From: Oscillospiraceae bacterium
Lineage (GTDB): Bacteria > Bacillota > Clostridia > Oscillospirales > UBA929
DNA: 64,000 bases
Direction of reading: 5' to 3'
Assembly (NCBI GenBank): GCA_009782475.1
Contig: WRIZ01000001.1
Span: 42,020-106,019 of the forward strand
This document shows positions 1 through 64,000 of the stretch, piece after piece (the stretch's first letter is position 1; the number at the start of each line of letters is the position of its first letter). The notes below the pieces were generated by a model, which was not told the origin of the DNA, made no database searches, and saw only the letters and a list, made by a program, of their open reading frames with translations. Both the position numbers and the translations under genes were made by a program.

Positions 1-1
1 A

Positions 2-730
2 ACCCATCAGGCCGACCGGGGATACGTCGGCCATAAGGCCGCCAAAGTGATGAAGCGTTCCAAAGCGATTGAAAAGCGGCGGCAGGACGCCGTCGGGGAA
101 AAGTCCAAGCTGCTCAAAAACATCGAAAGCGCGGACGCGCTGAAACTTCACCCGCTGGCGTATCACACAAACCGCCTGTTCACACTGGACAATGTGACGG
201 TTAATTACGGCGGGCGGGATGTATTCAGTGGGGTCAGCCTGCAAATCGAGCGGGGCGAACGGGTGGCTCTGACCGGGGGCAACGGGTGCGGGAAGAGCAG
301 TTTGCTCAAATTGATGATCGGCGAAGACATCCCGCACACCGGAAAGGCGGACGCCGGCAGCAAGTTGGTCATATCCTATCTGCCGCAGGACGCATCCTCT
401 CTCTCGGGGGATTTGGATGGATACGCGGCAGGGCAAGGGATCGACGGCACATTGTTCAAAACCGTCCTGCGCAAACTCGATTTTTCCCGCACGCAGTTTG
501 ACAAAGATATGCAGGACTACAGCGCGGGGCAAAAGAAAAAAGTCCTGCTGGCACGCAGTTTGTGCCAGCAGGCGCATCTCTATATTTGGGACGAACCGCT
601 CAACTACATTGATGTACTTTCGCGGATGCAGATCGAAGAATTGATTTTGGCGTATAAGCCGACGCTGCTCTTCGTGGAACACGACCGGGCGTTCCGCGGG
701 AACATCGCCACCCGGACGGTCAATTTATAA
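2..730 (+). CDS. ABC-F family ATPase, C-terminal half (5' end outside window); Lsa/ARE-like ribosomal-protection subtype
   Basis: The frame is open to the window edge (GYVGHKAAKVMKRSKAIEKRR inter-domain linker). The second NBD has Walker A GGNGCGKSS, signature YSAGQKKK and Walker B LYIWDEPLNYID. There are no TM segments. Confidence 0.8.
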   Translation, partial: THQADRGYVGHKAAKVMKRSKAIEKRRQDAVGEKSKLLKNIESADALKLHPLAYHTNRLFTLDNVTVNYGGRDVFSGVSLQIERGERVALTGGNGCGKSSLLKLMIGEDIPHTGKADAGSKLVISYLPQDASSLSGDLDGYAAGQGIDGTLFKTVLRKLDFSRTQFDKDMQDYSAGQKKKVLLARSLCQQAHLYIWDEPLNYIDVLSRMQIEELILAYKPTLLFVEHDRAFRGNIATRTVNL

Positions 731-1607
731 ACACCTTTTCTATTTCGAAGAAGGTTTCCTCAGGGTAGCGTTCGAGCAGCCATAAAGGAACATTCACATC
801 CACACTGTCATCAACTCTATTTAACAGTATCGTCAAGGACTCGGCTCCAATACCTCTGTTTACCATCTTATCGCCATAATATAGAGCCACATAGTAAGGG
901 GAAACAAATATTTCCTCCAGCACAACGTCATCGACTACATTCGCAAAATCGTAATACCATGTCAATTCCTCAAAGTTTTCATAGGCGTTTTTCACATTTT
1001 TCGCGGCATCGTAAAACGCTTCTCTTGAATCATGCCTCGCCGTTTCGGATTCCGGCGGCGACGGCATGAGGGCGTCGGGGGCGGGCGCACCGCCTGAACC
1101 CTCCGGCCTTCCTCTGTCTTCATTTTCAGCGGGCGGGGCTTCCTGCGGGGCATTTCCGCCGTCACCTTGCCCGCCGGTGCCGAATATACTGCTTGACAAG
1201 TCATTGGGTTCTCCGTTTTCCGGTTCGGCTTTACCGGCGTCCGCCATCTCCAAGAGGGCTTTGGATTCATCTGCCTTATCACTGTTATAAATCGTCAGAA
1301 TGTTCATCGTCCGGGTGATCAGCAGCACGGCGGCAACGCAGGCCGCGACGGCGAACAGGCTCCGCAAAACCCTGCTCTTGCGGGGCGGGTCGTCCCCCAA
1401 GCTCATTTTATAAACGACTCCCCGGGCGAGGGTGTCGGGCGGTTCAACTTCCATGGCTTGAAACCCGTCTTGCATGGCTGTCAAATCTTCATACAACGCC
1501 CCGCAGGACGGGCATTCTTTGAGGTGTTCGCGCAGACGGGCAGCGTCAGGCAACGGCAGTTCGCCGTCGATAAACGCAACGATGGCTTCTATATCACAGC
1601 GTTCCAT
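720..1607 (-). CDS. Anti-sigma factor, zf-HC2 type, single-pass membrane protein
   Basis: N-terminal HLKECPSCGALYEDL zinc-finger motif and a central TM segment (LFAVAACVAAVLLI). The start overlaps the stop of the upstream ECF sigma gene by 14 nt. Confidence 0.75.
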   Translation of the reverse strand: MERCDIEAIVAFIDGELPLPDAARLREHLKECPSCGALYEDLTAMQDGFQAMEVEPPDTLARGVVYKMSLGDDPPRKSRVLRSLFAVAACVAAVLLITRTMNILTIYNSDKADESKALLEMADAGKAEPENGEPNDLSSSIFGTGGQGDGGNAPQEAPPAENEDRGRPEGSGGAPAPDALMPSPPESETARHDSREAFYDAAKNVKNAYENFEELTWYYDFANVVDDVVLEEIFVSPYYVALYYGDKMVNRGIGAESLTILLNRVDDSVDVNVPLWLLERYPEETFFEIEKVFIN

Positions 1608-2157
1608 GTCCGCCCGCCTCCTTTCTACCTTGTTTAGACGCGTTTTGAGCGGGTTTGTTCCCGTCTCTGATCAAAATGTCGCGCAAGGCTAGCCGGGCGC
1701 GAGCCAAACGGCTTTTCACCGTGCCTTCCTCCAGCCCCAGCATCCCGGCGATCTCCGCGTACGACAATTCCGCCGTTTCGCGCAGCACCACGATCTCCCG
1801 GTGTTCGGGCGAGAGCTGTTTCAACGCCTGCTCTAAAGATCGCGCCAGCTCTTTGCGTTCGAGCGCGATAGACGGCTCAAACCGCGTATCCGGCAGCGGC
1901 AAGTCAACATCATCCAGCGAAACCGGCTCGCCGCGCCGGGCTTTCTTGCGTGTGAAATCGGCGCAGGCGTTGACGGCTAGACGGTAGAGCCATGTATAGA
2001 TGGCCGAGTCGCCGCGGAAATCCTCAAAACCGCGCCACGCTTTGAGAAAAACCTCTTGCGACAGGTCAAAGGCGTCGTCGGGATTACCGCAGAGGCGCAG
2101 GCAAATATTATAAACGCGTTTTTGATGGGTTATGACGATTTGGTCAAACTGTTCCAT
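1594..2157 (-). CDS. ECF-type RNA polymerase sigma-70 family factor
   Basis: Region 2 (DLSQEVFLKAW, YTWLYRLAVN) and region 4 HTH (LSYAEIAGMLGLEEGTVKSRLARAR). Paired with the downstream anti-sigma gene. Confidence 0.9.
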   Translation of the reverse strand: MEQFDQIVITHQKRVYNICLRLCGNPDDAFDLSQEVFLKAWRGFEDFRGDSAIYTWLYRLAVNACADFTRKKARRGEPVSLDDVDLPLPDTRFEPSIALERKELARSLEQALKQLSPEHREIVVLRETAELSYAEIAGMLGLEEGTVKSRLARARLALRDILIRDGNKPAQNASKQGRKEAGGHGTL

Positions 2158-3064
2158 CCCGCTCCTCCCTTAACCGTTTGATACAGCGGTCAAAATCCGC
2201 CGCTGTTGCGATGGACGAAATCTCCCTCTTATAATACGACGCGCAATGGAAACCACGAATATACCAACCCAAGTGCTTGCGCATTTCCAAACAGGCAACA
2301 CGCTCGCCCTTATCCTCCGTCAACAAACCGAAATGCCGCCCGGCTTTTTCCAAACGGCGGGCAACCGCCGGCTCCTCCCCGGTGAAAACAAAGGGGTTGC
2401 CCATCGCCGCCCGACCGATCATACCCGCCGCCGCCCCGGTGATGTTCAAGCATCTCTCCAAGTCGCGCAGAGAGAAAATATCGCCGTTGGCCGTGATTGG
2501 GACAGAGACGGCCTTGACCACCTCGGCGATGGCATACCAGTCGGCGTGCCCGGAATACATCTGCTTGCGCGTCCGCCCGTGGACGCAGAGGCCGGACACG
2601 CCCGCCCCTTCCAGCCGTTTGGCCAGTTCGGCGGCGTTTTTGCTGCCGCTGTCCCAGCCCAGCCGCATTTTGACAGTCACCGGGACTTTGACCGCGCCGA
2701 CGACTGCTTTCGCAATAGCTTCCGCCAAGTCCGGGGTTTGCATCAGGGCGCAGCCGTCGCCGTTTTTCACGATCTTCGGTGTGGGGCAGCCCATGTTGAT
2801 GTTGATTTCCGCCGCGCCGGAGATGTCCAACGCCCGCAGCGCGCCTTCGGCCATGCAGCCGGGATCGCTTCCGAAAATCTGCACCGTTTCGTCTTTGGAA
2901 ACGAGGCGCAGCAGCCCTAATGATTTTTTATCCTGATAACACAGGGCTTTGGCCGACACCATCTCGGTTGTTGTCTGCACATCGGCCGTTTCCTTACAAA
3001 TGGTGCGGAACGCCCAGTCGGTGACGCCTGCCATCGGCGCGAGCGCAACTCTCATTTCGCCCAA
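2144..3064 (-). CDS. dus: tRNA-dihydrouridine synthase
   Basis: LAPMAGVTDWAFR N-terminus, NMGCP and VHGRT motifs typical of the Dus TIM-barrel flavoenzyme; 306 aa. Confidence 0.9.
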   Translation of the reverse strand: MGEMRVALAPMAGVTDWAFRTICKETADVQTTTEMVSAKALCYQDKKSLGLLRLVSKDETVQIFGSDPGCMAEGALRALDISGAAEININMGCPTPKIVKNGDGCALMQTPDLAEAIAKAVVGAVKVPVTVKMRLGWDSGSKNAAELAKRLEGAGVSGLCVHGRTRKQMYSGHADWYAIAEVVKAVSVPITANGDIFSLRDLERCLNITGAAAGMIGRAAMGNPFVFTGEEPAVARRLEKAGRHFGLLTEDKGERVACLEMRKHLGWYIRGFHCASYYKREISSIATAADFDRCIKRLREERDGTV

Positions 3065-3774
3065 AAAACCACCCGCTCATCGCCTTGATCAGGCGGTTTC
3101 CCCTCCATCATCCCATACCGCCGGACGGTTTGAAACCCCGCTTCTTTCAAGGCTTCCTCCGCATAGTCCAACTCATACGCCCGCTCGGTGTGCACTTCGT
3201 CATACCGCCGCCACAACCCGCCGTCCTCACGGGCAAAGAGGGTTATATCCTGACGGATCAAGGGCGAATGCCACAAACAATGCCACACGCAATAGACGTC
3301 TTCGGCGTCCGCCATGAAAACCGCGCCGTTCCGGGCCGCCAGCGCGTCAGGGGTAAGCAGGTCGAAGACAAAAACGCCGCCCGGCTCTAAAAAAAGGCGC
3401 ACCCGTTCCAGGGTTTTGCAAAACTGTTTGGGGGTTTCCAAATAATTGAGGGCATCCAGCGTGCAGAACGCCGCCTCGACTGTGCCGTATAAGTCCAATT
3501 CCACTATATCTTGATGCAAGAATAACGCGCCGCAACCGCGCCCCTGCGCAACGGACAACATTTCAACCGAGTTGTCCACCGCCACCACATCACAGCCGCG
3601 CTCGCACAACGCTTCGGCCAGCCGCCCGGTTCCGCAGGCGAGGTCGAGCACCCGGCGCGGACGGCGGTCATCTTCCGAGCCGCCCGCCAGCCTGAGCAAG
3701 TAATCGGCATATCCGCCGTAATCCAAGTTGCGCATCAGCGCGTCATAGTGAGGCGCGAGGTGTTCGTAAGGCAT
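3052..3774 (-). CDS. Class I SAM-dependent methyltransferase
   Basis: Motif I VLDLACGTGRL and post-I DVVAVDNS. Start chosen at the internal ATG (MPYEHL) preceded by AGGAG 8 nt upstream. The ORF track extends to 3840. Confidence 0.8.
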   Translation of the reverse strand: MPYEHLAPHYDALMRNLDYGGYADYLLRLAGGSEDDRRPRRVLDLACGTGRLAEALCERGCDVVAVDNSVEMLSVAQGRGCGALFLHQDIVELDLYGTVEAAFCTLDALNYLETPKQFCKTLERVRLFLEPGGVFVFDLLTPDALAARNGAVFMADAEDVYCVWHCLWHSPLIRQDITLFAREDGGLWRRYDEVHTERAYELDYAEEALKEAGFQTVRRYGMMEGKPPDQGDERVVFWAK

Positions 3775-3788
3775 GGGGGATTCTCCTG

Positions 3789-3817
3789 TTGACAATATAT
3801 ATTCTCTTTGATATAAT
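3789..3817 (+). promoter_or_regulatory. Consensus sigma-A-type promoter driving a short plus-strand transcript
   Basis: TTGACA (3789-3794), 17-nt spacer, TATAAT (3812-3817), with an upstream TGn extended -10 (TGATATAAT). It points away from the methyltransferase gene. Confidence 0.65.
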
Positions 3818-3823
3818 ACTGGT

Positions 3824-3915
3824 AGATAACGAGGCGTCACCGATAAACGGTCAGCCTTAGTTAAACGGTGAAAATGACCGCCATCCCTTGGCTAGAGGGG
3901 CGGTCATTTTTCTTT
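3824..3915 (+). ncRNA. Candidate ~90-nt small RNA (putative antitoxin/antisense RNA)
   Basis: Bounded by the perfect promoter at 3789-3817 and the hairpin plus TTTTTCTTT terminator at 3874-3915. No convincing ORF or SD inside. The 3' part is antisense to the end of the 24-aa ORF. Confidence 0.4.
3874..3915. terminator. Bidirectional intrinsic terminator
   Basis: Stem ATGACCGCC (3874-3882) / GGCGGTCAT (3899-3907) plus an inner 3-bp extension. T5CT3 follows on the plus strand and TTTT on the minus strand. Confidence 0.7.
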
Positions 3916-3978
3916 GACTTCACGGATTATGTACAACACCAGCACAAATACCAGCACTGTAAATGCTCCTTCTATCAT
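3904..3978 (-). CDS. 24-aa hydrophobic peptide MIEGAFTVLVFVLVLYIIREVKEK (type I toxin-like)
   Basis: I translated this by hand, since it is below the ORF-track length cut-off. GGAGG sits 7 nt upstream of the ATG. The peptide is a single TM-like core with a charged tail, and the stop codon lies inside the terminator hairpin. Confidence 0.45.
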   Translation of the reverse strand: MIEGAFTVLVFVLVLYIIREVKEK

Positions 3979-3985
3979 GGCCTCA

Positions 3986-3999
3986 CCTCCTCTCGGAGG
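3986..3999 (-). promoter_or_regulatory. SD-sequestering hairpin in the 5' UTR of the small ORF
   Basis: The minus-strand RNA reads CCUCC-GAGA-GGAGG, and the 3' arm is the Shine-Dalgarno of the 24-aa ORF. Confidence 0.5.
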
Positions 4000-4039
4000 A
4001 TTGGCTAACCGCCTACCGTATAGGCAACGCCTCATGCGT

Positions 4040-4068
4040 ATTGTAGCGTACGAGACGCATTTTGTCAA
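4040..4068 (-). promoter_or_regulatory. Sigma-A-type promoter for the small-ORF transcript
   Basis: The minus strand reads TTGACA (4068-4063), 17-nt spacer, TACAAT (4045-4040). Confidence 0.6.
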
Positions 4069-4119
4069 TTCTTGCAAAATTAAATATCAGAAAAAGTCTT
4101 TTACTTAATATCTCCTTAA

Positions 4120-4971
4120 TTACTCGTCTGTTTCACCAAAATCATTTATATCCTCGATGACAATATCCGAAAAATCAATATCTATAATATCATTATTGCC
4201 ATCGTTATCATGAGGCTTTTTATATAAATCAACATTCGCCATAGGCAAAGTTGCTAGGTATCTCTGAAGTTGCTTTGCCATAGGTCTAAACCCGACGAAG
4301 GTAATAACTCCAGAAACCCCCGCTCCTAAAAGAGGGATTATTTTCCCAACACTCTTCGCGAATATTCCTCTAGTCATTCTTATGCCTATTAGTTTTGCTA
4401 TTTTTTTCACAATAGGATATATAGCTCCTTGGGTCAACGCCTTGCGGGCTAATGTCTTCTCTGCTTGTATTGCCATAGATTTTGCAATTTTTGCAATTAC
4501 GGCATTAGCAGCATTCACTCCAAACATAACACCAATAAATAAAGTGAGTTGAACAGATGTTTCGTCATCAAGCCCCTCTTTGTCGCAGTGGAATATTTCC
4601 TGCCAGCCGTAAAGGTAAGCAAGTTTTTGAAGAACCCTAACAATATGCCCGAAAAACTGAGCTATGTCCGCAGGAATGAAGGCCGCCATTGCCAAACCCC
4701 CCGGTATGCCTGTGACGGCAGATATGGCGGTTACTTTTGCTGTTTCATAATTGATGCATGCTTTTGCGATTTGCTCAAGATTCTTAACGCTTATCCCTGC
4801 TTGTGCGGGATTCGTTTCAATAGCCTTTTCGATAACTTTGTCCTCAAAATACCTTGATAGTTCTTTACGCAAGAAACTCTCCCGGTTGATCTTTATCCCT
4901 GGCAACTCCATTGCTGAATGAAGAACCATTTCAAATTTGCTGTTCTTAGCGGTGGCTTCTTGTGTTGGCAT
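4120..4971 (-). CDS. EcsC family protein
   Basis: Pattern TGIPGGLAMAAFIPADIAQFFGHIVRVLQKLAYLYGW matches the EcsC core (G..G...DI.....lr.iq.la..YG). The gene is AT-rich relative to its neighbours and has a strong GAGGAGG RBS. Confidence 0.6.
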   Translation of the reverse strand: MPTQEATAKNSKFEMVLHSAMELPGIKINRESFLRKELSRYFEDKVIEKAIETNPAQAGISVKNLEQIAKACINYETAKVTAISAVTGIPGGLAMAAFIPADIAQFFGHIVRVLQKLAYLYGWQEIFHCDKEGLDDETSVQLTLFIGVMFGVNAANAVIAKIAKSMAIQAEKTLARKALTQGAIYPIVKKIAKLIGIRMTRGIFAKSVGKIIPLLGAGVSGVITFVGFRPMAKQLQRYLATLPMANVDLYKKPHDNDGNNDIIDIDFSDIVIEDINDFGETDE

Positions 4972-4983
4972 AATATTTCCTCC

Positions 4984-5655
4984 TCATAGCCTATTCCCGC
5001 TTCCCAAACAGTTTGGGCAGACGGTGCGGCAGGTGTGGCATTTGAAGGTGAACTCTTCCCCCGGTTCGGTGTGAAAGGCGTGGGCGAAGCAGTCTCCCTG
5101 CTTCATTTCGGGATTGCCCAAAGCCTTGACGGGGCAGCTGTCGATACAGAGCGAACACCCCTCGGGGCAGGGGTCTCCGGCCAGCATGTCGTCCGGTTCC
5201 AGCCCGGCGTCGGTCAGCACCGCGTTCAGCCAAACCATGTTGCCGAACTCCGGCGTGACCAGCAGTGTGTTTTTCCCGATCCGGCCCAATCCGGCGGCGG
5301 CCGCGCTGTGCTTGGCCGACACCGCCCCGCGCCACCTGCCGGTTTTTGTATCTTCCCGCGTCGGGCTGATCGTCCCGGTGGGGACGGCGGTGACGCCCGC
5401 CTCTTCCATTTTGGCGCAGAATCGGACGGATAAAATGTCCAGTTCGGTGCTTAACGTGTTCCGGGTCACGGTGTAAGGGACGGTTGTTTCACAGCGGATT
5501 GTCCCGGCGGGAAACCGCTTGGCCAGCACGACGACCGTTTTACACGACGGCAGAATGTCGCAGGGGTGAAACCCCTCCGGCGCGCCGCCGAAGCGGTCTA
5601 TAGACGCGATGCCGCACAAATCCGCTCCCAAACCGAGAGCGATCTGTTTGACCAT
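4984..5655 (-). CDS. 4Fe-4S cluster protein, epoxyqueuosine-reductase/reductive-dehalogenase-like
   Basis: C-terminal ferredoxin motifs (CSLCIDSCP ... CHTCRTVCP) and an N-terminal DLCGIASIDRF typical of the QueG-like family. The start is 1 nt after the upstream stop. Confidence 0.6.
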   Translation of the reverse strand: MVKQIALGLGADLCGIASIDRFGGAPEGFHPCDILPSCKTVVVLAKRFPAGTIRCETTVPYTVTRNTLSTELDILSVRFCAKMEEAGVTAVPTGTISPTREDTKTGRWRGAVSAKHSAAAAGLGRIGKNTLLVTPEFGNMVWLNAVLTDAGLEPDDMLAGDPCPEGCSLCIDSCPVKALGNPEMKQGDCFAHAFHTEPGEEFTFKCHTCRTVCPNCLGSGNRL

Positions 5656-5656
5656 G

Positions 5657-6190
5657 TCAGCGTTCACAACGCATTCCCCATTCCTCCGCGAGCAAGCCGT
5701 ATTCATATGTATCGAGCCAAATCGGGTTCCCGGCTTGGTCTTTCTTAAAATAGATGTTCTTGATCAAATGCCCTTCCCTGCGCAGCCCCAGCCGTTCCAG
5801 CAGACGCCATGAAGGCATGTTCAGCGGGTTGCACATGGCGATGACCCGGCGTGCGTTTTGATTTCTAAACACATCGTCCAGCACAGCCCGCGCCGCTTCT
5901 GTCGCGTATCCTTTTCGGTGATAGTTTTTGTTGAACACATAGCCCAGTTCCCATCTGTCAAAGTCCTGTTTTGCCAAATAGATATTGCCGATCAGCTTTC
6001 CGCCGTCTTTCAGGCATACCGCGCGGAACGCGCTGTCTTCCGCCCTTCTGACCGCTTCTTTCTTGCTGGCTTCCTCCGAAAAAGGGTCGTACGGTTCGTG
6101 CTTCATCACTTCTTCGTCGGATAAATACTCAAATAAATCCGGCCAGTCGTCAGGCGTGAAGGGTCTTATCCTTAACCGTTCCGTCTCCAT
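5657..6190 (-). CDS. GNAT family N-acetyltransferase (RimJ/RimL-like)
   Basis: METERLRIRPFTPDDW N-terminus and a HRKGYATEA acetyl-CoA loop. The start is 1 nt after the prfA stop. Confidence 0.85.
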   Translation of the reverse strand: METERLRIRPFTPDDWPDLFEYLSDEEVMKHEPYDPFSEEASKKEAVRRAEDSAFRAVCLKDGGKLIGNIYLAKQDFDRWELGYVFNKNYHRKGYATEAARAVLDDVFRNQNARRVIAMCNPLNMPSWRLLERLGLRREGHLIKNIYFKKDQAGNPIWLDTYEYGLLAEEWGMRCER

Positions 6191-6191
6191 T

Positions 6192-7259
6192 TTACTCCCC
6201 CGAACCGGCAAGCTGCGCGGCTTGGTCGGCCGCCGCGAGGGTATCGATCAGCTCGTCCAAGTCGCCGTCCATCACGCTTTGGATTTTATAGAGCGTCAGG
6301 TTGACGCGGTGGTCGGTGACCCGCCCCTGCGGGAAATTATAGGTGCGCACCCGCTCGCTGCGGTCGCCGCTGCCGACTTGGCTGCGCCGTTCACTCCCGC
6401 GCGCCTCGTCCAGCTCGCGCTGCTTTTTCTCATAGAGCTTGGCACGCAGCACCTTCATGGCTTTGTCCTTGTTTTTGTGCTGGCTGCGCTCATCCTGGCA
6501 TTCCACGGCGATCCCGGTGGGTTTGTGGACGATGCGGATGGCGCTCTCGGTTTTATTGACATGCTGACCGCCCGCCCCTCCGGCGCGGCAGGTGATGATG
6601 TCGAGGTCTTCTGGAACGATTTCTATATCGACTTCTTCCGCCTCCGGCAGCACCGCCACCGTCGCCGCCGACGTGTGCACCCGGCCTTGCGATTCGGTGT
6701 CGGGGACGCGCTGGACGCGGTGGGCTCCCGATTCGTATTTCAGGCGCGAATAAGCTCCGGCTCCCGCAATTTGCACTTGCAGCTCTTTCACGCCGCCCAG
6801 CTCGGTTTCGTTGGAGGATAGAATCTCGGTTTTCCAGCGGTTGCGCTCGGCGTACATCGAATACATCCGCCACAGCGCGGCGGCAAACAGCGCGGCTTCT
6901 TCGCCGCCTACCCCGCCGCGTATCTCCATGATGACGTTCTTCTGATCGTTTGGGTCGCGCGGGAGGAGGAGTTTTTTCAGTTCCTCCAGCAGTTGCTCCT
7001 TTTTCCCTTGCAACGCACCGCATTCTTCGTAGGCCATGGTTCGCACGTCGGGGTCTTCGTCTTCCAGCATGGCGCGGGCTTCCGTTTCCTGCGCCTCCGT
7101 TTGCAGGAGAGTGCGGTAAACCTCTGTCACCGGCGCGATCTCTTTCTGCTCGCGCAGCAGGGTTGTCATACGCTCCGGGTCGGTATAAACGTCAGGCTGC
7201 GCCAGCGACTCCTCGATTTCCGAAAATCGCCGCTCGATCTCTTTCAGTTTTTCCAGCAT
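6192..7259 (-). CDS. prfA: Peptide chain release factor 1
   Basis: 355 aa with the GGQ motif ([16 protein letters not shown]), [10 protein letters not shown] and [20 protein letters not shown]. It has its own ATG with AGGAG 7 nt upstream (7267-7271). Confidence 0.93.
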
Positions 7260-8990
<1,731 letters not shown>

Positions 8991-9002
8991 GGTATCCTTA
9001 CA

Positions 9003-9872
9003 TTACACGACTCTCTTTTTCCCCACAAAGAACAACGCCACAACGCCCGGGCCAACATGGGTTCCGATGGCGGCGGCCAGCGGGTTGACAATGGCGTTAT
9101 TGAAATTATAATACTTCTTGACCTCTTCGAGCACAAACTGCGCTTCGTCTTCGCAGTCGCCGTGGCAAATGGCGATGGTGTCGAGGTCTTTGGTGTCACA
9201 ATGCTGCCGCATTTCCTCCACCAAGCCCAGCAGAGAGGCCTTGCGCCCGCGTATTTTGCCGTGGTTGATCAATCGTCCGTCCAAACTGACGTGCAGGCGC
9301 GGCTTGATGCTGAGAACGGTTCCCATCAAAGCCGAAGCCCTTGACACCCGGCCGCCGCGGAAAAGGAACATCAAATCGTCAACAGTAAAACGGTGGTGGA
9401 AATAGAGCATGTTTTCCTGAACCCATTCGCACAAGGCGTCGAACCCCAGCCCCGCGTCGCGCTGCTTGACTGTTTCGTGAACCAGCAGTCCCAATCCTAA
9501 AGAAACCGCGCTCGTCTGCGGGACGCAGATCGTTCTGCCGGGGTATTTTTCCTTCAGCTGGTCGCGGACACGGCAAGCGCTCTCGTGCGAGCCGCTCAAC
9601 CCGGCCGTCAGCCCGAGATAAAGGATGTCTTTGCCTTCTTTGACAATGGGTTCAAAAACCTCTAAGTATTGATATTCCGAGTATTGGGATGTTTTGAAAA
9701 CCACGCCGTCCCGCATTTTCTGATAAAACGTCTTGGCGTCCATCGAGCCGTCGTCTACATAAATCTCATTGTCGCCCATTGTCACCTGCATGGGGACGAA
9801 CCGGAGGTCATTCTCCTTATAATAATCCCACGGCAGGTCGGTGCTGGAATCGGTATACAATACATAGCTCAT
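9003..9872 (-). CDS. DegV family fatty-acid-binding protein
   Basis: MSYVLYTDSSTDLP start, TSQ and GLSGS motifs, about 290 aa. Confidence 0.88.
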   Translation of the reverse strand: MSYVLYTDSSTDLPWDYYKENDLRFVPMQVTMGDNEIYVDDGSMDAKTFYQKMRDGVVFKTSQYSEYQYLEVFEPIVKEGKDILYLGLTAGLSGSHESACRVRDQLKEKYPGRTICVPQTSAVSLGLGLLVHETVKQRDAGLGFDALCEWVQENMLYFHHRFTVDDLMFLFRGGRVSRASALMGTVLSIKPRLHVSLDGRLINHGKIRGRKASLLGLVEEMRQHCDTKDLDTIAICHGDCEDEAQFVLEEVKKYYNFNNAIVNPLAAAIGTHVGPGVVALFFVGKKRVV

Positions 9873-9937
9873 CGGCCAAGCTCCTTCCACTCATTCGTTT
9901 CGGCTATTATACCGTATAACTTCAGCGGTTGCAATCC

Positions 9938-12874
9938 TTATCTGAAGTAATCCACGATCCCCTCGGCAATCACCGTGACATACTTGTTCAGTTCGCCGTC
10001 GTCGGCCAGCCATTCGTAGTCAAACGGATTGTTGAGGAAACCCAACTCGATCAGCCCTCCGGGAGCCCATGTCCCCCGTAAGACATACAGATTGTATTTA
10101 TGAACGCCTTTTCCGCCGATCCCCATCGCCGCCCGGGTATAGTCGTAAATATGCTCGGAGAAAGGAAGCTGCCCCGCTTCGCGGTAGAAGACCGAAACCC
10201 CCCGTATGGTATCGGAATTGACATTCTCGCTCATCGAGTTGCAATGCAGCGACAGAAAGAGGTCGGGGCGCAGATTGCGGCTGGCTTCCAAACGGCTCTG
10301 CAGCGTCGTTGTGGCGTCGGAGGAACGGGTGAGGGTGACTTTGGCTCCCATATGGGTCAGCACGCTGCGGAGTTTCAGCGCGGCGTAAAGGTTGACGTAT
10401 TTTTCGGCATAATCGGCTCCCAGCGGGCCGTAAGCCCCGGTTTCGGTTCCCCCATGCCCGGCGTCGATCACAAGGGTAAACCCGTCTAAGGGTTTATCCC
10501 CGGCTTTGGCAGCCGGGCGGTGTTTGATGTGCAGTCGCAGCCCTTCTTTGACAGGTTCCACATAATAGCCGTCGATCGCCATGCCCGCCGCCGGCGTGAG
10601 GGTATAGACCGCTTTGCCGCCGGAGAAGGAGGCGTCGGCCTTGCCGATCAGGGCGTCGGGCGGCAAGGAAACAGCCGGGGCGGCGTCGGAAGCGTAGACG
10701 GTGAAGGTCAGCGATTTCCCGCTCCACACCGCCAATGCCGCCGTATGGGTATCGGTCTTGACGGTGAGGGTGTCCCATTGTTCCCCTTTCGCGTACTCCG
10801 TTCCGGCTACACGTCCTTGCAGCTTGGACTCCCGCAAGGCCAAGCGGACATCGGAGTATAAAACCCAAAGCCCGCTTTCCAGCCCGATCCATGTGCCGTT
10901 CTGCTGGGCGACGACCGCGTCGGTTTGCCCTTTGGCCAGTTCGCCGACAGGCCCGCCGGTGGTGGTTGGCCCGGGGTAGACGAAGGCAATATCACTGCTC
11001 ACCGTCGCGGTGATCCTGGCGGCTTTGGTGGAGAGCTTTAACGCCCCGGCGGCAATGCGCGACACGACCGTTGATCCCATCGTCATGGTGTAAACCGGCG
11101 TGCCGACGGTGAGAGCGGGGGAACCGCCGGAAACGGAAATGTTGGGATAGGTATAGGTTGCTTTATAGGTTGTGGCATAGATTCCGCCGCCGGACGGGGT
11201 TTTCGTTGTGTCCGGCTTCATGGATAAAGTCTGCCCGCCGACGCGCACCGTGACTTCGGCTCCGATCGGCGCGACACAGGAAAGGGTGACCGTTGCGCCG
11301 GGTGTGCGCACTTCGTCACGCCCGTCGGGGAAAACGCCCGGTTCGATGGTGGCGGCGGCCATTTTTTTCGGCTCTTCGGATTTACTTTCACTCACCGGCA
11401 CGGTGATCGTCCGGGTGACGCTTGTATTTCCCTGCGTGAAGGTAAAGGTATTCGTCCCCTTTTTCAGGGTGGCGTAATAGGAGAAATACCCTTTGGCGGT
11501 GCGGTTGGTAATCTCGGTGCCGTTGACGGTGAGCTTTTGGTTGGGGTCGGAGGCTCCGGTGATATAATAGTTTTCTCCGCTGTATGTCACGTTTTTATCC
11601 GGCCGCCCCACGATCAGTTTGCCCGATGCAGGAGCGGGCATGACAACGTCAATGGGCGGCGAAACCGGCACCGCCGCGTCGCTATAGAGCGTCTTAACGG
11701 CGGCCGCGATGGCTTTGTCCCCTGCGATCAATTTATAGCGGAAGTGGACGCTGCCCTTCACCGCGGAGTATTTGCTGTTTTCGGCGAGCTGCCGCCCGAT
11801 CTCCCCGGTGCCCGACCAGGCCGGGCGGGTGGAGTTGCCGTTCATCAGGTAGGTGGCGTGGCCTGTATACAAATCGACCGAAGCGGCGGAGCAAAGGTCT
11901 GCCCACCAGGCCAGCACCTTGGCGTAGTCGGAGTTCTCCCGCCCGATCTCCCAGTAGATTTGCGGCGCGATGTAGTCCACCCAGCCCTCCGTCACCCATT
12001 TGCGGGTGTCGGCCGACTGCTCGTAATAGGTTTCATACCCCCGGGTCTCGCTGCCCAGCGGGTTGTTTGCTTTGTTAGCCCATATCGCCTGCGGCGCGAC
12101 GCCGAACCGGCAGTTTTTCCGGGCTTTATGCACGATTTCCTGTGTTTCTTTGATCAATTTGTTGAGATTATCGCGCCGCCACTCCTCTTTGCTCGAAAAC
12201 CCCGCGCCGTATTGTTTATACGCCGCGTCATCGTCGAAGGTTTTGCCGGGATAGAAATAATCGTCATAGTGGATGCCGTCGACGTTGTAATTCTCGGCAA
12301 TCTCGCGCACGCCGTCCAAAATCAGCTCCAGCGTTTCGGGGATGCCGGGGTTGTAATAGAGATGCCCGTCGGTATGCGCCACAGTCCACGAAGGGTTCTT
12401 TTTGGCCGGGTTGCCGGCGGAGAGCCCTTCGGTACTGCTCACGTTACGCGCCACCCGGTAGGGGTTGACCCAAGCGTGAAGCTCCATTCCCCGGCTGTGC
12501 GCCCCCTCGGTGAAGTAGGCCAGCGGGTCAAATCCGCCGGGGGGTTCTTTGCCCTGCTCCCCGGTCAAAACGTCGCTCCACGGGAAATAAGACGATTGAT
12601 ACAGCGCGTCCCCGGCGGGGCGCACTTGCAGGATGACGGCATTGAATCCCATGTCCAGCGCGCCGTTGAGGATGGAATCGGCTTCCCGTTTCAACGCCGC
12701 CGCGCTCAGCCCCGTTTGGGAAGGGTAATCGAGGTTGATGACGGTCGCCACCCAAACGGCGCGAAATTCATCACCGGCCGCCAGCGTTTTGGGCGGAACA
12801 AAAGCGGCAGGACAAAGCCCCGCCGCCAAAGCCAGCGTCAGCACGATTGAAAGCAGCCTCTTCCGCAAACCCAT
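9938..12874 (-). CDS. Secreted GHL10 (family-10-like glycosyl hydrolase, DUF187) fused to N-acetylmuramoyl-L-alanine amidase (Amidase_3)
   Basis: Signal peptide, FRAVWVATVINLDYPS GHL10 N-terminus, long Ig-like middle region, and a C-terminal VIDAGHGGTETGA ... LSLHCNS amidase_3 core. Confidence 0.8.
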   Translation of the reverse strand: MGLRKRLLSIVLTLALAAGLCPAAFVPPKTLAAGDEFRAVWVATVINLDYPSQTGLSAAALKREADSILNGALDMGFNAVILQVRPAGDALYQSSYFPWSDVLTGEQGKEPPGGFDPLAYFTEGAHSRGMELHAWVNPYRVARNVSSTEGLSAGNPAKKNPSWTVAHTDGHLYYNPGIPETLELILDGVREIAENYNVDGIHYDDYFYPGKTFDDDAAYKQYGAGFSSKEEWRRDNLNKLIKETQEIVHKARKNCRFGVAPQAIWANKANNPLGSETRGYETYYEQSADTRKWVTEGWVDYIAPQIYWEIGRENSDYAKVLAWWADLCSAASVDLYTGHATYLMNGNSTRPAWSGTGEIGRQLAENSKYSAVKGSVHFRYKLIAGDKAIAAAVKTLYSDAAVPVSPPIDVVMPAPASGKLIVGRPDKNVTYSGENYYITGASDPNQKLTVNGTEITNRTAKGYFSYYATLKKGTNTFTFTQGNTSVTRTITVPVSESKSEEPKKMAAATIEPGVFPDGRDEVRTPGATVTLSCVAPIGAEVTVRVGGQTLSMKPDTTKTPSGGGIYATTYKATYTYPNISVSGGSPALTVGTPVYTMTMGSTVVSRIAAGALKLSTKAARITATVSSDIAFVYPGPTTTGGPVGELAKGQTDAVVAQQNGTWIGLESGLWVLYSDVRLALRESKLQGRVAGTEYAKGEQWDTLTVKTDTHTAALAVWSGKSLTFTVYASDAAPAVSLPPDALIGKADASFSGGKAVYTLTPAAGMAIDGYYVEPVKEGLRLHIKHRPAAKAGDKPLDGFTLVIDAGHGGTETGAYGPLGADYAEKYVNLYAALKLRSVLTHMGAKVTLTRSSDATTTLQSRLEASRNLRPDLFLSLHCNSMSENVNSDTIRGVSVFYREAGQLPFSEHIYDYTRAAMGIGGKGVHKYNLYVLRGTWAPGGLIELGFLNNPFDYEWLADDGELNKYVTVIAEGIVDYFR

Positions 12875-12884
12875 GACCCCCGCT

Positions 12885-13301
12885 TTACGTCTTCCTATAT
12901 TTCTTGATCCCTTCCGTCAGTTCCTCTTCGCCGATGCTGATGGTGATGATGAAATTGATGCCGTTCTCCTTGCCGAAGGTTTCGCACCACTGCAAAAACT
13001 TCTCGCATTCCTGCGTTTGGCTGTCGTTCGACACCTTGAACAGGCTGTCGATGAAAACGTCTGATATATCATAGTTCCCGGCGTATATGCCGGTGATGAA
13101 GCCGCGCAATACCTGATACGACCGTATGTCGTAAGGAATGGTGTCGATCAGCCGCACATTGTGCACGATGTCGTGCCTGAGTTTTTGCCCGCGCTCGATG
13201 CAGACGACCGAACCGGAGGATTTTTGAGAGGTTTCATTGCACAGATCGATCAGTTGCTTTGTCTTGCCGCAGCCCTTCAGCCCGGCGATCACGGTAACCA
13301 T
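12885..13301 (-). CDS. Small P-loop NTPase-like protein (139 aa), function unknown
   Basis: Walker A-like GLKGCGKT at residues 8-15 and a Walker B-like DVFIDS. The start is taken at the internal ATG (MVTVIAG). Confidence 0.5.
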   Translation of the reverse strand: MVTVIAGLKGCGKTKQLIDLCNETSQKSSGSVVCIERGQKLRHDIVHNVRLIDTIPYDIRSYQVLRGFITGIYAGNYDISDVFIDSLFKVSNDSQTQECEKFLQWCETFGKENGINFIITISIGEEELTEGIKKYRKT

Positions 13302-13456
13302 TGTTTCCAGCCCCCTATATTTCGTAAATATGGATGGGTTTAGTATACCATACGCGGACGGGTTATACAAATTAAGAATTTATGAACTTAAGGAGCGCGC
13401 AGTTCCCGCTGAGCAGAGATGGGTTTATTTGACACCGACCTCAAAATACATAGCTG

Positions 13457-13485
13457 TTTACAAACCCTATCGCCTGTGTTACAAT
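13457..13485 (+). promoter_or_regulatory. Promoter of the PIN operon
   Basis: TTTACA (13457-13462), 17 nt, TACAAT (13480-13485). Confidence 0.55.
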
Positions 13486-13548
13486 AATAGCAACAGGTGA
13501 CGGCTTCGATCATTCGCCTGTACCCTAAAAGCATAGGAGTGACAGCCG

Positions 13549-13998
13549 TTGATACTATATATGGATGTGTGCTGTTACAACAGGCCAATGGACGATCAAA
13601 CACAAGATCGCATACGCTTTGAAGCCGAAGCGATCCTTCAGATACTAAGTAAATGTGAAAAAGAAGGATGGATATTGGTTGGCAGCAATGTAATTGAATA
13701 TGAACTTGGCAAGCACACGGATAAAATGAAACAGCAGGAAGCATATAAATTTTTCAATTATGCAAATATCGTGTATAATATTAACAATTGCGAGGACGCA
13801 TCATCAAGAGCAAAACAATTTCAATCATATGGCGTAGGCTCGATTGATAGCCTGCATCTTGTAATGTCTGAATGGGCTGGAGCTGGTGTCTTGCTGACTA
13901 CGGATGATCAATTTATCAACTCTGCAAAAAGAACTGATTCAAAAGTTAGAGTCATAAATCCTATATTGTGGTTAATGGAGGTATCTGCCGATGACTAG
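13549..13998 (+). CDS. PIN-domain ribonuclease (type II toxin-like)
   Basis: N-terminal MDVCCYNRPMDD acidic motif and distal DSLHL/TTDD acidic residues. TTG start lies 9 nt after AGGAG. Confidence 0.65.
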   Translation: MILYMDVCCYNRPMDDQTQDRIRFEAEAILQILSKCEKEGWILVGSNVIEYELGKHTDKMKQQEAYKFFNYANIVYNINNCEDASSRAKQFQSYGVGSIDSLHLVMSEWAGAGVLLTTDDQFINSAKRTDSKVRVINPILWLMEVSADD

Positions 13999-14215
13999 GG
14001 GCGCAAATGCAAGAACACCGGTATCTCTCCAAAAAGCAGGGCTTGACGCTCTTGTACAAGCACTGGGGGCGATTGACGCAATACGCTTCATCCGTTTATT
14101 TGATAATGGGTACGGTGACTACACGAAAGAGCGTCATGCTATTTGGGATAACATGAGCGTGGACGACATATTGGATGATATGAAGAAAAGGAATAAAGAG
14201 TCCGAGGCTCTGTAA
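13991..14215 (+). CDS. Small partner protein of the PIN gene (putative antitoxin, 74 aa)
   Basis: 8-nt overlap with the PIN gene. Motif RFIRLFDNGYGDYTKER. No other function is evident. Confidence 0.5.
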   Translation: MTRGANARTPVSLQKAGLDALVQALGAIDAIRFIRLFDNGYGDYTKERHAIWDNMSVDDILDDMKKRNKESEAL

Positions 14216-14240
14216 AAGCATTAAAGGCGCAAAACGTAAA

Positions 14241-14271
14241 ACCCGCCCGCAAGGCATCCTTGCGGGCGGGT
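14241..14271. terminator. Bidirectional terminator hairpin between convergent genes
   Basis: 14-bp stem ACCCGCCCGCAAGG / CCTTGCGGGCGGGT with a 3-nt loop. Confidence 0.7.
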
Positions 14272-14284
14272 TGCCGTATTTTCG

Positions 14285-16048
14285 TCAGTTCGGTTCTATC
14301 TTTGCCGTGAGGACGCCGTTCTTCTTCTTGGCGGCCGTTTCGTCCAGCACACCCCATGTGATTTCGAGGCGGGCGTCATAGCTGGCGGCGAATGTCCCGG
14401 ATTCATAATTGCCGTTTTTATCCACTTTGGCATTTGCTTTGAGGCGGATGCCGGGCAGATCGTCCCCCCCGATGATCTTGTTGCCGGTGATTTTGGGCAG
14501 ACCGCCGTATTTCTTCTTACCGCTGTCCCACACCTCGTATTCTTTGTCGAGCTTGAGCTTTCCGTTGTCGGGGGAAAGGGCTGTTGCCGGAAGCGGCGCG
14601 CGCGGCGCGAACTTGATTTCCTGCACCATACTGCAGGGCTTCTTATCGGTGGCGCATATCCATGCTTCGCCTTCCGTCTCTCTGCTCCCTAAGTAATCAC
14701 TGAAGCTGAGACCCTTTAGAGCCGTATCGCCTTTTTTATAGGGGAAGTAGTTGTAATTGGAACCGTCATAGATATACTGACCGACGTCTACCATCATCCC
14801 GGCTTTGGGCTTGATTGTCTCTTTCTTATAATCCGGCTTCAGTTTGGGGGCTTGCAGCGCGCCGGAGGCGGTAACCTTCTTTTGCTTGGACATGGGCTTG
14901 ATGCTCGTTGGTGTCCCGGTGTTGCTGTATTCCAGCACCGGCAGGGTGCGCAGAAGGTAAACATCTTTGGAGGGTTTGGCGTCGGGATTTGTCGGGCGGA
15001 CGGGAATCGCATCGAAGTAAAACCAGCCTTTGTCCGGCGTTTTCTTGCTGTTAATGGCCGGGGCGATTATAAGGGAGTTTATATATTCCTCTATCTTCGC
15101 CCACTCGTTGTCTGTCATCTTTTCAGCTTTTTCGTTTGTAATCCCTTTTTCCTTCACCGGCACCCACCAGCCGGCCTCATCATCAACCCTGCCGTAATAG
15201 TATTCGGTCACAATGGCATAGTTGACAAAGGTTTTCTCCATTTTGGGGCGTTTTTCGATTTTCGGGAATTTTAAGATGGTCGCACCCGGTACGGCTTGGG
15301 CGGAGCCGTCGGCTGCCGCCGCGACGCCCTTCTTGGGTTTCTTGGTTGCCGTGTCGTATTGGGAAGCTACCCAAAGGGTGATTTCTTTGTTCAGCAGTTT
15401 TTCAAAGGTCTCAGGAGGCGCGCCCGCTTTCCATTTGCTGCCGCCGTCTAGGCTGTACGCGGCAATGGGGAAGCCTCTCTCGTTCACGAGTTTCTCGCTA
15501 AACAGATCGACATATACTTCTTCCCCTTTGTCAATGGCTCCGTCCGGCACTTCATCCTCTGCGATGTCATCCACGAAAAGATAGTATTCATCATCATCGA
15601 TGGTATTGAGTTCTCCGTACAGCACATCTTCAAAGTTGTATGTTGAGCCGGTTTTGCCGCCTATTCTAAATTCGGCAAACATATCATCAGAACCTATATC
15701 TACGTAAACATCGTAATAGCCTTCACTGTATCCGCTGGCATCAAATGTTTTCGTATATCTATTTCTGTAGTTATACGTTGGCGGCATGGTTATCGTAGCC
15801 CCATCGACATAGCCGAATGAATCATAGATTCCTATGAAAATTTCTATAGAGCCTGTGGTGACCTCGGCAGGGTTTGCTGTTCCATAATTCATAAAATCAA
15901 TATCGACTGCTATATTGTTTTGCGTTACCCGTACATTGACATCCGCAATCCTCAGGTCGTCGGCGTCAAACGCCATAGCCATTGGCAGCAGCCCTGCCAT
16001 CAGTACAAACGCCAGCGTCATGCTCAATAATTTGTTCAGCTTTTTCAT
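14285..16048 (-). CDS. Secreted protein of unknown function (587 aa)
   Basis: Signal peptide MKKLNKLLSMTLAFVLMAGLLPMAMA. It is acidic and K/Y/G-rich, and I recognise no catalytic motif. Confidence 0.6.
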   Translation of the reverse strand: MKKLNKLLSMTLAFVLMAGLLPMAMAFDADDLRIADVNVRVTQNNIAVDIDFMNYGTANPAEVTTGSIEIFIGIYDSFGYVDGATITMPPTYNYRNRYTKTFDASGYSEGYYDVYVDIGSDDMFAEFRIGGKTGSTYNFEDVLYGELNTIDDDEYYLFVDDIAEDEVPDGAIDKGEEVYVDLFSEKLVNERGFPIAAYSLDGGSKWKAGAPPETFEKLLNKEITLWVASQYDTATKKPKKGVAAAADGSAQAVPGATILKFPKIEKRPKMEKTFVNYAIVTEYYYGRVDDEAGWWVPVKEKGITNEKAEKMTDNEWAKIEEYINSLIIAPAINSKKTPDKGWFYFDAIPVRPTNPDAKPSKDVYLLRTLPVLEYSNTGTPTSIKPMSKQKKVTASGALQAPKLKPDYKKETIKPKAGMMVDVGQYIYDGSNYNYFPYKKGDTALKGLSFSDYLGSRETEGEAWICATDKKPCSMVQEIKFAPRAPLPATALSPDNGKLKLDKEYEVWDSGKKKYGGLPKITGNKIIGGDDLPGIRLKANAKVDKNGNYESGTFAASYDARLEITWGVLDETAAKKKNGVLTAKIEPN

Positions 16049-16089
16049 CCTTGTTCAACCGTCCTTTCATAATGGAGTGTGCTGCGGTC

Positions 16090-16119
16090 AGTATAGCATC
16101 CGGTTGCGCACAGACGCAA
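16090..16119 (-). promoter_or_regulatory. Promoter of the 587-aa secreted-protein gene
   Basis: The minus strand reads TTGCGT (16119-16114), 18 nt, TATACT (16095-16090). Confidence 0.45.
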
Positions 16120-16125
16120 GGGTTC

Positions 16126-16173
16126 TCACAACATTCTCACAGCTTTGCAAGGGTTTTTCACACCATTGTCACA
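16126..16173 (-). promoter_or_regulatory. Four TGTGA direct repeats (two pairs at 11-bp phasing) upstream of the promoter
   Basis: TCACA on the plus strand at 16126, 16137, 16158 and 16169. Each pair is followed by AACCCTTGC on the minus strand. Confidence 0.4.
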
Positions 16174-16197
16174 CCAGTTTGCACGATCAGGCCGCAC

Positions 16198-16226
16198 TTG
16201 ACAACCTCCCGCTCCGTTGATATGCT
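16198..16226 (+). promoter_or_regulatory. Promoter of the creatininase-purD operon
   Basis: TTGACA (16198-16203), 17 nt, TATGCT (16221-16226). Confidence 0.55.
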
Positions 16227-16246
16227 GAAACGCGAGGTGAACAAGC

Positions 16247-17011
16247 ATGACGGATAAGGTGCTGTATCAAGAGCTGCTGCCGCACGAACTGATCGAACGC
16301 GTCAACGATTGCCCCATTGCCTACCTGCCGCTCGGGACGCTGGAATGGCACGGGTTCCATTTGCCCTACGGCGTGGATATGCTGTTGCCGCTGGAGGCGT
16401 TTAAGCGGATGGCTTCCCGTGTGGGCGGGGTGGTGCTGCCGCCGCTTTTCCTCGGCCCCGACAATGAAATGGAGCACGACGGCAAGAAATATTTCGGCAT
16501 GGATGTTTGGAGTTTTGAAGAAGGCCATCCGCAGCAGTTGATCGGAAGTGCCTACCATATCCCGGAAGCGTTCTACATCCAGCTCCTTGAACATATCCTA
16601 CAAAACCTCAAACACAACGGTTTTGCCGCCGTGATCGGGCATGGGCACGGCCCTTCGTCCGAGATATTCTATAAACAGAAAGAGCGGTTTGAGAAGGAAT
16701 ACGGGCTGTTTATCACCAACCTCTACGAAAGCGGCAAGGATTTTTTGGTTGACCACGCCGCCGTCAACGAAACGTCGCTGATGATGTCGCTCGTTCCCGG
16801 CTTCGCCAACCTCTCCCGGATGCCGGAGGGCGCGTCCCCGGCGGTTTGGGGTTCCGACCCGCGCGGAGCGGCTTCGGCGGAGGAAGGGGCGCGGATCGCC
16901 GCCGAAAACGAAGAGGCCATCATTGACTTATTGTTAAAGCTGAAAGAAACCCTGCCCAAACCGGGCTTAACGCTCGAATTCCACCATGTAAAGGATTTGA
17001 CAAAGGAATGA
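16247..17011 (+). CDS. Creatininase (creatinine amidohydrolase) family protein
   Basis: LPLGTLEWHGFHLPYGVD metal-binding motif and downstream GHGHG; 254 aa. Confidence 0.8.
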   Translation: MTDKVLYQELLPHELIERVNDCPIAYLPLGTLEWHGFHLPYGVDMLLPLEAFKRMASRVGGVVLPPLFLGPDNEMEHDGKKYFGMDVWSFEEGHPQQLIGSAYHIPEAFYIQLLEHILQNLKHNGFAAVIGHGHGPSSEIFYKQKERFEKEYGLFITNLYESGKDFLVDHAAVNETSLMMSLVPGFANLSRMPEGASPAVWGSDPRGAASAEEGARIAAENEEAIIDLLLKLKETLPKPGLTLEFHHVKDLTKE

Positions 17012-18327
17012 AGGTTTTATTGGTCGGCGGAGGCGGGCGCGAACACGCCGTCGCTGCGAAGCTGGCGCAAAGCCCGCTTTGTGCAAAGTTGTATTGCGCA
17101 CCCGGCAACGCGGGAATCGCCGAGGTTGCCGAATGCGTTCCCATCGCGGCGGCCGATGTGGACGCCATTGTGGCATGGGCGAAGGAAAACGACATCAAGT
17201 TCGTCGTGGTCGCGCCGGACGACCCGCTTGCGCTGGGGCTGGTTGACAAGTGCAAAGCGGCGGGGCTGCGCGCCTTCGGCCCGACCCAAAAGGCGGCGGA
17301 AATCGAATGGAGCAAGGTTTTCTCCAAAGGGCTGATGAAAAAATACGGCATCCCCACCGCCGCCTATGAGACGTTTACCGACTGCGGAGAGGCGGTCTCG
17401 TACGCAAAAAGCCAAAACCCGTCGCCGGAGAAGCCGCTGGTCATTAAAGCGGACGGGCTGGCGTTGGGCAAGGGCGTGGTCATCGTCCAAAACACCGCCG
17501 AGGCCGAGGAAACGCTGCGGGATATGATGGAAGGCGGACGGTTTGCCGGAGCCGGGAGAAGTGTTGTCATTGAGGAGTTCTTACAGGGGCGGGAAGTGAC
17601 CGTCCTCTGTTTCACCGACGGCTGGACGGTTTATCCTATGCCCGTCTCCCGCGACCATAAACGGGCATACGACGGCGACCAAGGCCCCAACACCGGCGGC
17701 ATGGGCGTGATCACCCCGGTTCCCGATTATACGCCTGAGATGGCTGAGCGGTGTTTGAAAGAGATTTTCATCCCCACGGTGGACGCCATGCGGCGTGAGA
17801 AACGCCCCTTCTCGGGCGTCCTATACTTCGGGCTGATGCTGACGGCGGACGGCGTTAAAGTGATCGAATACAACGCCCGGTTCGGCGACCCGGAGGCGCA
17901 GGTCATCTTGCCCCTGCTGGAAAACGACCTGCTGGAAATCATGCTGGCCACCGAACAGGGCTGGCTGGACACCATAGAACCAATATGGTCGGAAGAAGCC
18001 TGCGCTTGCGTCGTGGTTGCCAGCGGCGGGTATCCGGGGGACTATCAAAAGGGGCTGCCGATCACGGGGTTGAATGAGAGCGGGCAAATAGCCGATTCAC
18101 TGTCATCAGCTAACCCGGACATTGGCTCCAGCGGCACGCTGGTCTTCCACGCCGGAACGGCGCGGAACGCGGACGGGGAACTCGTTACCAACGGCGGGCG
18201 AGTATTGTCTCTCTGCGCCAAAGGGAAAACGGTCAAAGACGCGTTGGAGCGCGTGTACGCGGAGATAGATAAGGTGCGCTTCGACGGAGCGTTTTACCGG
18301 AAGGACATTGGAGCGGGCTTGGTTTGA
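17008..18327 (+). CDS. purD: Phosphoribosylamine--glycine ligase
   Basis: MKVLLVGGGGREHA start, ATP-grasp core (VIKADGLALGKGV, EEFLQGRE) and NARFGDPE. Confidence 0.95.
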   Translation: MKVLLVGGGGREHAVAAKLAQSPLCAKLYCAPGNAGIAEVAECVPIAAADVDAIVAWAKENDIKFVVVAPDDPLALGLVDKCKAAGLRAFGPTQKAAEIEWSKVFSKGLMKKYGIPTAAYETFTDCGEAVSYAKSQNPSPEKPLVIKADGLALGKGVVIVQNTAEAEETLRDMMEGGRFAGAGRSVVIEEFLQGREVTVLCFTDGWTVYPMPVSRDHKRAYDGDQGPNTGGMGVITPVPDYTPEMAERCLKEIFIPTVDAMRREKRPFSGVLYFGLMLTADGVKVIEYNARFGDPEAQVILPLLENDLLEIMLATEQGWLDTIEPIWSEEACACVVVASGGYPGDYQKGLPITGLNESGQIADSLSSANPDIGSSGTLVFHAGTARNADGELVTNGGRVLSLCAKGKTVKDALERVYAEIDKVRFDGAFYRKDIGAGLV

Positions 18328-18353
18328 TGCTTGGCGGTGATTCATGGAATACC

Positions 18354-18382
18354 TTGCACGCAAGGAGCGGCTGTGATATACT
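18354..18382 (+). promoter_or_regulatory. Promoter of the VapBC-like operon
   Basis: TTGCAC (18354-18359), 17 nt, TATACT (18377-18382). Confidence 0.5.
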
Positions 18383-18414
18383 GTACGCAGTAGATAGCAA
18401 AGGAGGAAAACCCC

Positions 18415-18654
18415 GTGCAGGCACACGTATATGAAGGTTATTATGAAGACGGCAGTTTCCATCCGGTAGACCGAGCAATACACACACGAGAGCGTAAGCG
18501 GGCTTTTCTTACCGTATTTGAAGACCCCGCAATAGAACAACAACCGCAACCAAAGAAAAATTCAAGAGAAGCGTTAGCAGGCTGCATGAGAGGAAAAGTT
18601 TGGATGGCAGACGACTTTGACGCGCCGTTAGAAGATTTTAAGGATTATATGTAA
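18415..18654 (+). CDS. Type II antitoxin (VapB-like, 79 aa)
   Basis: GTG start after AAAGGAGG. The C-terminus MADDFDAPLEDFKDYM is typical of antitoxins paired with PIN toxins. The stop overlaps the toxin start. Confidence 0.65.
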   Translation: MQAHVYEGYYEDGSFHPVDRAIHTRERKRAFLTVFEDPAIEQQPQPKKNSREALAGCMRGKVWMADDFDAPLEDFKDYM

Positions 18655-19037
18655 TGAGATATTTACTAGATACACATACTCTTTTATGGTACTGCGAAAA
18701 CCCTGATAAATTAAGCAGCTCTGCAAGAGAAATAATCTATAATGATCATTCTCAAATATATGTAAGTACGGCTTCGCTTTGGGAATTTGCCATCAAATAC
18801 AGTATTGGAAAACTCAAATTTGAAGGAGGATTTCCACGGTTGTGCGAACTTATAAAGCAAGCGGATTTTGTTATCTTGCCGATCATACAATCATACATTG
18901 CCGCCATGATTGATTTGCCTTTCATCCATCGTGACCCATTCGACCGCCTGCTTGCCTCCACAGCTTATACAGACGGGCTGACGATTCTGACGGCAGACGA
19001 GAATATTCAAAAATATGACGTTTTGTCGGCGTGGTGA
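18654..19037 (+). CDS. vapC: Type II toxin, PIN domain (VapC family)
   Basis: MRYLLDTHTLLW N-terminus, conserved acidic residues (D6, E44, D96/D98 region), 127 aa. Confidence 0.85.
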   Translation: MRYLLDTHTLLWYCENPDKLSSSAREIIYNDHSQIYVSTASLWEFAIKYSIGKLKFEGGFPRLCELIKQADFVILPIIQSYIAAMIDLPFIHRDPFDRLLASTAYTDGLTILTADENIQKYDVLSAW

Positions 19038-19206
19038 TCCCTTTTATCTTTGCACTGTTGCTTACAGTACAAACTGAGCAGGCAATAAACCGCCGAGGTT
19101 TATGTGGCCGGGCCGTTGACAAACGGCAGCAGATGAAGCGATACGCACATCTGTGGGACAGTAAGATGTCCCGCAGGTGTGTTTTTTATGTTTATGGAGG
19201 TATTCT

Positions 19207-21744
19207 ATGATGATGAACAAACCATTTGAGTCGGGCGGGCTGACAACCGCCCAAGCGCGAATACTTTTGGAGGAATACGGTAAAAACGAACTTTCCTCGG
19301 AGAAAAAACAGCCTTTTATCAAGAAAATATTCCACATCATCACCGAGCCGATGTTTCTGCTGCTGATCATCGCGGCGGCCATTTATTTTATCCTCGGCGA
19401 ACCGGCCGACGGTTTGATCATGCTGGCGTTTGTGGCCGGTATGATCAGTATTGAAACCATACAGGAATGGAAAACCGATAAAACGCTAAGCGCGTTGAAA
19501 GACCTGTCCGCGCCGTATGTAACCGTTTTGCGGGACGGCAGGGAGACGGAGATCGCCAGCGCGGAGCTTGTGCCGGGCGACATGATGATGGTGCATGAGG
19601 GGGTAAGGATCCCCGCCGACGGCTATGTGTTCAGGTGCAATGACTTATGCGCCGATGAATCCTCGCTGACAGGCGAAGCCGAAGGGGTTTGGAAAGTCGC
19701 CTGGAAAGTGGCAACCGACGGCACCGAAAAACCGGCCGGTTACTGGCGCAATGACTATTGCTACGCCGGAACCCTTGTGACCCAAGGCACAGGGGTGTTG
19801 TGCGTCGACAAAACCGGCAGCCGAACCGAATACGGCAAGATCGGGGTCAATGTGGCCGAAGCTCCGGCGGATAAAACCCCTTTGCAAAAGCAAATCGGCA
19901 GAATTGTCCGGTTTTGCGCCGTCTTGGCGGCAACCCTGTTTGTCTTGGTAGCCGTCGTAACTTGGTTCAATATCCCTCTCCTTCCGTCCGGGGACAGGGT
20001 CATTGCCAGCATCCTCGCCGGGATCACCTTGGCCATGGCCATGATCCCGGAAGAGTTTCCGGTTATATTGACCGTCTTTATGTCGATGGGGGCTTGGCGG
20101 CTGGCCAAGAAAAACTCGCTGGTGCGCAAGCTGCCGTCGGTTGAAACGCTCGGCGCGGTTTCCGTTCTCTGTGTGGACAAAACGGGGACGATCACACTCA
20201 ACCAAATGACGGTGCAGGATGAATGGGTGGCCAACAGCGACGAGGACAATTTGGTGGAGATCATGGGGCTTGCCTGTGAAACAGACGCTTATGACCCGAT
20301 GGAAAAAGCCATGCTGGCTCATTGCGAAGAGCAGCACGGCATCACAAAAAACCACCTTTTCGGCGGCAGGCTGATCTCCGAATACGCCTTTACCAACGAG
20401 CTAAAGATGATGGGGCATATTTGGCATCATGACGGCGAGATCATCATCGCCGCCAAAGGCTCGCCCGAGCGCATCCTCACCGTTTGCGCGCTGACGGATG
20501 AAGAGCGGGCGGCGGTGGATGAAAAAATCCTTGCAATGAGCCGGCAGGGCTTGCGGGTCATCGCCGTGGCGATGGGCAAACCGCCGACCGAAGCCGACAT
20601 CCCCGTCAACATCCTCGACTGCTCCCTAACCCTTTGCGGTTTGGTGGGGCTGGCCGACCCGCCGAGGGAATCGGTTAAAGCCGATATCGCCGCCTGCCGC
20701 AAAGCGGGAATCCGCGTGGTTATGATCACAGGCGACAACGGCGTCACCGCCGCGTCAATCGCCCAAAAGATCGGCATACCGAACCACGATCAAATCATCA
20801 CGGGGGATGAATTATCGAACATGACGGATGAAGAATTGTGCCGAAATATTCAAAATGTCAGCATCTTCTCCCGGGTGCTTCCCGAACATAAAATGCGCAT
20901 CGTCAAAGCGTTTAAGGAGAACGGCGAAGTTGTCGCCATGACGGGTGACGGCGTGAACGACGCATCGGCTCTGAAATACGCCGACATCGGCGTCGCTATG
21001 GGGCAGCGCGGAAGCGAGGTTTCCCGCGAAGCCGCCGACCTCATCCTCTTAGACGATCATTTCACCACCATCGTGGACACCATCAAAGACGGGCGGCGTA
21101 TTTTCGATAATGTCCGCAAAGCCATCAGCTATGTTTTCACCATTCATATCCCGATCGCGCTGGCGGCACTGCTTGCCCCGGCGATCGGGATAGAACCGGA
21201 TTTTCTGCTCTTTCTGCCCGTGCTTGTGGTGCTGCTTGAATTGATTATAGACCCGACTTGTTCAATCGTTTTGGAACGGCAGCCCGCCGAATCCGACATC
21301 ATGAACCGCAAACCGCGCGACCCGAAAATCAGTATGCTGACATGGGGCGTCATGCTCAAAAGCGTGACGCAGGGCTTGACCGTCTTCGCGGCGTCATTCG
21401 GCGCATATTACTTTACCTTATCGGCAGACCCGGGCAGCGCGGGCGCGGCTAGGGCGATGGGGCTCGGCGTGCTGATGGTCGCCAACCTCTTTTTGGTGCA
21501 ATGCAACAGCTCCGACATTGACAGCATCTTCACATCTGTCAGGCGTTTATCCAAAGACAAAGTGATGTGGGTGGTCAATGTCACCATCCTGACGGCTCTG
21601 TTTGTCTTTCTCTATACGCCGCTGAATGGGTTTCTAAAGCTAGCCCCGCTCACGGCAGGGCAATTCTGCGCCATGCTCGGTTTGGCGGCGGCTTCGGTGT
21701 TGTGGATCGAAATTGTCAAGCTGGTCAAGAGGCTGCGCAGATAG
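19207..21744 (+). CDS. Cation-translocating P-type ATPase (Ca2+/P2-type)
   Basis: DKTGTIT phosphorylation site, TGES-like actuator motif (SLTGEA), TGDGVNDA hinge and 10 predicted TM segments. Start taken at the ATG 6 nt after GGAGG. Confidence 0.9.
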   Translation: MMMNKPFESGGLTTAQARILLEEYGKNELSSEKKQPFIKKIFHIITEPMFLLLIIAAAIYFILGEPADGLIMLAFVAGMISIETIQEWKTDKTLSALKDLSAPYVTVLRDGRETEIASAELVPGDMMMVHEGVRIPADGYVFRCNDLCADESSLTGEAEGVWKVAWKVATDGTEKPAGYWRNDYCYAGTLVTQGTGVLCVDKTGSRTEYGKIGVNVAEAPADKTPLQKQIGRIVRFCAVLAATLFVLVAVVTWFNIPLLPSGDRVIASILAGITLAMAMIPEEFPVILTVFMSMGAWRLAKKNSLVRKLPSVETLGAVSVLCVDKTGTITLNQMTVQDEWVANSDEDNLVEIMGLACETDAYDPMEKAMLAHCEEQHGITKNHLFGGRLISEYAFTNELKMMGHIWHHDGEIIIAAKGSPERILTVCALTDEERAAVDEKILAMSRQGLRVIAVAMGKPPTEADIPVNILDCSLTLCGLVGLADPPRESVKADIAACRKAGIRVVMITGDNGVTAASIAQKIGIPNHDQIITGDELSNMTDEELCRNIQNVSIFSRVLPEHKMRIVKAFKENGEVVAMTGDGVNDASALKYADIGVAMGQRGSEVSREAADLILLDDHFTTIVDTIKDGRRIFDNVRKAISYVFTIHIPIALAALLAPAIGIEPDFLLFLPVLVVLLELIIDPTCSIVLERQPAESDIMNRKPRDPKISMLTWGVMLKSVTQGLTVFAASFGAYYFTLSADPGSAGAARAMGLGVLMVANLFLVQCNSSDIDSIFTSVRRLSKDKVMWVVNVTILTALFVFLYTPLNGFLKLAPLTAGQFCAMLGLAAASVLWIEIVKLVKRLRR

Positions 21745-21749
21745 ATGTT

Positions 21750-22433
21750 TCAGCTGATGGCCAAACGGCTCAGTTCCATAGGCTCGAGTTTTGTCCCGTC
21801 TTTATAGACCCTCATGCTGCCCGCCGCCACTTCGTCGATCAGCGCGATTTCGCCGTTTGCGCCGACCCGCCCGAATTCCAGCTTTATATCAATCAATTCC
21901 ATGCCCTTGCCCGCCAAATCGTCCCTGATCAGGTTCGAGATGTGCCAGGTAAGGGCTACCAGTTTGTCGTGCTCGTCGCCTGTCAGTATACCGAGCTGTT
22001 CCAGCGCGTTCCGGGTGATCAGCGGGTCGCCGCGCTCGTCGTCTTTCAGGGTGATTTCGATCAGCGCGTCCAGAGGCTGTCCTTCTTTGGCGTATAACCC
22101 GTAACGCCGGACAAAACTCCCGGTCGCGCGGTAGCGGCAGATAAATTCCACCCCATGGCTGAACAGTGCGGCCGGAAGCACCGTCATGGTTCCGGCGTTC
22201 AGGTCGGTGGAGATGTGGTGGGTCGGGATATTGTCTTTTTTACACAGGTTGAAGTAATAATCCGTCATTTTGAGATTGCTCATGCCCAGTCCGTCAATGG
22301 ACAACGCCACCTCGTTGGCACCGGGGTCGAATACGCCGTTCACCCCGGTGGCGTCGTCTTTGAATTTGAGCAGTATATGGCCGTCGTCCAGCGCGTAAAC
22401 GTCTTTGGTTTTCCCTGTTTTCAGCAATTTCAT
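21750..22433 (-). CDS. purC: Phosphoribosylaminoimidazole-succinocarboxamide (SAICAR) synthase
   Basis: MKLLKTGKTKDVY start, ICRYRATGSF and IDIKLEFG motifs. Confidence 0.92.
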   Translation of the reverse strand: MKLLKTGKTKDVYALDDGHILLKFKDDATGVNGVFDPGANEVALSIDGLGMSNLKMTDYYFNLCKKDNIPTHHISTDLNAGTMTVLPAALFSHGVEFICRYRATGSFVRRYGLYAKEGQPLDALIEITLKDDERGDPLITRNALEQLGILTGDEHDKLVALTWHISNLIRDDLAGKGMELIDIKLEFGRVGANGEIALIDEVAAGSMRVYKDGTKLEPMELSRLAIS

Positions 22434-22580
22434 GGCTATCGCCCCTTCCTTGTTTCTCAGTATATAGCAAATTCCGGGGCGATACAAGAAAAATTTACCG
22501 TATGGCTTGCCAACTTTTTCATCTTATGTTAACATAATGTAAGTTGCTGTCAACTTTGCCCGAATGGAAGGAGGGATCGG

Positions 22581-23582
22581 ATGAAGGGTTTGCTTCTCGC
22601 GCTGTACTGCGTGATCATTGTCATCCTTTCGGCCTGTTCCGGGCCGATGGAATCCTTTATCGAATACGCCCCCCCTCCGCCCGCAGCCCGGCAGGAAGTT
22701 GTTCCGCTGGTTTATCCGGCAGAACCGCCCGAACCCGCCGCCGTGGCCGACGCTCTTCCCGACGCGGCGGATGAATCGCTGGGAGCAGACGACGAAGGCG
22801 CCATCTCCGACTTCTCGGTGACGCAGGACGGGACAGAAATCAACATGCCGGATGCCGATTTATACATTTACGGTCATTACATAGAAGAGAACGAAGTGCG
22901 ATACCGTTCCTTTTTGGAAGCCTACCCGGACTTGTCCACCGAGTCGTCGCTGGCTTTGGTCAACATCAACGCCGATTACGGCTATTATAACGGCATTTCC
23001 GCCATCAGCAATCCCGAAAGCCTGCTGGTGCTGTGCAATAAAAACCATCAGCTCCCTATAGAATATATCCCGGAAAAGGTAAGCGTTATAAAGGGTACGT
23101 CGTATACCCTGCGCGAGGAAGCGGCGGAGGCGTTTGAGCTGATGCGGGAGGCTATGAAAGACGGGCTGGGTCTGCCCCTTGTCGTCGTTTCGGCCTACCG
23201 TGATTATACCTATCAAGAAAACCTCTACCGTAAATATTTTGCCTCCGACGGCGAAAGAGCCGACACCTATTCGGCGAGGGCGGGGCATTCCGAGCACCAA
23301 ACCGGCCTTGCCGTTGACCTTCTGCACAAGTCGTCGTCGGGCAGCCTCCGCGGCGCGGGATTCCAGCACACGGCGCAATACGCGTGGATGCAATCCCACG
23401 CGCATCAATACGGCTTTATCCTCCGCTACCCCGAAGGGAGCGAATCCATCACCGGATACCGTTTCGAGCCGTGGCACTGGCGGTATATCGGCGTTGAAGA
23501 CGCGACGCGGATGTTTGAAGAGGGTTTTGCCACCTTTGAAGAGTATATCGGGACGGTCTACGCAACCTCGACCCCGGTATAG
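22581..23582 (+). CDS. M15-family D-alanyl-D-alanine carboxypeptidase (VanY-like) lipoprotein
   Basis: Lipobox ILSAC, SAYRDYTYQ, HSEHQTGLAVD and EPWHWRY zinc-peptidase motifs. Confidence 0.85.
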   Translation: MKGLLLALYCVIIVILSACSGPMESFIEYAPPPPAARQEVVPLVYPAEPPEPAAVADALPDAADESLGADDEGAISDFSVTQDGTEINMPDADLYIYGHYIEENEVRYRSFLEAYPDLSTESSLALVNINADYGYYNGISAISNPESLLVLCNKNHQLPIEYIPEKVSVIKGTSYTLREEAAEAFELMREAMKDGLGLPLVVVSAYRDYTYQENLYRKYFASDGERADTYSARAGHSEHQTGLAVDLLHKSSSGSLRGAGFQHTAQYAWMQSHAHQYGFILRYPEGSESITGYRFEPWHWRYIGVEDATRMFEEGFATFEEYIGTVYATSTPV

Positions 23583-24316
23583 TACCATTGTAATATCTCT
23601 TCATATGTCAACCCCTGCAATGCCAGCTGCCGCGCCCCGAACTGGCTCATGCCCACGCCGTGGCCGCGCGGGCCGTTGGGGAACTCCTTGTCAAACGCGC
23701 TGTCAACGCTTTGCAGATACGGCACTTCCCCGCCCCACACCTCGGCCGCGGAGCGTGTGCGCCCGTCGGTGGCCGCGAAGAAGACCGCCTCGATCAGCTC
23801 CCCCTCATACGTAATAACCACGCCGTCCGTTTCATCAACGGCGGCGATGATTTTTTGCGACCATTCCTCATACCCCTCGCCCCAGTCCCCGGCGCGGCTT
23901 GAAAGCGGCGCGTAAGCGAGGCAGCATTCCCATTCGGCGCAAACCAGCGCGTTCTCATGGTAGGGAACCTCCATAGCGTGCGCCACAAATGTCCGTATGG
24001 CCACGGCTTGCGCCTTCAATGCCTCTTCGGGGTAGAGAGCGGGCATTTCGGCCGCCACCGATCCATATAGATACTCCTGCAAGTCAATCTCCGCCGGGGT
24101 TCCGTTCACCAATACCGTAATGGCCGTTTTCTCCGGCGGCGGTAACGACGAAGGGGACGCCGGCGGTTCGGCAACGGGGCTTTCAACCGGGGGCAGAGGC
24201 GTTTCCTCTGCCTCCTCCAGGGCTTGCCCGGGCGGGTTGCTTTGCCCTGTTGTCAGCAGCGGGATGAGGAAAGCGGCGAGAAAGAGCGCCAGAGATACAA
24301 GCAATGTGCGTTTCAT
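23558..24316 (-). CDS. SpoIID/LytB domain protein
   Basis: Signal/TM N-terminus, LKAQAVAIRTF, and a GHGVGMSQFGA C-terminal motif characteristic of SpoIID lytic transglycosylase. Confidence 0.85.
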   Translation of the reverse strand: MKRTLLVSLALFLAAFLIPLLTTGQSNPPGQALEEAEETPLPPVESPVAEPPASPSSLPPPEKTAITVLVNGTPAEIDLQEYLYGSVAAEMPALYPEEALKAQAVAIRTFVAHAMEVPYHENALVCAEWECCLAYAPLSSRAGDWGEGYEEWSQKIIAAVDETDGVVITYEGELIEAVFFAATDGRTRSAAEVWGGEVPYLQSVDSAFDKEFPNGPRGHGVGMSQFGARQLALQGLTYEEILQWYYTGVEVA

Positions 24317-24394
24317 CGGTAAAAACCCCTTGACTATTGTGATTGAGCCTGATATAATGCCTTACTATCGTTCTAGCAGGAAAGGAACATACGG

Positions 24395-25753
24395 ATGGAG
24401 ACGACGAATAAGGTGCAATCGTTTATAGACAACCTATGTGAGGAATACCCAAAATATAACCATATAGACCCCAGCAGCTACGCCAATGAGAACGTCAAGC
24501 GCGGCCTCCGCAACGCCGACGGGACGGGCGTCCTCGCGGGCTTAACACGGGTGGGGTCGGCGCAAGGATACTATGTACAGGACGGCGCGAAAACGCCGAT
24601 GGACGGGCGGCTTGTTTACCGCGGCATCGACATACGCGACCTGGTGGCCGGCGTCACCGAAGACAAGCGGTTCGGCTTTGAGGAAGTTGCTTACCTTCTG
24701 CTGTGCGGAACCCTGCCCAACAAAACGCAGCTCGGTGATTTTCACAATGTGATGAACGAGCTGCGCCATCTGCCCAAAGGGTTTACCGAAGACGCCATTT
24801 TGAAAAACCCCAGCCCGGACATTATGAACAAACTGGCCAGCTGTATCCTCTCGCTCTACTCCTACGACGCCAATCCTGACAGCTGCAAACTGGCCGATAT
24901 GCTGCGCCACGGCATGGAACTGACGGCGCGCGCGCCGGTCATCGTCGCCCACGCCTTTGCCGTTAAGAGGCATTACTATGACCGGGAGAGCCTTGTGCTG
25001 CATATTTTACGCGACGACGTCTCGCTGGCGGAAAACTTCCTTCACCTGCTCCGTCCCGACAAGCAGTTTACCCCCGAGGAGGCGCATTTGCTCGACCTCT
25101 GCCTCATTCTGCACGCCGAACACGGCGGCGGCAACAACTCCACCTTCACCTGCCGCACCCTGACCTCCTCGATGACCGATACCTATTCGGCCATCGCTGG
25201 AGCCATCGGCTCGCTCAAAGGTCCTCTGCACGGCGGTGCCAACAATCAGGTCATGGACATGTTTGAACATATCAAGTCCGGCATCAAAAACTGGGACGAT
25301 GAAGACGAAATCTGTGATTATTTGGGAAAAATCCTCCGCAAAGAGGCCGGAAACGGCGACGGCAAGATATACGGCATGGGTCACGCCGTCTATACCCTCT
25401 CCGACCCGCGCGCCATCCTTCTGAAGAAATACGCGCGCGAACTGGCTCCCAAGCACGGCTGTTTGGAAGAGTTCAATTTGTTGGAAGCGGTGGAGCGTCT
25501 TTCCCCCAAGGTGTTCGCCTCGATTAAAGGCGACTCCAAAACAATCTCCGCCAATGTGGATATGTTCTCCGGCCTTGTTTACCAAATGCTCGGCATCCCG
25601 GCCGAGATGTATACACCCATCTTCGCCGTGGCCCGCATCGTGGGTTGGTGCGCCCACCGCATCGAAGAGGCCATCTACGGCGGCCGCATCATGCGCCCGG
25701 CTTACCGCAGCCTCGAACCGATCAAAGGCTATACGCCGCTGGATGAGCGTTGA
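24395..25753 (+). CDS. Citrate synthase
   Basis: 452 aa with LILHAEHGGGNNSTF, GPLHGGAN and YGMGHAVY catalytic motifs. Confidence 0.92.
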   Translation: METTNKVQSFIDNLCEEYPKYNHIDPSSYANENVKRGLRNADGTGVLAGLTRVGSAQGYYVQDGAKTPMDGRLVYRGIDIRDLVAGVTEDKRFGFEEVAYLLLCGTLPNKTQLGDFHNVMNELRHLPKGFTEDAILKNPSPDIMNKLASCILSLYSYDANPDSCKLADMLRHGMELTARAPVIVAHAFAVKRHYYDRESLVLHILRDDVSLAENFLHLLRPDKQFTPEEAHLLDLCLILHAEHGGGNNSTFTCRTLTSSMTDTYSAIAGAIGSLKGPLHGGANNQVMDMFEHIKSGIKNWDDEDEICDYLGKILRKEAGNGDGKIYGMGHAVYTLSDPRAILLKKYARELAPKHGCLEEFNLLEAVERLSPKVFASIKGDSKTISANVDMFSGLVYQMLGIPAEMYTPIFAVARIVGWCAHRIEEAIYGGRIMRPAYRSLEPIKGYTPLDER

Positions 25754-26589
25754 TGGGCATCCTTCTTCTTGCCATCCTGTGCGGCTTAGGAGCCGCTGTT
25801 CTGCGCGGATTTCAGCTGACCGGCTCCTTTGATTCGGAAACCGCCCTCATTCCGGCGGGCGACACGGTGACCATCGCGCTGATGGTTCTTTCTGCTGTGT
25901 TTGCGGCGGTTGTGATCGCTACTTTCCTTCTGCGGCGCGGAAAAGCGGCTCCGCAACCAAAAACTCTCCCCAAAGCCTGGCTGGTCATTGAACTGGCGGC
26001 TTTGGCGGCTTTGGCTCTTTCGTCTTCGTTCGATTTGGCCAACGGCTTCACTGAACAGCGGGTGAGCTCCATTTGCCTCGGGTTTTTAGGGTTGGCCGGG
26101 GCGGCGTCTCTGCTGATGATTACCAAACGGATCAACGCGTTACCGTCGGCCGCCGGGTTTTGGGCGACCGTTCCGGTTTTTTGGTCTTGTTTGATGATGA
26201 TCATGGAGTTTTGGGGTCACGCGGGCAACCCCGTCCGCAACACCTACGTATATGGAATGTTCGCGACCGTCTTCTGCACCCTTGCTTTATATGCCGCCGC
26301 GGGATTCTTCTTCGGCAAGGCCAATGCGGGACGGGTCTTTTTATACGCTTTGCCGGGCGTTTACTTCGCAACCCTGACCTTAGGCGGCGCGCTGCTGGCC
26401 GAACAGCTGGGGCAGCCGATTATCCAGCTCTCCACGGCCTCGCTTCTGCGCTACGCCTTTATTGTCCTGCACCTTTCCGCCGTTGTGATCGCGGTGCAGT
26501 ACGGGCGGCTTACCCCGCCGAAACCGGAGCCGGAGGATGAACCTAACCCGGAAAACGGAGAGGAAACCGAATATGATAAAGCCCCCTAA
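25750..26589 (+). CDS. Polytopic membrane protein, unknown function
   Basis: About 8 hydrophobic segments and an acidic/proline C-terminal tail. 4-nt overlap with the citrate synthase stop. Confidence 0.6.
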   Translation: MMGILLLAILCGLGAAVLRGFQLTGSFDSETALIPAGDTVTIALMVLSAVFAAVVIATFLLRRGKAAPQPKTLPKAWLVIELAALAALALSSSFDLANGFTEQRVSSICLGFLGLAGAASLLMITKRINALPSAAGFWATVPVFWSCLMMIMEFWGHAGNPVRNTYVYGMFATVFCTLALYAAAGFFFGKANAGRVFLYALPGVYFATLTLGGALLAEQLGQPIIQLSTASLLRYAFIVLHLSAVVIAVQYGRLTPPKPEPEDEPNPENGEETEYDKAP

Positions 26590-26605
26590 AGGGCTTTATT
26601 TTTTT
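26578..26605 (+). terminator. Intrinsic terminator
   Basis: AAAGCCC-CCTAAA-GGGCTTT followed by ATTTTTTT. Confidence 0.65.
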
Positions 26606-26618
26606 CGCTCGACAAAAT

Positions 26619-26646
26619 TCGACAAATCGGTGCCGAATTGTATGAT
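26619..26646 (+). promoter_or_regulatory. Promoter of metzincin cassette 1 (duplicated at 28242-28269)
   Basis: TCGACA, 16 nt, TATGAT. It is preceded by a TCGACAAA direct repeat. The whole segment is repeated nearly identically upstream of cassette 2. Confidence 0.45.
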
Positions 26647-26701
26647 ACACTACCCTCAGAGGGAAATCTTTCCTCTAACATTATTAAGGAGTGAGGTCAA
26701 A

Positions 26702-27454
26702 ATGCGAAAGAGACTGTTACAAATCGGGGTTCCGGCCGTTTGCGGGGTGCTGCTGTTGTTAATTCTAACCATAGCGGCTCCGTGGAAAAGCGGCGGGAAG
26801 GACACCCCTGTGAGGGTGAGCGAATACACAGATGCTTCTTCTCTGTATCGGTCGTATACTTTGGAGGAAGCTATCCTCGAATCTGACTTGGTTGCTGACA
26901 TAACGATTACCTCATGGCTGGGTGAGACAGAAAGACCTGACAGCACCTTTTTTAAGGCTAAGGTAAATAATGTTATTGCTGGAGAGCCGCTTGAAGAGCT
27001 TGTCGTTGTACAGGTCGGATGCGGTAGTTCCACACGAGACGATTACCCTTTGTTCCAAAGAGGCGACCGTTTACTGTTGTTTTTAATAGATTATGACGGC
27101 CCTAAAGACGAAAAAATGCCCTATGATACTGCATACTGGATTATCGGTTCATACTCCACCGTAATGGACGTCGTAACCGTTGGCAAAACCCTTTACGCCA
27201 TAGACCGATGGGGCTTCATGACGCGGGATGAGGAAAACTACGATTATGATGAGCACGGAAATTACATAGAGGTTCTCGATTCAAGGTATGGGTTTTCAGA
27301 TCTGAATCAATCAGAAGCAAGAACAGCACTCCGGCGAAGGGATGAAGCCGATCCGATTTTGGCAACAATGAACAACAGGAGCAATAGGGTTCTGCTCTAT
27401 GATGAGGTACTTAACTATGCACAAAAGATCAATAAAGGAGGCATTACGGAATGA
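26702..27454 (+). CDS. N-terminally membrane-anchored protein, cassette 1 gene a (unknown; possible protease partner/inhibitor)
   Basis: MRKRLLQIGVPAVCGVLLLLILTIAAPW anchor and an AAGGAGTGAGG RBS. The stop overlaps the ATG of the metzincin gene (ATGA). Paralogue at 28325-29077. Confidence 0.6.
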   Translation: MRKRLLQIGVPAVCGVLLLLILTIAAPWKSGGKDTPVRVSEYTDASSLYRSYTLEEAILESDLVADITITSWLGETERPDSTFFKAKVNNVIAGEPLEELVVVQVGCGSSTRDDYPLFQRGDRLLLFLIDYDGPKDEKMPYDTAYWIIGSYSTVMDVVTVGKTLYAIDRWGFMTRDEENYDYDEHGNYIEVLDSRYGFSDLNQSEARTALRRRDEADPILATMNNRSNRVLLYDEVLNYAQKINKGGITE

Positions 27455-28167
27455 AACGGGTAGGAATTATCTCCCTTACGCTGCTTATCTGCCTTTCACT
27501 GCCGCTCAGTACAGCGGCACATCCTTCAAGCCAAAGCGGCATCATTCAATGGGGCGAAGGCATCGGTTGGGATATTTATGAACCTATGCACTCCAACGGT
27601 TCAATCATACGCTATAAACTTGGTACTGGAGCCGCTTCCTATAGAAGCACCATTTCCGCCGGGGCGGCATGGTGGGGAGGTACGGTAGGCATTGTCGAAA
27701 ATACCGCGCTGGCAGTAGGAACGATTGAGGCTTTTAATGCTGGTAGTAATGGTGAGGCAGGCGTATTTAGGCGTTCTAGATCAGTAGTGGATTCATCAAA
27801 GCATTTTTTATCTTGGGAAATGGAGTTAAATACGTATTACGGAGTATCACAGCATACGGTAGCGCACGAGTTTGGTCATGCAATCGGCTTGAATGACCTT
27901 GGCGACCCCAGTAATGTAAATAAACTTATGTTCCGCAATACCAGCAGTACCGCCACCACCGCAACGGCTGCGGACAGGAAGGGAGCGGAAGTGATCCTTG
28001 GCATTCATTCCACCCATACATGGGGATACAAGTATTCCATGACATTGCCTGTGGGGCTCAAGTGCCACCAACAATACTGCACCGTCTGCGACGGCTTTGT
28101 ACCGGGACACAGCGTTTGTATATACAACGCGCAGAACATCTGCACCCCTTGCGGAACACCTAAGTAA
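27451..28167 (+). CDS. Secreted zinc metalloprotease, metzincin with snapalysin-type HEXXHXXGXXD motif, cassette 1 gene b
   Basis: Signal peptide, HEFGHAIGLND, downstream Met-turn candidate KLMF, and a Cys-rich tail CHQQYCTVC...CIYNAQNICTPC. Confidence 0.75.
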   Translation: MKRVGIISLTLLICLSLPLSTAAHPSSQSGIIQWGEGIGWDIYEPMHSNGSIIRYKLGTGAASYRSTISAGAAWWGGTVGIVENTALAVGTIEAFNAGSNGEAGVFRRSRSVVDSSKHFLSWEMELNTYYGVSQHTVAHEFGHAIGLNDLGDPSNVNKLMFRNTSSTATTATAADRKGAEVILGIHSTHTWGYKYSMTLPVGLKCHQQYCTVCDGFVPGHSVCIYNAQNICTPCGTPK

Positions 28168-28181
28168 CCAGCGAACAGCCA

Positions 28182-28205
28182 AAAACCCGCCGAACGGCGG
28201 GTTTT
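28182..28205 (+). terminator. Intrinsic terminator between cassettes
   Basis: CCCGCC-GAAC-GGCGGG with flanking A/T runs. Confidence 0.6.
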
Positions 28206-28324
28206 GCAGGGTAAAACTTTATTTTTTTCGCTCGACAAAATTCGACAAATCGGTGCCGAATTGTATGATACACTACCCTCAGAGGGAAATCTTTCCTCAA
28301 ACATTTTGAAGGAGTGAGGTCAAA

Positions 28325-29077
28325 ATGCGAAAGAAACTGTTACAAATCGGGGTTCCGGCCGTTTGCGGGGTGCTGCTGTTGATTCTAACCATAGCGGCTC
28401 CGTGGAAAAGCGGCGGGAAGGACACCCCCGTAAGGGTGGGCACACAGGGAATAACGGAATCGTCCCTGCATCGGTTTTACGATCTAGAGGATGCCATCCT
28501 ACATTCCGATTTGGTCGCGGACATTACCATCGCGTCTTGGCTGGGCGAGAACTCATACTTTCTAGGCCAGACCTACTTCAACGTAAAGGTCAACAACGTG
28601 CTGAAAGGAGCGGCACTTGAAGAGTTCATCCTTGTGCAGGAAGGCAACAGTAAATCTACAGTACGGAACTACCCCCTGTTTCAAAAAGGCGATCGGTTGC
28701 TCTTATTTCTAAATGAATATGACGGCACTACAGATGAACACACCGATTTCGATACAGTTTATTGGATCATCGGGGCGTATTCCACCGTGATGGACATTCA
28801 ATCTGTTGACGGAACCCTCTACGCCATCGACAGATGGGGGGGCATGACGAGTGAAGATAGAGGATATCACAATGAAGACGGACTGTACATTGAAGTCATT
28901 AAGCCTAGGCACGACTTGACAACCCTTGATTCCGCAACCGCGAGTAGAACCATTCAACGAAGGGATGAAGCCGATCCGGTACTGGCGCAGATGGACAACA
29001 GCCGGAACAGGGTTCTGCTCTATGATGAGGTGCTCAACTATGTACAAAAGATCAATAAAGGAGGAACGGCGGAATGA
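28325..29077 (+). CDS. Membrane-anchored protein, cassette 2 gene a (paralogue of 26702-27454)
   Basis: The first ~38 aa and last ~40 aa are nearly identical to the cassette 1 protein, and the central region has diverged. Confidence 0.6.
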   Translation: MRKKLLQIGVPAVCGVLLLILTIAAPWKSGGKDTPVRVGTQGITESSLHRFYDLEDAILHSDLVADITIASWLGENSYFLGQTYFNVKVNNVLKGAALEEFILVQEGNSKSTVRNYPLFQKGDRLLLFLNEYDGTTDEHTDFDTVYWIIGAYSTVMDIQSVDGTLYAIDRWGGMTSEDRGYHNEDGLYIEVIKPRHDLTTLDSATASRTIQRRDEADPVLAQMDNSRNRVLLYDEVLNYVQKINKGGTAE

Positions 29078-29910
29078 AGCGCATAGGAGTTGTTTCCTTA
29101 GCATTGCTTATCTGTCTTTCATTGCCATTCAGTACGGCGGCACATCCGTCAAGTCAAAGCAGTATCATTCAATGGGGCGAAAACATCGGCTGGGGCATCA
29201 ACGAGAATATGCACTCCAACGGTTCGATATTGCGGTACGCGTTGGATTCTACCGCCGTGCCTCATAGAAGCTCAAGTCAAAGCAGTATCATTCAATGGGG
29301 CGAAAACATCGGCTGGGGCATCAACGAGAATATGCACTCCAACGGTTCGATATTGCGGTACGCGTTGGATTCTACCGCCGTGCCTCATAGAAGCACCATT
29401 TCCAGCGGGGCGGCTTTGTGGGGCGGCACATTGGGCATTGTGGAAAACGCGCCGTTGGCAACAGGAGTGATTTCTGTATATAGCTCAATGTCTGGGATAA
29501 GCGGCGGATTTAATCCCAGTTATGCCGCTACCGATTCCGCTGGGCACTTAACGTACTGGGAGATAAGGATGAACTCCTATTACGGTATGTCGCTGCATAC
29601 CATCGCGCATGAGTTCGGGCATGCCATCGGATTGGTTGATCTTGGCGAAAGCAAAAATCGGGACAAGCTCATGTATGGTTACGATAGCAGAACCGCGACA
29701 ACCGCAACGGCTGCGGACAGGAAAGGAGCGGAAGTAATCCTCGGCATTCATTCCACCCATGCTTGGGGATACAGGTATTCCATGACATTGAGCATAGGGC
29801 TCAAGTGCCACCAACAATACTGCACCGTCTGCGACGGCTTTGTACCGGGACACAGCGTTTGTATATACAACGCGCAGAACATCTGCACCCTTTGCGGAAC
29901 ACCCAAATAA
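29074..29910 (+). CDS. Secreted snapalysin-like metzincin, cassette 2 gene b, with internal 41-aa duplication
   Basis: HEFGHAIGLVD, KLMY, and the same Cys-rich tail as 27451-28167. A perfect 123-bp tandem repeat lies near the N-terminus. Confidence 0.75.
   Translation: MKRIGVVSLALLICLSLPFSTAAHPSSQSSIIQWGENIGWGINENMHSNGSILRYALDSTAVPHRSSSQSSIIQWGENIGWGINENMHSNGSILRYALDSTAVPHRSTISSGAALWGGTLGIVENAPLATGVISVYSSMSGISGGFNPSYAATDSAGHLTYWEIRMNSYYGMSLHTIAHEFGHAIGLVDLGESKNRDKLMYGYDSRTATTATAADRKGAEVILGIHSTHAWGYRYSMTLSIGLKCHQQYCTVCDGFVPGHSVCIYNAQNICTLCGTPK
29149..29394 (+). repeat. Perfect 2 x 123-bp in-frame tandem duplication
   Basis: 29149-29271 equals 29272-29394 as read by eye (SSQSSIIQWGENIGWGINENMHSNGSILRYALDSTAVPHRS twice). 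Confidence 0.85.
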
Positions 29911-29923
29911 CCAGCGAACAGCC

Positions 29924-29949
29924 AAAAACCCGCCGTCAGGCGGGTTTTT
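29924..29949. terminator. Bidirectional terminator between the metzincin gene and cheV
   Basis: CCCGCC-GTCA-GGCGGG flanked by AAAAA and TTTTT. Confidence 0.7.
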
Positions 29950-29961
29950 GGAACATCTTGT

Positions 29962-30906
29962 TTAGAGGATAAACTGATCCAGTGTGGTGACCAAGTTGCC
30001 GATCTCCGGCTTGCTGAGCTGCGCCGAAGCACCCAGCCGGTGGCCTTTATCGCGCATGGCGTCGTCAATGAGGCTGGAGAAGATGATGACCGGGACGTCA
30101 CGGAGGATGCGGTCGTCTTTGATCAGTTTGGTGAGGCGGTGACCATCCATCTTGGGCATTTCTATGTCGGTGATCATAACGGCGATTTTTTCCGCCAAGT
30201 GCTCGCCCGACGCCATAATATCGTCGCGGATCATTTCCAAGTGGTTCCAGGCTTCCTCCCCGTTGTTATACGCCTTGATATTGGTATAGCCCGCCGTTGT
30301 CAGGGCTTCGAGAAGCATTTTTTTCAAAAGGGGGGAATCTTCCGCCAAACAAACCGGTTTTGCGCTGCGTTCCCGGTGCCCCAGTTCGGTGATCTCGGAC
30401 ATTTGGATGCCCACCTGCGGGCTGATGTCGACGACGATCTTTTCAAAGTCGACGATGGTGATCAGTTTGTTCCCGGCAACCTTGGCAATGCCTGTGGCAA
30501 GGCCTTCTTCGCCGCCGTAAATCGTGCTGTCGGGTTTTTCGATGTCATTCCAGCTGATGCGGTGGATTTCCGCCACCGCGTGCACATGGAAGGCGACATT
30601 CATTTTATTGAAGCTGGTGATGATGAACATATCGCGCGAATTGTCTTCCGCGGCGGGCAGCCCCATATAATGCGCCAAATCGATCACGGTGAGGATGACG
30701 TCGCGCGGCATGAAAACCCCTTCGACGCTGGGATGTGAATTGGGCATGGGCTTCACGGTTTGATACTGCATGATCTCAGTGACTTTTGCCACGTTGATGC
30801 CGAACGAGCCTCCGGCGATGGTGAACTCCATGATCTCAAGCTCGTTTGTTCCGCTTTCCAGCAAAATCTCGGTATGCAGGGGATCGCGCTTCTTTGCGAT
30901 TGCCAT
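29962..30906 (-). CDS. cheV: Chemotaxis protein CheV (CheW-like domain + receiver domain)
   Basis: N-terminal CheW-like domain (ELEIMEFTIAGGSFGINVAKV) and a C-terminal REC (MITDIEMPKMDG). Confidence 0.88.
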   Translation of the reverse strand: MAIAKKRDPLHTEILLESGTNELEIMEFTIAGGSFGINVAKVTEIMQYQTVKPMPNSHPSVEGVFMPRDVILTVIDLAHYMGLPAAEDNSRDMFIITSFNKMNVAFHVHAVAEIHRISWNDIEKPDSTIYGGEEGLATGIAKVAGNKLITIVDFEKIVVDISPQVGIQMSEITELGHRERSAKPVCLAEDSPLLKKMLLEALTTAGYTNIKAYNNGEEAWNHLEMIRDDIMASGEHLAEKIAVMITDIEMPKMDGHRLTKLIKDDRILRDVPVIIFSSLIDDAMRDKGHRLGASAQLSKPEIGNLVTTLDQFIL

Positions 30907-31011
30907 TTGTGCTCCCTCCCGATCATATCAGGCTTATTCTATACTATCATAGCACATCTTCAAAACTTTGTACAGTGGTTCCCGCTCATTTTTATAAAAT
31001 TGTCTCCTCCC

Positions 31012-31040
31012 TTGCCAAACAGGCTATCTTGTGTTATGAT
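31012..31040 (+). promoter_or_regulatory. purH promoter
   Basis: TTGCCA (31012-31017), 17 nt, TATGAT (31035-31040) with an upstream TGn. Confidence 0.5.
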
Positions 31041-31073
31041 AATGGGGATCGTACAAGAGAGGGGGCGGGAGCC

Positions 31074-32612
31074 TTGAAGAAGCGCGCGCTTTTCAGCGTA
31101 TCCGACAAAACGGGGGTGTGCGGGTTCGCGCGCCGCGCCGCCGAATTGGGATATGAGATCGTTTCGACCGGCGGGACGCAGAAGGCGTTGGCCGAAGCGG
31201 GCATCCCCGTCATCAACGTCTCGGAAGTCACGGGGTTTCCCGAATGTTTGGACGGACGGCTGAAAACCCTGCACCCGTCTATTCACGGCGGCATCCTTGC
31301 CCAGCGTTTCAACCGCGACCATATGGCGCAGCTTGAAATCCACAACATCGGCCTGATCGATATTGTTGTCATCAACCTCTACCCCTTTAAGCAAACCATC
31401 CTGCGCGAAGGGGTTCTTTTGGAGGAAGCCATCGAAAACATTGACATCGGCGGGCCGACCCTGATCCGCGCGGCGGCCAAAAACTGGCCCGACGTGGTGG
31501 TGGCGGTCGATCCGTCCGATTACGAGGGTATCTTGAATCAGCTCGAAAACGGCGGCGTCCCGAGGGAGCGGCGGTTTGAGCTGGCTTGCAAGGTTTTTGA
31601 GCATACGGCGCATTACGACGCCTTGATTGCCGACTATCTTCACCGCCAGGCGGGAGCGGGCTTTCCGCAAACGCTCACCGTTACATACGAGAAGGCGCAG
31701 GAGCTGCGTTACGGCGAAAACCCGCACCAGCCCGCGGCGTTCTACCGCGAGATCGGCGGCTTGCAGGGTTCGGTCGCCAAAGCCGAGCAGCTGCACGGCA
31801 AAGAACTGTCTTTTTGCAACATCAACGACGCGGCGGCGGCGGTCGCCGTTGTCAAAGAGTTTGAACAGCCCTGCGCGGTTGCCGTCAAGCACGCCACTCC
31901 CTGCGGCGTCGGGGTGGGCGGCAGTTTGCCGGAAGCCTATACAAAAGCGTATGACGCTGACCCTGTTTCCATCTACGGCGGCATTGTGGCACTCAACCGT
32001 GTTTGTGACGCCGCCGCGGCGGACGAAATGGCGAAAACCCATCTAGACATCATCATCGCTCCGGGATATACCGACGAAGCCTTGGAAACCCTGACGAAAA
32101 AGAAGAATGTCCGTATCCTTCTGTTGGAAGATATTTGCGAACCCATACCGGAGAACGCCCTTGACTTTAAGAAGGTGCAGGGCGGTTTGCTGGTTCAGGG
32201 CGTTGACCGCGCGCCGTTCGACCCGGAGTCGCTCAAAATTGTGACCAAACGCGCGCCGTCGCCGGGCGAACTGGACGCCATGAATTTCGCGTGGCGTGTC
32301 TGCAAACATGTCAAATCCAACGCCATCGTCTTAGCACAAGGCGGCATGACGACCGGCATCGGCCCGGGGCAGGTCAACCGCGTCACCGCCGCCGATATTG
32401 CCATCCGCTATGCGGGTGACCGGGCAAAGGGCAGCGTTATGGCGTCCGACGCCTATTTCCCCTTTCCCGACTGCGTTGAAGCCGCCGGGGCGGCGGGCGT
32501 GACCGCCATCATCCAACCGGGCGGTTCCATCCGCGATCAGGAATCCATCGACAAAGCCGACGAATTGAACATCGCTATGGTCTTTACCGGCGAAAGACAT
32601 TTCAAACACTAA
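31074..32612 (+). CDS. purH: Bifunctional AICAR transformylase / IMP cyclohydrolase
   Basis: [15 protein letters not shown]-like start and C-terminal GGSIRD...[12 protein letters not shown] start chosen after GAGGGGG. The ORF-track N-terminal extension (from 30846) looks non-coding. Confidence 0.92.
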
Positions 32613-32686
32613 TGAAAGAAGAGCGTGATAAGACGCATTTCATTTGCGGCTTACGCGCTTGACAATCCATGAAGGAGGTCTGTATC

Positions 32687-33439
32687 ATGAAAAAAATCTA
32701 TATCCCGATGATCCGTTACGGCGATAAGGAGTTTGACGAGGGGTTTGTCGGCTGGGGGTTTCAGAGCACCGAGGATCAGATCCGCGACGCGCAGGCCATC
32801 CTCAATATCATTTCGCTTGATAACCTGAAGATCCTCGACATCGCTTGCGGTTTGGGCAATTATCATAAAATATGGACTGGCGCCGGGCATACCGTCGTAG
32901 GCACCGACCTCTCCGAAACCTTTATCATGATGGCGCAAAACACCCATCCCGAGGTGACCTACCGCGTTGAAAACTTCTACGACCTCGCCGAGGAGAACGA
33001 ATACGACCTTGTAACCATGATCGATACGCCGGTGGAGGATGAGGACGTTCCGCGCAACGCCTACCGCGCCCTCAAACCGGGCGGGAGTTTCGTCTTTCAG
33101 ATTTCCAACCCGAATTACCTGCATCTGCGCGGTCAGAAGCTGGAAAACTACCGCAGCTGGCAGGAGAACGAAGACCGCACCTTCTTGCTCACAAGGCATG
33201 AATACAACGAAAACATCGACCGCTGGGAATACGAGGAATGGCACCTGAACGTTGAAACAGGCGAGATCGTCATCGAGCACAATTTCTCCACCCACCTCTC
33301 CTTTTCCCGTTTGGTTGACATCCTGCGCGCCGTGGGTTTCTGCTCGGTTTCCTTCATCGACGCCAACGGCAGACCGTACGGTACAAGCAAAGAAGAGCCG
33401 ATGAACTTCTTCTGTATCGCGCATAAGGGAACGAAGTAA
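32687..33439 (+). CDS. Class I SAM-dependent methyltransferase
   Basis: Motif I ILDIACGLGNY and LKPGGSFVF. Start at the ATG 7 nt after GAAGGAGG. Confidence 0.8.
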   Translation: MKKIYIPMIRYGDKEFDEGFVGWGFQSTEDQIRDAQAILNIISLDNLKILDIACGLGNYHKIWTGAGHTVVGTDLSETFIMMAQNTHPEVTYRVENFYDLAEENEYDLVTMIDTPVEDEDVPRNAYRALKPGGSFVFQISNPNYLHLRGQKLENYRSWQENEDRTFLLTRHEYNENIDRWEYEEWHLNVETGEIVIEHNFSTHLSFSRLVDILRAVGFCSVSFIDANGRPYGTSKEEPMNFFCIAHKGTK

Positions 33440-33454
33440 AAATCGTATCATCAA

Positions 33455-33478
33455 CAAGAGCCGCTTTCGCGGCTCTTG
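33455..33478 (+). terminator. Intrinsic terminator
   Basis: CAAGAGCCGC-TTTC-GCGGCTCTTG followed by ACTTTTG. Confidence 0.65.
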
Positions 33479-33482
33479 ACTT

Positions 33483-33524
33483 TTGCGAAGAATTATGATA
33501 GTATACTGATAGAAATATTCGCAA
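33483..33524 (+). promoter_or_regulatory. Promoter/operator of the Phd-ParE operon
   Basis: Inverted repeat TTGCGAA (33483-33489) / TTCGCAA (33518-33524) brackets a TATACT -10 box (33502-33507) and a TGATAG direct repeat. Confidence 0.45.
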
Positions 33525-33538
33525 AGGAGTGACCCTTT

Positions 33539-33829
33539 ATGATCATCAAATCATCAACCAGCTTGCGCAACAATTACGGAGCCATTTCCCGCCTTGCTCA
33601 TGAAAAACAAGAACCGATCTATCTCACCAAAAACGGCGAGGGCGATTTGGTTGTAATGAGCATCGACGCGTTTGAAAGGAGGGAGGAAACCCACCGTTTG
33701 CGATCAAAATTGGAAGCGGTGGAGGCGGCGTATTTAGCTGGGGCTCCGACATACACGCATGAGCAAGTCTTTGAGGAAGTGGAGGAGATTTTCCGTGCCG
33801 CAGAAAAAAATCAATTTGGTTTATCATGA
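33539..33829 (+). CDS. Type II antitoxin, Phd/YefM family
   Basis: SLRNNYGAISRLAHEKQEPIYLTKNGEGDLVVMSIDAFE is the canonical Phd/YefM N-terminal domain. Confidence 0.85.
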   Translation: MIIKSSTSLRNNYGAISRLAHEKQEPIYLTKNGEGDLVVMSIDAFERREETHRLRSKLEAVEAAYLAGAPTYTHEQVFEEVEEIFRAAEKNQFGLS

Positions 33830-34121
33830 GACTGCGCGAGACGACATCCGTGGGATCGCTCAAATATACACCAATTTAGTCGGCTCAAAGTCGGCGCGAA
33901 AAATCGTTTCACTTATAAAGAAAACATTGGAACTGCTTCGCAATCAGCCTCTCATGGGGTTTTCCTGTAAAGACGATCAACTCGCAAAGGCGGGGTACAG
34001 GACGCTTATTGTCGGTAACTACCTATGCTTTTACCGTTTACAAAACGACACAATATTCATCTATCACATCGTGGACGGAAGGACGGATTATCCCCTCCAC
34101 CTGACCGATTTACCGTCGTAG
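33795..34121 (+). CDS. Type II toxin, RelE/ParE family
   Basis: GTG start 8 nt after GGAGGAG, overlapping the antitoxin end. Motifs: INLVYHETARDDIRGIAQIY and FYRLQNDTIFIYHIVDGRTDY. Confidence 0.8.
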   Translation: MPQKKINLVYHETARDDIRGIAQIYTNLVGSKSARKIVSLIKKTLELLRNQPLMGFSCKDDQLAKAGYRTLIVGNYLCFYRLQNDTIFIYHIVDGRTDYPLHLTDLPS

Positions 34122-34123
34122 CC

Positions 34124-35314
34124 TTACCGCTTAGACCCCAATATCCTATACAGCGTGGACAGGCTGACACCCATCTCTTCGGCAGCCTTGCGTTTCCCCT
34201 CAACGGTGTTGCCGTATATGTTCAGCATGGCTCTGGCGTGGTCGCGCCCGTAGGCGGCGCGCATTTTGCGCAGAGACCCCGCCGCCGTTCCGCTTCCGGT
34301 CTGCTGGATCGATCCCAAATAAGACGGCAGGATGATCCCCCCGGGGCAGGCGTCAACGGCCGCTTCCACAACCTCCCGCAGCTCGTCAATGTTGCGCGTC
34401 CAATCCTGACGGCTTACTATATCCCGCGCTTCCTCCGAAAACCCCTGAACATCCTTGCCTGTGGAGTTTGAACGCGCCGAAGCGAAACGCAGGGCGGCCG
34501 GGACAATATCCTCCCGCCGGTCGCGCAGCGGGGGCAGGAAGACCGGCATGATGTTCATTCTGGAATATAAATCCTCGGGGAACTCCCCGCGTTTGGCTTT
34601 TTCCGCCAGCCCCGGCTCGGCCGTCGCCATCAGGCGGGCTGTCAGCGGTTTGACGTCCAACCCGCGCACGACATGGCGCGAGGCGTAAAGGTTGGTCGCT
34701 TCCCGCACAAGGGCTGTCCCCCATGTGTCGATCCGCTCGCAGAACAATGTCCCGCTGCCCGCTTCCAGCGCGGCGTCACGCAGATTCTCAGGCGTCGCGC
34801 CCGCTTTGACCTTGACAAAGGGGCGGTCTTGCTGCCGGTTGGCGATGCGGTGCAGGGCTAAGGCAAAATCGGTTTTGCCCAATCCCGGTTCGCCGATGAT
34901 CAGCGCGGGCGTTTTGAGCATGGCCAGCCGCTGAATGCGTTCCCACACCGACACCATCGCTTCGCTGACGGTGGGCAGGGCGTCGGCTGTCAATTCCTCG
35001 GTCGCCGGGTCAGGGCGGAAGAGGAGGAGGGCTCCGACCAAGCTGTCGTCCGTTTTGACCGGATAGGCTTCCATCAATCCCGTGACAGACCCGCCCGCTC
35101 CCCGCAGTTCGGTGCGGAACGCCGATTGGCCGATCCCTTCCAACGCCGTCTTCACTTCGTCTAATTGCGCGAGGTCAACCCCTTCGAGCGGCACCGGGCA
35201 GGGGCGGTCGTTGATATAGACCGTTTGCCCGTCACGGTTGAGAAGTGCTGTCGGGCAGGGAAGAGCATCCAGTATCCCGAGCAGCAAATCCTGTTCGGCT
35301 TGCTTGTAATCCAT
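34124..35314 (-). CDS. Degenerate sigma-54-activator-like AAA+ transcriptional regulator with C-terminal Fis-type HTH
   Basis: Walker A GEPGLGKT and C-terminal AEEMGVSLSTLYRIL. The GAFTGA loop segment is absent and Walker B reads LFCERI instead of LFLDEI. Confidence 0.7.
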   Translation of the reverse strand: MDYKQAEQDLLLGILDALPCPTALLNRDGQTVYINDRPCPVPLEGVDLAQLDEVKTALEGIGQSAFRTELRGAGGSVTGLMEAYPVKTDDSLVGALLLFRPDPATEELTADALPTVSEAMVSVWERIQRLAMLKTPALIIGEPGLGKTDFALALHRIANRQQDRPFVKVKAGATPENLRDAALEAGSGTLFCERIDTWGTALVREATNLYASRHVVRGLDVKPLTARLMATAEPGLAEKAKRGEFPEDLYSRMNIMPVFLPPLRDRREDIVPAALRFASARSNSTGKDVQGFSEEARDIVSRQDWTRNIDELREVVEAAVDACPGGIILPSYLGSIQQTGSGTAAGSLRKMRAAYGRDHARAMLNIYGNTVEGKRKAAEEMGVSLSTLYRILGSKR

Positions 35315-35354
35315 CGTACATACCCCCACCAATCATGATTCAGGATGTTTCACT

Positions 35355-36194
35355 ATGAAAAAAAAGCTGTCCGCTTTGTTTCTCGCTCTTTGTTTCCCGT
35401 TCCTCTATCTATTGGTTCGCACCGTCGTTCCGGCGGCGGCGTACGCCGCCGCGCTCGCCCGGGCAAGGGAACGCTCCCCCGGGCTGGAAGAGGAATGGCT
35501 GCGCAATCAGGCGACCCTTTCGGTACGCGCCGCCGCGCCGTGGCTTCTGATCGGTTCGGCTCTGCTGACGCTGCTGATCGTTTTTCTCGTTTTCCGGCTC
35601 TTCAAAACACCGCTGAAACGCATCTTCGGAGAGGGGCGTTTACGCCCGATCACATCGTTTACCCTGCTGGAACTGGGATTGGGACTCAACATCGCCTTAG
35701 GGTCGATGATCGTCTTGCTGCCACTGCCGGAGACTTGGCACAGTGAACATACCGATAAAGTAGGCGACCCATTGGCGGCGGCGGGATGGTTCGCGCTCTT
35801 TTTCTGCACCGTTATCGCCGCGCCTCTTGTGGAGGAAGTGATCTTCCGGGGGCTTTGCCTGCGTTTTCTGCGGCAGGGCTTTTCGGAGCCAATGGCCGTG
35901 CTGTGGCAGGCTGTTTTATTCGCCGCGTTCCACGGGACTAAATTGCAGATGGTTTATGTGCTGCCCGCGGCGATCATATTGGGACTTGTTTATCTTTGGT
36001 GCAGAACCCTTTGGGCTCCGCTCATCCTGCATATGGCATTCAATGCCGCAAGCCTGCTCCCCATCCCGGCGTCCGGCTCGGTTTACGGGAAACTGGCCTG
36101 GCTGACGGCTGGAGCGGCCATCACTTTTTTGGGGCTTCGGGGTGTTTATCTCAGAAGGGCGGCTTCTATAGCCCCGGGCGGGAACCCGGCTTGA
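35355..36194 (+). CDS. CPBP family intramembrane glutamic endopeptidase (CAAX/Abi)
   Basis: EEVIFRG motif 1, FAAFH motif 2, HMAFN motif 3, and multiple TM segments. Confidence 0.85.
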   Translation: MKKKLSALFLALCFPFLYLLVRTVVPAAAYAAALARARERSPGLEEEWLRNQATLSVRAAAPWLLIGSALLTLLIVFLVFRLFKTPLKRIFGEGRLRPITSFTLLELGLGLNIALGSMIVLLPLPETWHSEHTDKVGDPLAAAGWFALFFCTVIAAPLVEEVIFRGLCLRFLRQGFSEPMAVLWQAVLFAAFHGTKLQMVYVLPAAIILGLVYLWCRTLWAPLILHMAFNAASLLPIPASGSVYGKLAWLTAGAAITFLGLRGVYLRRAASIAPGGNPA

Positions 36195-36738
36195 CACAGG
36201 GAATTGTCCCCTCCGCGCAGAGAGGGCATTCTTCCGGTGTCCAAGAAGGGATGGCAATTTGAAGCAGCGATTCAAACGGCACGTCAAAGGGATTGCCCCC
36301 CCCGGTGCGGTCGACGACCGAACCGACGCCGGCAACGTCCGCGCCGTGTTCACGGCAGACGGCGATCGTTTCCTTCACACTGCCGCCGGTCGTTACGGTA
36401 TCCTCCACCACGAGGACGCGCTCGCCCGGTTTCAGCCCGAAGCCGCGCCGCAGTGTCATCACGCCGTTTTCGCGCTCGGTGAACAGGTTGCGGCAGCCTA
36501 AATGGCGGGAAACCTCATACGACATGATGACGGCTCCGACAGCGGGGCCGATCACCGCGTCTATGTTGGAAAAGCGTGAAGCCAGCTCCTTGCAGAGGGT
36601 TTCCGAGAACCCGGCGTGCTGGAACACTTTCCCGCACTGCATGTAAACGGCGGCATGACGCCCCGAGGTGAGCCGGAAATGCCCTTCCAGCCTTGCCCCG
36701 GCTTGGTCAAGGATGCCCAATGCTTCTTTTTGATTCAT
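36166..36738 (-). CDS. pyrE: Orotate phosphoribosyltransferase
   Basis: VLVVEDTVTTGGS PRPP-binding motif; 190 aa. Confidence 0.9.
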   Translation of the reverse strand: MNQKEALGILDQAGARLEGHFRLTSGRHAAVYMQCGKVFQHAGFSETLCKELASRFSNIDAVIGPAVGAVIMSYEVSRHLGCRNLFTERENGVMTLRRGFGLKPGERVLVVEDTVTTGGSVKETIAVCREHGADVAGVGSVVDRTGGGNPFDVPFESLLQIAIPSWTPEECPLCAEGTIPCVKPGSRPGL

Positions 36739-36754
36739 GGTACCCCTCCACTTA

Positions 36755-36784
36755 TTGACATACCTATTACGGATACTATATAAT
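36755..36784 (+). promoter_or_regulatory. purL promoter
   Basis: TTGACA (36755-36760) followed by TATATAAT 16-18 nt downstream. Confidence 0.55.
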
Positions 36785-36813
36785 AAATCAATCTAAAGTA
36801 CAAGGGGGTACCT

Positions 36814-39800
36814 ATGAAAAATCAGGTCTTTCGCATTTTTGTGGAAAAAAAACCGGGTTTTGATGTCGCCGCACAGTCACTTTTTCGTGATTTGACAGGA
36901 TTTCTTGGCGTTGGGCTGACCGGGCTCCGTCTCTTTACCCGTTATGATGTGCAGGGGCTGAGTGAAGACGGTTTTGAATGCTGTCTTCCCGTCGTCTTCA
37001 GCGACCCGCCCGCCGACATTGTCACCCGGGAGCAGCTCCCCGGGCTGTCTGAAGGCGTCCGTATCATACAATACGAAGCCCTTCCGGGGCAGTTTGACGC
37101 CCTTGCCGATTCGTGCGGGCAATGCGCGCAGCTCCTGCTGGGCGGCGAACGCCCCATTGTCCGTTCGGCCAAGGTTTTGGTGTTGGACGGCGCGGACGGG
37201 AAGGCTGTTGAACGTGTGACCAAATATTTGGTCAACCCCGTGGAAAGCCGTTTGGTTTCATCGGAAAAGCCGGAAACACTGGAAAGAATCTATCCGGCCG
37301 CTGATAAAATACCTGTATTGGAAGGCTTTTGCGCGTTTTCGGAAGAAGAGCTCCTTGCGCTGCAAAAGAAATACAGCTTGGCGATGGATATGAGCGATAT
37401 GCTGTTTGTGCGGGAACATTTCCGTTCCGAGGGGCGGGATCCGACGCTGACAGAAGTGAAGGTGCTCGACACATACTGGTCGGATCACTGCCGCCACACC
37501 ACCTTTTTCACCGAACTTGCACCGATCAAAATTGACGATCCCCGTGTCAGGGAAGCGTATGAGCTGTTCCTCTCCGTCCACGGTTCGGGCAAACCCGTCA
37601 CCCTGATGGGCATTGCCACCGCCACCATGAAGCATTTGGAGAAAGAAGGACTCCTTCCTCAGCTCGACCGCTCCGAAGAGGTCAATGCCTGCTCGGTCAA
37701 AGTCACCGTCGATACCGAATCGGGCCCTCAGCCCTGGCTGTTGATGTTCAAAAACGAAACGCACAACCATCCCACCGAGATCGAACCGTTCGGCGGCGCG
37801 TCCACCTGCGTCGGCGGCGGCATCCGCGACCCCCTTTCGGGGCGCGCTTACGTATATCAGGCCATGCGTATCACCGGAGCCGCCGACCCGCGCCTCCCCT
37901 TTGAAAAGACCATCCCCGGCAAACTCCCGCAGCGGCAGCTCACCACGACCGCCGCCGCCGGGAACTCCTCTTACGGCAACCAAATCGGCGTCCCCTCCAC
38001 CTTTATTCGTGAAATATACCATGACGGTTACGCGGCCAAGCGGATGGAACTCGGCGCGTTGGCCGGGGCGGCTCCTGCCGGTAATGTTGTGCGCAAGGAA
38101 CCGCAGCCGGGCGATATGGTTCTCCTGCTGGGCGGAGCCACCGGCCGCGACGGCATCGGCGGAGCCACCGGCAGTTCCAAAAGCCACGACACGGCTTCGT
38201 TTACAGAATGCTCTGCCGAGGTGCAGAAAGGTAACCCGCCCGAGGAGCATATGATCCAGCGTCTCTTCCGCAAAGAGCGCGTCGCCCGTTTGATCAAACG
38301 GTGCAATGATTTCGGCGCGGGCGGCGTTTCGGTTGCCGTGGGTGAACTGGCCGACGGTTTACGCATCCGGCTCGACCGTGTCCCGGTCAAATACGGCGGC
38401 CTCAACGGCACCGAACTGGCCATCTCCGAATCACAGGAGCGAATGGCCGTTGTCGTTGCCCCGGAAGACGCTTCCTCTTTCTGCCTCGAAGCCGACAAGG
38501 AAAATCTCAGCTGCACGGTGATCGCCGAAGTGACCGAGGAAAAACGGCTGATCATGGAATGGGATGGGGAAGAGATCGTTTCCCTCTGCCGGGATTTCCT
38601 CAACTCATCCGGCACGAGAAAAACCGCGGAAGCCATTATAATATCTCCGTCTTCTCAAAAACAACAACCGTGGGAGAACCCCTCCCTTTCCCCTTCGGAG
38701 CGTTTGCTTTTGCTGGCCTCCGACCTCAATTTCTGCTCTCAGCAGGGAATGGCCGAACTCTTCGACGCTTCGGCCGGGGCGGGCAGTGTTTTGGCACCTT
38801 ACGGCGGTTTGGCCGGAGCCGCACCCGAGCAGGTCTCCGCCGTCTTGATCCCGGCCGCGGGAAGCCGCACCGCCAGCGTGATGAGCTACGCCTTCGACCC
38901 CAACATCAACGACCCGTTCGGTTCGGCCGTGTTCAGCGTTGTGACCAGCGTGGCAAAGCTGGCGGCGTCCGGCTGCGCGCTGGAAGACATTCATCTCTCC
39001 CTTCAGGAGTTTTTCCCCAGCCCGGGCGGCGACCCGGAACGCTGGGGATGGCCGCTGGCCTCCATTCTTGGGGCTTTTTGGGCGCAGATGGGGTTGTCGG
39101 TCGCGGCGATCGGCGGCAAGGACTCAATGTCGGGAACATATGAAGGGGAAGAGGGGCGCATTGACGTGCCGCCCACACTGGTCAGCGTCGCCGTGGCGGC
39201 CGCGCCTGCCGCCCGTATCCTCCCTTCCCACTTCACAAGGCAGGGCAGTACCGTTTATCTGATGGAGGCTCCCGTCCGCGCGGACGGTTTACCCGATTTG
39301 TCCGGCCTTCGCGCCATGTGGGAACGGCTGCACGGGCATATCAAGCGCGGGGCGGTGCTTTCTGCCTATGCCTGCGAAATGGGCGGTGTTGCCGGTGCGC
39401 TTGCGCACATGAGCCTCTCCGGGCGGGGTGTACGCATCGCCCCGGAGGTCTATAACGACGGATTCTTCAAAGCACCATGGGGCAGCATTGTTTTTGAAAG
39501 CCCCCACGCGCTAGAAGGGGAACGCGCCGTCGGCACCGTCCAGCAGAAGCCGGAAATCCGGCTGGGCGGCGACTTCATTCCCATTGACAGCTTGTACGCA
39601 GCCTGGTGGAAGCCGCTGGAAGGGGTGTTCCCCACCGAAGTTCCCACAGAAAACATTCAAGTCCCCGCGCTGGAATATACAAAGCGCGCCGCGCCGTCTG
39701 TGCGCTTGCTCAATGCCCGCCCGCTTGCAGTCATCCCTGTTTTCCCCGGCACCAACAGCGAATATGAAACCGCCGCGGCACTGGATGCGGCAGGCGCGCT

Positions 39801-40491
39801 GACCGAGTCGCCTGTGATACGCAACCTGCGCGCCGACTGGTTGGAGCAATCGGCCGAAGCATTGGATAAATCACTGCGGAAGGCGCAGATGCTGATTCTG
39901 CCCGGCGGTTCTTCCAGTGATTATATCAACGCTTTCCTGCGGAACCCCCGTTTGACGGACGCCGTGCGCGACCTGCTTCACCGTCGCGGCGGCCTGATTT
40001 TGGGTTTGGGCGTTGGATTCCAAGCGTTGATGAAACTGGGGCTGATCCCTTACGGAGACATCCGCGACATTGATGAAGGCAGCCCCGCGCTGGCTGTTAA
40101 CGCCATCGGGCGGCATCAGGCGCGCTATATCCACACCCGCGTCTCCTCAGTGCTGTCGCCGTGGCTGATGCGCTGCGCCCCGGGCGAGATACACACCGTT
40201 CCCGTTGCGCACGCCGAAGGCCGTTTCACGGCGTCCGATTTTGTTGCCGACAGCCTTGTGCGGGGCGGCCAAATCGCTTTTCAATATTGCGACGTGAAAG
40301 GATTGCCAAGCATGGCCACCTTTGTCAACCCCAACGGATCGGTCTTGGCCGTTGAAGGGCTGACCAGCCCGGATGGGCGTGTGTTGGGCAAGATGGGACA
40401 TTCGGAACGCTCCGGCTTCTACATCGGCAAAAACATCCCCGGCAACAAACAACAGCCCATCTTTGAGGGGGGCGTACGGTATTTTCGGTAA
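36814..40491 (+). CDS. purL: Phosphoribosylformylglycinamidine synthase, single-chain large form (PurL+PurQ fused)
   Basis: 1225 aa with a synthetase core (NHPTEIEPFGGASTCVGGGIRD) and a C-terminal glutamine amidotransferase domain (FPGTNSEYE ... HAEGRF). Confidence 0.93.
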   Translation: MKNQVFRIFVEKKPGFDVAAQSLFRDLTGFLGVGLTGLRLFTRYDVQGLSEDGFECCLPVVFSDPPADIVTREQLPGLSEGVRIIQYEALPGQFDALADSCGQCAQLLLGGERPIVRSAKVLVLDGADGKAVERVTKYLVNPVESRLVSSEKPETLERIYPAADKIPVLEGFCAFSEEELLALQKKYSLAMDMSDMLFVREHFRSEGRDPTLTEVKVLDTYWSDHCRHTTFFTELAPIKIDDPRVREAYELFLSVHGSGKPVTLMGIATATMKHLEKEGLLPQLDRSEEVNACSVKVTVDTESGPQPWLLMFKNETHNHPTEIEPFGGASTCVGGGIRDPLSGRAYVYQAMRITGAADPRLPFEKTIPGKLPQRQLTTTAAAGNSSYGNQIGVPSTFIREIYHDGYAAKRMELGALAGAAPAGNVVRKEPQPGDMVLLLGGATGRDGIGGATGSSKSHDTASFTECSAEVQKGNPPEEHMIQRLFRKERVARLIKRCNDFGAGGVSVAVGELADGLRIRLDRVPVKYGGLNGTELAISESQERMAVVVAPEDASSFCLEADKENLSCTVIAEVTEEKRLIMEWDGEEIVSLCRDFLNSSGTRKTAEAIIISPSSQKQQPWENPSLSPSERLLLLASDLNFCSQQGMAELFDASAGAGSVLAPYGGLAGAAPEQVSAVLIPAAGSRTASVMSYAFDPNINDPFGSAVFSVVTSVAKLAASGCALEDIHLSLQEFFPSPGGDPERWGWPLASILGAFWAQMGLSVAAIGGKDSMSGTYEGEEGRIDVPPTLVSVAVAAAPAARILPSHFTRQGSTVYLMEAPVRADGLPDLSGLRAMWERLHGHIKRGAVLSAYACEMGGVAGALAHMSLSGRGVRIAPEVYNDGFFKAPWGSIVFESPHALEGERAVGTVQQKPEIRLGGDFIPIDSLYAAWWKPLEGVFPTEVPTENIQVPALEYTKRAAPSVRLLNARPLAVIPVFPGTNSEYETAAALDAAGALTESPVIRNLRADWLEQSAEALDKSLRKAQMLILPGGSSSDYINAFLRNPRLTDAVRDLLHRRGGLILGLGVGFQALMKLGLIPYGDIRDIDEGSPALAVNAIGRHQARYIHTRVSSVLSPWLMRCAPGEIHTVPVAHAEGRFTASDFVADSLVRGGQIAFQYCDVKGLPSMATFVNPNGSVLAVEGLTSPDGRVLGKMGHSERSGFYIGKNIPGNKQQPIFEGGVRYFR

Positions 40492-42403
40492 ATACAGTCA
40501 CATCGTACCGCACATCGCGGTCGGCGGCGGCGTCATCAACGGCGTCGCCAGTTGGGCTGTTTCGCAAAAATACAAAACGATATTGGCCGTCTCCGACCCG
40601 AACACCCGCCGGGTTGCGGGTGATCGTTTGCTGCCCGTGTTACGGGCCGCCGGGCTGACGGTGCGTGAGTGCCGGTTTGAACAAAACGAGCCGCTTCCGG
40701 ACGAGGCCTCCGTCGGGGCATTGCTGGCGGCGTTTCAGGACGATGTGGATTTGATCTTGGGGATCGGTTCGGGCGTCATCAACGACCTTTGTACATACGT
40801 CGGAGCCAAAGCCGGACGCCCGTCCGTCATCGTCGGCACAGCCCCTTCGATGGACGGCTATGCCTCGCTCGGTTCGGCCATGCTTCTGGGCGGGGTGAAG
40901 GTCACGCCGCCGACCCAATGCCCGGCCGCCATTTTTTGTGATACGGACATCCTCAAAGACGCCCCGCAGCTCATGAAGGCGGCGGGGCTGGGCGATATGC
41001 TGGGCAAATACACCGCGATGGCCGACTGGCGGCTCTCACACATTCTAACCGGAGAACCCATGCCGGAGGACATCGTTTCGCTGGTGGAAACGGCTCTCGA
41101 TAAGTGCGTGAAAGACCCTAAGGATATTCAATCCATCACCGAAGGGCTGATTTTAGGCGGTATCGCCATGAGCCTGTATGGCGACAGCCGTCCGGCGTCC
41201 GGCACCGAGCACCACCTTGCCCATTATTGGGAGATGCGGTATCTGAAAGAAGGGAAACCGCATGTTTCACACGGCATCAAGGTCGGTCTTGCGGCGGTCG
41301 CGGCGTTGGCCTTGTGGAAAGAGCTGCCGTCGGTCAAGCCGACGGAGGATGTTGCCCCGCATTGGGAAGAGATTTGCCGGTTTGCGGATTCACTGCCTTC
41401 GCCGGAAGTTTTGACCGAACTTTTACAGAGTGCCGGCGCGCCGGCGCGCCCTTCAGAAATCGGCCTCACCCAAGACATACTGGCGGACAGCGTCCTCTAC
41501 GCCCGCGACCGTAAGCCGCAGATGTATACATTGCTGCAGCTGCTGGGCGGGATGGACTTGCTTGCGGATTTTTCAAACAGGGCGGTGCGGCACTTTGAGC
41601 GAAACGCCCTCTCCGGCGTCAAATGCTTCGTTTTAGATATGGACGGCACCATCTATTTAGGGGGCAGGCTTTTCCCATTTACGAAAAACTTTTTGGAGCA
41701 ACTTAAAGCGTTTGGGTTTGACCATGTCTTCTTTACCAACAATTCCTCGCAAAACGCGGCGTTTTATCTGCGAAAACTGACGGAGTTGGGCATCCCCATT
41801 CCGCCGGAGAAACTGCTGATGTCCACCCACGTGCTGCTGTCGCATTTGGAGAAGGGAAAGCGTGTTTTCGTCGCCGGGACGAAACCGTTGATCGAAGATT
41901 TCCAGCAAGCCGGGTTTGCGGTGACGGACGAAAACCCTGATGTCTGCGTCTTGGGATTCGATCAGGACATGGATTACCGGCGGCTGACACAATTATGCGA
42001 TTTCGTCCGCGCCGGAGTTCCGGTTTACGGCGTGAATATGGACTTCAATTGCCCGGTTGAGGGCGGCGGATTTGTTCCCGACTGCGGAGCCCTTGCGGCG
42101 GCGGTCAGGGCTTCGACCGGGGTTGACATAGAGTTTTACGGAAAACCTTCGCGCAAAGCGTTGGCGTATATCATCGGGCGGACAGGGTATAAAGAGGAAG
42201 AGCTTTGCTTTGTCGGCGACAGGCTGTATACCGACGTCGCCATCGCTTCGGGGACGAAATCCCGCTCGGTTTTGGTTTTATCGGGAGAGACGAAACGGGA
42301 AGACCTCCGCGGCTCCCCGTTCGTGCCGGACTTGATTGTTGAGGATATAGGGGAATTAACCAGTTACTTGCCCTCCTCACGCCAAGCGTACGCTAGGCGT
42401 TAG
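40463..42403 (+). CDS. Fusion of sn-glycerol-1-phosphate dehydrogenase-like (iron-ADH fold, AraM/EgsA type) and HAD-IIA phosphatase (NagD/AraL type); start codon uncertain
   Basis: N-terminal half: GIGSGVINDL and ASGTEHHLAHYWE. C-terminal half: FVLDMDGTIY ... GDRLYTDV. There is no ATG/GTG/TTG between the purL stop and the conserved N-terminus. Candidate starts are TTG 40463 or ATG 40373, both inside purL. Confidence 0.7.
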   Translation: MRGAYGIFGKYSHIVPHIAVGGGVINGVASWAVSQKYKTILAVSDPNTRRVAGDRLLPVLRAAGLTVRECRFEQNEPLPDEASVGALLAAFQDDVDLILGIGSGVINDLCTYVGAKAGRPSVIVGTAPSMDGYASLGSAMLLGGVKVTPPTQCPAAIFCDTDILKDAPQLMKAAGLGDMLGKYTAMADWRLSHILTGEPMPEDIVSLVETALDKCVKDPKDIQSITEGLILGGIAMSLYGDSRPASGTEHHLAHYWEMRYLKEGKPHVSHGIKVGLAAVAALALWKELPSVKPTEDVAPHWEEICRFADSLPSPEVLTELLQSAGAPARPSEIGLTQDILADSVLYARDRKPQMYTLLQLLGGMDLLADFSNRAVRHFERNALSGVKCFVLDMDGTIYLGGRLFPFTKNFLEQLKAFGFDHVFFTNNSSQNAAFYLRKLTELGIPIPPEKLLMSTHVLLSHLEKGKRVFVAGTKPLIEDFQQAGFAVTDENPDVCVLGFDQDMDYRRLTQLCDFVRAGVPVYGVNMDFNCPVEGGGFVPDCGALAAAVRASTGVDIEFYGKPSRKALAYIIGRTGYKEEELCFVGDRLYTDVAIASGTKSRSVLVLSGETKREDLRGSPFVPDLIVEDIGELTSYLPSSRQAYARR

Positions 42404-42411
42404 AGGAGGGT

Positions 42412-42488
42412 GCCGCTCGAAAGCGGCGGGAGGAGAAAAACTCCCTCCGGCGCGTTGCGCCACCTCCCTCTGAGAGGGAGGCAAGGGC
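42412..42488. repeat. GC-rich hairpin repeat element (copy B), intergenic
   Basis: Hairpin GCCGCT-CGAA-AGCGGC (42412-42427), then CTCCCTCCG-N7-GCGCCAC and CCTCCCTC-TGA-GAGGGAGG (42463-42481). It matches the core of 7299-7346. Confidence 0.7.
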
Positions 42489-43363
42489 TACCCCCCGGCT
42501 ACCTTAAACCCTAACCCCAGCACCTCACGGGCGTTGAGGAAAATCATGAAGCTGGACGGATCGACCCGGTGCGCGGCGGCTTTCAATCTGCTGACCTCAT
42601 GAGGCCGGGCGGCGATCATCAAGGTGGTCACAGCCTGATTGGTGTACATGCCCCGCCCGTCCAGCCCGGTGCAGCCCCGCTGGACTTCGTGAAGGACAGC
42701 TTCGGCCATTTCCTCGGGTTTGCTTGTGACGATCAGCGCGGCCGAGGCGTTGTCCATGCCGGAGAGCAGCATATCGATGATCGACGAGGCGACGTATTGC
42801 ACGACAACGGCGTACAAAGCCGCTTCGGGGCTTCGGTAGACAAAAGCCGCGGCGGCGATGACAACGGCGTTGACGGTGAGGTTGACCCTCCCCAGGCTGA
42901 TATGCGGCTTTTTGCCTGTGACCATCTTGGCGATGATGTCGCTCCCGCCGGTCGTCGCGCCGCGCATGAAGACAAGCCCCAGCCCGAGACCCATCAACAC
43001 ACCGCCGTACAGCACCGACAGCAGCTTATCTTCGGTGATGACGACGTTGGACAAGACCGGGGTGAGGAAGTCGATCATCAGGCTGGAAGCAACGGTGGCG
43101 ACGGTGGTGCGGATCAAAAACTGCCGCCCGAGCTGCCGGAACGAGATCAAAAAGAGCGGCAGGTTGAGCAGGATGACCATAACGCCCATCGGCAGAAATC
43201 CGGTCAGGTATTCGATCATCTGCGCAACGCCGCCCACTCCGCCGATGATGACGTCGACCGGGCGGATAAACATCACAACAGCCGAGGCATACAACAGGTT
43301 GCCCAGCAGGATGAGGGTATAATCCAAAACGGCGCGCGCTTTATGTTGCTGATGTTGGTTCAT
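42488..43363 (-). CDS. YitT family membrane protein (DUF2179 C-terminal domain)
   Basis: Five TM segments with GGTTGG-like TTGGSD and a C-terminal soluble domain (LIVTSKPEEMAEAVLHEVQRGCT). Confidence 0.8.
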   Translation of the reverse strand: MNQHQQHKARAVLDYTLILLGNLLYASAVVMFIRPVDVIIGGVGGVAQMIEYLTGFLPMGVMVILLNLPLFLISFRQLGRQFLIRTTVATVASSLMIDFLTPVLSNVVITEDKLLSVLYGGVLMGLGLGLVFMRGATTGGSDIIAKMVTGKKPHISLGRVNLTVNAVVIAAAAFVYRSPEAALYAVVVQYVASSIIDMLLSGMDNASAALIVTSKPEEMAEAVLHEVQRGCTGLDGRGMYTNQAVTTLMIAARPHEVSRLKAAAHRVDPSSFMIFLNAREVLGLGFKVAGG

Positions 43364-43748
43364 CTATAGCACCCTCGAACAATTCATATATCCGCTCGAT
43401 ACGGCCGCTTAACCAAAGCCAGCCAAACAACGCTTCCAGCGCGGTCGCGCTTTGATACTCGGCGCGGCTGGCCGAGGCCGGGATGCTGCCCGGCTGCGCG
43501 TTGCGCCCCCGCCGGAAAACGGCGGCTTCCTCATCGGTCAAAAGGGGCAAGACTCTTTCCGCTGCCAGAGCTTGCGCCCGGGCATTGACGTGTTTGACCC
43601 GCATGGTATGCACATCCTCGGCTTGCGCGAATCCCTGCTTGCAGAGGCGGGTGCGCACCAACAGGTCGTAGACGCTGTCGCCGACCGACGCAACGGCTAA
43701 AATCCCCAGCGCGTTGATTTGATGTTGACTGAGCGGTTTTGGAAACAT
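43341..43748 (-). CDS. mrnC: Mini-ribonuclease 3
   Basis: LAVASVGDSVYDLLVR (RNase III signature variant), 135 aa. ATG preceded by GAGGAG. Confidence 0.85.
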   Translation of the reverse strand: MFPKPLSQHQINALGILAVASVGDSVYDLLVRTRLCKQGFAQAEDVHTMRVKHVNARAQALAAERVLPLLTDEEAAVFRRGRNAQPGSIPASASRAEYQSATALEALFGWLWLSGRIERIYELFEGAIDEPTSAT

Positions 43749-43782
43749 GTTTATTCTCCTCATTGAAAGGATGATTTATACC

Positions 43783-44736
43783 ATGAGCGTCACGATTTCG
43801 GTGGTTGTCCCGCTGTATAACGAAGAGGAAGTCATTGCCGAGTCATACCGCCGCCTCAAAGAAGTGATGGACGGAACGGGCGAGGAATACGAGTTGATCT
43901 TCGTCAACGACGGCAGCCGCGACCAAACGTGGCACTTGGCTTGCGCGCTGGCCGAAAGCGACCCGCGCCTCCGGCTGATCGGGTTTTCGCGCAATTTCGG
44001 CCACCAAACCGCCATCACGGCGGGGATGGACGCGGCTTGCGGCCAAGCCGTGGTGGTCATCGACGCCGACTTGCAAGACCCGCCCGAAGTCATCCCGGCT
44101 ATGATCGCCAAATGGCGGGAAGGGTTTCAGGTGGTATACGGCCTGCGCACCAAGCGCAAAGGGGAGAGCTTTTTCAAAAAGATCACGGCGAAACTCTTTT
44201 ACCGCCTCTTAAATTCCCTGACCGACGTCGACCTCCCGGTGGACACAGGCGATTTCCGCCTGATCGACCGCGCCGTCTGCGACGCGCTGAAAGCCCTGCC
44301 GGAGCGCAACCGCTACGTGCGCGGGTTGGTGAGCTGGGTGGGCTTTAAGCAGACGGCGGTGGAATACGTCCGCGACGAACGCTTCGCCGGGGTTACAAAG
44401 TATCCGCTGCGGAAAATGCTGCGGCTGGCCGGAGACGGCCTGACCTCATTTTCCTACAAACCGCTCAAATTGTCAATCTTCATCGGCTCGCTCGTCTCGG
44501 TCGCCAGCTTTATCTATGCCATTGTGATCGTCTGTCAGAGGCTGTTCACCGACGTCCTTGTCTCCGGCTGGGCAACGCTGGCTTGCCTGACCCTCTTCTT
44601 CAACGGGGTGATTTTGATCATGATGGGCATCATCGGGCAGTATATCGGGCGGATTTACGACGAAACGAAGGGACGCCCGCTCTATATCGTGGCCGAACGG
44701 GTGAATTTTGAGGGGGACAGGGATAAAAATGCTTGA
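43783..44736 (+). CDS. GT2 family glycosyltransferase (polyprenyl-phosphate sugar transferase, GtrB/ArnC-like)
   Basis: VVVPLYNEEE, FVNDGSRD and DADLQDPP motifs plus two C-terminal TM helices. Confidence 0.88.
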   Translation: MSVTISVVVPLYNEEEVIAESYRRLKEVMDGTGEEYELIFVNDGSRDQTWHLACALAESDPRLRLIGFSRNFGHQTAITAGMDAACGQAVVVIDADLQDPPEVIPAMIAKWREGFQVVYGLRTKRKGESFFKKITAKLFYRLLNSLTDVDLPVDTGDFRLIDRAVCDALKALPERNRYVRGLVSWVGFKQTAVEYVRDERFAGVTKYPLRKMLRLAGDGLTSFSYKPLKLSIFIGSLVSVASFIYAIVIVCQRLFTDVLVSGWATLACLTLFFNGVILIMMGIIGQYIGRIYDETKGRPLYIVAERVNFEGDRDKNA

Positions 44737-44810
44737 CATTATCACTCATTTATGTCAATATATTGTTATGTAAACTCGTTATTATGTTATATTATAAGGG
44801 GTGGCGAACT

Positions 44811-47204
44811 TTGAAACGCACAGATATAATCACTACTGTTGGAAGGGAATTTCTAATCAGCAATATAGAAAATGATGAGTTCAGCTTTCAAAAAGCCCTT
44901 AAGGAAATAGGTAAAAACACAAAAGATTATCTTGCATCAAACGCGCGCCGCCATTACAAAGACATTGATTTACGTTTTGCTGATGATAAAGCAACTGTTC
45001 TTATAGAAACAAAGCAAAAACTTCTTAAAAGCAATGCAAAATATGATATGGAACAACTGCAACAGTATGTCTTATATGAAAAGCGGCTAACAACAAATAA
45101 AATCGTTGCTATATTGGCGAGCACGCTTACGGATGATATTCGCGTATGGACAGATGATACCGGAATAATTGATGATGAACATGAAAGCAAAAACGAACGC
45201 GTTATACGTCCGTTTTCAGAATATATCAACCTGTTTTTCGGCACAAAAAATGACAAGTTGGCTATCATTCAAAGCACCTACGCATTGAATGAACTTCTGC
45301 ACAATTATGGAATAAATGAAAAAATACGAAGCCAATTTATTGGAACTTGTTTATTATCGCTTAAAAACGGATTAAAATATGAAGGGCTAACTGCGGCGCA
45401 AATTCGGGGGGGTATAGAAGGCATCCTAACAAGTCTGCTTGAAAAAGATTTAAGCAAAGCAACGAAGCTGACCATATTAAAAAACAAAGTAATCGACTCG
45501 CAAGATGTCAGGGATTTGAAAGATAAAGAATTTCAGCGAATACTGACAGATGTAAAGGATAATATTTTACCTTATATAAATGACGAGAGTAAAATGGGGC
45601 AGGACTTGCTGAATTTGTTTTTTACGACATTTAATAAATATGTTGGAAAATCTGATAAAAACCAAGCATTTACTCCAGATCATATAGTGCATTTTATGTG
45701 TAAAGTTGTCGGCATTAACCGTAATTCTATTGTGTTAGACCCCTGTTGCGGCAGCGGGGCTTTCTTGGTGCGCGCTATGACAGAGGCAATCGCAGATTGC
45801 GATACAGAAAGTGAGCGTATAAATGTAAAGAAAAAGCAGATTTACGGCATAGAATATGAGGAAGTTGCTTTTGGGCTGGCAACAACTAATATGCTTATAC
45901 ATAGCGATGGAAACACAAATATCTTACAGGGTAATTGCTTTACTGAAATAGGCTATCTAAATGCGGGGATAAATGTTGTTTTGATGAACCCCCCTTATAA
46001 TGCGCAAAGAAAACACTGTAATCCCAGTTATGTAAAGGGATGGAATGAAAACCAAAAAGAAGATCCTTCAAAAGGGTTGCATTTTGTTTATGAAATCGCA
46101 AAAAAAGTAAAGAAGGGGAAATTGGCTGTTTTATTGCCTATGCAGTGTGCCATGGATACATCATTAGCGATTCAAGAATATAAGAAAAAAATGTTGGATG
46201 AGCATACATTAGACGCTGTTTTTTCATTTCCTTCTGATATGTTTTATCCCGGCTCAACTGTTGTAGCCTGCTGTATGGTGTTTACCCTTGGAACACGGCA
46301 TCTAAACGCTCCTGTAAGACAAACCTTTTTCGGATATTTCAAAGATGATGGTTTAATTAAGAAAAAACACATAGGAAGAGTTGAAAGCAGTGTAGGTTCT
46401 TGGAGCATTATCGAGAAAGAATGGTTAACCTTATATTTTAGCAGAGAGACAAAAATGGGAGCATCTGTAACAAGAGAAGTTTCATATAACGACGAATGGC
46501 TGGCAGAGGCCTACATGAAAACAGACTATTCGACACTAACCGCAAAGGATTTTCAAGAAGCTCAAAGAAAATATTTAGGGTATCACATAAGTATTGGGAA
46601 TGGACTCGATGAAAGTGTCCTGCATCTTCTCCAAGACATCCTTAGAGATAAGCAAACATGTAAATTGACATCTCTAAATACACAAGCATGGAAAGAATTT
46701 CAATATACAACGATATTCGACATACAAAAAGGCTTCTACAACAAAAAACCAGAGCATAACATAGCTGGGAAAATTCCATTCATAGGGGCAACGGAAAAGA
46801 ACAATGGCGTTACAGAGTATTATTCAGTTGAAGATATTGAATGCGCTTCAAAAACAGGCGATGAAAACAACTCTCCTCTTTCTGAAAAGATATTTCCGCC
46901 AAACGCTGTCTGTGTGACCAATAACGGCTCCGTAGGGTTCGCGTTTTATCAAGATCGAGAATTTACTTGCAGTCATGATGTAAACCCGCTGTATTTATTG
47001 AATGGTGAATTCAATGTATATACCGGTTTGTTTGTAGCTGCCGTTATAATGAAAGATAGATATAGATGGGATTATGGAAGAAAATGGCGTCCGGCTAGAA
47101 TGATTAAATCAATTATATCACTTCCGCAAAACGCAAAAGGATTGCCGGACTGGGATTACATGGAGCAATTTATTAAATCACTGCCATATGGCGATAAGAT
47201 ATAG
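44811..47204 (+). CDS. Single-chain Type IIG-like restriction-modification enzyme (PD-ExK nuclease + gamma-class N6-adenine methyltransferase + one target-recognition domain)
   Basis: N-terminus: DIDLRF...ATVLIETKQK...QLQQY (D-X-ExK). MTase motif I is LDPCCGSGAFL and motif IV is NPPYN. The C-terminal ~200 aa resemble a type I S-subunit TRD. The gene is AT-rich. TTG start after AAGGGGTGG (alternative ATG at 44784). Confidence 0.75.
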   Translation: MKRTDIITTVGREFLISNIENDEFSFQKALKEIGKNTKDYLASNARRHYKDIDLRFADDKATVLIETKQKLLKSNAKYDMEQLQQYVLYEKRLTTNKIVAILASTLTDDIRVWTDDTGIIDDEHESKNERVIRPFSEYINLFFGTKNDKLAIIQSTYALNELLHNYGINEKIRSQFIGTCLLSLKNGLKYEGLTAAQIRGGIEGILTSLLEKDLSKATKLTILKNKVIDSQDVRDLKDKEFQRILTDVKDNILPYINDESKMGQDLLNLFFTTFNKYVGKSDKNQAFTPDHIVHFMCKVVGINRNSIVLDPCCGSGAFLVRAMTEAIADCDTESERINVKKKQIYGIEYEEVAFGLATTNMLIHSDGNTNILQGNCFTEIGYLNAGINVVLMNPPYNAQRKHCNPSYVKGWNENQKEDPSKGLHFVYEIAKKVKKGKLAVLLPMQCAMDTSLAIQEYKKKMLDEHTLDAVFSFPSDMFYPGSTVVACCMVFTLGTRHLNAPVRQTFFGYFKDDGLIKKKHIGRVESSVGSWSIIEKEWLTLYFSRETKMGASVTREVSYNDEWLAEAYMKTDYSTLTAKDFQEAQRKYLGYHISIGNGLDESVLHLLQDILRDKQTCKLTSLNTQAWKEFQYTTIFDIQKGFYNKKPEHNIAGKIPFIGATEKNNGVTEYYSVEDIECASKTGDENNSPLSEKIFPPNAVCVTNNGSVGFAFYQDREFTCSHDVNPLYLLNGEFNVYTGLFVAAVIMKDRYRWDYGRKWRPARMIKSIISLPQNAKGLPDWDYMEQFIKSLPYGDKI

Positions 47205-47245
47205 CCTCTTTGTGATTATATTTAAGAAGAATGAGGAAACCAGCC

Positions 47246-47938
47246 ATGATTGAAATCAAAAACACCTCGAAAACATACGGCACAGGAGAAAATGCCACCG
47301 CCGCGCTGAAAGATGTCTCGCTTACCGTCAGCGACGGGGTATTTATCGTATTGCTTGGCGCGTCAGGCTCCGGGAAGTCCACCCTCCTGCACATCGCGTC
47401 CGGTTTGGAGCGTCCCGACAGCGGGTCTGTTAACGTTGACGGCACCGACATCGCCGCCCTGCCCGACAAGGAGCTGACCGCCTTTCGGAAGGAGAAGGTC
47501 GGCTTCATCTTCCAGCAATATTTCCTGCTCCCCAACCTGAATGTAGACAAAAACGTGAAAATGGGAGCCGATTTGGCCGGGAACGGCGGTTACCGGGAGA
47601 TCATCGAAGCGGTCGGGCTGGGGGATAAACTGCACAAATTCCCCTCGCAGCTCAGCGGCGGGGAGCAGCAGCGGGTTTCCATCGCCCGGGCGTTGGCGAA
47701 AAACCCAAAGGTATTGTTCCTGGACGAACCGACCGGCGCGCTGGACGAGGAAACCGGGCGGCAGGTGCTGGATTACATAGGCAACTTGCAAAAAGCGCGC
47801 GGCTTTTCAATGGTGATGGTAACGCACAACGCCAACATCGCGGAGATCGCCGACACCGTTGTCAAAATGAACAGCGGGAAAATTGTTGAGATGGCCGGCA
47901 ATGAACAGCGAAAAACCGCTTACGAGATAGGGTGGTGA
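47246..47938 (+). CDS. ABC transporter ATP-binding protein (MacB/LolD/FtsE-like)
   Basis: [17 protein letters not shown] and [11 protein letters not shown]. Confidence 0.9.
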
Positions 47939-47942
47939 GGAG

Positions 47943-49097
47943 ATGATCATCCGTCCGAAAGACGCCGCCAAGCTGTTTGGCATTTCTATCATGTGCTTCT
48001 GCGCGGTTTTAATATCTACCATGTTTTTGAACTCCAACATCGACATGGCTCGAATCAAAGACCAAATAACAGACCCGGACGCCCTGCTTTTGCACGATAT
48101 GGTTGTATCGTCCGGGAAAATGACCAGCGCTGTGACCGGCGGCGCGCTTGCTTTGACCACGGTCGTCATTCTGCTTTTTTACGTCAAGCATTATATCGAC
48201 ACGCACAAATCGGAACTTGGGATATTGAAAGCGTTGGGGTATTCAAACTGGAAAATCGCAAGGAGTTTTTGGGTATTCGGATTGAGCGTGTTTACGGGAG
48301 CCGCTCTTGGGTTTGGCGGCGCGTTCGCCCTCATGCCCGCTTTCTATAGGCAAATGAGGAGCGATGAATTGCTGCCCGACACGCCGCTCCGCTTCAATCC
48401 CATATTGGTGATGTATTTAGTTGTTCTTCCCGCCCTTGCCTTTTCCGCACTGGCGGTGCTGTACAGCCATCGCAAGCTGAAGCGTCCGGCGTTGGAACTT
48501 ATCAGAGGGACAAGCAACGTCAGAGTAAAGAAAGCAAAACTCAACGGCAAACAGAAACCGGACGCCCCGTTTTTACGCGAATTAAAGCAAAGCACGGTGA
48601 GAAGCCGTTTTTCGCTGGTGTTCTTTATTTGGTTTGCTTCTTTTTGCTATGCGGCCAGCGTGGTCATGTCTTTCAGTATGCCCGAGGTTAGCAGCGATAT
48701 GATGGCGGTTTTGATGGCGGGAATCGGCATTGTCTTAGCCGTCACAACTTTGTTTATTGCGGTCACTACGGTGATTAAGGGCAACGCAAAAACCATCGCC
48801 ATGCTGCGGGTGTTTGGCTATTCCGACCGTGAGTGCGCCAGAGCAATATTAAGCGGCTACCGCCCGATAACCTATGTGGGTTTCGCGCTTGGAAGCATAT
48901 ATCAACACGGCTTAATGCTAATGGCATTGTCCATGTTTATCGGCAACGACGCTCTCGAACTGCCCGATTACAGCTTTCATTGGCAGGCGTGTATAATTTC
49001 GTTCATTTCCTTTGTGGTGATGTATGAGATATTTATGCGGGTCTATGCCGCGAAAATCAAGCGCATTCCGCTGAAAGAAGTCATGATGGAGGAGTAG
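47943..49097 (+). CDS. ABC transporter permease, FtsX-like
   Basis: 384 aa with two blocks of TM helices and FtsX-type GILKALGYS / LRVFGYS motifs. Confidence 0.8.
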   Translation: MIIRPKDAAKLFGISIMCFCAVLISTMFLNSNIDMARIKDQITDPDALLLHDMVVSSGKMTSAVTGGALALTTVVILLFYVKHYIDTHKSELGILKALGYSNWKIARSFWVFGLSVFTGAALGFGGAFALMPAFYRQMRSDELLPDTPLRFNPILVMYLVVLPALAFSALAVLYSHRKLKRPALELIRGTSNVRVKKAKLNGKQKPDAPFLRELKQSTVRSRFSLVFFIWFASFCYAASVVMSFSMPEVSSDMMAVLMAGIGIVLAVTTLFIAVTTVIKGNAKTIAMLRVFGYSDRECARAILSGYRPITYVGFALGSIYQHGLMLMALSMFIGNDALELPDYSFHWQACIISFISFVVMYEIFMRVYAAKIKRIPLKEVMMEE

Positions 49098-49108
49098 GCT
49101 CCGCTCTT

Positions 49109-49579
49109 TTAGCCTATCACATCGGCGAATCGCTTCTTTACCTCCAGCGTCGCGCCGGGATACCGCTGATAAAGAGTCTTCCTTCGATTCTTTATGCCTA
49201 TGTAGTCTGTTCTTGGTGCTTTGTTTACCACAGCGCGTAAATGCGGTGTATACCCCGGCATAGCGGGGCAAAGAAGTCTTACCGTATTCTCTAATTGTTC
49301 TACCGCGTCTTCCCAATGTCTCCCTTTAAGCTCAACAAAAAAGGCTTTCGTTTGCAGCGGGAACATGAAAAGATAATCACACCGTTTTTCCTCTGCCCCT
49401 GTAATCACGCCGCCGTCCACATGGTATATGATAGCCTGTGATTTCCCCTCATTCATTATGCCATATGAAACGCCGTTTTCTCTTCTCGTGGGGTTTGATT
49501 CGTTTGTGGTGGTTTTACATTCGCTTTTATCACAAAGAATGTTCTTTGTATGACACTCACAGAAGCGGTTACAAACCAT
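49109..49579 (-). CDS. Cys-rich protein with PD-(D/E)xK-like motif (putative nuclease effector), 156 aa
   Basis: Start at ATG 49579 preceded by GGAGG at 6 nt, with an 11-nt overlap with the ATPase stop. N-terminal CNRFCECHTKNILCDKSEC cluster, then CDYLFMFPLQTKAFFVELKG (D-X13-ELK). Confidence 0.55.
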   Translation of the reverse strand: MVCNRFCECHTKNILCDKSECKTTTNESNPTRRENGVSYGIMNEGKSQAIIYHVDGGVITGAEEKRCDYLFMFPLQTKAFFVELKGRHWEDAVEQLENTVRLLCPAMPGYTPHLRAVVNKAPRTDYIGIKNRRKTLYQRYPGATLEVKKRFADVIG

Positions 49580-50504
49580 GTTTGACCTCCAGCCGGACAA
49601 GGTCATCCATTTTTTCATCTATTATATCGGAGACGGTATCGATCTCCTCGGCCTTGATCAGCCCTGATTCTTCGTCAATGATACTCCGAGACGAAAATTG
49701 CCCGTTACGTTCCAGCAGATAAGCCGCTACATCGTCAGGGTTGAGCCGCGCCATCGGGTCGACGACGGCTTCCTCGCCTTGTATTTTATTCTCGACTTTT
49801 GCTGAATGGATCAGAAGATTGGTCGCCGTTAGGATATACGGGCTGTGGGTCGTGATGATGACACGGCTTCCCGTGGCATTGATGACACGGGCGACAAGCT
49901 CCATGACGAGTTTTTGCGAAACTGGATAGAGATGCGCTTCAGGTTCTTCAATGATGATGGTGCGAGGGTCAGGATGCGATAATACATAAAGTAAAGCAAA
50001 TAGTATATAAAATATTTCCTGTTGTCCTGAGGATGCTTCAAAAAGGGATATTATTATTTCTTTATTGACATGAATTTTATCTTTATCAGCCTCATTTGAA
50101 TATGCACATTCTCCCTTTACAATATGCCTTAAAAGTGAAACAGCTTCTGCAAAGTTGTTTTTATTTATGCGGGAATCAGACTTATATTGATTTTGCATAG
50201 CACGATAGTAGTCATCAAAAAAGGTTTCTCTTACATTGTCAACAAAAAGAATGAATTTATCCATAAATGGATCTATTTTTAATCTTGTAGCAGCGGCGTA
50301 ACTCTTGAAAATCAAGGGAATGATTGCCCGTCCGGCGGGTATATATAAGCAGTCCTCATTCTGTTCCGCGATAAACCGAGCGATGGTGCTCTTCCCCGTT
50401 GCCTGTTCGCCGATCAATATCGTCAGTTTTTTATCCAAGTCCATTTCAAAATGCCCGTCGATCGGGCCTAGGTTATCGATTGAGATTTTTTGCAAACTAA
50501 TCAC
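49569..50504 (-). CDS. Small ABC/AAA_21-type (SMC/RecF-like) ATPase, 311 aa
   Basis: Walker A GEQATGKST, signature-like SSGQQE, Walker B IIIEEPEAHLYP and H-loop TTHSPY. No TM and no second domain. Confidence 0.75.
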   Translation of the reverse strand: MISLQKISIDNLGPIDGHFEMDLDKKLTILIGEQATGKSTIARFIAEQNEDCLYIPAGRAIIPLIFKSYAAATRLKIDPFMDKFILFVDNVRETFFDDYYRAMQNQYKSDSRINKNNFAEAVSLLRHIVKGECAYSNEADKDKIHVNKEIIISLFEASSGQQEIFYILFALLYVLSHPDPRTIIIEEPEAHLYPVSQKLVMELVARVINATGSRVIITTHSPYILTATNLLIHSAKVENKIQGEEAVVDPMARLNPDDVAAYLLERNGQFSSRSIIDEESGLIKAEEIDTVSDIIDEKMDDLVRLEVKHGL

Positions 50505-50516
50505 CGCCTCGCGCCC

Positions 50517-50545
50517 ATTATAGCAAGCTGTTGCCGCAGGGTCAA
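50517..50545 (-). promoter_or_regulatory. Dedicated promoter of the ATPase/nuclease-like pair
   Basis: The minus strand reads TTGACC (50545-50540), 17 nt, TATAAT (50522-50517). Confidence 0.6.
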
Positions 50546-50565
50546 GGCAAATCTTACTCTGTCAT

Positions 50566-51057
50566 TTACCTTCCTATCTCCAACAACCAAGACGGAGCCG
50601 CAAAACACCCATATTGCTCTTCGTCCCGGAAATCAATAACGGCGGTCATACGGCCGCCTTTCATTGTGATGATGATTTGCGCCTCGTCCTGCCGGCCGTT
50701 TTGGCCGGTGTACGCATATGTCTCCACGATTTCACGGACAACGGCGGTTTTTTTCTTATCAAACCGAATTAAGTGTTCCTCAAACAGTTCGCGGGAGATG
50801 ACACTGCCGGCCGCAAAGCCGGTTTTTCTGCATATATAATACTCATTTTGAAGAGTTATACAGCTTTTCAGGATGGAATTGATCCGGCCGCTGATGCTCA
50901 CCCCGGTGTTTTCGCTCATTTGAATATGCGCAACCGCTTGGTCTCCGCAGGCATACTCCGTTGTGGTTATGGAGATGTTGTGCTTTGTTTCCGCGTGGTC
51001 ATAACACTGTTTGTCCACATGATAGACAACTGTGACCATATTTTCTCTTTCTCCCAT
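50566..51057 (-). CDS. Hypothetical protein, 163 aa (no recognisable motif)
   Basis: ORF divergent from the XRE regulator. An alternative start at 51039 (MVTVVYH) follows GGGAGAAAGAG. Confidence 0.45.
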   Translation of the reverse strand: MGERENMVTVVYHVDKQCYDHAETKHNISITTTEYACGDQAVAHIQMSENTGVSISGRINSILKSCITLQNEYYICRKTGFAAGSVISRELFEEHLIRFDKKKTAVVREIVETYAYTGQNGRQDEAQIIITMKGGRMTAVIDFRDEEQYGCFAAPSWLLEIGR

Positions 51058-51090
51058 CTTTCGTCATCTATGAAACCCAATATTTCAATT

Positions 51091-51123
51091 ATACCGAATT
51101 ATTAACTTTCGTCAATACCGAAT
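51091..51123. promoter_or_regulatory. Direct repeats ATACCGAAT x2 in the divergent intergenic region (candidate operator)
   Basis: ATACCGAAT at 51091-51099 and 51115-51123 (24-bp spacing), between the 163-aa gene and the XRE gene. A TATAAT lies at 51146-51151. Confidence 0.35.
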
Positions 51124-51174
51124 ATTTGAGCTTTCGTTTTCTTATTATAATGATAGAAAACGGAGGTGGTTGTT

Positions 51175-51525
51175 TTGACCTATCCGCAGCTAAAGGCGAT
51201 GGCCAACCGCATGAAGCGGCGACGGGAATCATTGGGATTCACGCAGGAACGCTTCAGCGAGGAGATCGAACTGTCGGTCAGCTCCTACACAAAGATCGAA
51301 AACGCCTTTCAAAAACCCAGGCTTGACACCCTGATCACAATAGCGCATCATCTTCACGAATCTTTGGATTATCTTGTTTTCGGCAAAGAGGGCGGCGAAA
51401 CCGCCGAAGACCGCGGCACCGATACCCTCAACGCGCTGCTGAACTACGCGGACGGCGATAAACTCCTCCACGCAAGCAGGTTTCTGGCGAAAATCGCTAA
51501 GGTCAAAGAAGCAGAAAAGTCTTGA
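51175..51525 (+). CDS. XRE family helix-turn-helix transcriptional regulator
   Basis: RRRESLGFTQERFSEEIELSVSSYTKIENA HTH_3 core. TTG start 8 nt after GGAGG. Confidence 0.8.
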   Translation: MTYPQLKAMANRMKRRRESLGFTQERFSEEIELSVSSYTKIENAFQKPRLDTLITIAHHLHESLDYLVFGKEGGETAEDRGTDTLNALLNYADGDKLLHASRFLAKIAKVKEAEKS

Positions 51526-51561
51526 AACATTTGGTTAAGTATGGTACAATACTATCTATCG

Positions 51562-52254
51562 TTAGGGATTGGGCATTTCCACCGCCAATATCTCCAAGGC
51601 TTTCTTCTCTATGCGGGAGATATACGACCGTGAAATCCCGAAACGTTCGGCAACCTCCCTTTGGGTCAGCGGGCGTTCATCGCCCAAACCATAACGCAGC
51701 CGGATGATTTCGCGCTGGCGTTCGTCCAGGGAGGTATCCACCAGCAGCCGCACCCGGCGGCACTCCTCTTCGTGTTCGAGGCGTTCCTGCACGTCGTCGT
51801 CGGCTTGCAGCACATCCATCACCGACAGCGGCGAACCGCCGTCGCCCTCCGCTTCGATCGGATCGGAGAGAGAGACTTCCCCCTGACGTTTGCGTAAATT
51901 GCGGAAGTGCATGAAAATCTCGTTTTGGATGCAGATGCAGGCATAGGTGGGCAGTTTGGCTTTCTTTTCCGGGCTGAAACTGTCAATAGCTTTGACCAGC
52001 CCGATGGTTCCAATGGAAATCAAATCATCTTGGTCGGCCGCGCCCACGTAGTATTTTTTAATGACATGCGGCACAAGCCGCAAATTGTGCATGATGAGCT
52101 TTTCCCGCGCGGTGCGGTCGCCTGTAGACATCGCGTCAAGCACCTGCTCCTCTTCTTTTTTGGTCAGCGGGCGCGGAAAAGAACCGCCCCGGCCGGTCAA
52201 GCGCAGGCAGAGCATATACCCTTGGAGAAGCAGCGTTACAACGGCGCCGAACAT
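51562..52254 (-). CDS. sigK: Sporulation sigma factor, SigK-like (SigE/SigK group), apparently intact
   Basis: Hydrophobic pro-sequence followed by SFPRPLT, then HNLRLVPHVIKKY, DLISIGTIGLVKAI, YACICIQNEIFMH and ISRSYISRIEKKAL. These resemble B. subtilis pro-sigma-K more than sigma-E. Confidence 0.7.
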   Translation of the reverse strand: MFGAVVTLLLQGYMLCLRLTGRGGSFPRPLTKKEEEQVLDAMSTGDRTAREKLIMHNLRLVPHVIKKYYVGAADQDDLISIGTIGLVKAIDSFSPEKKAKLPTYACICIQNEIFMHFRNLRKRQGEVSLSDPIEAEGDGGSPLSVMDVLQADDDVQERLEHEEECRRVRLLVDTSLDERQREIIRLRYGLGDERPLTQREVAERFGISRSYISRIEKKALEILAVEMPNP

Positions 52255-52299
52255 TCTGTCCCTCCTCAGAATCGTAATAGTCTACTATATGACGATGGG

Positions 52300-52317
52300 T
52301 TTTGTCCTGTGACAAAA
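52300..52317. promoter_or_regulatory. Palindrome TTTTGTC-N4-GACAAAA upstream of the TetR gene
   Basis: Perfect 7-bp arms at 52300-52306 and 52311-52317, 14 nt before the tetR-family start. Confidence 0.4.
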
Positions 52318-52330
52318 GAAGGGAGCGATT

Positions 52331-52885
52331 ATGAAACAAAAAATCCGAACCGCCGCCCTGTCGGTCTTCGATGAAAAAGGTTTTCATCAGGCGTCGATCC
52401 GGGACATCGCGGCGCGCGCCGGGTGTTCGCTGCCGACACTGTATTACCATTACGGCAGCAAGGAACACCTCTACGAAGAGATCGTCTGCGAAACATACAG
52501 GCAGATCAGCGAGCAGATCGCCGACCAAATCCCCGAGGGCATCCCCTTGCGGGACGTGTGGTTTTTTTCGGTCATGCAGCGCAGGCTCTTAACCGACGAC
52601 GACCGCCGCGTCTTCCGGCTGGCGCATAAAGCCATGTTGGGGCTTGACAACGCGGGGGCGGCCAGCGAAAAACTGATTTCGTACGAACGTGCTCGTCAGG
52701 CGGCCGACCGCAAACGGCTGATGGAAGAGATCGCCGACCCGGCTTTCGCCCGTCTCTTCCTCCGCGTGGCCGAGCAAATGCTGCTCTCGGCATTGCTGGA
52801 AGACGACGGGCTGGAACAGGAAGACATACGGCGGGAACTGGATATCCTCTTCGACGCCGCCGAACGGGGCGGATCGAAAGGGTGA
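52331..52885 (+). CDS. TetR/AcrR family transcriptional regulator
   Basis: N-terminal HTH: FDEKGFHQASIRDIAARAGCSLPTLYYHYGSKEHLY. Confidence 0.88.
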   Translation: MKQKIRTAALSVFDEKGFHQASIRDIAARAGCSLPTLYYHYGSKEHLYEEIVCETYRQISEQIADQIPEGIPLRDVWFFSVMQRRLLTDDDRRVFRLAHKAMLGLDNAGAASEKLISYERARQAADRKRLMEEIADPAFARLFLRVAEQMLLSALLEDDGLEQEDIRRELDILFDAAERGGSKG

Positions 52886-55053
52886 GCAAAAACAGGCAAG
52901 GCGTTTTGATCTGCGGCGCGTACGGGCACGGTAACTCAGGCGACGACGCCATTTTAGAAGCCATCATCCGGGAAATGCGTGAAATCGACCCCGACATGCC
53001 CATTTGGGCGTTGTCCCGCAGGCCGAAAGAGACGAGGGAACGCTTCGGCATCGGCGCGGTTCATCATTTTAATTTTTTCGGCTTTATGCGCATCATGCGA
53101 AAGACACGGATGTATCTCAGCGGCGGCGGGAGCTTGATCCAAGACGCCACCAGCCGGCGCAGTTTGTGGTATTACCTCAAATCGATCAAAATGGCCAAGA
53201 AACGCGGCAACCTCACGGTGATGTACGGGTGCGGCATCGGCCCCGTCGGCCACAAAGGCGGGCGGAAACAAACGGCGCGCATCATCAACCGATATGTAGA
53301 CGCCATCACCCTGCGCGAGGATTCGAGCCTGGAAGAGCTGAAACAGCTCGGCGTTGACCGCCCCGAGATCGTTTTGGCTTCCGACCCGGTGCTGGCATTG
53401 CCGTCCGCGCCGGAGGAAGAGGTCACCGCCGCGCTGACCCAATACGGATTGAACCCGGACGGGCGTTACCTCTGCTTTGCCCTCCGCAACTGGCAGGGAT
53501 TCCATGAAAAGGCTCCTATTTTTGCCGCGGCTGCCAATCGGGCTTATGAGGTTTACGGCCTGACCCCGGTGTTTGTGGCCATCAACCACCGCAGCGACGG
53601 CGACGCCGCCAACGCGGTCACCGGGCTTTTACAGACACCCTATCATGTGATCAGCGAACCGCTGACCAGCGGGTTGGCCATCGGCATCATGTCGCGCATG
53701 ACGGCGGTTGTGGCGATGCGCCTGCATGGGCTGGTGTTCGCGGCCAGCCGCGGCGTCCCGCTGATCGGCGTGGATTATGACCCCAAGGTCACGGCCTTTC
53801 TGCAATACGCCGGGCAGGAGATGTTTGTCCCCTTTCGGTCGATGGACGAAAACACCCTAAACGGATACATCGACCGCGCCATGGACGCCGGGGTGAGCCA
53901 ACGGTTCGCGGAAAACGCGCGGCGGCTGGCCGGACTCGAACGCCGCAATGTGGAAACCGCCCGAAAACTATACGCCCCGGAGGAAGACGGGCAGCTCAAA
54001 CGCATCGCTGTTTTTCAAATCGACTTGGACGTCGGCGGGATACAGCGTTCGCTGATCAACTTCCTCAGCGGCATTGACTATGAGCAATGCAAAGTTGACC
54101 TCTATCTCTACGAAGACAGCAAGTTTTTTCAGTTTCAGGAGCATCCCCATCTGCGTGTCCGATACCTGAAGCCCTATCCTTATCTCAGCCGGGTCGTTTA
54201 TTTCAATCTCTTGCGGAAGCTGGTCAAACCCCCGGGCGGCGGGCGGGTTTACGACACTGTCATTGATTTCAACAGCTACCAAAACGAATGCGCCGTCGGT
54301 GCGCTGGGCGTCACGGCCAAAAAGCGCGTCATGTGGCTCCACAACGACATTGAGATCAAACGGCAAAACGAAGTCAAATATCGAATCCTTTGGCACTTTT
54401 TCAAGAAAAAATTTGCCCGTTTTGATGGATTCTGCGCCGTTTCCCCCGGGATCATCGAAGGGTTCCGCCGGGTGTCCGGCGTTCGGGATAAACCTGTGAC
54501 CGCGATTGCAAACTTTATCGACACAGCCGAGATTTTCAAAAAAGCGGAAGAAGAGACCCCCTTCACCGTTGACCCGGCGCACTACAATCTCTGTACAATG
54601 GGTCGCATCTGCCACCAAAAGGGCTTTGACATCCTGATGGACATTCTAGCCCGCGTCGTCCCGCACAGACCCGACCTGCGGTTTTACCTGATCGGCGACG
54701 GCCCCGGCAAAGGCAAACTCCTCCGTCAAATCGGTAAACTGGGGCTGGGCGGGGTGGTGACCCTGCTGGGCAACCAGCCCAACCCCTTCCCCTATCTGCG
54801 CCAAATGGACGGTTTCGCGCTGACCAGCCGTTACGAGGGGCAGGGCATGGTGATATGGGAAGCCAAGTCTTTGGGGCTTGACCTGTTCGTCTCTAAAAAC
54901 CTCGAACCGTACAATCCCGGCATCCGCGGGATTGACGACATTGCCGGAGCGTTGATTTCGGCGAAAAAGCGCGAAAAAACGACCGATGACCTGTCGGAGT
55001 ATAATGAAACCGTCCGCAAAGCACTATTCAATGTATTGGAGCTGAAAGGTTGA
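52882..55053 (+). CDS. Fusion of polysaccharide pyruvyl transferase (CsaB-like) and GT4/GT1-type glycosyltransferase
   Basis: N-terminus: GAYGHGNSGDDAILEAI and RLHGLVFA. The C-terminal half has the GT-B motif (GRICHQKGFD ... SRYEGQGMVIWEA). Confidence 0.75.
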   Translation: MSKNRQGVLICGAYGHGNSGDDAILEAIIREMREIDPDMPIWALSRRPKETRERFGIGAVHHFNFFGFMRIMRKTRMYLSGGGSLIQDATSRRSLWYYLKSIKMAKKRGNLTVMYGCGIGPVGHKGGRKQTARIINRYVDAITLREDSSLEELKQLGVDRPEIVLASDPVLALPSAPEEEVTAALTQYGLNPDGRYLCFALRNWQGFHEKAPIFAAAANRAYEVYGLTPVFVAINHRSDGDAANAVTGLLQTPYHVISEPLTSGLAIGIMSRMTAVVAMRLHGLVFAASRGVPLIGVDYDPKVTAFLQYAGQEMFVPFRSMDENTLNGYIDRAMDAGVSQRFAENARRLAGLERRNVETARKLYAPEEDGQLKRIAVFQIDLDVGGIQRSLINFLSGIDYEQCKVDLYLYEDSKFFQFQEHPHLRVRYLKPYPYLSRVVYFNLLRKLVKPPGGGRVYDTVIDFNSYQNECAVGALGVTAKKRVMWLHNDIEIKRQNEVKYRILWHFFKKKFARFDGFCAVSPGIIEGFRRVSGVRDKPVTAIANFIDTAEIFKKAEEETPFTVDPAHYNLCTMGRICHQKGFDILMDILARVVPHRPDLRFYLIGDGPGKGKLLRQIGKLGLGGVVTLLGNQPNPFPYLRQMDGFALTSRYEGQGMVIWEAKSLGLDLFVSKNLEPYNPGIRGIDDIAGALISAKKREKTTDDLSEYNETVRKALFNVLELKG

Positions 55054-55871
55054 AACGCATTTTGGTTGTATCGGCAGAGCCGTGGAGCCGCGAGAAAGAC
55101 CGTGTGAATTGTCTCGCCTCCCGGATGCCTGAGGTTGACTTCCGGTTTCTCAGCCCGGTTGACATGAAAGGGTTGTTCAAAGAAACCCGGTTCAAACGGC
55201 AGTTTGCAAAAGCGGTGGAAGCCTCCGTCCTCATCCTCGTCTCCCCGGCCGCCCACGCCGGACGGCTGCAATCGTCCGGCAAGCCTGTCCTCCCTCTGCC
55301 CGCCGGTGTGGATTTTGAGGCGTTTTCCAGCGCGGCCGAACGGAACCTCCCCTTCCCGGACGATTTATTCAACGTCAAAAACCCCATCATCGGGCACACA
55401 GGATCGGTGGATGAATCCGTCAACCTCCAAACCGTGGCCGAAGCCGCCGAAGCCCACCCGGAATGGGCTTTCGTCTTTGCCGGCCCGATTCTCACCGACA
55501 CCGCCGTATGGAAACCCTTCCCGAACATTCATCTGCTCGGGGAAAAGCCTCCCGGCCACCTGCCGGCCTATGTCAGCCGTTTTGACGTTTGCGTCAACCT
55601 TGCGAAAAGTGCCGCCGCGCCGCCGGAGAAGCTCTACGAATACCTCGCCTCCGGCAAGCCCATTGTCTCGACCCCGCACCCGGCGCAGGTGCTGGACTAC
55701 ACCGAGGCGGTATACCTCGCGGGGACGCCCGGGGAGTTCATCGCCTGCTGCAAGAAAGCCATCAGTGAGCGTGACGCGTGGAAGACGCGCCGCCGGATCG
55801 AATACGGGAGAGCCGCGAGCTGGGACGCCCGCGCCGCCGATTTGGAGAGAACAATCAAAGAATTATCATAA
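55050..55871 (+). CDS. Glycosyltransferase-like protein (GT-B C-terminal domain, TuaH-like)
   Basis: IGHTGSVDESVN ... EKLYEYLASGKPIVST pattern. 4-nt overlap with the upstream gene. Confidence 0.55.
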   Translation: MKRILVVSAEPWSREKDRVNCLASRMPEVDFRFLSPVDMKGLFKETRFKRQFAKAVEASVLILVSPAAHAGRLQSSGKPVLPLPAGVDFEAFSSAAERNLPFPDDLFNVKNPIIGHTGSVDESVNLQTVAEAAEAHPEWAFVFAGPILTDTAVWKPFPNIHLLGEKPPGHLPAYVSRFDVCVNLAKSAAAPPEKLYEYLASGKPIVSTPHPAQVLDYTEAVYLAGTPGEFIACCKKAISERDAWKTRRRIEYGRAASWDARAADLERTIKELS

Positions 55872-55902
55872 ATAAAGAAACGAAAAGAAGGGATGGTACA
55901 TC

Positions 55903-56403
55903 ATGAAAAAAGTCGCCGTACTGATGGGTTCGATCTCCGACAAACCTGTGCTGGACAAAACCTTCGCCGTGCTGGACGAATTGAAAATCCCCTATGAAGG
56001 GCGCGTTTGCTCGGCGCACAGGACGCCTGAACGGGCCACCGAGTTTGTGCTCGGTGCCGAACAAAACGGTTTTGGCGTACTCATTGCCGCGGCGGGGCTG
56101 GCCGCCCATTTGGCCGGGTCTTGCGCGGCGCGTACCCATTTGCCCATTATCGGCATTCCGGTGCAGGGCGGCGGGCTGGGTGGTTTAGACGCCTTGCTGG
56201 CGACCGTTCAGATGCCGCCGGGCTTCCCCGTTGCCACCGTTGCCGTCAACGGGGGCGAAAACGCTGCCCTGCTGGCGGCGCAGATCCTCGCGCTGGAAGA
56301 CGCCGGGTTGCGGGAACGGCTGCTTGCCTACCGCAAAAAGTTAAGCGACAAAGCCGACGCGGCCGACCGTGAACTTTGTCAGGCCTTGAAGCAAAATGGG
56401 TGA
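55903..56403 (+). CDS. purE: 5-(carboxyamino)imidazole ribonucleotide mutase
   Basis: VLMGSISD, SAHRTP and GAAGLAAHLAG-type motifs; 166 aa. Confidence 0.93.
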   Translation: MKKVAVLMGSISDKPVLDKTFAVLDELKIPYEGRVCSAHRTPERATEFVLGAEQNGFGVLIAAAGLAAHLAGSCAARTHLPIIGIPVQGGGLGGLDALLATVQMPPGFPVATVAVNGGENAALLAAQILALEDAGLRERLLAYRKKLSDKADAADRELCQALKQNG

Positions 56404-57877
56404 ACTGCATGAAGCCTGCGGCGTTTTCGGCATCGTAGGCCAACCGGCTCCTCAGCAAATGACCGACGCTTCCTCCAGTTTGGCCATCGACACCTACCAC
56501 GCTCTGTATGCCTTGCAGCACCGGGGGCAGACTTCGGCGGGCATCGCCTCCTCCGGCAGCGAAGGCATCCGTTATAAGAAGGGCGACGGTCTTGTTCAGG
56601 AAGTTTTTGACTTTGATTCGCTGAAAAAACTGACCGGGCATATGGCCATCGGCCATGTCCGTTACGCGGCGCAGCGCGGGATGTCGGGCGTCAATGCCCA
56701 GCCGCTGGCCGTCGAAACGCTCGGTATGCAGATCGCGCTGGCGTTCAACGGAAACCTGACCAATGCCGAACAGCTGCGCATCGCCATTGAAAATCAGGGG
56801 GGTATCCTCCAAACCACCGGCGACGCTGAAATCATCCTTTACGCCATTGTCCGCAAGCTGCTGGAAACACGCTCACCCGAACAGAAAACGCTGCTCGAAA
56901 ACGCTGTGCTGGAAGTCATGCCGCTGCTCAAAGGTGCCTACTCGCTTTTGATCCTTGCGCGGGATAAGATCATCGCGGCGCGCGACCCGCACGGCTTCCG
57001 CCCGCTCTGCATCGGGAGGCGTGCCGCCTCTCCCGTTGGCGCGCACGGCGCGCAGGACGGGGGGTTTGGGGAGATTGTCTTCGCGTCCGAAAGCTGCGCG
57101 CTGGACGTGGTGAACGCAACCTTTGAGCGGGACGTTAAGCCGGGCGAAGTCATTGTCGCCTCGCCGGGCAACCTCAAAAGCCTTTCGGTTCAAGCGGCCA
57201 AACGCTGCTCGCTGTGCGCTTTTGAATTTGTTTACTTCGCCCGCCCCGACAGCGTGATCGACGGGCAATCGGTGGAGGTTTCGCGGACTCTTGCCGGGCA
57301 GTGCCTAGCTAGGAGCAGCCCGGTGGAAGCCGACGTTGTGATCGGCGTCCCCGATTCGGGCATCTCGTCGGCGGTGGGTTACGCACAGCAGTCGGGTATC
57401 CCGTACGCGATGGGTTTTGTCAAAAACCGCTACATCGGGCGCACCTTTATTCAGGAAACGCAGTGGCTGCGCGAACAGTCCCTCCGCATCAAACTCAATG
57501 TGATCGCGTCTGCCGTGCGCGGCAAGCGCGTCATCATGGTGGATGACTCCATTGTGCGCGGGACAACGATCAACCGTGTCGTCTCTCTCGTCCGCGAGGC
57601 CGGGGCGACCCAAGTCCATATGCGCGTCACCTCACCGCCTTACATGCACCCCTGCTACTTCGGCACCGACATCCCCAACCGCGACCAGCTTCCGGCCAGC
57701 CGTTATACCGTGAAGGAATTGGCTGATAAAATCGGCGTGGACTCGCTAGCGTTTCTCAGTATTGACGATCTCCCGGCCGTCACGCCCGATTTGAAGATAA
57801 CCCGCTGCGACGCCTGCTTTACCGGGAACTATCCGGTTCCCGTCGCGCTGGAAAAAACAGGAGGGGATTTTTTATGA
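56396..57877 (+). CDS. purF: Amidophosphoribosyltransferase
   Basis: N-terminal CGVFGI nucleophile, PRPP motif VIMVDDSIVRGTT, and C-terminal Cys ligands. Confidence 0.95.
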   Translation: MGELHEACGVFGIVGQPAPQQMTDASSSLAIDTYHALYALQHRGQTSAGIASSGSEGIRYKKGDGLVQEVFDFDSLKKLTGHMAIGHVRYAAQRGMSGVNAQPLAVETLGMQIALAFNGNLTNAEQLRIAIENQGGILQTTGDAEIILYAIVRKLLETRSPEQKTLLENAVLEVMPLLKGAYSLLILARDKIIAARDPHGFRPLCIGRRAASPVGAHGAQDGGFGEIVFASESCALDVVNATFERDVKPGEVIVASPGNLKSLSVQAAKRCSLCAFEFVYFARPDSVIDGQSVEVSRTLAGQCLARSSPVEADVVIGVPDSGISSAVGYAQQSGIPYAMGFVKNRYIGRTFIQETQWLREQSLRIKLNVIASAVRGKRVIMVDDSIVRGTTINRVVSLVREAGATQVHMRVTSPPYMHPCYFGTDIPNRDQLPASRYTVKELADKIGVDSLAFLSIDDLPAVTPDLKITRCDACFTGNYPVPVALEKTGGDFL

Positions 57878-58839
57878 ATCTTTCCTATAAAAACGCCGGA
57901 GTGGATGTTGAAGCCGGATACCGGGCGGTGGAACTGATGAAAGAGAGCGTCCGCTCGACCTATACCAAAGGGGTTTTGGGCGGCATCGGCGGGTTCGGCG
58001 GGCTGTTTGAACCCGACCTGGCCGGGATGAAACGCCCGGTGCTGGTCAGCGGCACCGACGGCGTGGGAACCAAGCTCAAACTGGCCTTTCAGCTGGACAA
58101 GCATGACACGGTCGGGATCGACTGCGTGGCCATGTGCGTCAACGACATCCTTTGCGCCGGAGCCGCGCCGCTCTTCTTTCTCGATTATATCGTCTGCGAA
58201 AAAGTCATCCCCGAACGCGTCGCTTCGGTGGTGAGCGGGATTGCCGAGGGTTGTAAACAGGCGGGAGCCGCCCTTCTCGGCGGCGAGACCGCCGAACATC
58301 CGGGTTGCTTCCCCGAGAACGAATACGACCTTGTTGGGTTCTGCTCGGGGATTGTTGATTATGAGAAACGCATAGACGGAAGCACGATACGCCCCGGCGA
58401 CGTTCTGGTCGGTCTGCCTTCGTCCGGGCTGCACTCCAACGGGTTTTCCCTCTACCGTAAAGTATACCCCTTCCCTTCGGCCGAATTGATGCTGGAAATG
58501 CTGACGCCCACGCGCATCTACGTGAACGATATAGCCGCCCTGCGGGAAAAAGTCACCGTTAAGGGGTTGGCCAACATCACCGGCGGCGGCTGGATCGAAA
58601 ACATCCCCCGGATGCTGCCCGGCGGGCTGGAAGCCGTTATGCGGCCGGACGCCGTCCCGGTGCCGGAGATTTTCCAGCGGATCATGCGCGACGGCGATGT
58701 GCCGCCGGAGGATATGTACAACACCGCCAACATGGGCGTCGGCATGGTGGCCTGCCTTTCGCCCGAGGACGCCGAACAAGCGGGGTACCCTGTCATTGGG
58801 CGGGTGGCCGAAGGGAGCCGAAAAATCACGTTATGGTAA
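57874..58839 (+). CDS. purM: Phosphoribosylformylglycinamidine cyclo-ligase (AIR synthase)
   Basis: YKNAGVDVEAG start, GTDGVGTKL and DCVAMCVND. Confidence 0.93.
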   Translation: MNLSYKNAGVDVEAGYRAVELMKESVRSTYTKGVLGGIGGFGGLFEPDLAGMKRPVLVSGTDGVGTKLKLAFQLDKHDTVGIDCVAMCVNDILCAGAAPLFFLDYIVCEKVIPERVASVVSGIAEGCKQAGAALLGGETAEHPGCFPENEYDLVGFCSGIVDYEKRIDGSTIRPGDVLVGLPSSGLHSNGFSLYRKVYPFPSAELMLEMLTPTRIYVNDIAALREKVTVKGLANITGGGWIENIPRMLPGGLEAVMRPDAVPVPEIFQRIMRDGDVPPEDMYNTANMGVGMVACLSPEDAEQAGYPVIGRVAEGSRKITLW

Positions 58840-59423
58840 GGATCGCCGTGTTGGTATCGGGCGGCGGAACCAACCTCCAAGCCCTGATCGACGGCGCGCC
58901 GTATGAAAACGGCGAACTGTCATTGGTTGTGTCGTCCAACCCGGACGCCTTCGCGCTGGAGCGCGCTAAGAAAGCCGGGATCGAAACGGTGACGCTCAGC
59001 CCGAAGGAATACGCCGACCGCGCCGTTTATACCGACGCGGTGGTTGACGCTCTTCTTGAAAAGGACATCGGTTTGGTGGTTTTTGCCGGATTTATGTTTA
59101 TCCTCACCCCGCGCTTTGCCGAAGTGTTTGCCAACCGCGCCCTCAATGTACATCCGGCTCTCATCCCGTCGTTCTGCGGCAAGGGCTTTTACGGGCTGCG
59201 GGTGCATCAGGCCGCGCTGGATACCGGCGTGAAAGTGACGGGTGCTTCGGTGCATTTCGTCACCGCCGGAGCCGACGAGGGGCCGATCGTTTCGCAGAGA
59301 GCCATTGACATACTGCCGGGCGACACGCCGGAGACATTGCAGCGGCGGGTGATGGAGAAATGCGAATGGCCGCTGCTCACGGCGGCCGTCCGGGATTTCT
59401 GCTTATCGGGGCATTCGTCATAG
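58833..59423 (+). CDS. purN: Phosphoribosylglycinamide formyltransferase
   Basis: VLVSGGGTNLQALID, NVHPALIP and TGASVHFV. Confidence 0.93.
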   Translation: MVRIAVLVSGGGTNLQALIDGAPYENGELSLVVSSNPDAFALERAKKAGIETVTLSPKEYADRAVYTDAVVDALLEKDIGLVVFAGFMFILTPRFAEVFANRALNVHPALIPSFCGKGFYGLRVHQAALDTGVKVTGASVHFVTAGADEGPIVSQRAIDILPGDTPETLQRRVMEKCEWPLLTAAVRDFCLSGHSS

Positions 59424-59445
59424 TTGATAAAAATATTATTATTTG

Positions 59446-59474
59446 CTTGACATTTTCAGTGAAATCATATATCA
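59446..59474 (+). promoter_or_regulatory. Promoter of the response-regulator/kinase operon
   Basis: TTGACA (59446-59451), 17 nt, TATCAT (59469-59474). Confidence 0.55.
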
Positions 59475-59508
59475 TATATTTTGCAGTATTGTCGTAAGGG
59501 GTGCGGAA

Positions 59509-60522
59509 ATGATGAAAACGATTTTCACAGTGGACGACAACAACTTGAACCTGATGATGATCGAAGAGGCGTTGGAAGAGCATTTCTCTGTAATGACCAT
59601 GCTTTCAGGGAAAAAACTCTTTCATATGCTGGAGACGATGATCCCCGACCTCATCCTGCTGGACGTAGCCATGCCCGATATGGACGGGTTTGAAGCCCTG
59701 CGTTTGTTAAAGGCCAACAAGCACTATGAGAAGATTCCCGTTGTCTTCCTCACGGCGCGGAACGATACGGCCAACGAAGTCCGCGGGTTTGAGATGGGCG
59801 CGGTCGATTTCATCCCCAAACCGTTTTCGGCTCCGGCTCTGCTCAACCGCGTGAAATCCCACCTGAGCGTTGACGAGCTCATACGGGAACGGACGGGGCA
59901 GCTCGACCGCCTGAAAAACGGCATCATCTCGGTTTTGGCCGACATGGTGGAAAACCGGGATCTCACCACAGGCGGACACATCGAACGAACGGCGACGTAC
60001 ATACGCATCCTGATCGACGCCATGCTGGAAAGAGGGCTGCATAACGAAGAACTCAGCTCATGGGATTTGGACATGGTCGCTTCGTCGGCTCGCCTGCACG
60101 ACGTCGGCAAGATCTCCGTCAGCGACCTCATCTTGAACAAACCCGGCAGGCTCACCCCCGATGAGTTTGAAAAAATAAAAGAGCATACCGTTGAGGGAGA
60201 GAAGATTATCGACCATATCGTCGATCAAACGGGGGAAGATGTCTTCTTAAAGCACGCCAAGCTGTTTGCCGGATATCATCACGAACGCTGGGACGGCGCG
60301 GGCTACCCTTACCGGCTGAAAGAAAACGACATCCCCCTGCACGGGCGGATCATGGCCATCGCCGACGCCTACGACGCCATCATCTCCGAACGCCCGTATA
60401 AAGAAGCCTATCCGCCCGAAACGGCCGAACGGATCATCATGGCCGACGCGGGCAAGCATTTCGACCCGGACATCGCGGATGTCTTCTATCAAGCGCGGGA
60501 GCAGTTCAAGGCGGTGCTGTAG
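59509..60522 (+). CDS. Response regulator with HD-GYP domain (c-di-GMP phosphodiesterase type)
   Basis: REC (LILLDVAMPDMDG), then HDVGKISV and HHERWDGAGYP. Confidence 0.88.
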   Translation: MMKTIFTVDDNNLNLMMIEEALEEHFSVMTMLSGKKLFHMLETMIPDLILLDVAMPDMDGFEALRLLKANKHYEKIPVVFLTARNDTANEVRGFEMGAVDFIPKPFSAPALLNRVKSHLSVDELIRERTGQLDRLKNGIISVLADMVENRDLTTGGHIERTATYIRILIDAMLERGLHNEELSSWDLDMVASSARLHDVGKISVSDLILNKPGRLTPDEFEKIKEHTVEGEKIIDHIVDQTGEDVFLKHAKLFAGYHHERWDGAGYPYRLKENDIPLHGRIMAIADAYDAIISERPYKEAYPPETAERIIMADAGKHFDPDIADVFYQAREQFKAVL

Positions 60523-60528
60523 GAAAAT

Positions 60529-63297
60529 ATGTCTACGATACGCGCGCTGATCCGCAAATTCAAAAACATGAGGCTGCCTTACGCGCAGGTATGTCTTGTG
60601 GTCGCCGCTTTTGCGCTGATGGTATACGCAAGTTACTTTTACACGAGTAAAATAGAACGCGATCATCTGATGAAAGACGCCGAAGACGCGCTGATCCAAG
60701 CGCAATCCTATATCGACGCCGACTTGAAAGAGCCGGAATCGACACTTGCCTTGATCGCTGAAACCATTCGCATGATGCTCATGCAGGGCGAGGATCATGC
60801 CCTGATCAATGCGTATATGGTGGATGTCACCGATTATATGATGGATAACGAAGGGCTGTTGTATCATAACAACGGCATTTTTGGCGTTTTTGACTGTTTC
60901 GGCGGGCAATATATAGACGGCTCCGGCTGGATCCCGGATGATGATTATATCCCCGAAAGCCGTCCTTGGTATGCAGCCGCCTTGGAGGCCAACGGGCAAA
61001 TCGGCATCACCGAGCCATATTTTGCTTTGGCTTTCGGCGGGGTCGCCACCATCACATACGCACGGCAAATCTTTGACGGCGACGGCGTCGCGCTGGGTGT
61101 CGTCTGCCTCGACATCATGCTGGACAGGATCGCCGATTATGCCGTAAGCCGGCAGCTGACCTCCGACGGTTACGGCATATTACTGAACAAGGACATGGAC
61201 GTCATCGCCCACCCGGATGAAACCTATCTGAACAAAACGATTTATGACTTAAACGGCGGGGAAGCCGTTGCGGCCGATATACTGGCCGGTAAGGATTTCG
61301 GATGGTATGACTGGATCAGTTATAAGGATGAACGCGCCTCCATCTTTTACAAACGTCTCGGCAACGGATGGTATTTGGGGATCGTCACCCCCTATGACGC
61401 GTATTACAAAAGCATTAAGGATATGGCGTTGGTTCTCACCGCTCTCGGTTTGGCTTTGGCGGCGGCACTCAGTGCCGTCCTCCTGCGCATCACCGCGGCA
61501 AGGGTGCGCTCAGACGAGGAAAGCCGGTTGAAAAGCCATTTTCTGGCGACGGTGAGCCATGAGATCCGCACCCCGCTCAACGCCATTCTCGGCGTCACCG
61601 AGATCGAGCTGCTTGACGAAAACCTCTCCCCCGGACTGCAGGAATCTCTCAAACGCATCTACAGTTCGGGCTATTCCCTGCTCAGCATCATCAATGATTT
61701 GCTCGACCTCTCCAAAATCGAAGCCGGAAAGATGGAGATATTGCCCGCCCGGTATGAACTGGCCAGCTTGGTCAACGACGTCATACAATTTAACATCCTG
61801 CGGCTCGGCGCGAAACCGCTTGAGTTTGAACTGCAAATTGACGAGGATACCCCGGCTGTCTTGGTGGGCGACGAGATCCGCGTCAAACAGGTGCTCAACA
61901 ACCTCCTTTCCAACGCGCTGAAGTATACCGAGCAAGGCAAAGTCATCCTTCACGTTTCCTCGCGGACAGAAGGGGACGGAAACCCTGTCCTCTGCTTTGT
62001 CATCCGCGATACCGGATACGGTATGACCGCCGAACAGATCAGCAAGCTCTTTGACGATTACTCCCGATTTGTATCAGATTCGGCGCGCGGGACGGTCGGA
62101 ACCGGCCTCGGAATGAGCATCACAAAGCAGCTTTTGAACTTGATGGGCGGTTCGATCTTTGTGGAAAGCCAGCCGGGAGTCGGCTCGGTCTTTACCGTGC
62201 ATCTTCCGCAAAAAGACGGCGAGGGCGGCCCGCTGGGCAGAGAACTGGCTGAGAATTTACAGCAGATGCGCGTTGATACCAAAGCGGCGATACGGGAGCG
62301 TTTTTCACGCGAATATATGCCCTACGGCAGCGTTTTGGCCGTGGACGATGTGGAATCCAATTTGTTTGTCATCAAAGGGCTGCTGACGCCGTACGGTCTC
62401 GCCATCGACACGGCCGAGAGCGGGTTTGAAGCCATCGCCAAAATCAAAAGCGGCAGGGAGTATGACGTCATCCTGATGGATCATATGATGCCGGAGATGG
62501 ACGGCATCGAAGCGGTGCAAAGAATCCGTGAACAGGGGTATACCGCCCCGATCGTCGCGTTGACAGCCAACGCTATGCTCGGACAGGCCGAAATGTTTTT
62601 GAGCCGCGGGTTTGACGCTTTCATTTCCAAACCGGTCGATCTCCGCCAGCTCGACCTTGTCCTCAATCAAATGGTGCGTGACCGGCATCCGCCGGAAACG
62701 GTGGAAACAGCCCGCAGGCAAAAACGGAACGCGGTGAAACTTCCCGCGCCCTCTTATACGTCGGAATTGAAAAAATTCTTCGTCCGTGACGCCGAAAAAG
62801 CCGCCGCCGCGCTGGAGTCACTTCTCGGCCGGTGGGACGCCCCGCTGGACGACGACCTGGCGGTCTATACCGTCAATGTCCACTCCTTGAAGAGCGCGCT
62901 GTCCAACATTGGGGAGACAGACCTCTCCGCCGCCGCCCTCAGGCTTGAACAAGCCGGGCGGGAGCGCGATTTGGCCGTCATGGCCGAAGAAACGGCACCC
63001 TTCTTAACCGAACTTTGGGCGGTCATCGAAAAGGTAAAACCCGCCGAAGAAGCGGGGGGAGGCGAACTGACGGAAGAAGACAAGGTCTTTTTGAAGGAAA
63101 AATGGCTGATTATCCGGGACGCTTGCCGCGCCTACGATAAAAAGACCGCCAAACACGCCCTGACGGAACTCAAAAGCAAACCGTATCCGCGCCCTGTCAG
63201 AATACAGCTGGACGCCGTGACCGAGCATCTGCTGCACAGCGACTTTGAGGAAGCCGCCGTTGTGGCCGAACGCGAAGCGGAAAAGATCAATTTCTAA
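60529..63297 (+). CDS. Hybrid sensor histidine kinase (Cache-like periplasmic domain, HisKA, HATPase_c, REC, HPt)
   Basis: SHEIRTPLNAILG H-box, DTGYGM/GTGLGMS ATPase boxes, receiver ILMDHMMPEMDG, and a C-terminal HSLKSALSNIG HPt. Confidence 0.9.
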   Translation: MSTIRALIRKFKNMRLPYAQVCLVVAAFALMVYASYFYTSKIERDHLMKDAEDALIQAQSYIDADLKEPESTLALIAETIRMMLMQGEDHALINAYMVDVTDYMMDNEGLLYHNNGIFGVFDCFGGQYIDGSGWIPDDDYIPESRPWYAAALEANGQIGITEPYFALAFGGVATITYARQIFDGDGVALGVVCLDIMLDRIADYAVSRQLTSDGYGILLNKDMDVIAHPDETYLNKTIYDLNGGEAVAADILAGKDFGWYDWISYKDERASIFYKRLGNGWYLGIVTPYDAYYKSIKDMALVLTALGLALAAALSAVLLRITAARVRSDEESRLKSHFLATVSHEIRTPLNAILGVTEIELLDENLSPGLQESLKRIYSSGYSLLSIINDLLDLSKIEAGKMEILPARYELASLVNDVIQFNILRLGAKPLEFELQIDEDTPAVLVGDEIRVKQVLNNLLSNALKYTEQGKVILHVSSRTEGDGNPVLCFVIRDTGYGMTAEQISKLFDDYSRFVSDSARGTVGTGLGMSITKQLLNLMGGSIFVESQPGVGSVFTVHLPQKDGEGGPLGRELAENLQQMRVDTKAAIRERFSREYMPYGSVLAVDDVESNLFVIKGLLTPYGLAIDTAESGFEAIAKIKSGREYDVILMDHMMPEMDGIEAVQRIREQGYTAPIVALTANAMLGQAEMFLSRGFDAFISKPVDLRQLDLVLNQMVRDRHPPETVETARRQKRNAVKLPAPSYTSELKKFFVRDAEKAAAALESLLGRWDAPLDDDLAVYTVNVHSLKSALSNIGETDLSAAALRLEQAGRERDLAVMAEETAPFLTELWAVIEKVKPAEEAGGGELTEEDKVFLKEKWLIIRDACRAYDKKTAKHALTELKSKPYPRPVRIQLDAVTEHLLHSDFEEAAVVAEREAEKINF

Positions 63298-63847
63298 CTT
63301 GTAAATATTCACCCCATACTATTTTGATCCTGTTTTCCACTGTCTCTGATTTGGGATAAAGATACTTATGATGTCCTGTAGATGTAATTTTCTCCGGTAC
63401 TACACTGTCACATTTAATCATTTCCTCACATATAACTTCTCCTGTATACGGGTCATATATTTTTAACTCATAATCAACATAATACGCATAAACATCCCCT
63501 TTAGTGCCATACTTCCCGGCTATCATTTTATCATCAAGCAGGGGGATACATGTAATGATACCACCCACATCATTCGGAACATTTGATTTATATTCTAAAG
63601 GAATATATAAATCGTCCCATTTTCTCCCCGCGTTTTTACCCTCTATATCATACCTTTTTAGATTTCTTTGCTCACTATAAATCATATCCGATGTTTCAAA
63701 GACCGTCATTGTTTCGCTATTAAAAGCCTTACGGTATGCCCGTTGTTCTTTTGTTGAGGGCAAATTCCATACGATCACAAAGAAGATTGTTAACCCTGCA
63801 ATACTTACAGTGAGTAACACGAGAAAATTTTTAACACCTTTTTTCAT
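63287..63847 (-). CDS. N-terminally anchored hypothetical protein (186 aa), AT-rich
   Basis: Single TM (FLVLLTVSIAGLTIFFVIVW) and no recognisable motif. Convergent 11-nt overlap with the kinase gene. Confidence 0.5.
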   Translation of the reverse strand: MKKGVKNFLVLLTVSIAGLTIFFVIVWNLPSTKEQRAYRKAFNSETMTVFETSDMIYSEQRNLKRYDIEGKNAGRKWDDLYIPLEYKSNVPNDVGGIITCIPLLDDKMIAGKYGTKGDVYAYYVDYELKIYDPYTGEVICEEMIKCDSVVPEKITSTGHHKYLYPKSETVENRIKIVWGEYLQVRN

Positions 63848-63904
63848 AGCTTCCCCTTTCTATATCTGAGAACATATTCAATATGTATACGGAGGATCAA
63901 TAAA

Positions 63905-64000
63905 ATGAACAAAGCCTTAGTCGTCATAGACATTCAAAACGACATCACAAAGAACTACAAGGAAATCATCCATAACATAAACGCGTCGATTGATTGGGCG
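63905..64000 (+). CDS. Isochorismatase/cysteine-hydrolase family protein, N-terminal fragment (runs off window)
   Basis: MNKALVVIDIQNDI is the typical family N-terminus. Only 32 codons are visible. Confidence 0.5.
   Translation, partial: MNKALVVIDIQNDITKNYKEIIHNINASIDWA

What the first reader, a model, noticed from the sequence alone, without database searches (positions are those of the whole stretch)
3789..4068. Candidate type I toxin-antitoxin locus: 24-aa hydrophobic peptide versus a convergent small RNA
All elements are visible in the DNA. (a) On the minus strand, TTGACA-17-TACAAT (4068-4040) drives a transcript whose 5' UTR folds CCUCC-GAGA-GGAGG (3999-3986), so the SD is in the 3' arm. 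(b) The ORF is ATG 3978 to TGA 3904 and encodes MIEGAFTVLVFVLVLYIIREVKEK, one TM-like helix with a charged tail. (c) On the plus strand, a perfect TTGACA-17-TATAAT with a TGn extension (3789-3817) starts a ~90-nt transcript with no credible ORF. (d) Both transcripts end in the same bidirectional hairpin (3874-3907), which contains the toxin stop codon, so the RNAs are complementary at their 3' ends. Established knowledge: 3'-overlapping convergent toxin mRNA/antitoxin RNA pairs with SD sequestration and small hydrophobic toxins define Firmicute type I systems (txpA/RatA, bsrG/SR4, fst/RNAII). The locus lies in an AT-rich islet with an EcsC-family gene.
Basis: partly seen in the sequence, partly recalled or inferred. 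Interest (0 to 1): 0.65.

Follow-up and report, generated by a model that had tools for sequence, protein, structure and literature searches.

The report
Diverged BsrG-like type I toxin-antitoxin module
This 280-bp stretch is a self-contained toxin-antitoxin cassette (a 24-residue membrane peptide gene facing a small antisense RNA gene) that belongs, by its RNA parts, to the well-known TxpA/BsrG family of Gram-positive bacteria and their phages, so it is a new, diverged member of a known kind, not a new kind of system.

Summary
The type I toxin-antitoxin reading is supported by homology, not only by resemblance. A pattern scan found a second copy in an unrelated metagenome contig (L022). It has a 24-aa peptide that is 15/24 identical and the same promoters, SD hairpin, terminator and convergent RNA. 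Leader-motif scans of viral contigs found about 25 more modules with this architecture. Nine of 25 peptides in this scaffold (window and L022 included) match Pfam Hol_Tox, the TxpA/BsrG family. One toxin mRNA gives a sub-threshold Rfam BsrG hit. Covariance models built without the window hit its plus-strand RNA (58.1 bits, E 3e-12) and its toxin leader (70.7 bits, E 3.5e-17). The ORF is under purifying selection (pS 0.80, pN 0.20). Relatives' synteny shows the module lies in a lineage-specific insertion. Three things differ from the Bacillus subtilis prototypes. The peptide matches no toxin profile. The RNAs overlap only about 45 nt, through a shared bidirectional terminator as in par/fst. Both RNAs carry a mirrored 5' domain. 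No expression or toxicity data exist. Verdict: new member of a known kind, moderate interest.

The parts
4040..4068 (-). Toxin promoter: TTGACA (4068-4063), 17-nt spacer, TACAAT (4045-4040). Predicted TSS about 4033.
   Evidence: 11/12. The -35 is conserved in L022 and L064. A promoter sits at the same distance from the leader in most family members.
4003..4031 (-). Toxin mRNA 5' domain GGCGUUGCC-UAUA-CGGUAGGCGGUUAGCC. It has a small hairpin plus the GGCGGUUA element, which repeats the terminator 3' arm.
   Evidence: The stretch is nearly invariant across the window, L022 and L064. It is part of the CM R2 hit, 70.7 bits. The Rfam BsrG consensus pairs this element with ..AACCGCC at the ORF end.
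3986..3999 (-). SD-sequestering hairpin CCUCC-GAGA-GGAGG. The SD is 3990-3986. The helix is extended by GCC(4005-4003)/GGC(3984-3982).
   Evidence: P unpaired <0.07; -7.8 kcal/mol. In L022 the stem is kept and the loop changed (GAAG). Family members keep an anti-SD/SD helix with CCCCC/GGGGG variants.
3904..3978 (-). Toxin ORF of 24 aa, MIEGAFTVLVFVLVLYIIREVKEK. The stop TGA (3906-3904) lies in the terminator 5' arm.
   Evidence: The L022 homologue MLEWIFTILVLVLFLYIIRELKRK is 15/24 identical. Between the two, pS is 0.80 and pN 0.20, with 9/2/13 differences at codon positions 1/2/3.
3871..3910 (.). Bidirectional intrinsic terminator shared by both RNAs. Arms are 3871-3882 and 3899-3910. This is the only certain region of mRNA/sRNA complementarity (about 45 nt with the tails).
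   Evidence: The helix covaries across 25 family members: 5 pairs change on both sides, 27 cells, and 0 of 500 shuffles reach the observed cell count, percentage paired or covariation score.
3789..3817 (+). Antitoxin sRNA promoter: TTGACA, 17-nt spacer, TGaTATAAT. Predicted TSS about 3824.
   Evidence: 12/12 plus TG. A convergent promoter sits at the same position in L022, L064 and most family members, with a mean of 10.4/12 matches against 9.6/12 for toxin promoters.
3820..3915 (+). Candidate antitoxin sRNA of about 90 nt. It has a 5' stem-loop domain (GGCGUCACCGAUAAACGGUCAGCC, 3833-3856), a linker and the terminator.
   Evidence: CM R1, built from 25 other loci, scores 58.1 bits, E 3.3e-12, over the full model length. 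Fold z = -5.8. No Rfam family matches.
3813..3840 (-). Weak candidate promoter for the downstream methyltransferase operon (GTGACG-16-TATTAT). Its -10 is the mirror of the sRNA -10, and the predicted TSSs are 18 bp apart. It is context, not part of the TA module.
   Evidence: 9/12. The geometry matches bidirectional promoters as described in PMC10268837. This is an inference.

Best explanation
Window 3789-4068 is an autonomous type I toxin-antitoxin cassette of the TxpA/BsrG (Hol-Tox) lineage. It was acquired horizontally by this Oscillospiraceae MAG.

The minus strand makes a toxin mRNA of about 165 nt. Its SD is locked in a 5-bp G/C hairpin. Its 24-codon ORF encodes a single-helix membrane peptide with a charged tail. 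The plus strand makes an sRNA of about 90 nt from a consensus promoter.

The two RNAs end in the same bidirectional terminator, so their 3' ends (about 45 nt, including the toxin stop codon) are perfectly complementary.

Shown here: the anatomy, the conservation of both RNAs and of the peptide, purifying selection on the ORF, and the accessory location.

Inferred by analogy with bsrG/SR4, txpA/RatA and par: the sRNA is made in excess. It contacts the mRNA through the complementary terminator loops. The duplex is cut by RNase III and the mRNA is degraded. Pairing may also reinforce SD occlusion by freeing the leader element GGCGGUUAGCC to extend the SD helix (GCC/GGC). When the sRNA decays, the peptide is made and damages the membrane.
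For: Architecture is confirmed.

A second locus, L022, lies in a different gene context, between a YidC-like gene and a type IV pilus operon. It keeps every element and a 24-aa peptide that is 15/24 identical. The ORF shows pS 0.80 against pN 0.20 and 2 of 24 second-position changes against 13 of 24 third-position changes.

About 25 further modules in viral contigs share the leader, the SD helix, a K-rich tail, stop+CCGCC inside the terminator, and a convergent sRNA.

CMs built without the window hit the window sRNA (58.1 bits, E 3.3e-12) and the leader (70.7 bits, E 3.5e-17).

The L064 toxin matches Pfam Hol_Tox at 39.1 bits, above the gathering score of 23.3. Nine of the 25 peptides scanned match. 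Rfam BsrG scores 25.1 bits, E 2e-4, on the L064 toxin mRNA, aligned over the SD helix, the ORF and the 5'-3' helix.

The terminator helix covaries.

In relatives the order DegV - ABCF::RF1 - MTase - Dus is uninterrupted, so window 3775-6190 is an insertion.

Published mechanisms. RBS sequestration in 4-5 GC pairs and 3' binding with degradation are reported for B. subtilis systems (PMC6562991). SR4 extends the SD helix from 4 to 8 bp (PMC3834814). par RNAs share a terminator (PMC4147584). TxpA-like toxins occur in Clostridiales (PMC2887945).
Against: There are no transcript, toxicity or rescue data.

The window peptide matches no toxin profile. Pfam and NCBIfam return nothing relevant. A profile built from 25 toxins (23 from the scaffold modules plus two plasmid Hol_Tox-like peptides, L065 and L066) gives 5.7 bits, while shuffled peptides reach 9.6. 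It lacks the YEAL N-terminal motif.

Rfam BsrG does not hit the window.

The overlap is about 45 nt and lies entirely in two stable hairpins, against 100-140 nt in the B. subtilis systems.

Extra sRNA-5'/TIR pairing is not significant (p 0.017, 0.09, 0.21 in three loci; p 0.26 and 0.05).

Only one copy exists in the 64 kb.

Family loci were retrieved by the leader motif and filtered on GGCT[AG]ACC. Invariance of those motifs is therefore partly by construction.
Confidence: 0.75

Rival explanations
1. The cassette is homologous, but the peptide is not a toxin in the addiction sense. It is a small membrane protein with another role, for example a phage-derived holin-like, exclusion or ComI-like modulator. 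The antisense RNA simply tunes its expression.
For: The peptide lies outside Hol_Tox and lacks the family's N-terminal motif. The L064 peptide also resembles the competence inhibitor ComI (NCBIfam 27 bits, below cut-off). There are weak BhlA-holin similarities. Published work notes that some family members are not toxic on overexpression (YhzE-2; TxpA in E. coli; PMC2887945).
Against: The tight double lock (sequestered SD plus a strong convergent sRNA promoter), its conservation in two unrelated contexts and its membership of a scaffold that carries bona fide Hol_Tox toxins are what is expected of a product that must be kept off.
Confidence: 0.15
2. It is a decaying remnant. The cassette was inherited from a phage or island, the toxin has been truncated to 24 aa and inactivated, and the RNAs are relics.
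For: This is the shortest peptide in the family, it gets no profile match, and only one copy is present. Degenerate copies do exist: L128 has a frameshifted ORF and L111 lacks the sRNA side.
Against: The window and L022 keep the same 24-codon length, with saturated synonymous change and few non-synonymous changes. Both promoters are near-consensus. The leader and the sRNA score as full-length family members.
Confidence: 0.07
3. It is not a TA. The small ORF is a leader peptide or attenuator for the downstream methyltransferase operon. The plus-strand RNA is a by-product of a bidirectional promoter shared with that operon, and the hairpin merely ends the upstream EcsC operon.
For: The stop codon sits inside the terminator. 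The sRNA -10 mirrors a weak minus-strand -10, with TSSs 18 bp apart (PMC10268837). The module lies between two co-directional operons.
Against: The same cassette occurs in L022 and in about 25 viral contigs with unrelated neighbours and no methyltransferase. In relatives the methyltransferase follows the ABCF::RF1 gene directly, with no leader. The methyltransferase is a generic class I enzyme, not Erm-like.
Confidence: 0.03

Closest known systems
bsrG/SR4 (B. subtilis SPbeta prophage; Rfam BsrG RF01412; toxin family Pfam Hol_Tox PF16935)
   Same: Both have a small hydrophobic toxin with a K-rich tail and an SD buried in 4-5 G/C pairs. Both have a 5' leader element that can pair with the region at the ORF end. 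Both have a convergent sRNA complementary to the 3' end, and both reside in a prophage or accessory region. Family member L064 aligns to the BsrG model over the SD helix, the ORF and the 5'-3' helix, and its toxin is Hol_Tox.
   Different: The window peptide (24 aa) is not recognised by Hol_Tox. No BsrG hit falls on the window. bsrG has about 120 nt of 3' UTR overlapping the 180-nt SR4, and each RNA has its own terminator. Here the RNAs share one terminator and overlap by only about 45 nt. Here the sRNA 5' domain mirrors the toxin leader.
txpA/RatA (B. subtilis skin element) and E. faecalis EF3263 with its ~110-nt antisense RNA
   Same: They belong to the same toxin superfamily as the scaffold's typical toxins (MSxYExL...). 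They have a 3'-overlapping convergent antisense RNA, and degradation depends on RNase III (PMC3531473, PMC2887945).
   Different: TxpA is 59 aa and its RBS is a very long SD rather than a simple hairpin. The overlap is longer (about 75-120 nt).
par of pAD1: fst (RNA I) / RNA II
   Same: The RNAs converge and share a bidirectional terminator. The overlap does not reach into the coding region proper, first contact is between complementary terminator loops, and the toxin is small (33 aa) (PMC4147584; PMC6562991).
   Different: Fst is an unrelated toxin family. par has direct repeats (DRa/DRb) that make the 5' ends complementary and block the RBS. This locus has inverted repeats, so the 5' domains are alike rather than complementary, and no significant second pairing site was found.
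Listeria rli28 (Rfam RF01492, filed as an sRNA)
   Same: It gives a sub-threshold match (31.2 bits, gathering score 45) to the L064 toxin mRNA. The match spans the leader, the SD and an MSVYE-like reading frame.
   Different: It does not hit the window. Its status as a toxin mRNA is my reading of the alignment, not a curated annotation.

Membership tests
Type I toxin-antitoxin system (general) | Small (<60 aa) hydrophobic peptide with a predicted transmembrane helix and its own SD and start codon | tested here: met
   The 24-aa ORF has GGAGG 7 nt upstream and is the most hydrophobic SD-preceded small ORF in the window. It is under purifying selection against L022.
Type I toxin-antitoxin system (general) | Antisense RNA gene with its own promoter whose transcript is complementary to the toxin mRNA | tested here: met
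   A 12/12 promoter with TG extension drives an RNA of about 90 nt that ends in the shared terminator. The RNA is a full-length member of a conserved convergent sRNA family. This is sequence-level evidence only.
Type I toxin-antitoxin system (general) | Both RNAs are expressed, the peptide is toxic on overexpression, and the RNA neutralises it | not testable with these tools
   No transcriptome or experiment is available.
TxpA/BsrG toxins (Pfam Hol_Tox PF16935) | Peptide scores above the family gathering threshold (N-terminal MSxYE(A/S)L motif, TM helix, K-rich tail) | tested here: not met
   The window and L022 peptides get no Hol_Tox hit even at E<=10. A custom HMM from 25 toxins (23 scaffold, 2 plasmid) gives 5.7 bits, which is not significant. 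Relatives in the same scaffold do meet the criterion: L064 at 39.1 bits, and 9 of the 25 peptides scanned.
BsrG toxin mRNA (Rfam RF01412) | Score at or above the gathering score of 55 bits | tested here: not met
   There is no hit on the window. L022 scores 13.4 bits and L064 25.1 bits (E 2e-4), both sub-threshold.
bsrG/SR4-, txpA/RatA-type systems of B. subtilis | RBS sequestered in 4-5 G/C base pairs | tested here: met
   The CCUCC/GGAGG helix has 5 bp and P(unpaired) below 0.07. It is conserved with loop changes in L022 and L064. The criterion comes from PMC6562991.
bsrG/SR4-, txpA/RatA-type systems of B. subtilis | Long 3' complementarity of 100-140 bp between antitoxin and toxin mRNA | tested here: not met
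   The predicted overlap is about 45 nt, consisting of the terminator and its tails only. It would be longer only if the toxin mRNA reads through the terminator.
bsrG/SR4-, txpA/RatA-type systems of B. subtilis | Residence in a prophage, island or other accessory DNA | tested here: met
   The module lies within a 2.4-kb insertion that is absent from three relatives. Family members are on IMG/VR contigs, for example beside a tRNA-Met gene and a terminase gene.
par (fst/RNAII)-type systems | Convergent RNAs sharing a bidirectional terminator | tested here: met
   The 12-nt arms are perfect, with U-tracts on both strands. The helix covaries in the family.
par (fst/RNAII)-type systems | Direct repeats giving a second, 5' complementarity that masks the RBS; Fst/Ldr-family toxin | tested here: not met
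   The repeats are inverted, not direct. Trans pairing to the TIR is not significant. The peptide has no Fst-family match.
New scaffold family defined here (leader R2 + sRNA R1) | Full-length significant match to covariance models built from other loci | tested here: met
   R2 hits window 3976-4047(-) at 70.7 bits, E 3.5e-17. R1 hits window 3820-3915(+) at 58.1 bits, E 3.3e-12.

The most novel reading that the evidence does not exclude
The mirrored 5' domain is functional rather than a relic of duplication. The toxin leader and the antitoxin both carry GG.G.U.CC-loop-(..)GGUUAGCC, whose GGCGGUUA core repeats the 3' arm of the shared terminator. Each RNA could therefore toggle between a 5'-3' closed form and the terminator. 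The two RNAs could then exchange strands at two symmetric sites, or bind one common protein. That would be a symmetric two-RNA switch not described for bsrG/SR4, txpA/RatA or par. A corollary is that the conserved RNA scaffold acts as a chassis carrying interchangeable membrane peptides, since 16 of 25 peptides scanned fall outside Hol_Tox.
Probability: 0.2. Interest if true: 0.55.

Novelty: new member of a known kind. Interest (0 to 1): 0.38.

Why it matters
Type I toxin-antitoxin loci are almost invisible to standard annotation. This peptide is below gene-caller length limits, is absent from a 15-billion-protein collection, and matches no profile. The locus was recognised only through its RNA scaffold. 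That scaffold is a conserved toxin leader plus a convergent sRNA with no Rfam family, and it is common in phage contigs. Two covariance models (R1, R2) now exist and could map this lineage across Clostridia and their phages. The case also shows a TxpA/BsrG-lineage system using the par-style shared terminator with minimal overlap. That makes it a compact test bed for how a 3'-end contact alone can silence a toxin mRNA. For this genome the cassette marks a recent insertion that split an ancestral operon (ABCF::RF1 - methyltransferase). The insertion may have supplied the downstream operon's promoter.

Tried and rejected
Searches that found nothing:
- Protein-level searches for the peptide or the 57-aa extended ORF. 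These were search for related loci (query too short), the search for homologous proteins (no candidate), exact cluster look-up (absent), and tblastn against plasmids and phages (no match).
- blastn of the locus against plasmids.
- An exact 32-mer in viral contigs.
- The first metagenome pattern, which required E3, G4 and Y16. It failed because the homologue has W4.

Synteny routes. Methyltransferase relatives show the empty site but no homologue of the module. EcsC-like relatives sit in unrelated contexts without the module, so the EcsC link is coincidental.

Readings considered and rejected:
- Erm-type leader-peptide attenuation. The methyltransferase is a generic class I enzyme and relatives lack any leader.
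- A by-product of a bidirectional promoter. The sRNA is conserved where no divergent gene exists.
- A MITE with terminal inverted repeats. No target-site duplication is seen, and the repeats are transcribed RNA domains with promoters.
- A fragment of a larger membrane-protein gene. No homologue shares words with the extended frame.

A par-like second pairing site between the sRNA 5' end and the SD/AUG region was tested and is not significant. A differential TG extension at antitoxin promoters held in three loci but not family-wide (13/27 against 15/27).

Full report
OBSERVATION.
- The minus strand carries TTGACA-17-TACAAT (4068-4040, 11/12). The plus strand carries TTGACA-17-TGaTATAAT (3789-3817, 12/12).
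- Only four TTGACA-N16-18-TAnAAT sites occur in the 64 kb, and two of them flank this locus.
- The minus-strand RNA contains CCUCC-GAGA-GGAGG (3999-3986), with the SD 7 nt before ATG 3978. In the folded ensemble the SD bases are unpaired with probability below 0.07.
- The ORF (3978-3904) encodes MIEGAFTVLVFVLVLYIIREVKEK. It is the most hydrophobic SD-preceded small ORF in the window by a wide margin.
- The hairpin has perfect 12-nt arms at 3871-3882 and 3899-3910 and holds the TGA stop. It is followed by U-tracts in both directions.
- The plus-strand RNA folds at z = -5.8 and has no credible ORF.
- Rfam returns nothing meaningful for the window.

CONTEXT. The organism is an Oscillospiraceae MAG.
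- To the left lie a class I methyltransferase (3052-3774), Dus, an ECF sigma factor and a zf-HC2 anti-sigma factor.
- To the right lie an AT-rich EcsC-like gene (below the Pfam threshold), a QueG-like Fe-S protein, an acetyltransferase and a 932-aa ABC-F::RF1 fusion ORF.
- In three relatives (methyltransferase 68-71% identical) the order is DegV - ABCF::RF1 - methyltransferase - Dus - sigma - anti-sigma, with no gap. Window 3775-6190 is therefore an insertion.
- The EcsC-like gene occurs as a singleton in unrelated contexts elsewhere, never with this module.

FINDING HOMOLOGUES. Protein-based and BLAST-based searches all failed. So did a first peptide pattern.

A pattern requiring an anti-SD/SD hairpin, an ATG and hydrophobic codons found L022 among 46 metagenome hits.
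- L022 has a 24-aa ORF, MLEWIFTILVLVLFLYIIRELKRK, with 15/24 identity.
- It has the same toxin promoter and a near-identical leader (CGGTAGGCGGTTAGCCAAT..CCTCCGAAGGGAGGTGAGGC).
- It has a terminator holding the stop codon and a convergent TTGACA-17-TGnTAAAGT promoter.
- Its neighbours are a YidC-like gene and type IV pilus genes.
- Between the two ORFs, synonymous sites are saturated (pS 0.80) while pN is 0.20. Differences fall 9/2/13 on codon positions 1/2/3. The peptide is therefore translated and constrained.

The leader motif then retrieved L064 from viral contigs, and broader motifs retrieved about 25 more modules.

IDENTITY OF THE FAMILY. L064 lies between a tRNA-Met gene and a terminase small-subunit gene.
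- Its peptide MSVYEALALMIAFAVLIVILLEYIDKRK matches Pfam Hol_Tox at 39.1 bits, against a gathering score of 23.3.
- Its mRNA matches Rfam BsrG at 25.1 bits (E 2e-4, sub-threshold). The match covers the SD helix, the ORF and a long-range helix joining GGCGGUU of the leader to AACCGCC at the ORF end.
- Short blastn matches on Bacillaceae and Lactococcus plasmids are unannotated MSVYEAL-type ORFs.
- Nine of the 25 peptides scanned (23 from the other modules plus the window and L022) match Hol_Tox. The other 16, including the window and L022, do not.
- A profile built from 25 toxins (23 scaffold, 2 plasmid) ranks the window peptide first among the window's own reading frames, but the score is not significant (5.7 bits, with shuffles reaching 9.6).

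The RNA evidence is decisive.
- A covariance model of 25 convergent sRNAs, built without the window, hits window 3820-3915(+) at 58.1 bits, E 3.3e-12, over its full length.
- A model of 13 leaders, also built without the window, hits 3976-4047(-) at 70.7 bits, E 3.5e-17.
- The shared terminator helix covaries: 5 pairs change on both sides, covering 27 cells, and 0 of 500 shuffles reach the observed cell count, percentage paired or covariation score.
- Promoters sit at fixed distances on both sides. sRNA promoters are slightly nearer to consensus (10.4 against 9.6 of 12).

MECHANISM. The following is shown: two convergent promoters, a sequestered SD, a constrained membrane peptide, 3' complementarity through a shared terminator, and an accessory location.

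The following is inferred from bsrG/SR4, txpA/RatA and par (PMC6562991, PMC3834814, PMC4147584). The sRNA is in excess and contacts the mRNA by complementary terminator loops. The duplex is cut by RNase III and the mRNA is degraded. Pairing may also let the leader GCC pair with GGC after the SD, lengthening the SD helix from 5 to 8 bp. That would parallel the change from 4 to 8 bp seen with SR4.

A second pairing site between the sRNA 5' end and the SD/AUG region exists at the homologous place in three loci. It is not significant (p 0.017, 0.09, 0.21).

WHAT IS DIFFERENT.
1. The toxin is the shortest in the family (24 aa). It lacks the MSxYExL motif and escapes every profile.
2. The overlap is about 45 nt, through a par-like shared terminator, not the 100-140 nt of the B. 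subtilis systems.
3. The sRNA 5' domain is a same-sense copy of the toxin leader, which appears as an inverted repeat in the DNA. In L022 the repeat is 36 nt at 81% plus 19 nt at 89%, and the feature is family-wide. Its core, GGCGGUUA, equals the terminator 3' arm, so each 5' domain can pair with the 5' arm in cis or in trans. Covariation for this pairing is mixed: the window supports it and L114 does not.
4. The sRNA family has no Rfam entry.

RIVALS.
- A non-toxic regulated membrane peptide cannot be excluded without experiments (0.15).
- A decaying remnant is unlikely given purifying selection and near-consensus promoters (0.07).
- A leader-peptide or bidirectional-promoter by-product is essentially refuted by context-independent conservation (0.03).

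VERDICT. This is a new, diverged member of the known TxpA/BsrG-type type I TA lineage. TxpA-like toxins were already reported in Clostridiales (PMC2887945). Interest is moderate. The find is unsurprising in kind, but it shows that an RNA scaffold, rather than the peptide, identifies these loci.

CAVEATS. Family loci were ascertained by the leader motif and filtered on an 8-nt sRNA motif. CM E-values come from a shortened calibration. No expression data exist.

Noticed in passing
window 6192-8990 (-); also L011 2214-4964, L012 2092-5004, L013 2198-4939: A single 932-aa ORF fuses an ABC-F ATPase to a complete RF1-like release factor. The ABC-F part has two ABC domains plus the ABC_tran_Xtn linker. 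The RF1 part has PCRF and RF-1 domains, GGQ at residue 807, PDT where RF1 has PxT, and a canonical RF1 N-terminus from M578. The same 913-970-aa fusion ORF is called in three other Oscillospiraceae contigs, so it is conserved. It could be a true fusion or a stop-less ABC-F gene read into prfA, which has an internal start.
   Followed up: partly
window 3806-3840: The perfect sRNA -10 (TATAAT, 3812-3817) is the mirror image of a weak minus-strand -10 (TATTAT, 3818-3813; -35 GTGACG, 3840-3835). That minus-strand promoter faces the methyltransferase operon, and the predicted TSSs are 18 bp apart, which is the canonical bidirectional-promoter geometry (PMC10268837). The inserted cassette may therefore supply the promoter of the operon it cut off from its ancestral upstream gene.
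   Followed up: partly
window 4042/4043; L001 end, L005 and L006 starts: Contigs from two assemblies (megahit k141 and Logan k31) break exactly at 4042, inside the toxin -10 box, and overlap by k. Some variant in those samples therefore shares the sequence from 4042 downward but differs upstream. The variant itself was not recovered.
   Followed up: partly
window 4120-4971 (-); L014, L015/L016, L017: The AT-rich EcsC-like gene (GC 0.35-0.45 in a 55-60% GC genome) has more than 1000 homologues across Clostridia, up to 76% identical. That exceeds the 71% of the nearest core-gene orthologue. It sits as a lone gene in unrelated neighbourhoods, which suggests frequent horizontal transfer of a single gene.
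   Followed up: partly
L018, L030, L031, L033, L036, L051, L053, L055; L027/L056/L062; L025/L046: The metagenome pattern scan also picked up other conserved small hydrophobic ORFs behind CCUCC..GGAGG hairpins. One is MFK[EKR]W[IV]LLIM.. (35-38 aa, 8 contigs). Others are MFEIILVLILVMMLLDR (17 aa, 3 contigs) and MLWTILGVVIVIVVIVGVLVATGVVGR (27 aa, 2 contigs). They are unrelated to this family and may be further unannotated toxin-like peptides.
   Followed up: no
L064 640-774 (+): Rfam rli28, filed as a Listeria sRNA, matches the L064 toxin mRNA at 31.2 bits (gathering score 45). Its consensus spans an SD and a reading frame that begins like MSVYE. rli28 may therefore be a TxpA/BsrG-type toxin mRNA rather than a non-coding sRNA.
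   Followed up: no
L128 (toxin ORF), L111 (downstream of toxin): Degenerate family members exist. In L128 the toxin frame no longer ends at the stop inside the terminator, which suggests a frameshift. L111 has the leader and toxin but no convergent sRNA domain.
   Followed up: no
L096, L099, L103, L109, L111, L116 leaders: A subgroup of the family has a longer leader, with an extra conserved element (CCUCUCCGGAGGGACUGUGACCCUCCG...) between the 5' domain and the SD. Its toxins have a distinct type..[IL]E[GS]L..C.G.GY..G...KTQK, and are not matched by Hol_Tox.
   Followed up: no

Follow-up and report, generated by a model that had tools for sequence, protein, structure and literature searches.

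The window analysed here is a 64,000 bp stretch of a contig from an Oscillospiraceae bacterium. In it, a GT2 glycosyltransferase gene and sigK are separated by genes for a restriction-modification (RM) enzyme, an ABC transporter pair, an ATPase/nuclease-like pair, a 157 aa protein and an XRE-family regulator (Table 1). The gene list of the original prediction was right for the RM enzyme, both pairs and the XRE regulator when examined with Pfam, PADLOC and NCBIfam, and the GT2 stop (44736) and minus-strand sigK stop (51562) are where it had placed them. As had also been predicted, sigK is intact, with its full ORF present. TIGR02846 gave 247 bits, which is under the cut-off for that model, and SigE models scored lower.

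Table 1. Features between the GT2 gene and sigK (window coordinates)
Feature	Position	Strand	Basis or comment
Conserved GT2 glycosyltransferase (left flank)	43747..44736	+	Glycos_transf_2 1.9e-34
Lineage-specific insert	44714..50578	.	5,865 bp, missing at the empty sites of L118/L119 and L120
BcgI-like Type IIG RM enzyme (predicted), 797 aa, TTG start	44811..47204	+	Pfam, PADLOC
ABC transporter ATP-binding protein (230 aa in the L111 gene call)	47246..47938	+	ABC_tran 1.2e-35
FtsX-family ABC permease, 384 aa	47943..49097	+	Pfam FtsX 1.3e-19 in two stretches
Small protein of PDC-M29-like pair, 156 aa	49109..49579	-	PADLOC PDC-M29B 4.9e-8
AAA_15/AAA_21 (OLD/ABC-type) ATPase, 308 aa	49569..50495	-	Pfam AAA_15 2.8e-25, AAA_21 1.2e-19
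Promoter-like site TTGACC-17-TATAAT with TG	50517..50545	-	Inside the insert, upstream of the ATPase/nuclease pair
Conserved 157 aa protein (right flank)	50566..51039	-	Uncharacterised family; 163 aa 'orphan' of the original prediction
Conserved XRE-family regulator (right flank)	51175..51525	+	HTH_3 4.6e-12; divergent from the 157 aa gene
Intact sigK, 230 aa with pro-sequence	51562..52254	-	NF004471 SigK 256 bits (cut-off 252)

The RM protein has an N-terminal PD-(D/E)xK-like domain, a gamma-class N6-adenine methyltransferase and one C-terminal target-recognition domain. It matched N6_Mtase (1.4e-30) and Methylase_S (2.5e-10) in Pfam and REase_MTase_IIG (3.5e-56) and Specificity_II (2.1e-24) in PADLOC, and is identical to P0001, named 'MAG: N-6 DNA methylase [Oscillospiraceae bacterium]' at NCBI. 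E20, D53, E66-x-K68, DPCCGSG and NPPY are invariant in 11 homologues. In the AF2 model the N-terminus has an alpha-beta-beta-beta-alpha-beta topology, and its top fold matches are PD-(D/E)xK nucleases, none of them significant (E>=0.1); its assignment as a putative nuclease rests on the motifs and this topology. The Type IIB-IIG enzymes BcgI and BsaXI are organised similarly, with one polypeptide carrying an N-terminal PD...ExK near residue 50-70 followed by the gamma-class N6-adenine methyltransferase, and Glu53 is a nuclease-motif residue of BcgI A (PMC3592470, PMC11997821). Unlike BcgI B, which has two recognition domains, the window enzyme has one, fused at its C-terminus, and no separate S gene is present. 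Many close homologues (~603 aa) do not include the recognition domain, and their length and domains fit the A-subunit form, which would be expected to depend on a specificity subunit encoded separately. Among solved structures, no Type IIB/IIG enzyme matched significantly in sequence, and only Type I M subunits matched. As a solo Type IIG enzyme, the window protein is predicted to place N6-adenine methylation on host DNA via the fused recognition domain and to cleave unmodified incoming DNA with its N-terminal domain.

Adjacent to the RM gene is the ABC pair, in which the ATPase ORF itself begins at 47231. The best NCBIfam families for the ATPase were DevA, LolD, MacB and FtsE, each with a score under its cut-off. 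The permease is made up of two FtsX-like halves with ~8 hydrophobic segments and no large extracytoplasmic domain, and a hydropathy scan put the spacing of TM1 and TM2 at only ~33 residues. The earlier description of the pair as MacB-type holds at the superfamily level only, as the permease has no room for the MacB periplasmic domain. Searches with the permease returned no plasmid or viral-contig match. The pair is an FtsX-family (type VII) exporter, probably involved in efflux or peptide resistance rather than in anti-phage defence.

Both proteins of the remaining pair match models of the PADLOC candidate system PDC-M29, but the ATPase scored better against AriA (4.1e-29) than against PDC-M29A (9e-23). 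A profile of the ATPase and its L112 and L116 homologues (alignment A1) matched OLD-family and retron Ec78 ATPases in the PDB. Relative to 376-377 aa homologues in A1, ~70 residues are missing from the window ATPase after Walker A, a shortening that may mean the module is decaying. The small protein has an N-terminal Cys/His cluster, and C-D-Y-L ... E-L-K is invariant in six homologues, making it by motif a putative PD-(D/E)xK nuclease. In all homologue contigs examined, its gene is 3' of an AAA_15/AAA_21 ATPase gene or a truncated ORF, with an 11 nt overlap, and the two genes form a conserved module. In L112 the homologous pair adjoins the BREX genes for PglZ and BrxL. The promoter-like site upstream matches the consensus at 11/12 positions and has the right intergenic place and orientation, in a window where the total of such sites is not above shuffled controls. 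An OLD/ABC-type ATPase translationally coupled to a small D...ExK partner recalls Gabija, PARIS (AriA) and Septu (PtuA), and the pair, with a putative promoter of its own, is a candidate ATP-dependent anti-phage system. The name PDC-M29 was absent from the literature searched, so no experimental validation of this system was found.

Comparison with related loci located the accessory DNA more narrowly than the original prediction, which had set its right boundary at 51561, immediately downstream of sigK. Nucleotide homology to L118 breaks off at 44713 and returns at 50579, and one nucleotide of the L118 empty site is replaced by the five-gene insert. The insert thus lies ~1 kb from sigK, in the convergent 3'-3' junction of the GT2 and 157 aa genes. 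It includes the last seven codons and the stop of GT2 (44714-44736), and replaces the C-terminal tail of the 157 aa gene. The prediction that relatives would lack this DNA at the orthologous site was upheld by empty sites in two independent related lineages. In L118/L119, which are from independent assemblies, FGAM synthase ... GT2 (89%), the 157 aa homologue and XRE are found. The second, L120, is a single 2,341 nt contig from the same metagenome as the window, with the contiguous order TetR (90% amino acid identity), sigK (88%), XRE (69%), the 157 aa homologue (47%) and the 3' end of GT2 (92%). While the occurrence of empty sites was as anticipated, GT2 and sigK are not directly adjacent, as XRE and the 157 aa gene lie between them in L120. 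The two lineages share 69-73% nucleotide identity with each other, and in both empty sites the ends of the GT2 and 157 aa genes overlap by the same ~56 nt.

All of these empty-site comparisons are between species (sigK 71-88% amino acid identity). An insert-free conspecific strain was not found, and all three samplings of the same species (~99.5-99.97% nucleotide identity) have the insert wherever they cover the site. Hence, we do not claim recent mobility, and we infer insertion over deletion from parsimony and composition. An assembly artefact was rejected because L111 covers the left junction and L001 and L002 cover the right. Across the only join that is not independently spanned, the ABC ATPase ORF is unbroken. 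One ENA assembly breaks within that gene, with an overlap of k-mer size, a hint that the population is heterogeneous.

The insert differs from its surroundings in composition, as the AT-rich stretches seen earlier had suggested (windowed GC ~0.37 over 44.7-47.2 kb versus ~0.59 on the flanks). In 500 nt windows, GC was 0.35-0.39 over 44750-47249 and 0.37-0.40 over 49750-50499, against ~0.57-0.64 in the left flank and 0.53-0.63 in the right. Among 2 kb windows, 45001-47000 (0.371) is the lowest of the 64 kb, and the next lowest is 0.483. The whole insert has a GC of 0.435, compared with 0.593 and 0.576 for the 10 kb to its left and right. The drop is real and far outside window-wide variation, but it is heterogeneous. 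GC is 0.367 in the RM segment, 0.442 in the ATPase/nuclease segment and 0.522 in the ABC segment, and GC3 across the five genes ranges from 0.33 (RM) through 0.44 (AAA_15 ATPase), 0.49 (small protein) and 0.63 (FtsX) to a host-like 0.73 (ABC ATPase). For the remaining ORFs in the window the GC3 mean is 0.65, with values typically ~0.70 and mostly 0.66-0.80. This mosaic suggests stepwise assembly of the insert; the ABC pair, host-like in GC, may have been resident for a long time or have come from a related donor. The mix had been likened to a defence island; defence-type genes are indeed present, but the ABC pair is not anti-phage and its composition is that of the host.

Empty sites and composition both favour an insert, and we consider it likely that 44714-50578 is a 5.9 kb composite accessory segment, occupying an integrase-less hotspot at the junction of GT2 with the XRE-157 aa-sigK genes. 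Its cargo would be three tightly packed modules, namely the Type IIG enzyme, the ABC exporter and the PDC-M29-like pair, most likely acquired stepwise from donors of differing GC. An illegitimate join at the site would have started the process, with later spread by the cell's own double homologous recombination through the conserved flanking genes.

Related loci carry variable cargo. In each one sampled, homology is lost at the 3' end of GT2 and/or just beyond the sigK stop, except that in L118/L119 it also continues through the 157 aa gene and XRE, and each holds different DNA. Full-length comparison of GT2 gave 83-89% identity for L003, L030-L033 and L118, and the 92% in L120 refers to a 26 residue C-terminal fragment; beyond 'VNF(D/E)' the tail is different in each lineage. 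L003 has a 1.7 kb replacement, L004 has low-GC genes whose function is not known, L006 has a HEPN-MNT pair ~3 kb downstream, L009 has Cas9-Cas1-Cas2 and a repeat array, and in L030-L033 GT2 has four different right-hand neighbours. Judging from these contigs, the site is one where synteny has broken recurrently within the clade. As most neighbours differ on one side only, general synteny decay accounts for part of this picture.

A recognisable mobile element is missing from many horizontal transfer hotspots, whose flanking core genes show recombination (Oliveira et al. 2017, PMC5635113), and Escherichia coli (PMC10121019) and Pseudomonas aeruginosa (PMC10250203) have defence hotspots for which no means of mobilisation could be identified. 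Like these, including E. coli hotspot #37 and P. aeruginosa cDHS1/2, the window site has variable cargo of mosaic composition between conserved genes, enrichment of defence genes, no identifiable mobile element, and other occupants at the same junction in relatives, such as the Cas9 locus and the HEPN-MNT pair. Hundreds of genomes of one species underlie each published hotspot definition, whereas the window site is defined from a few metagenome contigs of different species, its insert is small and one of the three modules is not defence. As a hotspot of bacterial gene exchange, the locus would be ordinary.

If instead the five genes were ancestral, they must have been deleted precisely from both L118/L119 and L120, and their low GC would reflect gene-specific constraint. 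The fixation of the insert in all same-species samplings, the lack of a conspecific empty site among them and the host-like GC3 of the ABC pair would fit, but we regard this history as improbable. Independent deletions are unlikely to recreate an identical GT2/157 aa overlap in two distinct lineages, and in the flank-sharing loci L003-L109 homologues of the insert genes are absent, with only generic ABC-ATPase matches (21-38% identity). A GC3 of 0.33 for the RM gene in a ~0.70 genome is also hard to ascribe to constraint; its 77-80% identical homologues stand alone in unrelated contexts and are just as AT-rich.

A similarly low probability attaches to the block having been left by, or carried on, a mobile element that has lost its mobility genes or has them elsewhere, for instance an integrative element now decayed, a satellite dependent on mobilisation in trans or a cassette served by a distant recombinase. 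Such cargo is typical of mobile elements, the assembly break in the ABC ATPase gene is compatible with one, and the E. coli hotspots include islands of unclear mobilisation (PMC10121019). The RM gene itself clearly travels between genomes, and does so on its own, but nucleotide homology among its copies is limited to the coding sequence, and hence they share no element ends. As predicted earlier, no recombinase, integrase or transposase domain was found in any insert gene with Pfam or NCBIfam; the five genes fill the insert, leaving gaps of at most 97 nt. There is no tRNA or Rfam match at the locus, the search suggested earlier for att-like repeats gave no junction repeat above chance, no target-site duplication and no TIR, and similarity to plasmids, phages or viral contigs does not go beyond generic motifs. 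One version of this explanation is the skin-like link to sigK that had been drawn earlier. Skin elements, as in Bacillus subtilis and Clostridioides difficile, interrupt the sigK ORF and encode the serine recombinase that excises them (PMC5025042). Accessory DNA near sigK in a spore-former genome is a point of likeness, but a skin-like element was rejected on each defining feature, as sigK is uninterrupted, the insert is beyond two conserved genes, and neither a recombinase nor an att site is present.

Least likely of all is that the whole of 44737-51561 landed downstream of sigK as one defence island; the stretch as a whole has lower GC than the flanks, L003 has neither XRE nor the 157 aa gene between sigK and GT2, defence operons often have XRE regulators and this one weakly matches capH and HTH_VI in PADLOC, but XRE (67-69% identical) and the 157 aa gene (44-47% amino acid identity) keep the same order and orientation in two lineages without the five insert genes, collinear homology with L120 runs through XRE into sigK (75% over 1,390 nt), and the composition is not uniform. 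XRE and the 157 aa gene are thus conserved neighbours of sigK and GT2 rather than cargo. As their GC is 0.47 (0.472 for the two together; GC3 0.64 for XRE and 0.57 for the 157 aa gene) and both are missing between sigK and GT2 in L003, they may belong not to the core but to accessory DNA of an earlier layer. The 157 aa protein is no orphan, as a full HMMER search returned 59 family representatives at E<=1e-3. Its AF2 model (pLDDT 93) weakly resembles the CYTH/triphosphate-tunnel fold (E 3e-4, TM 0.46).

Relatives of the window were gathered to place the island originally predicted between the glycosyltransferase gene GT2 and sigK, at 44737–51561. Three contigs belong to the same species, at approximately 99.5–99.97% nucleotide identity, and reproduce the window's arrangement: L111 (window 34811–47554), L001 (47414–62296) and L002 (50386–56934). 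Where covered, the insert is present in all three same-species samplings (L001/L111, L002 and the window). A metagenome scan with GT2 returned no conspecific contig, the best matches being 85–88% identical, and an exact-protein look-up of GT2 (329 aa), for which the chosen start codon differs from the gene call, returned no record.

Related species were recovered through sigK and GT2, and are represented by Oscillospiraceae MAGs whose isolate names resemble those of termite-gut MAG sets. In these relatives, DNA homology ends at the 3′ end of GT2 and immediately beyond the sigK stop. In the related-species locus L003 (sigK 87%, GT2 83%) the two flanking blocks are preserved, and the interval between sigK and GT2 is just 1.7 kb of unrelated DNA, including gene fragments for a histidine phosphatase and for sigma-70 region 2. 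Generic ABC-ATPase matches aside, no homologue of any gene from the RM enzyme to the XRE regulator was found in 100+ related loci.

In line with the original prediction of an island, relatives lacking the insert were found; they emerged from the genomic surroundings of homologues of the 157-aa gene to the left of XRE, which gave the decisive evidence. L118 and L119 are independent assemblies that are 99.98% identical to each other, and carry FGAM synthase, Fe-ADH/HAD, YitT, mini-RNase III and GT2 (89% amino acid identity), followed by homologues of a 157-aa protein (44%) and the XRE regulator (67%), then SSB. L120, which is 2,341 nt long and comes from the metagenome that also yielded L001 and L111, contains TetR (90%), sigK (88%), XRE (69%), the 157-aa homologue (47%) and the 3′ end of GT2 (92% over 26 residues). 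L120 covers both flanks and L118/L119 the GT2 side. In both lineages, which are distinct (L118 and L120 are 69–73% identical in nucleotide sequence), the GT2 and 157-aa genes are convergent and overlap by approximately 56 nt. These are empty sites.

Pairwise alignment showed that homology between the window and L118 ends on the left at 44713 and restarts on the right at 50579, with a single L118 nucleotide replaced by 5,865 bp. The insert is 44714–50578 and contains five genes (Table). It has rewritten the last codons of GT2 (...VNFE/GDRDKNA-stop versus ...VNFEK-stop or ...VNFEDP-stop), and the C-terminal tail of the 157-aa protein has been lost to it (...WLLEIGR-stop versus ...WLIFQNSPVPPQYTAAAP-stop). 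As the XRE regulator gene and the 157-aa gene, described in the original prediction as a 163-aa orphan, both stand in the empty-site lineages, they are conserved neighbours of sigK and GT2 and not cargo. The right boundary proposed at 51561 has accordingly been moved to 50578, while the ends given for the GT2 ORF (44736) and the minus-strand sigK ORF (51562) are correct. Overall, the island was confirmed as an observation and its interpretation is partly supported, the right boundary and the status of the XRE and "orphan" genes having been corrected.

Table. Genes of the insert and of its right flank, with window coordinates
Feature	Coordinates	Strand	Matches and remarks
RM enzyme, 797 aa	44811–47204	+	N6_Mtase 1.4e-30; one Methylase_S recognition domain 2.5e-10
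ABC ATPase	47246–47938	+	ABC_tran 1.2e-35; best families DevA, LolD, MacB, FtsE
FtsX-family permease, 384 aa, two FtsX-like halves	47943–49097	+	FtsX 1.3e-19
Small protein, 156 aa	49109–49579	-	PDC-M29B 4.9e-8; overlaps ATPase by 11 nt
AAA_15/AAA_21 ATPase	49569–50495	-	PADLOC AriA 4.1e-29 (best); PDC-M29A 9e-23
157-aa protein	50566–51039	-	No family match; no Pfam match
XRE regulator	51175–51525	+	Divergent from 157-aa gene
sigK, intact 230-aa ORF	51562–52254	-	NF004471 256 bits (cut-off 252); full-length SigK match

The AT-rich stretches that had been seen by eye were reproduced by windowed GC, which is 0.35–0.39 at 44750–47249 and 0.37–0.40 at 49750–50499, against approximately 0.57–0.64 in the left flank and 0.53–0.63 in the right. 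In 2-kb steps, 45001–47000 has the lowest GC of the whole window (0.371; the runner-up is 0.483). The insert as a whole has a GC of 0.435 and its RM segment 0.367, compared with 0.59 and 0.58 for the flanks. GC3 is 0.33 in the RM gene, which was compared with approximately 0.70, 0.73 in the ABC ATPase gene, 0.63 in the FtsX gene, 0.49 in the small gene and 0.44 in the AAA ATPase gene. In the right flank it is 0.57 for the 157-aa gene and 0.64 for XRE, and the remaining ORFs of the window have a mean of 0.65 (mostly 0.66–0.80). The shift in composition is real yet mosaic, and the ABC ATPase is host-like. That the three modules differ sharply in composition argues for their separate origin. As the overlapping junction is identical in two lineages, the composition is shifted and the five genes are absent from every relative sampled, we infer that the event was an insertion rather than a deletion.

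The first module is a single gene. Its product has an identical counterpart among NCBI proteins, encoded in an Oscillospiraceae MAG, and the original description of it as Type IIG-like is backed by both Pfam and PADLOC, the top PADLOC model being REase_MTase_IIG (3.5e-56), with a further match to Specificity_II (2.1e-24). It has the gamma-class N6-adenine methyltransferase motifs DPCCGSG (SAM-binding motif I) and NPPY (motif IV), and Methylase_S spans residues 652–815 of the 823-aa ORF, such that a target recognition domain is present. The PADLOC IIG profiles leave the N-terminal 135 residues uncovered. When residues 1–239 were modelled with AF2 (pLDDT 85), they showed an alpha-beta-beta-beta-alpha-beta core that fits a PD-(D/E)xK core, with the D beginning strand two and ExK on strand three. 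The top matches of the N-terminus in Foldseek were PD-(D/E)xK enzymes (Hjc, HincII and cap-snatching endonucleases), all at E≥0.1 and none significant. E20, D53, E66-x-K68, DPCCGSG and NPPY are invariant in 11 RM homologues.

The RM family occurs in two forms, one of approximately 800 aa that is fused to one recognition domain and one of approximately 603 aa without it, found in Paenibacillus and Leptospira, among others. In length and domain make-up, the shorter form would suit an A subunit partnered by a specificity subunit of its own. This pattern follows the logic of BcgI, in which the A subunit carries both catalytic centres, with Glu53 in a PD...ExK motif, and the B subunit reads the DNA (PMC3592470). 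From the invariant motifs, the AF2 topology and the two-form family that matches BcgI, we predict a Type IIG enzyme, which would methylate adenines of the host and cut unmodified DNA. The closest homologues, P0002 (80%) and P0003 (77%), have unrelated neighbours: one lies beside a mannosyltransferase-like gene, the other beside DUF6323/DUF6179 genes. At the nucleotide level, homology to the window is limited to the coding sequence (44806–47191), and every copy is AT-rich. The behaviour of the RM gene is that of a solo cassette.

The second module had been called a MacB-type ABC pair. This holds at the level of the type VII superfamily, as a MacB/LolD/FtsE-like ATPase and an FtsX-domain permease are both present. 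However, MacB has a large extracytoplasmic domain between TM1 and TM2, and in the window permease the first two hydrophobic segments lie only approximately 33 residues apart, which leaves no MacB-like periplasmic domain. We read the pair as a type VII-superfamily exporter, involved in efflux or peptide resistance and not in phage defence. An exact-protein look-up of the 235-aa ABC ATPase, for which the chosen start codon again differs from the gene call, returned no record. In ENA assembly ERZ27257320, contigs L111 and L001 both stop inside the ABC ATPase gene, and their overlap of exactly 141 nt (window 47414–47554) equals the k-mer size of the assembler. This points to a graph branch, possibly caused by strain heterogeneity or by a near-identical ABC segment elsewhere in the community.

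The third module is the ATPase and small-protein pair, whose adjacent, overlapping genes match both PDC-M29 component models. The name PDC-M29 was not found in the literature searched. In five contigs with homologues (L112–L116), the small gene follows, again overlapping by 11 nt, a gene for a 376–377-aa AAA_15/AAA_21 ATPase, and in a sixth (L117) the contig ends within the gene upstream of the small gene. The pair is a conserved two-gene module. In L112 (Logan contig, 1–8474) the homologous pair lies directly downstream of the BREX genes PglZ(-like) and BrxL, a defence-island setting. A C-D-Y-L ... E-L-K motif is invariant in the small protein, which also has a Cys/His cluster at its N-terminus and whose profile had no match among PDB sequences. 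When the ATPase was combined with two homologues into a profile (A1), this matched the structures of OLD-family and retron Ec78 (PtuA) ATPases, and by analogy the pair would be a candidate ATP-dependent nuclease system of the Gabija/PARIS/Septu kind. The window ATPase retains Walker A and the C-terminal motifs, but relative to the 376–377-aa homologues (58% identity) it is missing approximately 70 residues right after Walker A, and for this reason it may be impaired. The loss may represent either a tolerated deletion or the onset of decay. A promoter-like site lies upstream of the ATPase gene at 50545–50517 (an 11/12 consensus match only).

The 157-aa gene is not an orphan. A word-indexed search found only the protein itself, a result overturned by an exhaustive HMMER search that recovered 59 family representatives of 150–170 aa, 35 of them at E≤1e-10. 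The AF2 model (pLDDT 93) has a weak likeness to the CYTH/triphosphate-tunnel fold (PDB 3typ, E 3e-4, TM 0.46). The gene is divergently paired with XRE in three of three contexts (the window, L118 5506–6513 and L120 1297–2308). The pair is low in GC, at 0.472 in the window and 0.47 in L118, is missing from L003, and may be an older accessory layer. A promoter-like site upstream of the 157-aa gene (51115–51088) is an 11/12 consensus match only. Just past the XRE stop, a promoter-like TTGAAA-17-TACAAT with TG at 51522–51550 (+), also a consensus match only, aims antisense into the 3′ end of sigK.

None of the genes in 44.7–51.6 kb has a domain of a recombinase or transposase, and as the intergenic gaps are ≤97 nt, there is no room for a hidden gene in the block. 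The tRNA and Rfam scans returned no tRNA and no Rfam family. Searches for att-like or direct repeats at the junctions gave short, chance-level matches only, and the mapped junctions have neither a target-site duplication nor terminal inverted repeats. A 25-nt inverted match (80% complementary; 44705–44729/50428–50452) was judged to be due to chance because its right arm, 126 nt from the right junction, is within conserved coding sequence in the 5′ part of the ATPase gene. The absence of an integrase, transposase or flanking direct repeat, noted in the original prediction, was thus borne out. Plasmid and phage blastn searches with the insert returned only generic ABC or methylase motifs, FtsX tblastn against plasmids returned nothing, neither the FtsX permease nor the ATPase profile had a relevant match in viral contigs, and no paralogues were found elsewhere in the window.

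The same junction is occupied differently in related species. In L009 (a related MAG, sigK 71%) it holds Cas9-Cas1-Cas2 and a repeat array, and in L004 AT-rich genes of unknown function. The right-hand neighbour of GT2 differs in all four of L030–L033, and in L006 a HEPN-MNT pair is found approximately 3 kb downstream. The L009 locus is a type II CRISPR-Cas locus (11037–16208) that begins approximately 370 nt downstream of sigK and includes Cas9 (1,096 aa), Cas1, Cas2 and the array, which was read as a repetitive ORF.

As there is no mobility gene and the site differs in every relative, the best-supported model is recombination, in which the foreign DNA would have been joined once by illegitimate recombination and could later have been exchanged by double homologous recombination in the conserved genes on either side. 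This is the known model for hotspots that are free of mobile elements (PMC5635113), and defence hotspots without identifiable mobilization are known in Escherichia coli and Pseudomonas aeruginosa (PMC10121019, PMC10250203). We class the insert as a small hotspot insertion that lacks an integrase and carries RM and candidate-defence genes. A more ambitious reading, based on few cross-species contigs and in our view improbable, is that the junction of GT2, XRE/157-aa and sigK is a landing pad that is dedicated to immune genes and independent of a recombinase in a (probably termite-gut) Oscillospiraceae clade, with the XRE and CYTH-like 157-aa pair an uncharacterized regulatory or defence module and not a bystander. 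The immune occupants of the junction so far are RM and the PDC-M29-like pair (window), Cas9-CRISPR (L009) and HEPN-MNT (L006). A skin-like element is excluded: skin elements interrupt the sigK ORF and encode a site-specific serine recombinase (PMC5025042), and they have att sites, whereas here sigK is intact and approximately 1 kb from the insert, and there is no recombinase domain and no junction repeat. The original remark that sigK is intact therefore stands, but the variable DNA is not immediately downstream of it, the XRE and 157-aa genes being in between.

The practical value is modest, in that an island boundary has been corrected and the "orphan" and XRE genes have been placed in the conserved neighbourhood of sigK. 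The locus also offers a single clean case, resolved to the nucleotide, of an integrase-less insertion where two convergent genes overlap, here in an uncultured lineage of the Oscillospiraceae. Experiments could be directed at the PDC-M29-like pair and at the 157-aa CYTH-like family, both of them small and uncharacterized. If a recurrent landing pad were true, GT2, XRE and sigK would be anchors for mining immune systems from gut metagenomes, as core-gene anchors have been used in P. aeruginosa (PMC10250203).

Elsewhere in the window, low-GC genes (GC 0.35–0.51) are scattered at 4120–4971, 13549–13998, 18654–19037, 26537–29910 and 63287–63847. Four of them are adjacent, two of these four having weak Peptidase_M7-like matches, and the one at 18654–19037 encodes a PIN-domain protein, possibly a toxin. 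Purine-biosynthesis genes are split around the region, with FGAM synthase on the left (36814–40491) and AIRC, glutamine amidotransferase plus phosphoribosyltransferase, AIRS and formyltransferase domains (purE/F/M/N-like) on the right (55903–59423). Between the two halves lie glycosyltransferase genes, sigK and the insert. The 723-aa fused polysaccharide pyruvyl-transferase/glycosyltransferase encoded at 52882–55053 appears as two separate ORF calls, of 398 and 280 aa, at 1882–4054 in L002, a JGI contig that is 99.5% identical, and the split is due either to a variant with a frameshift or to an error in sequencing.
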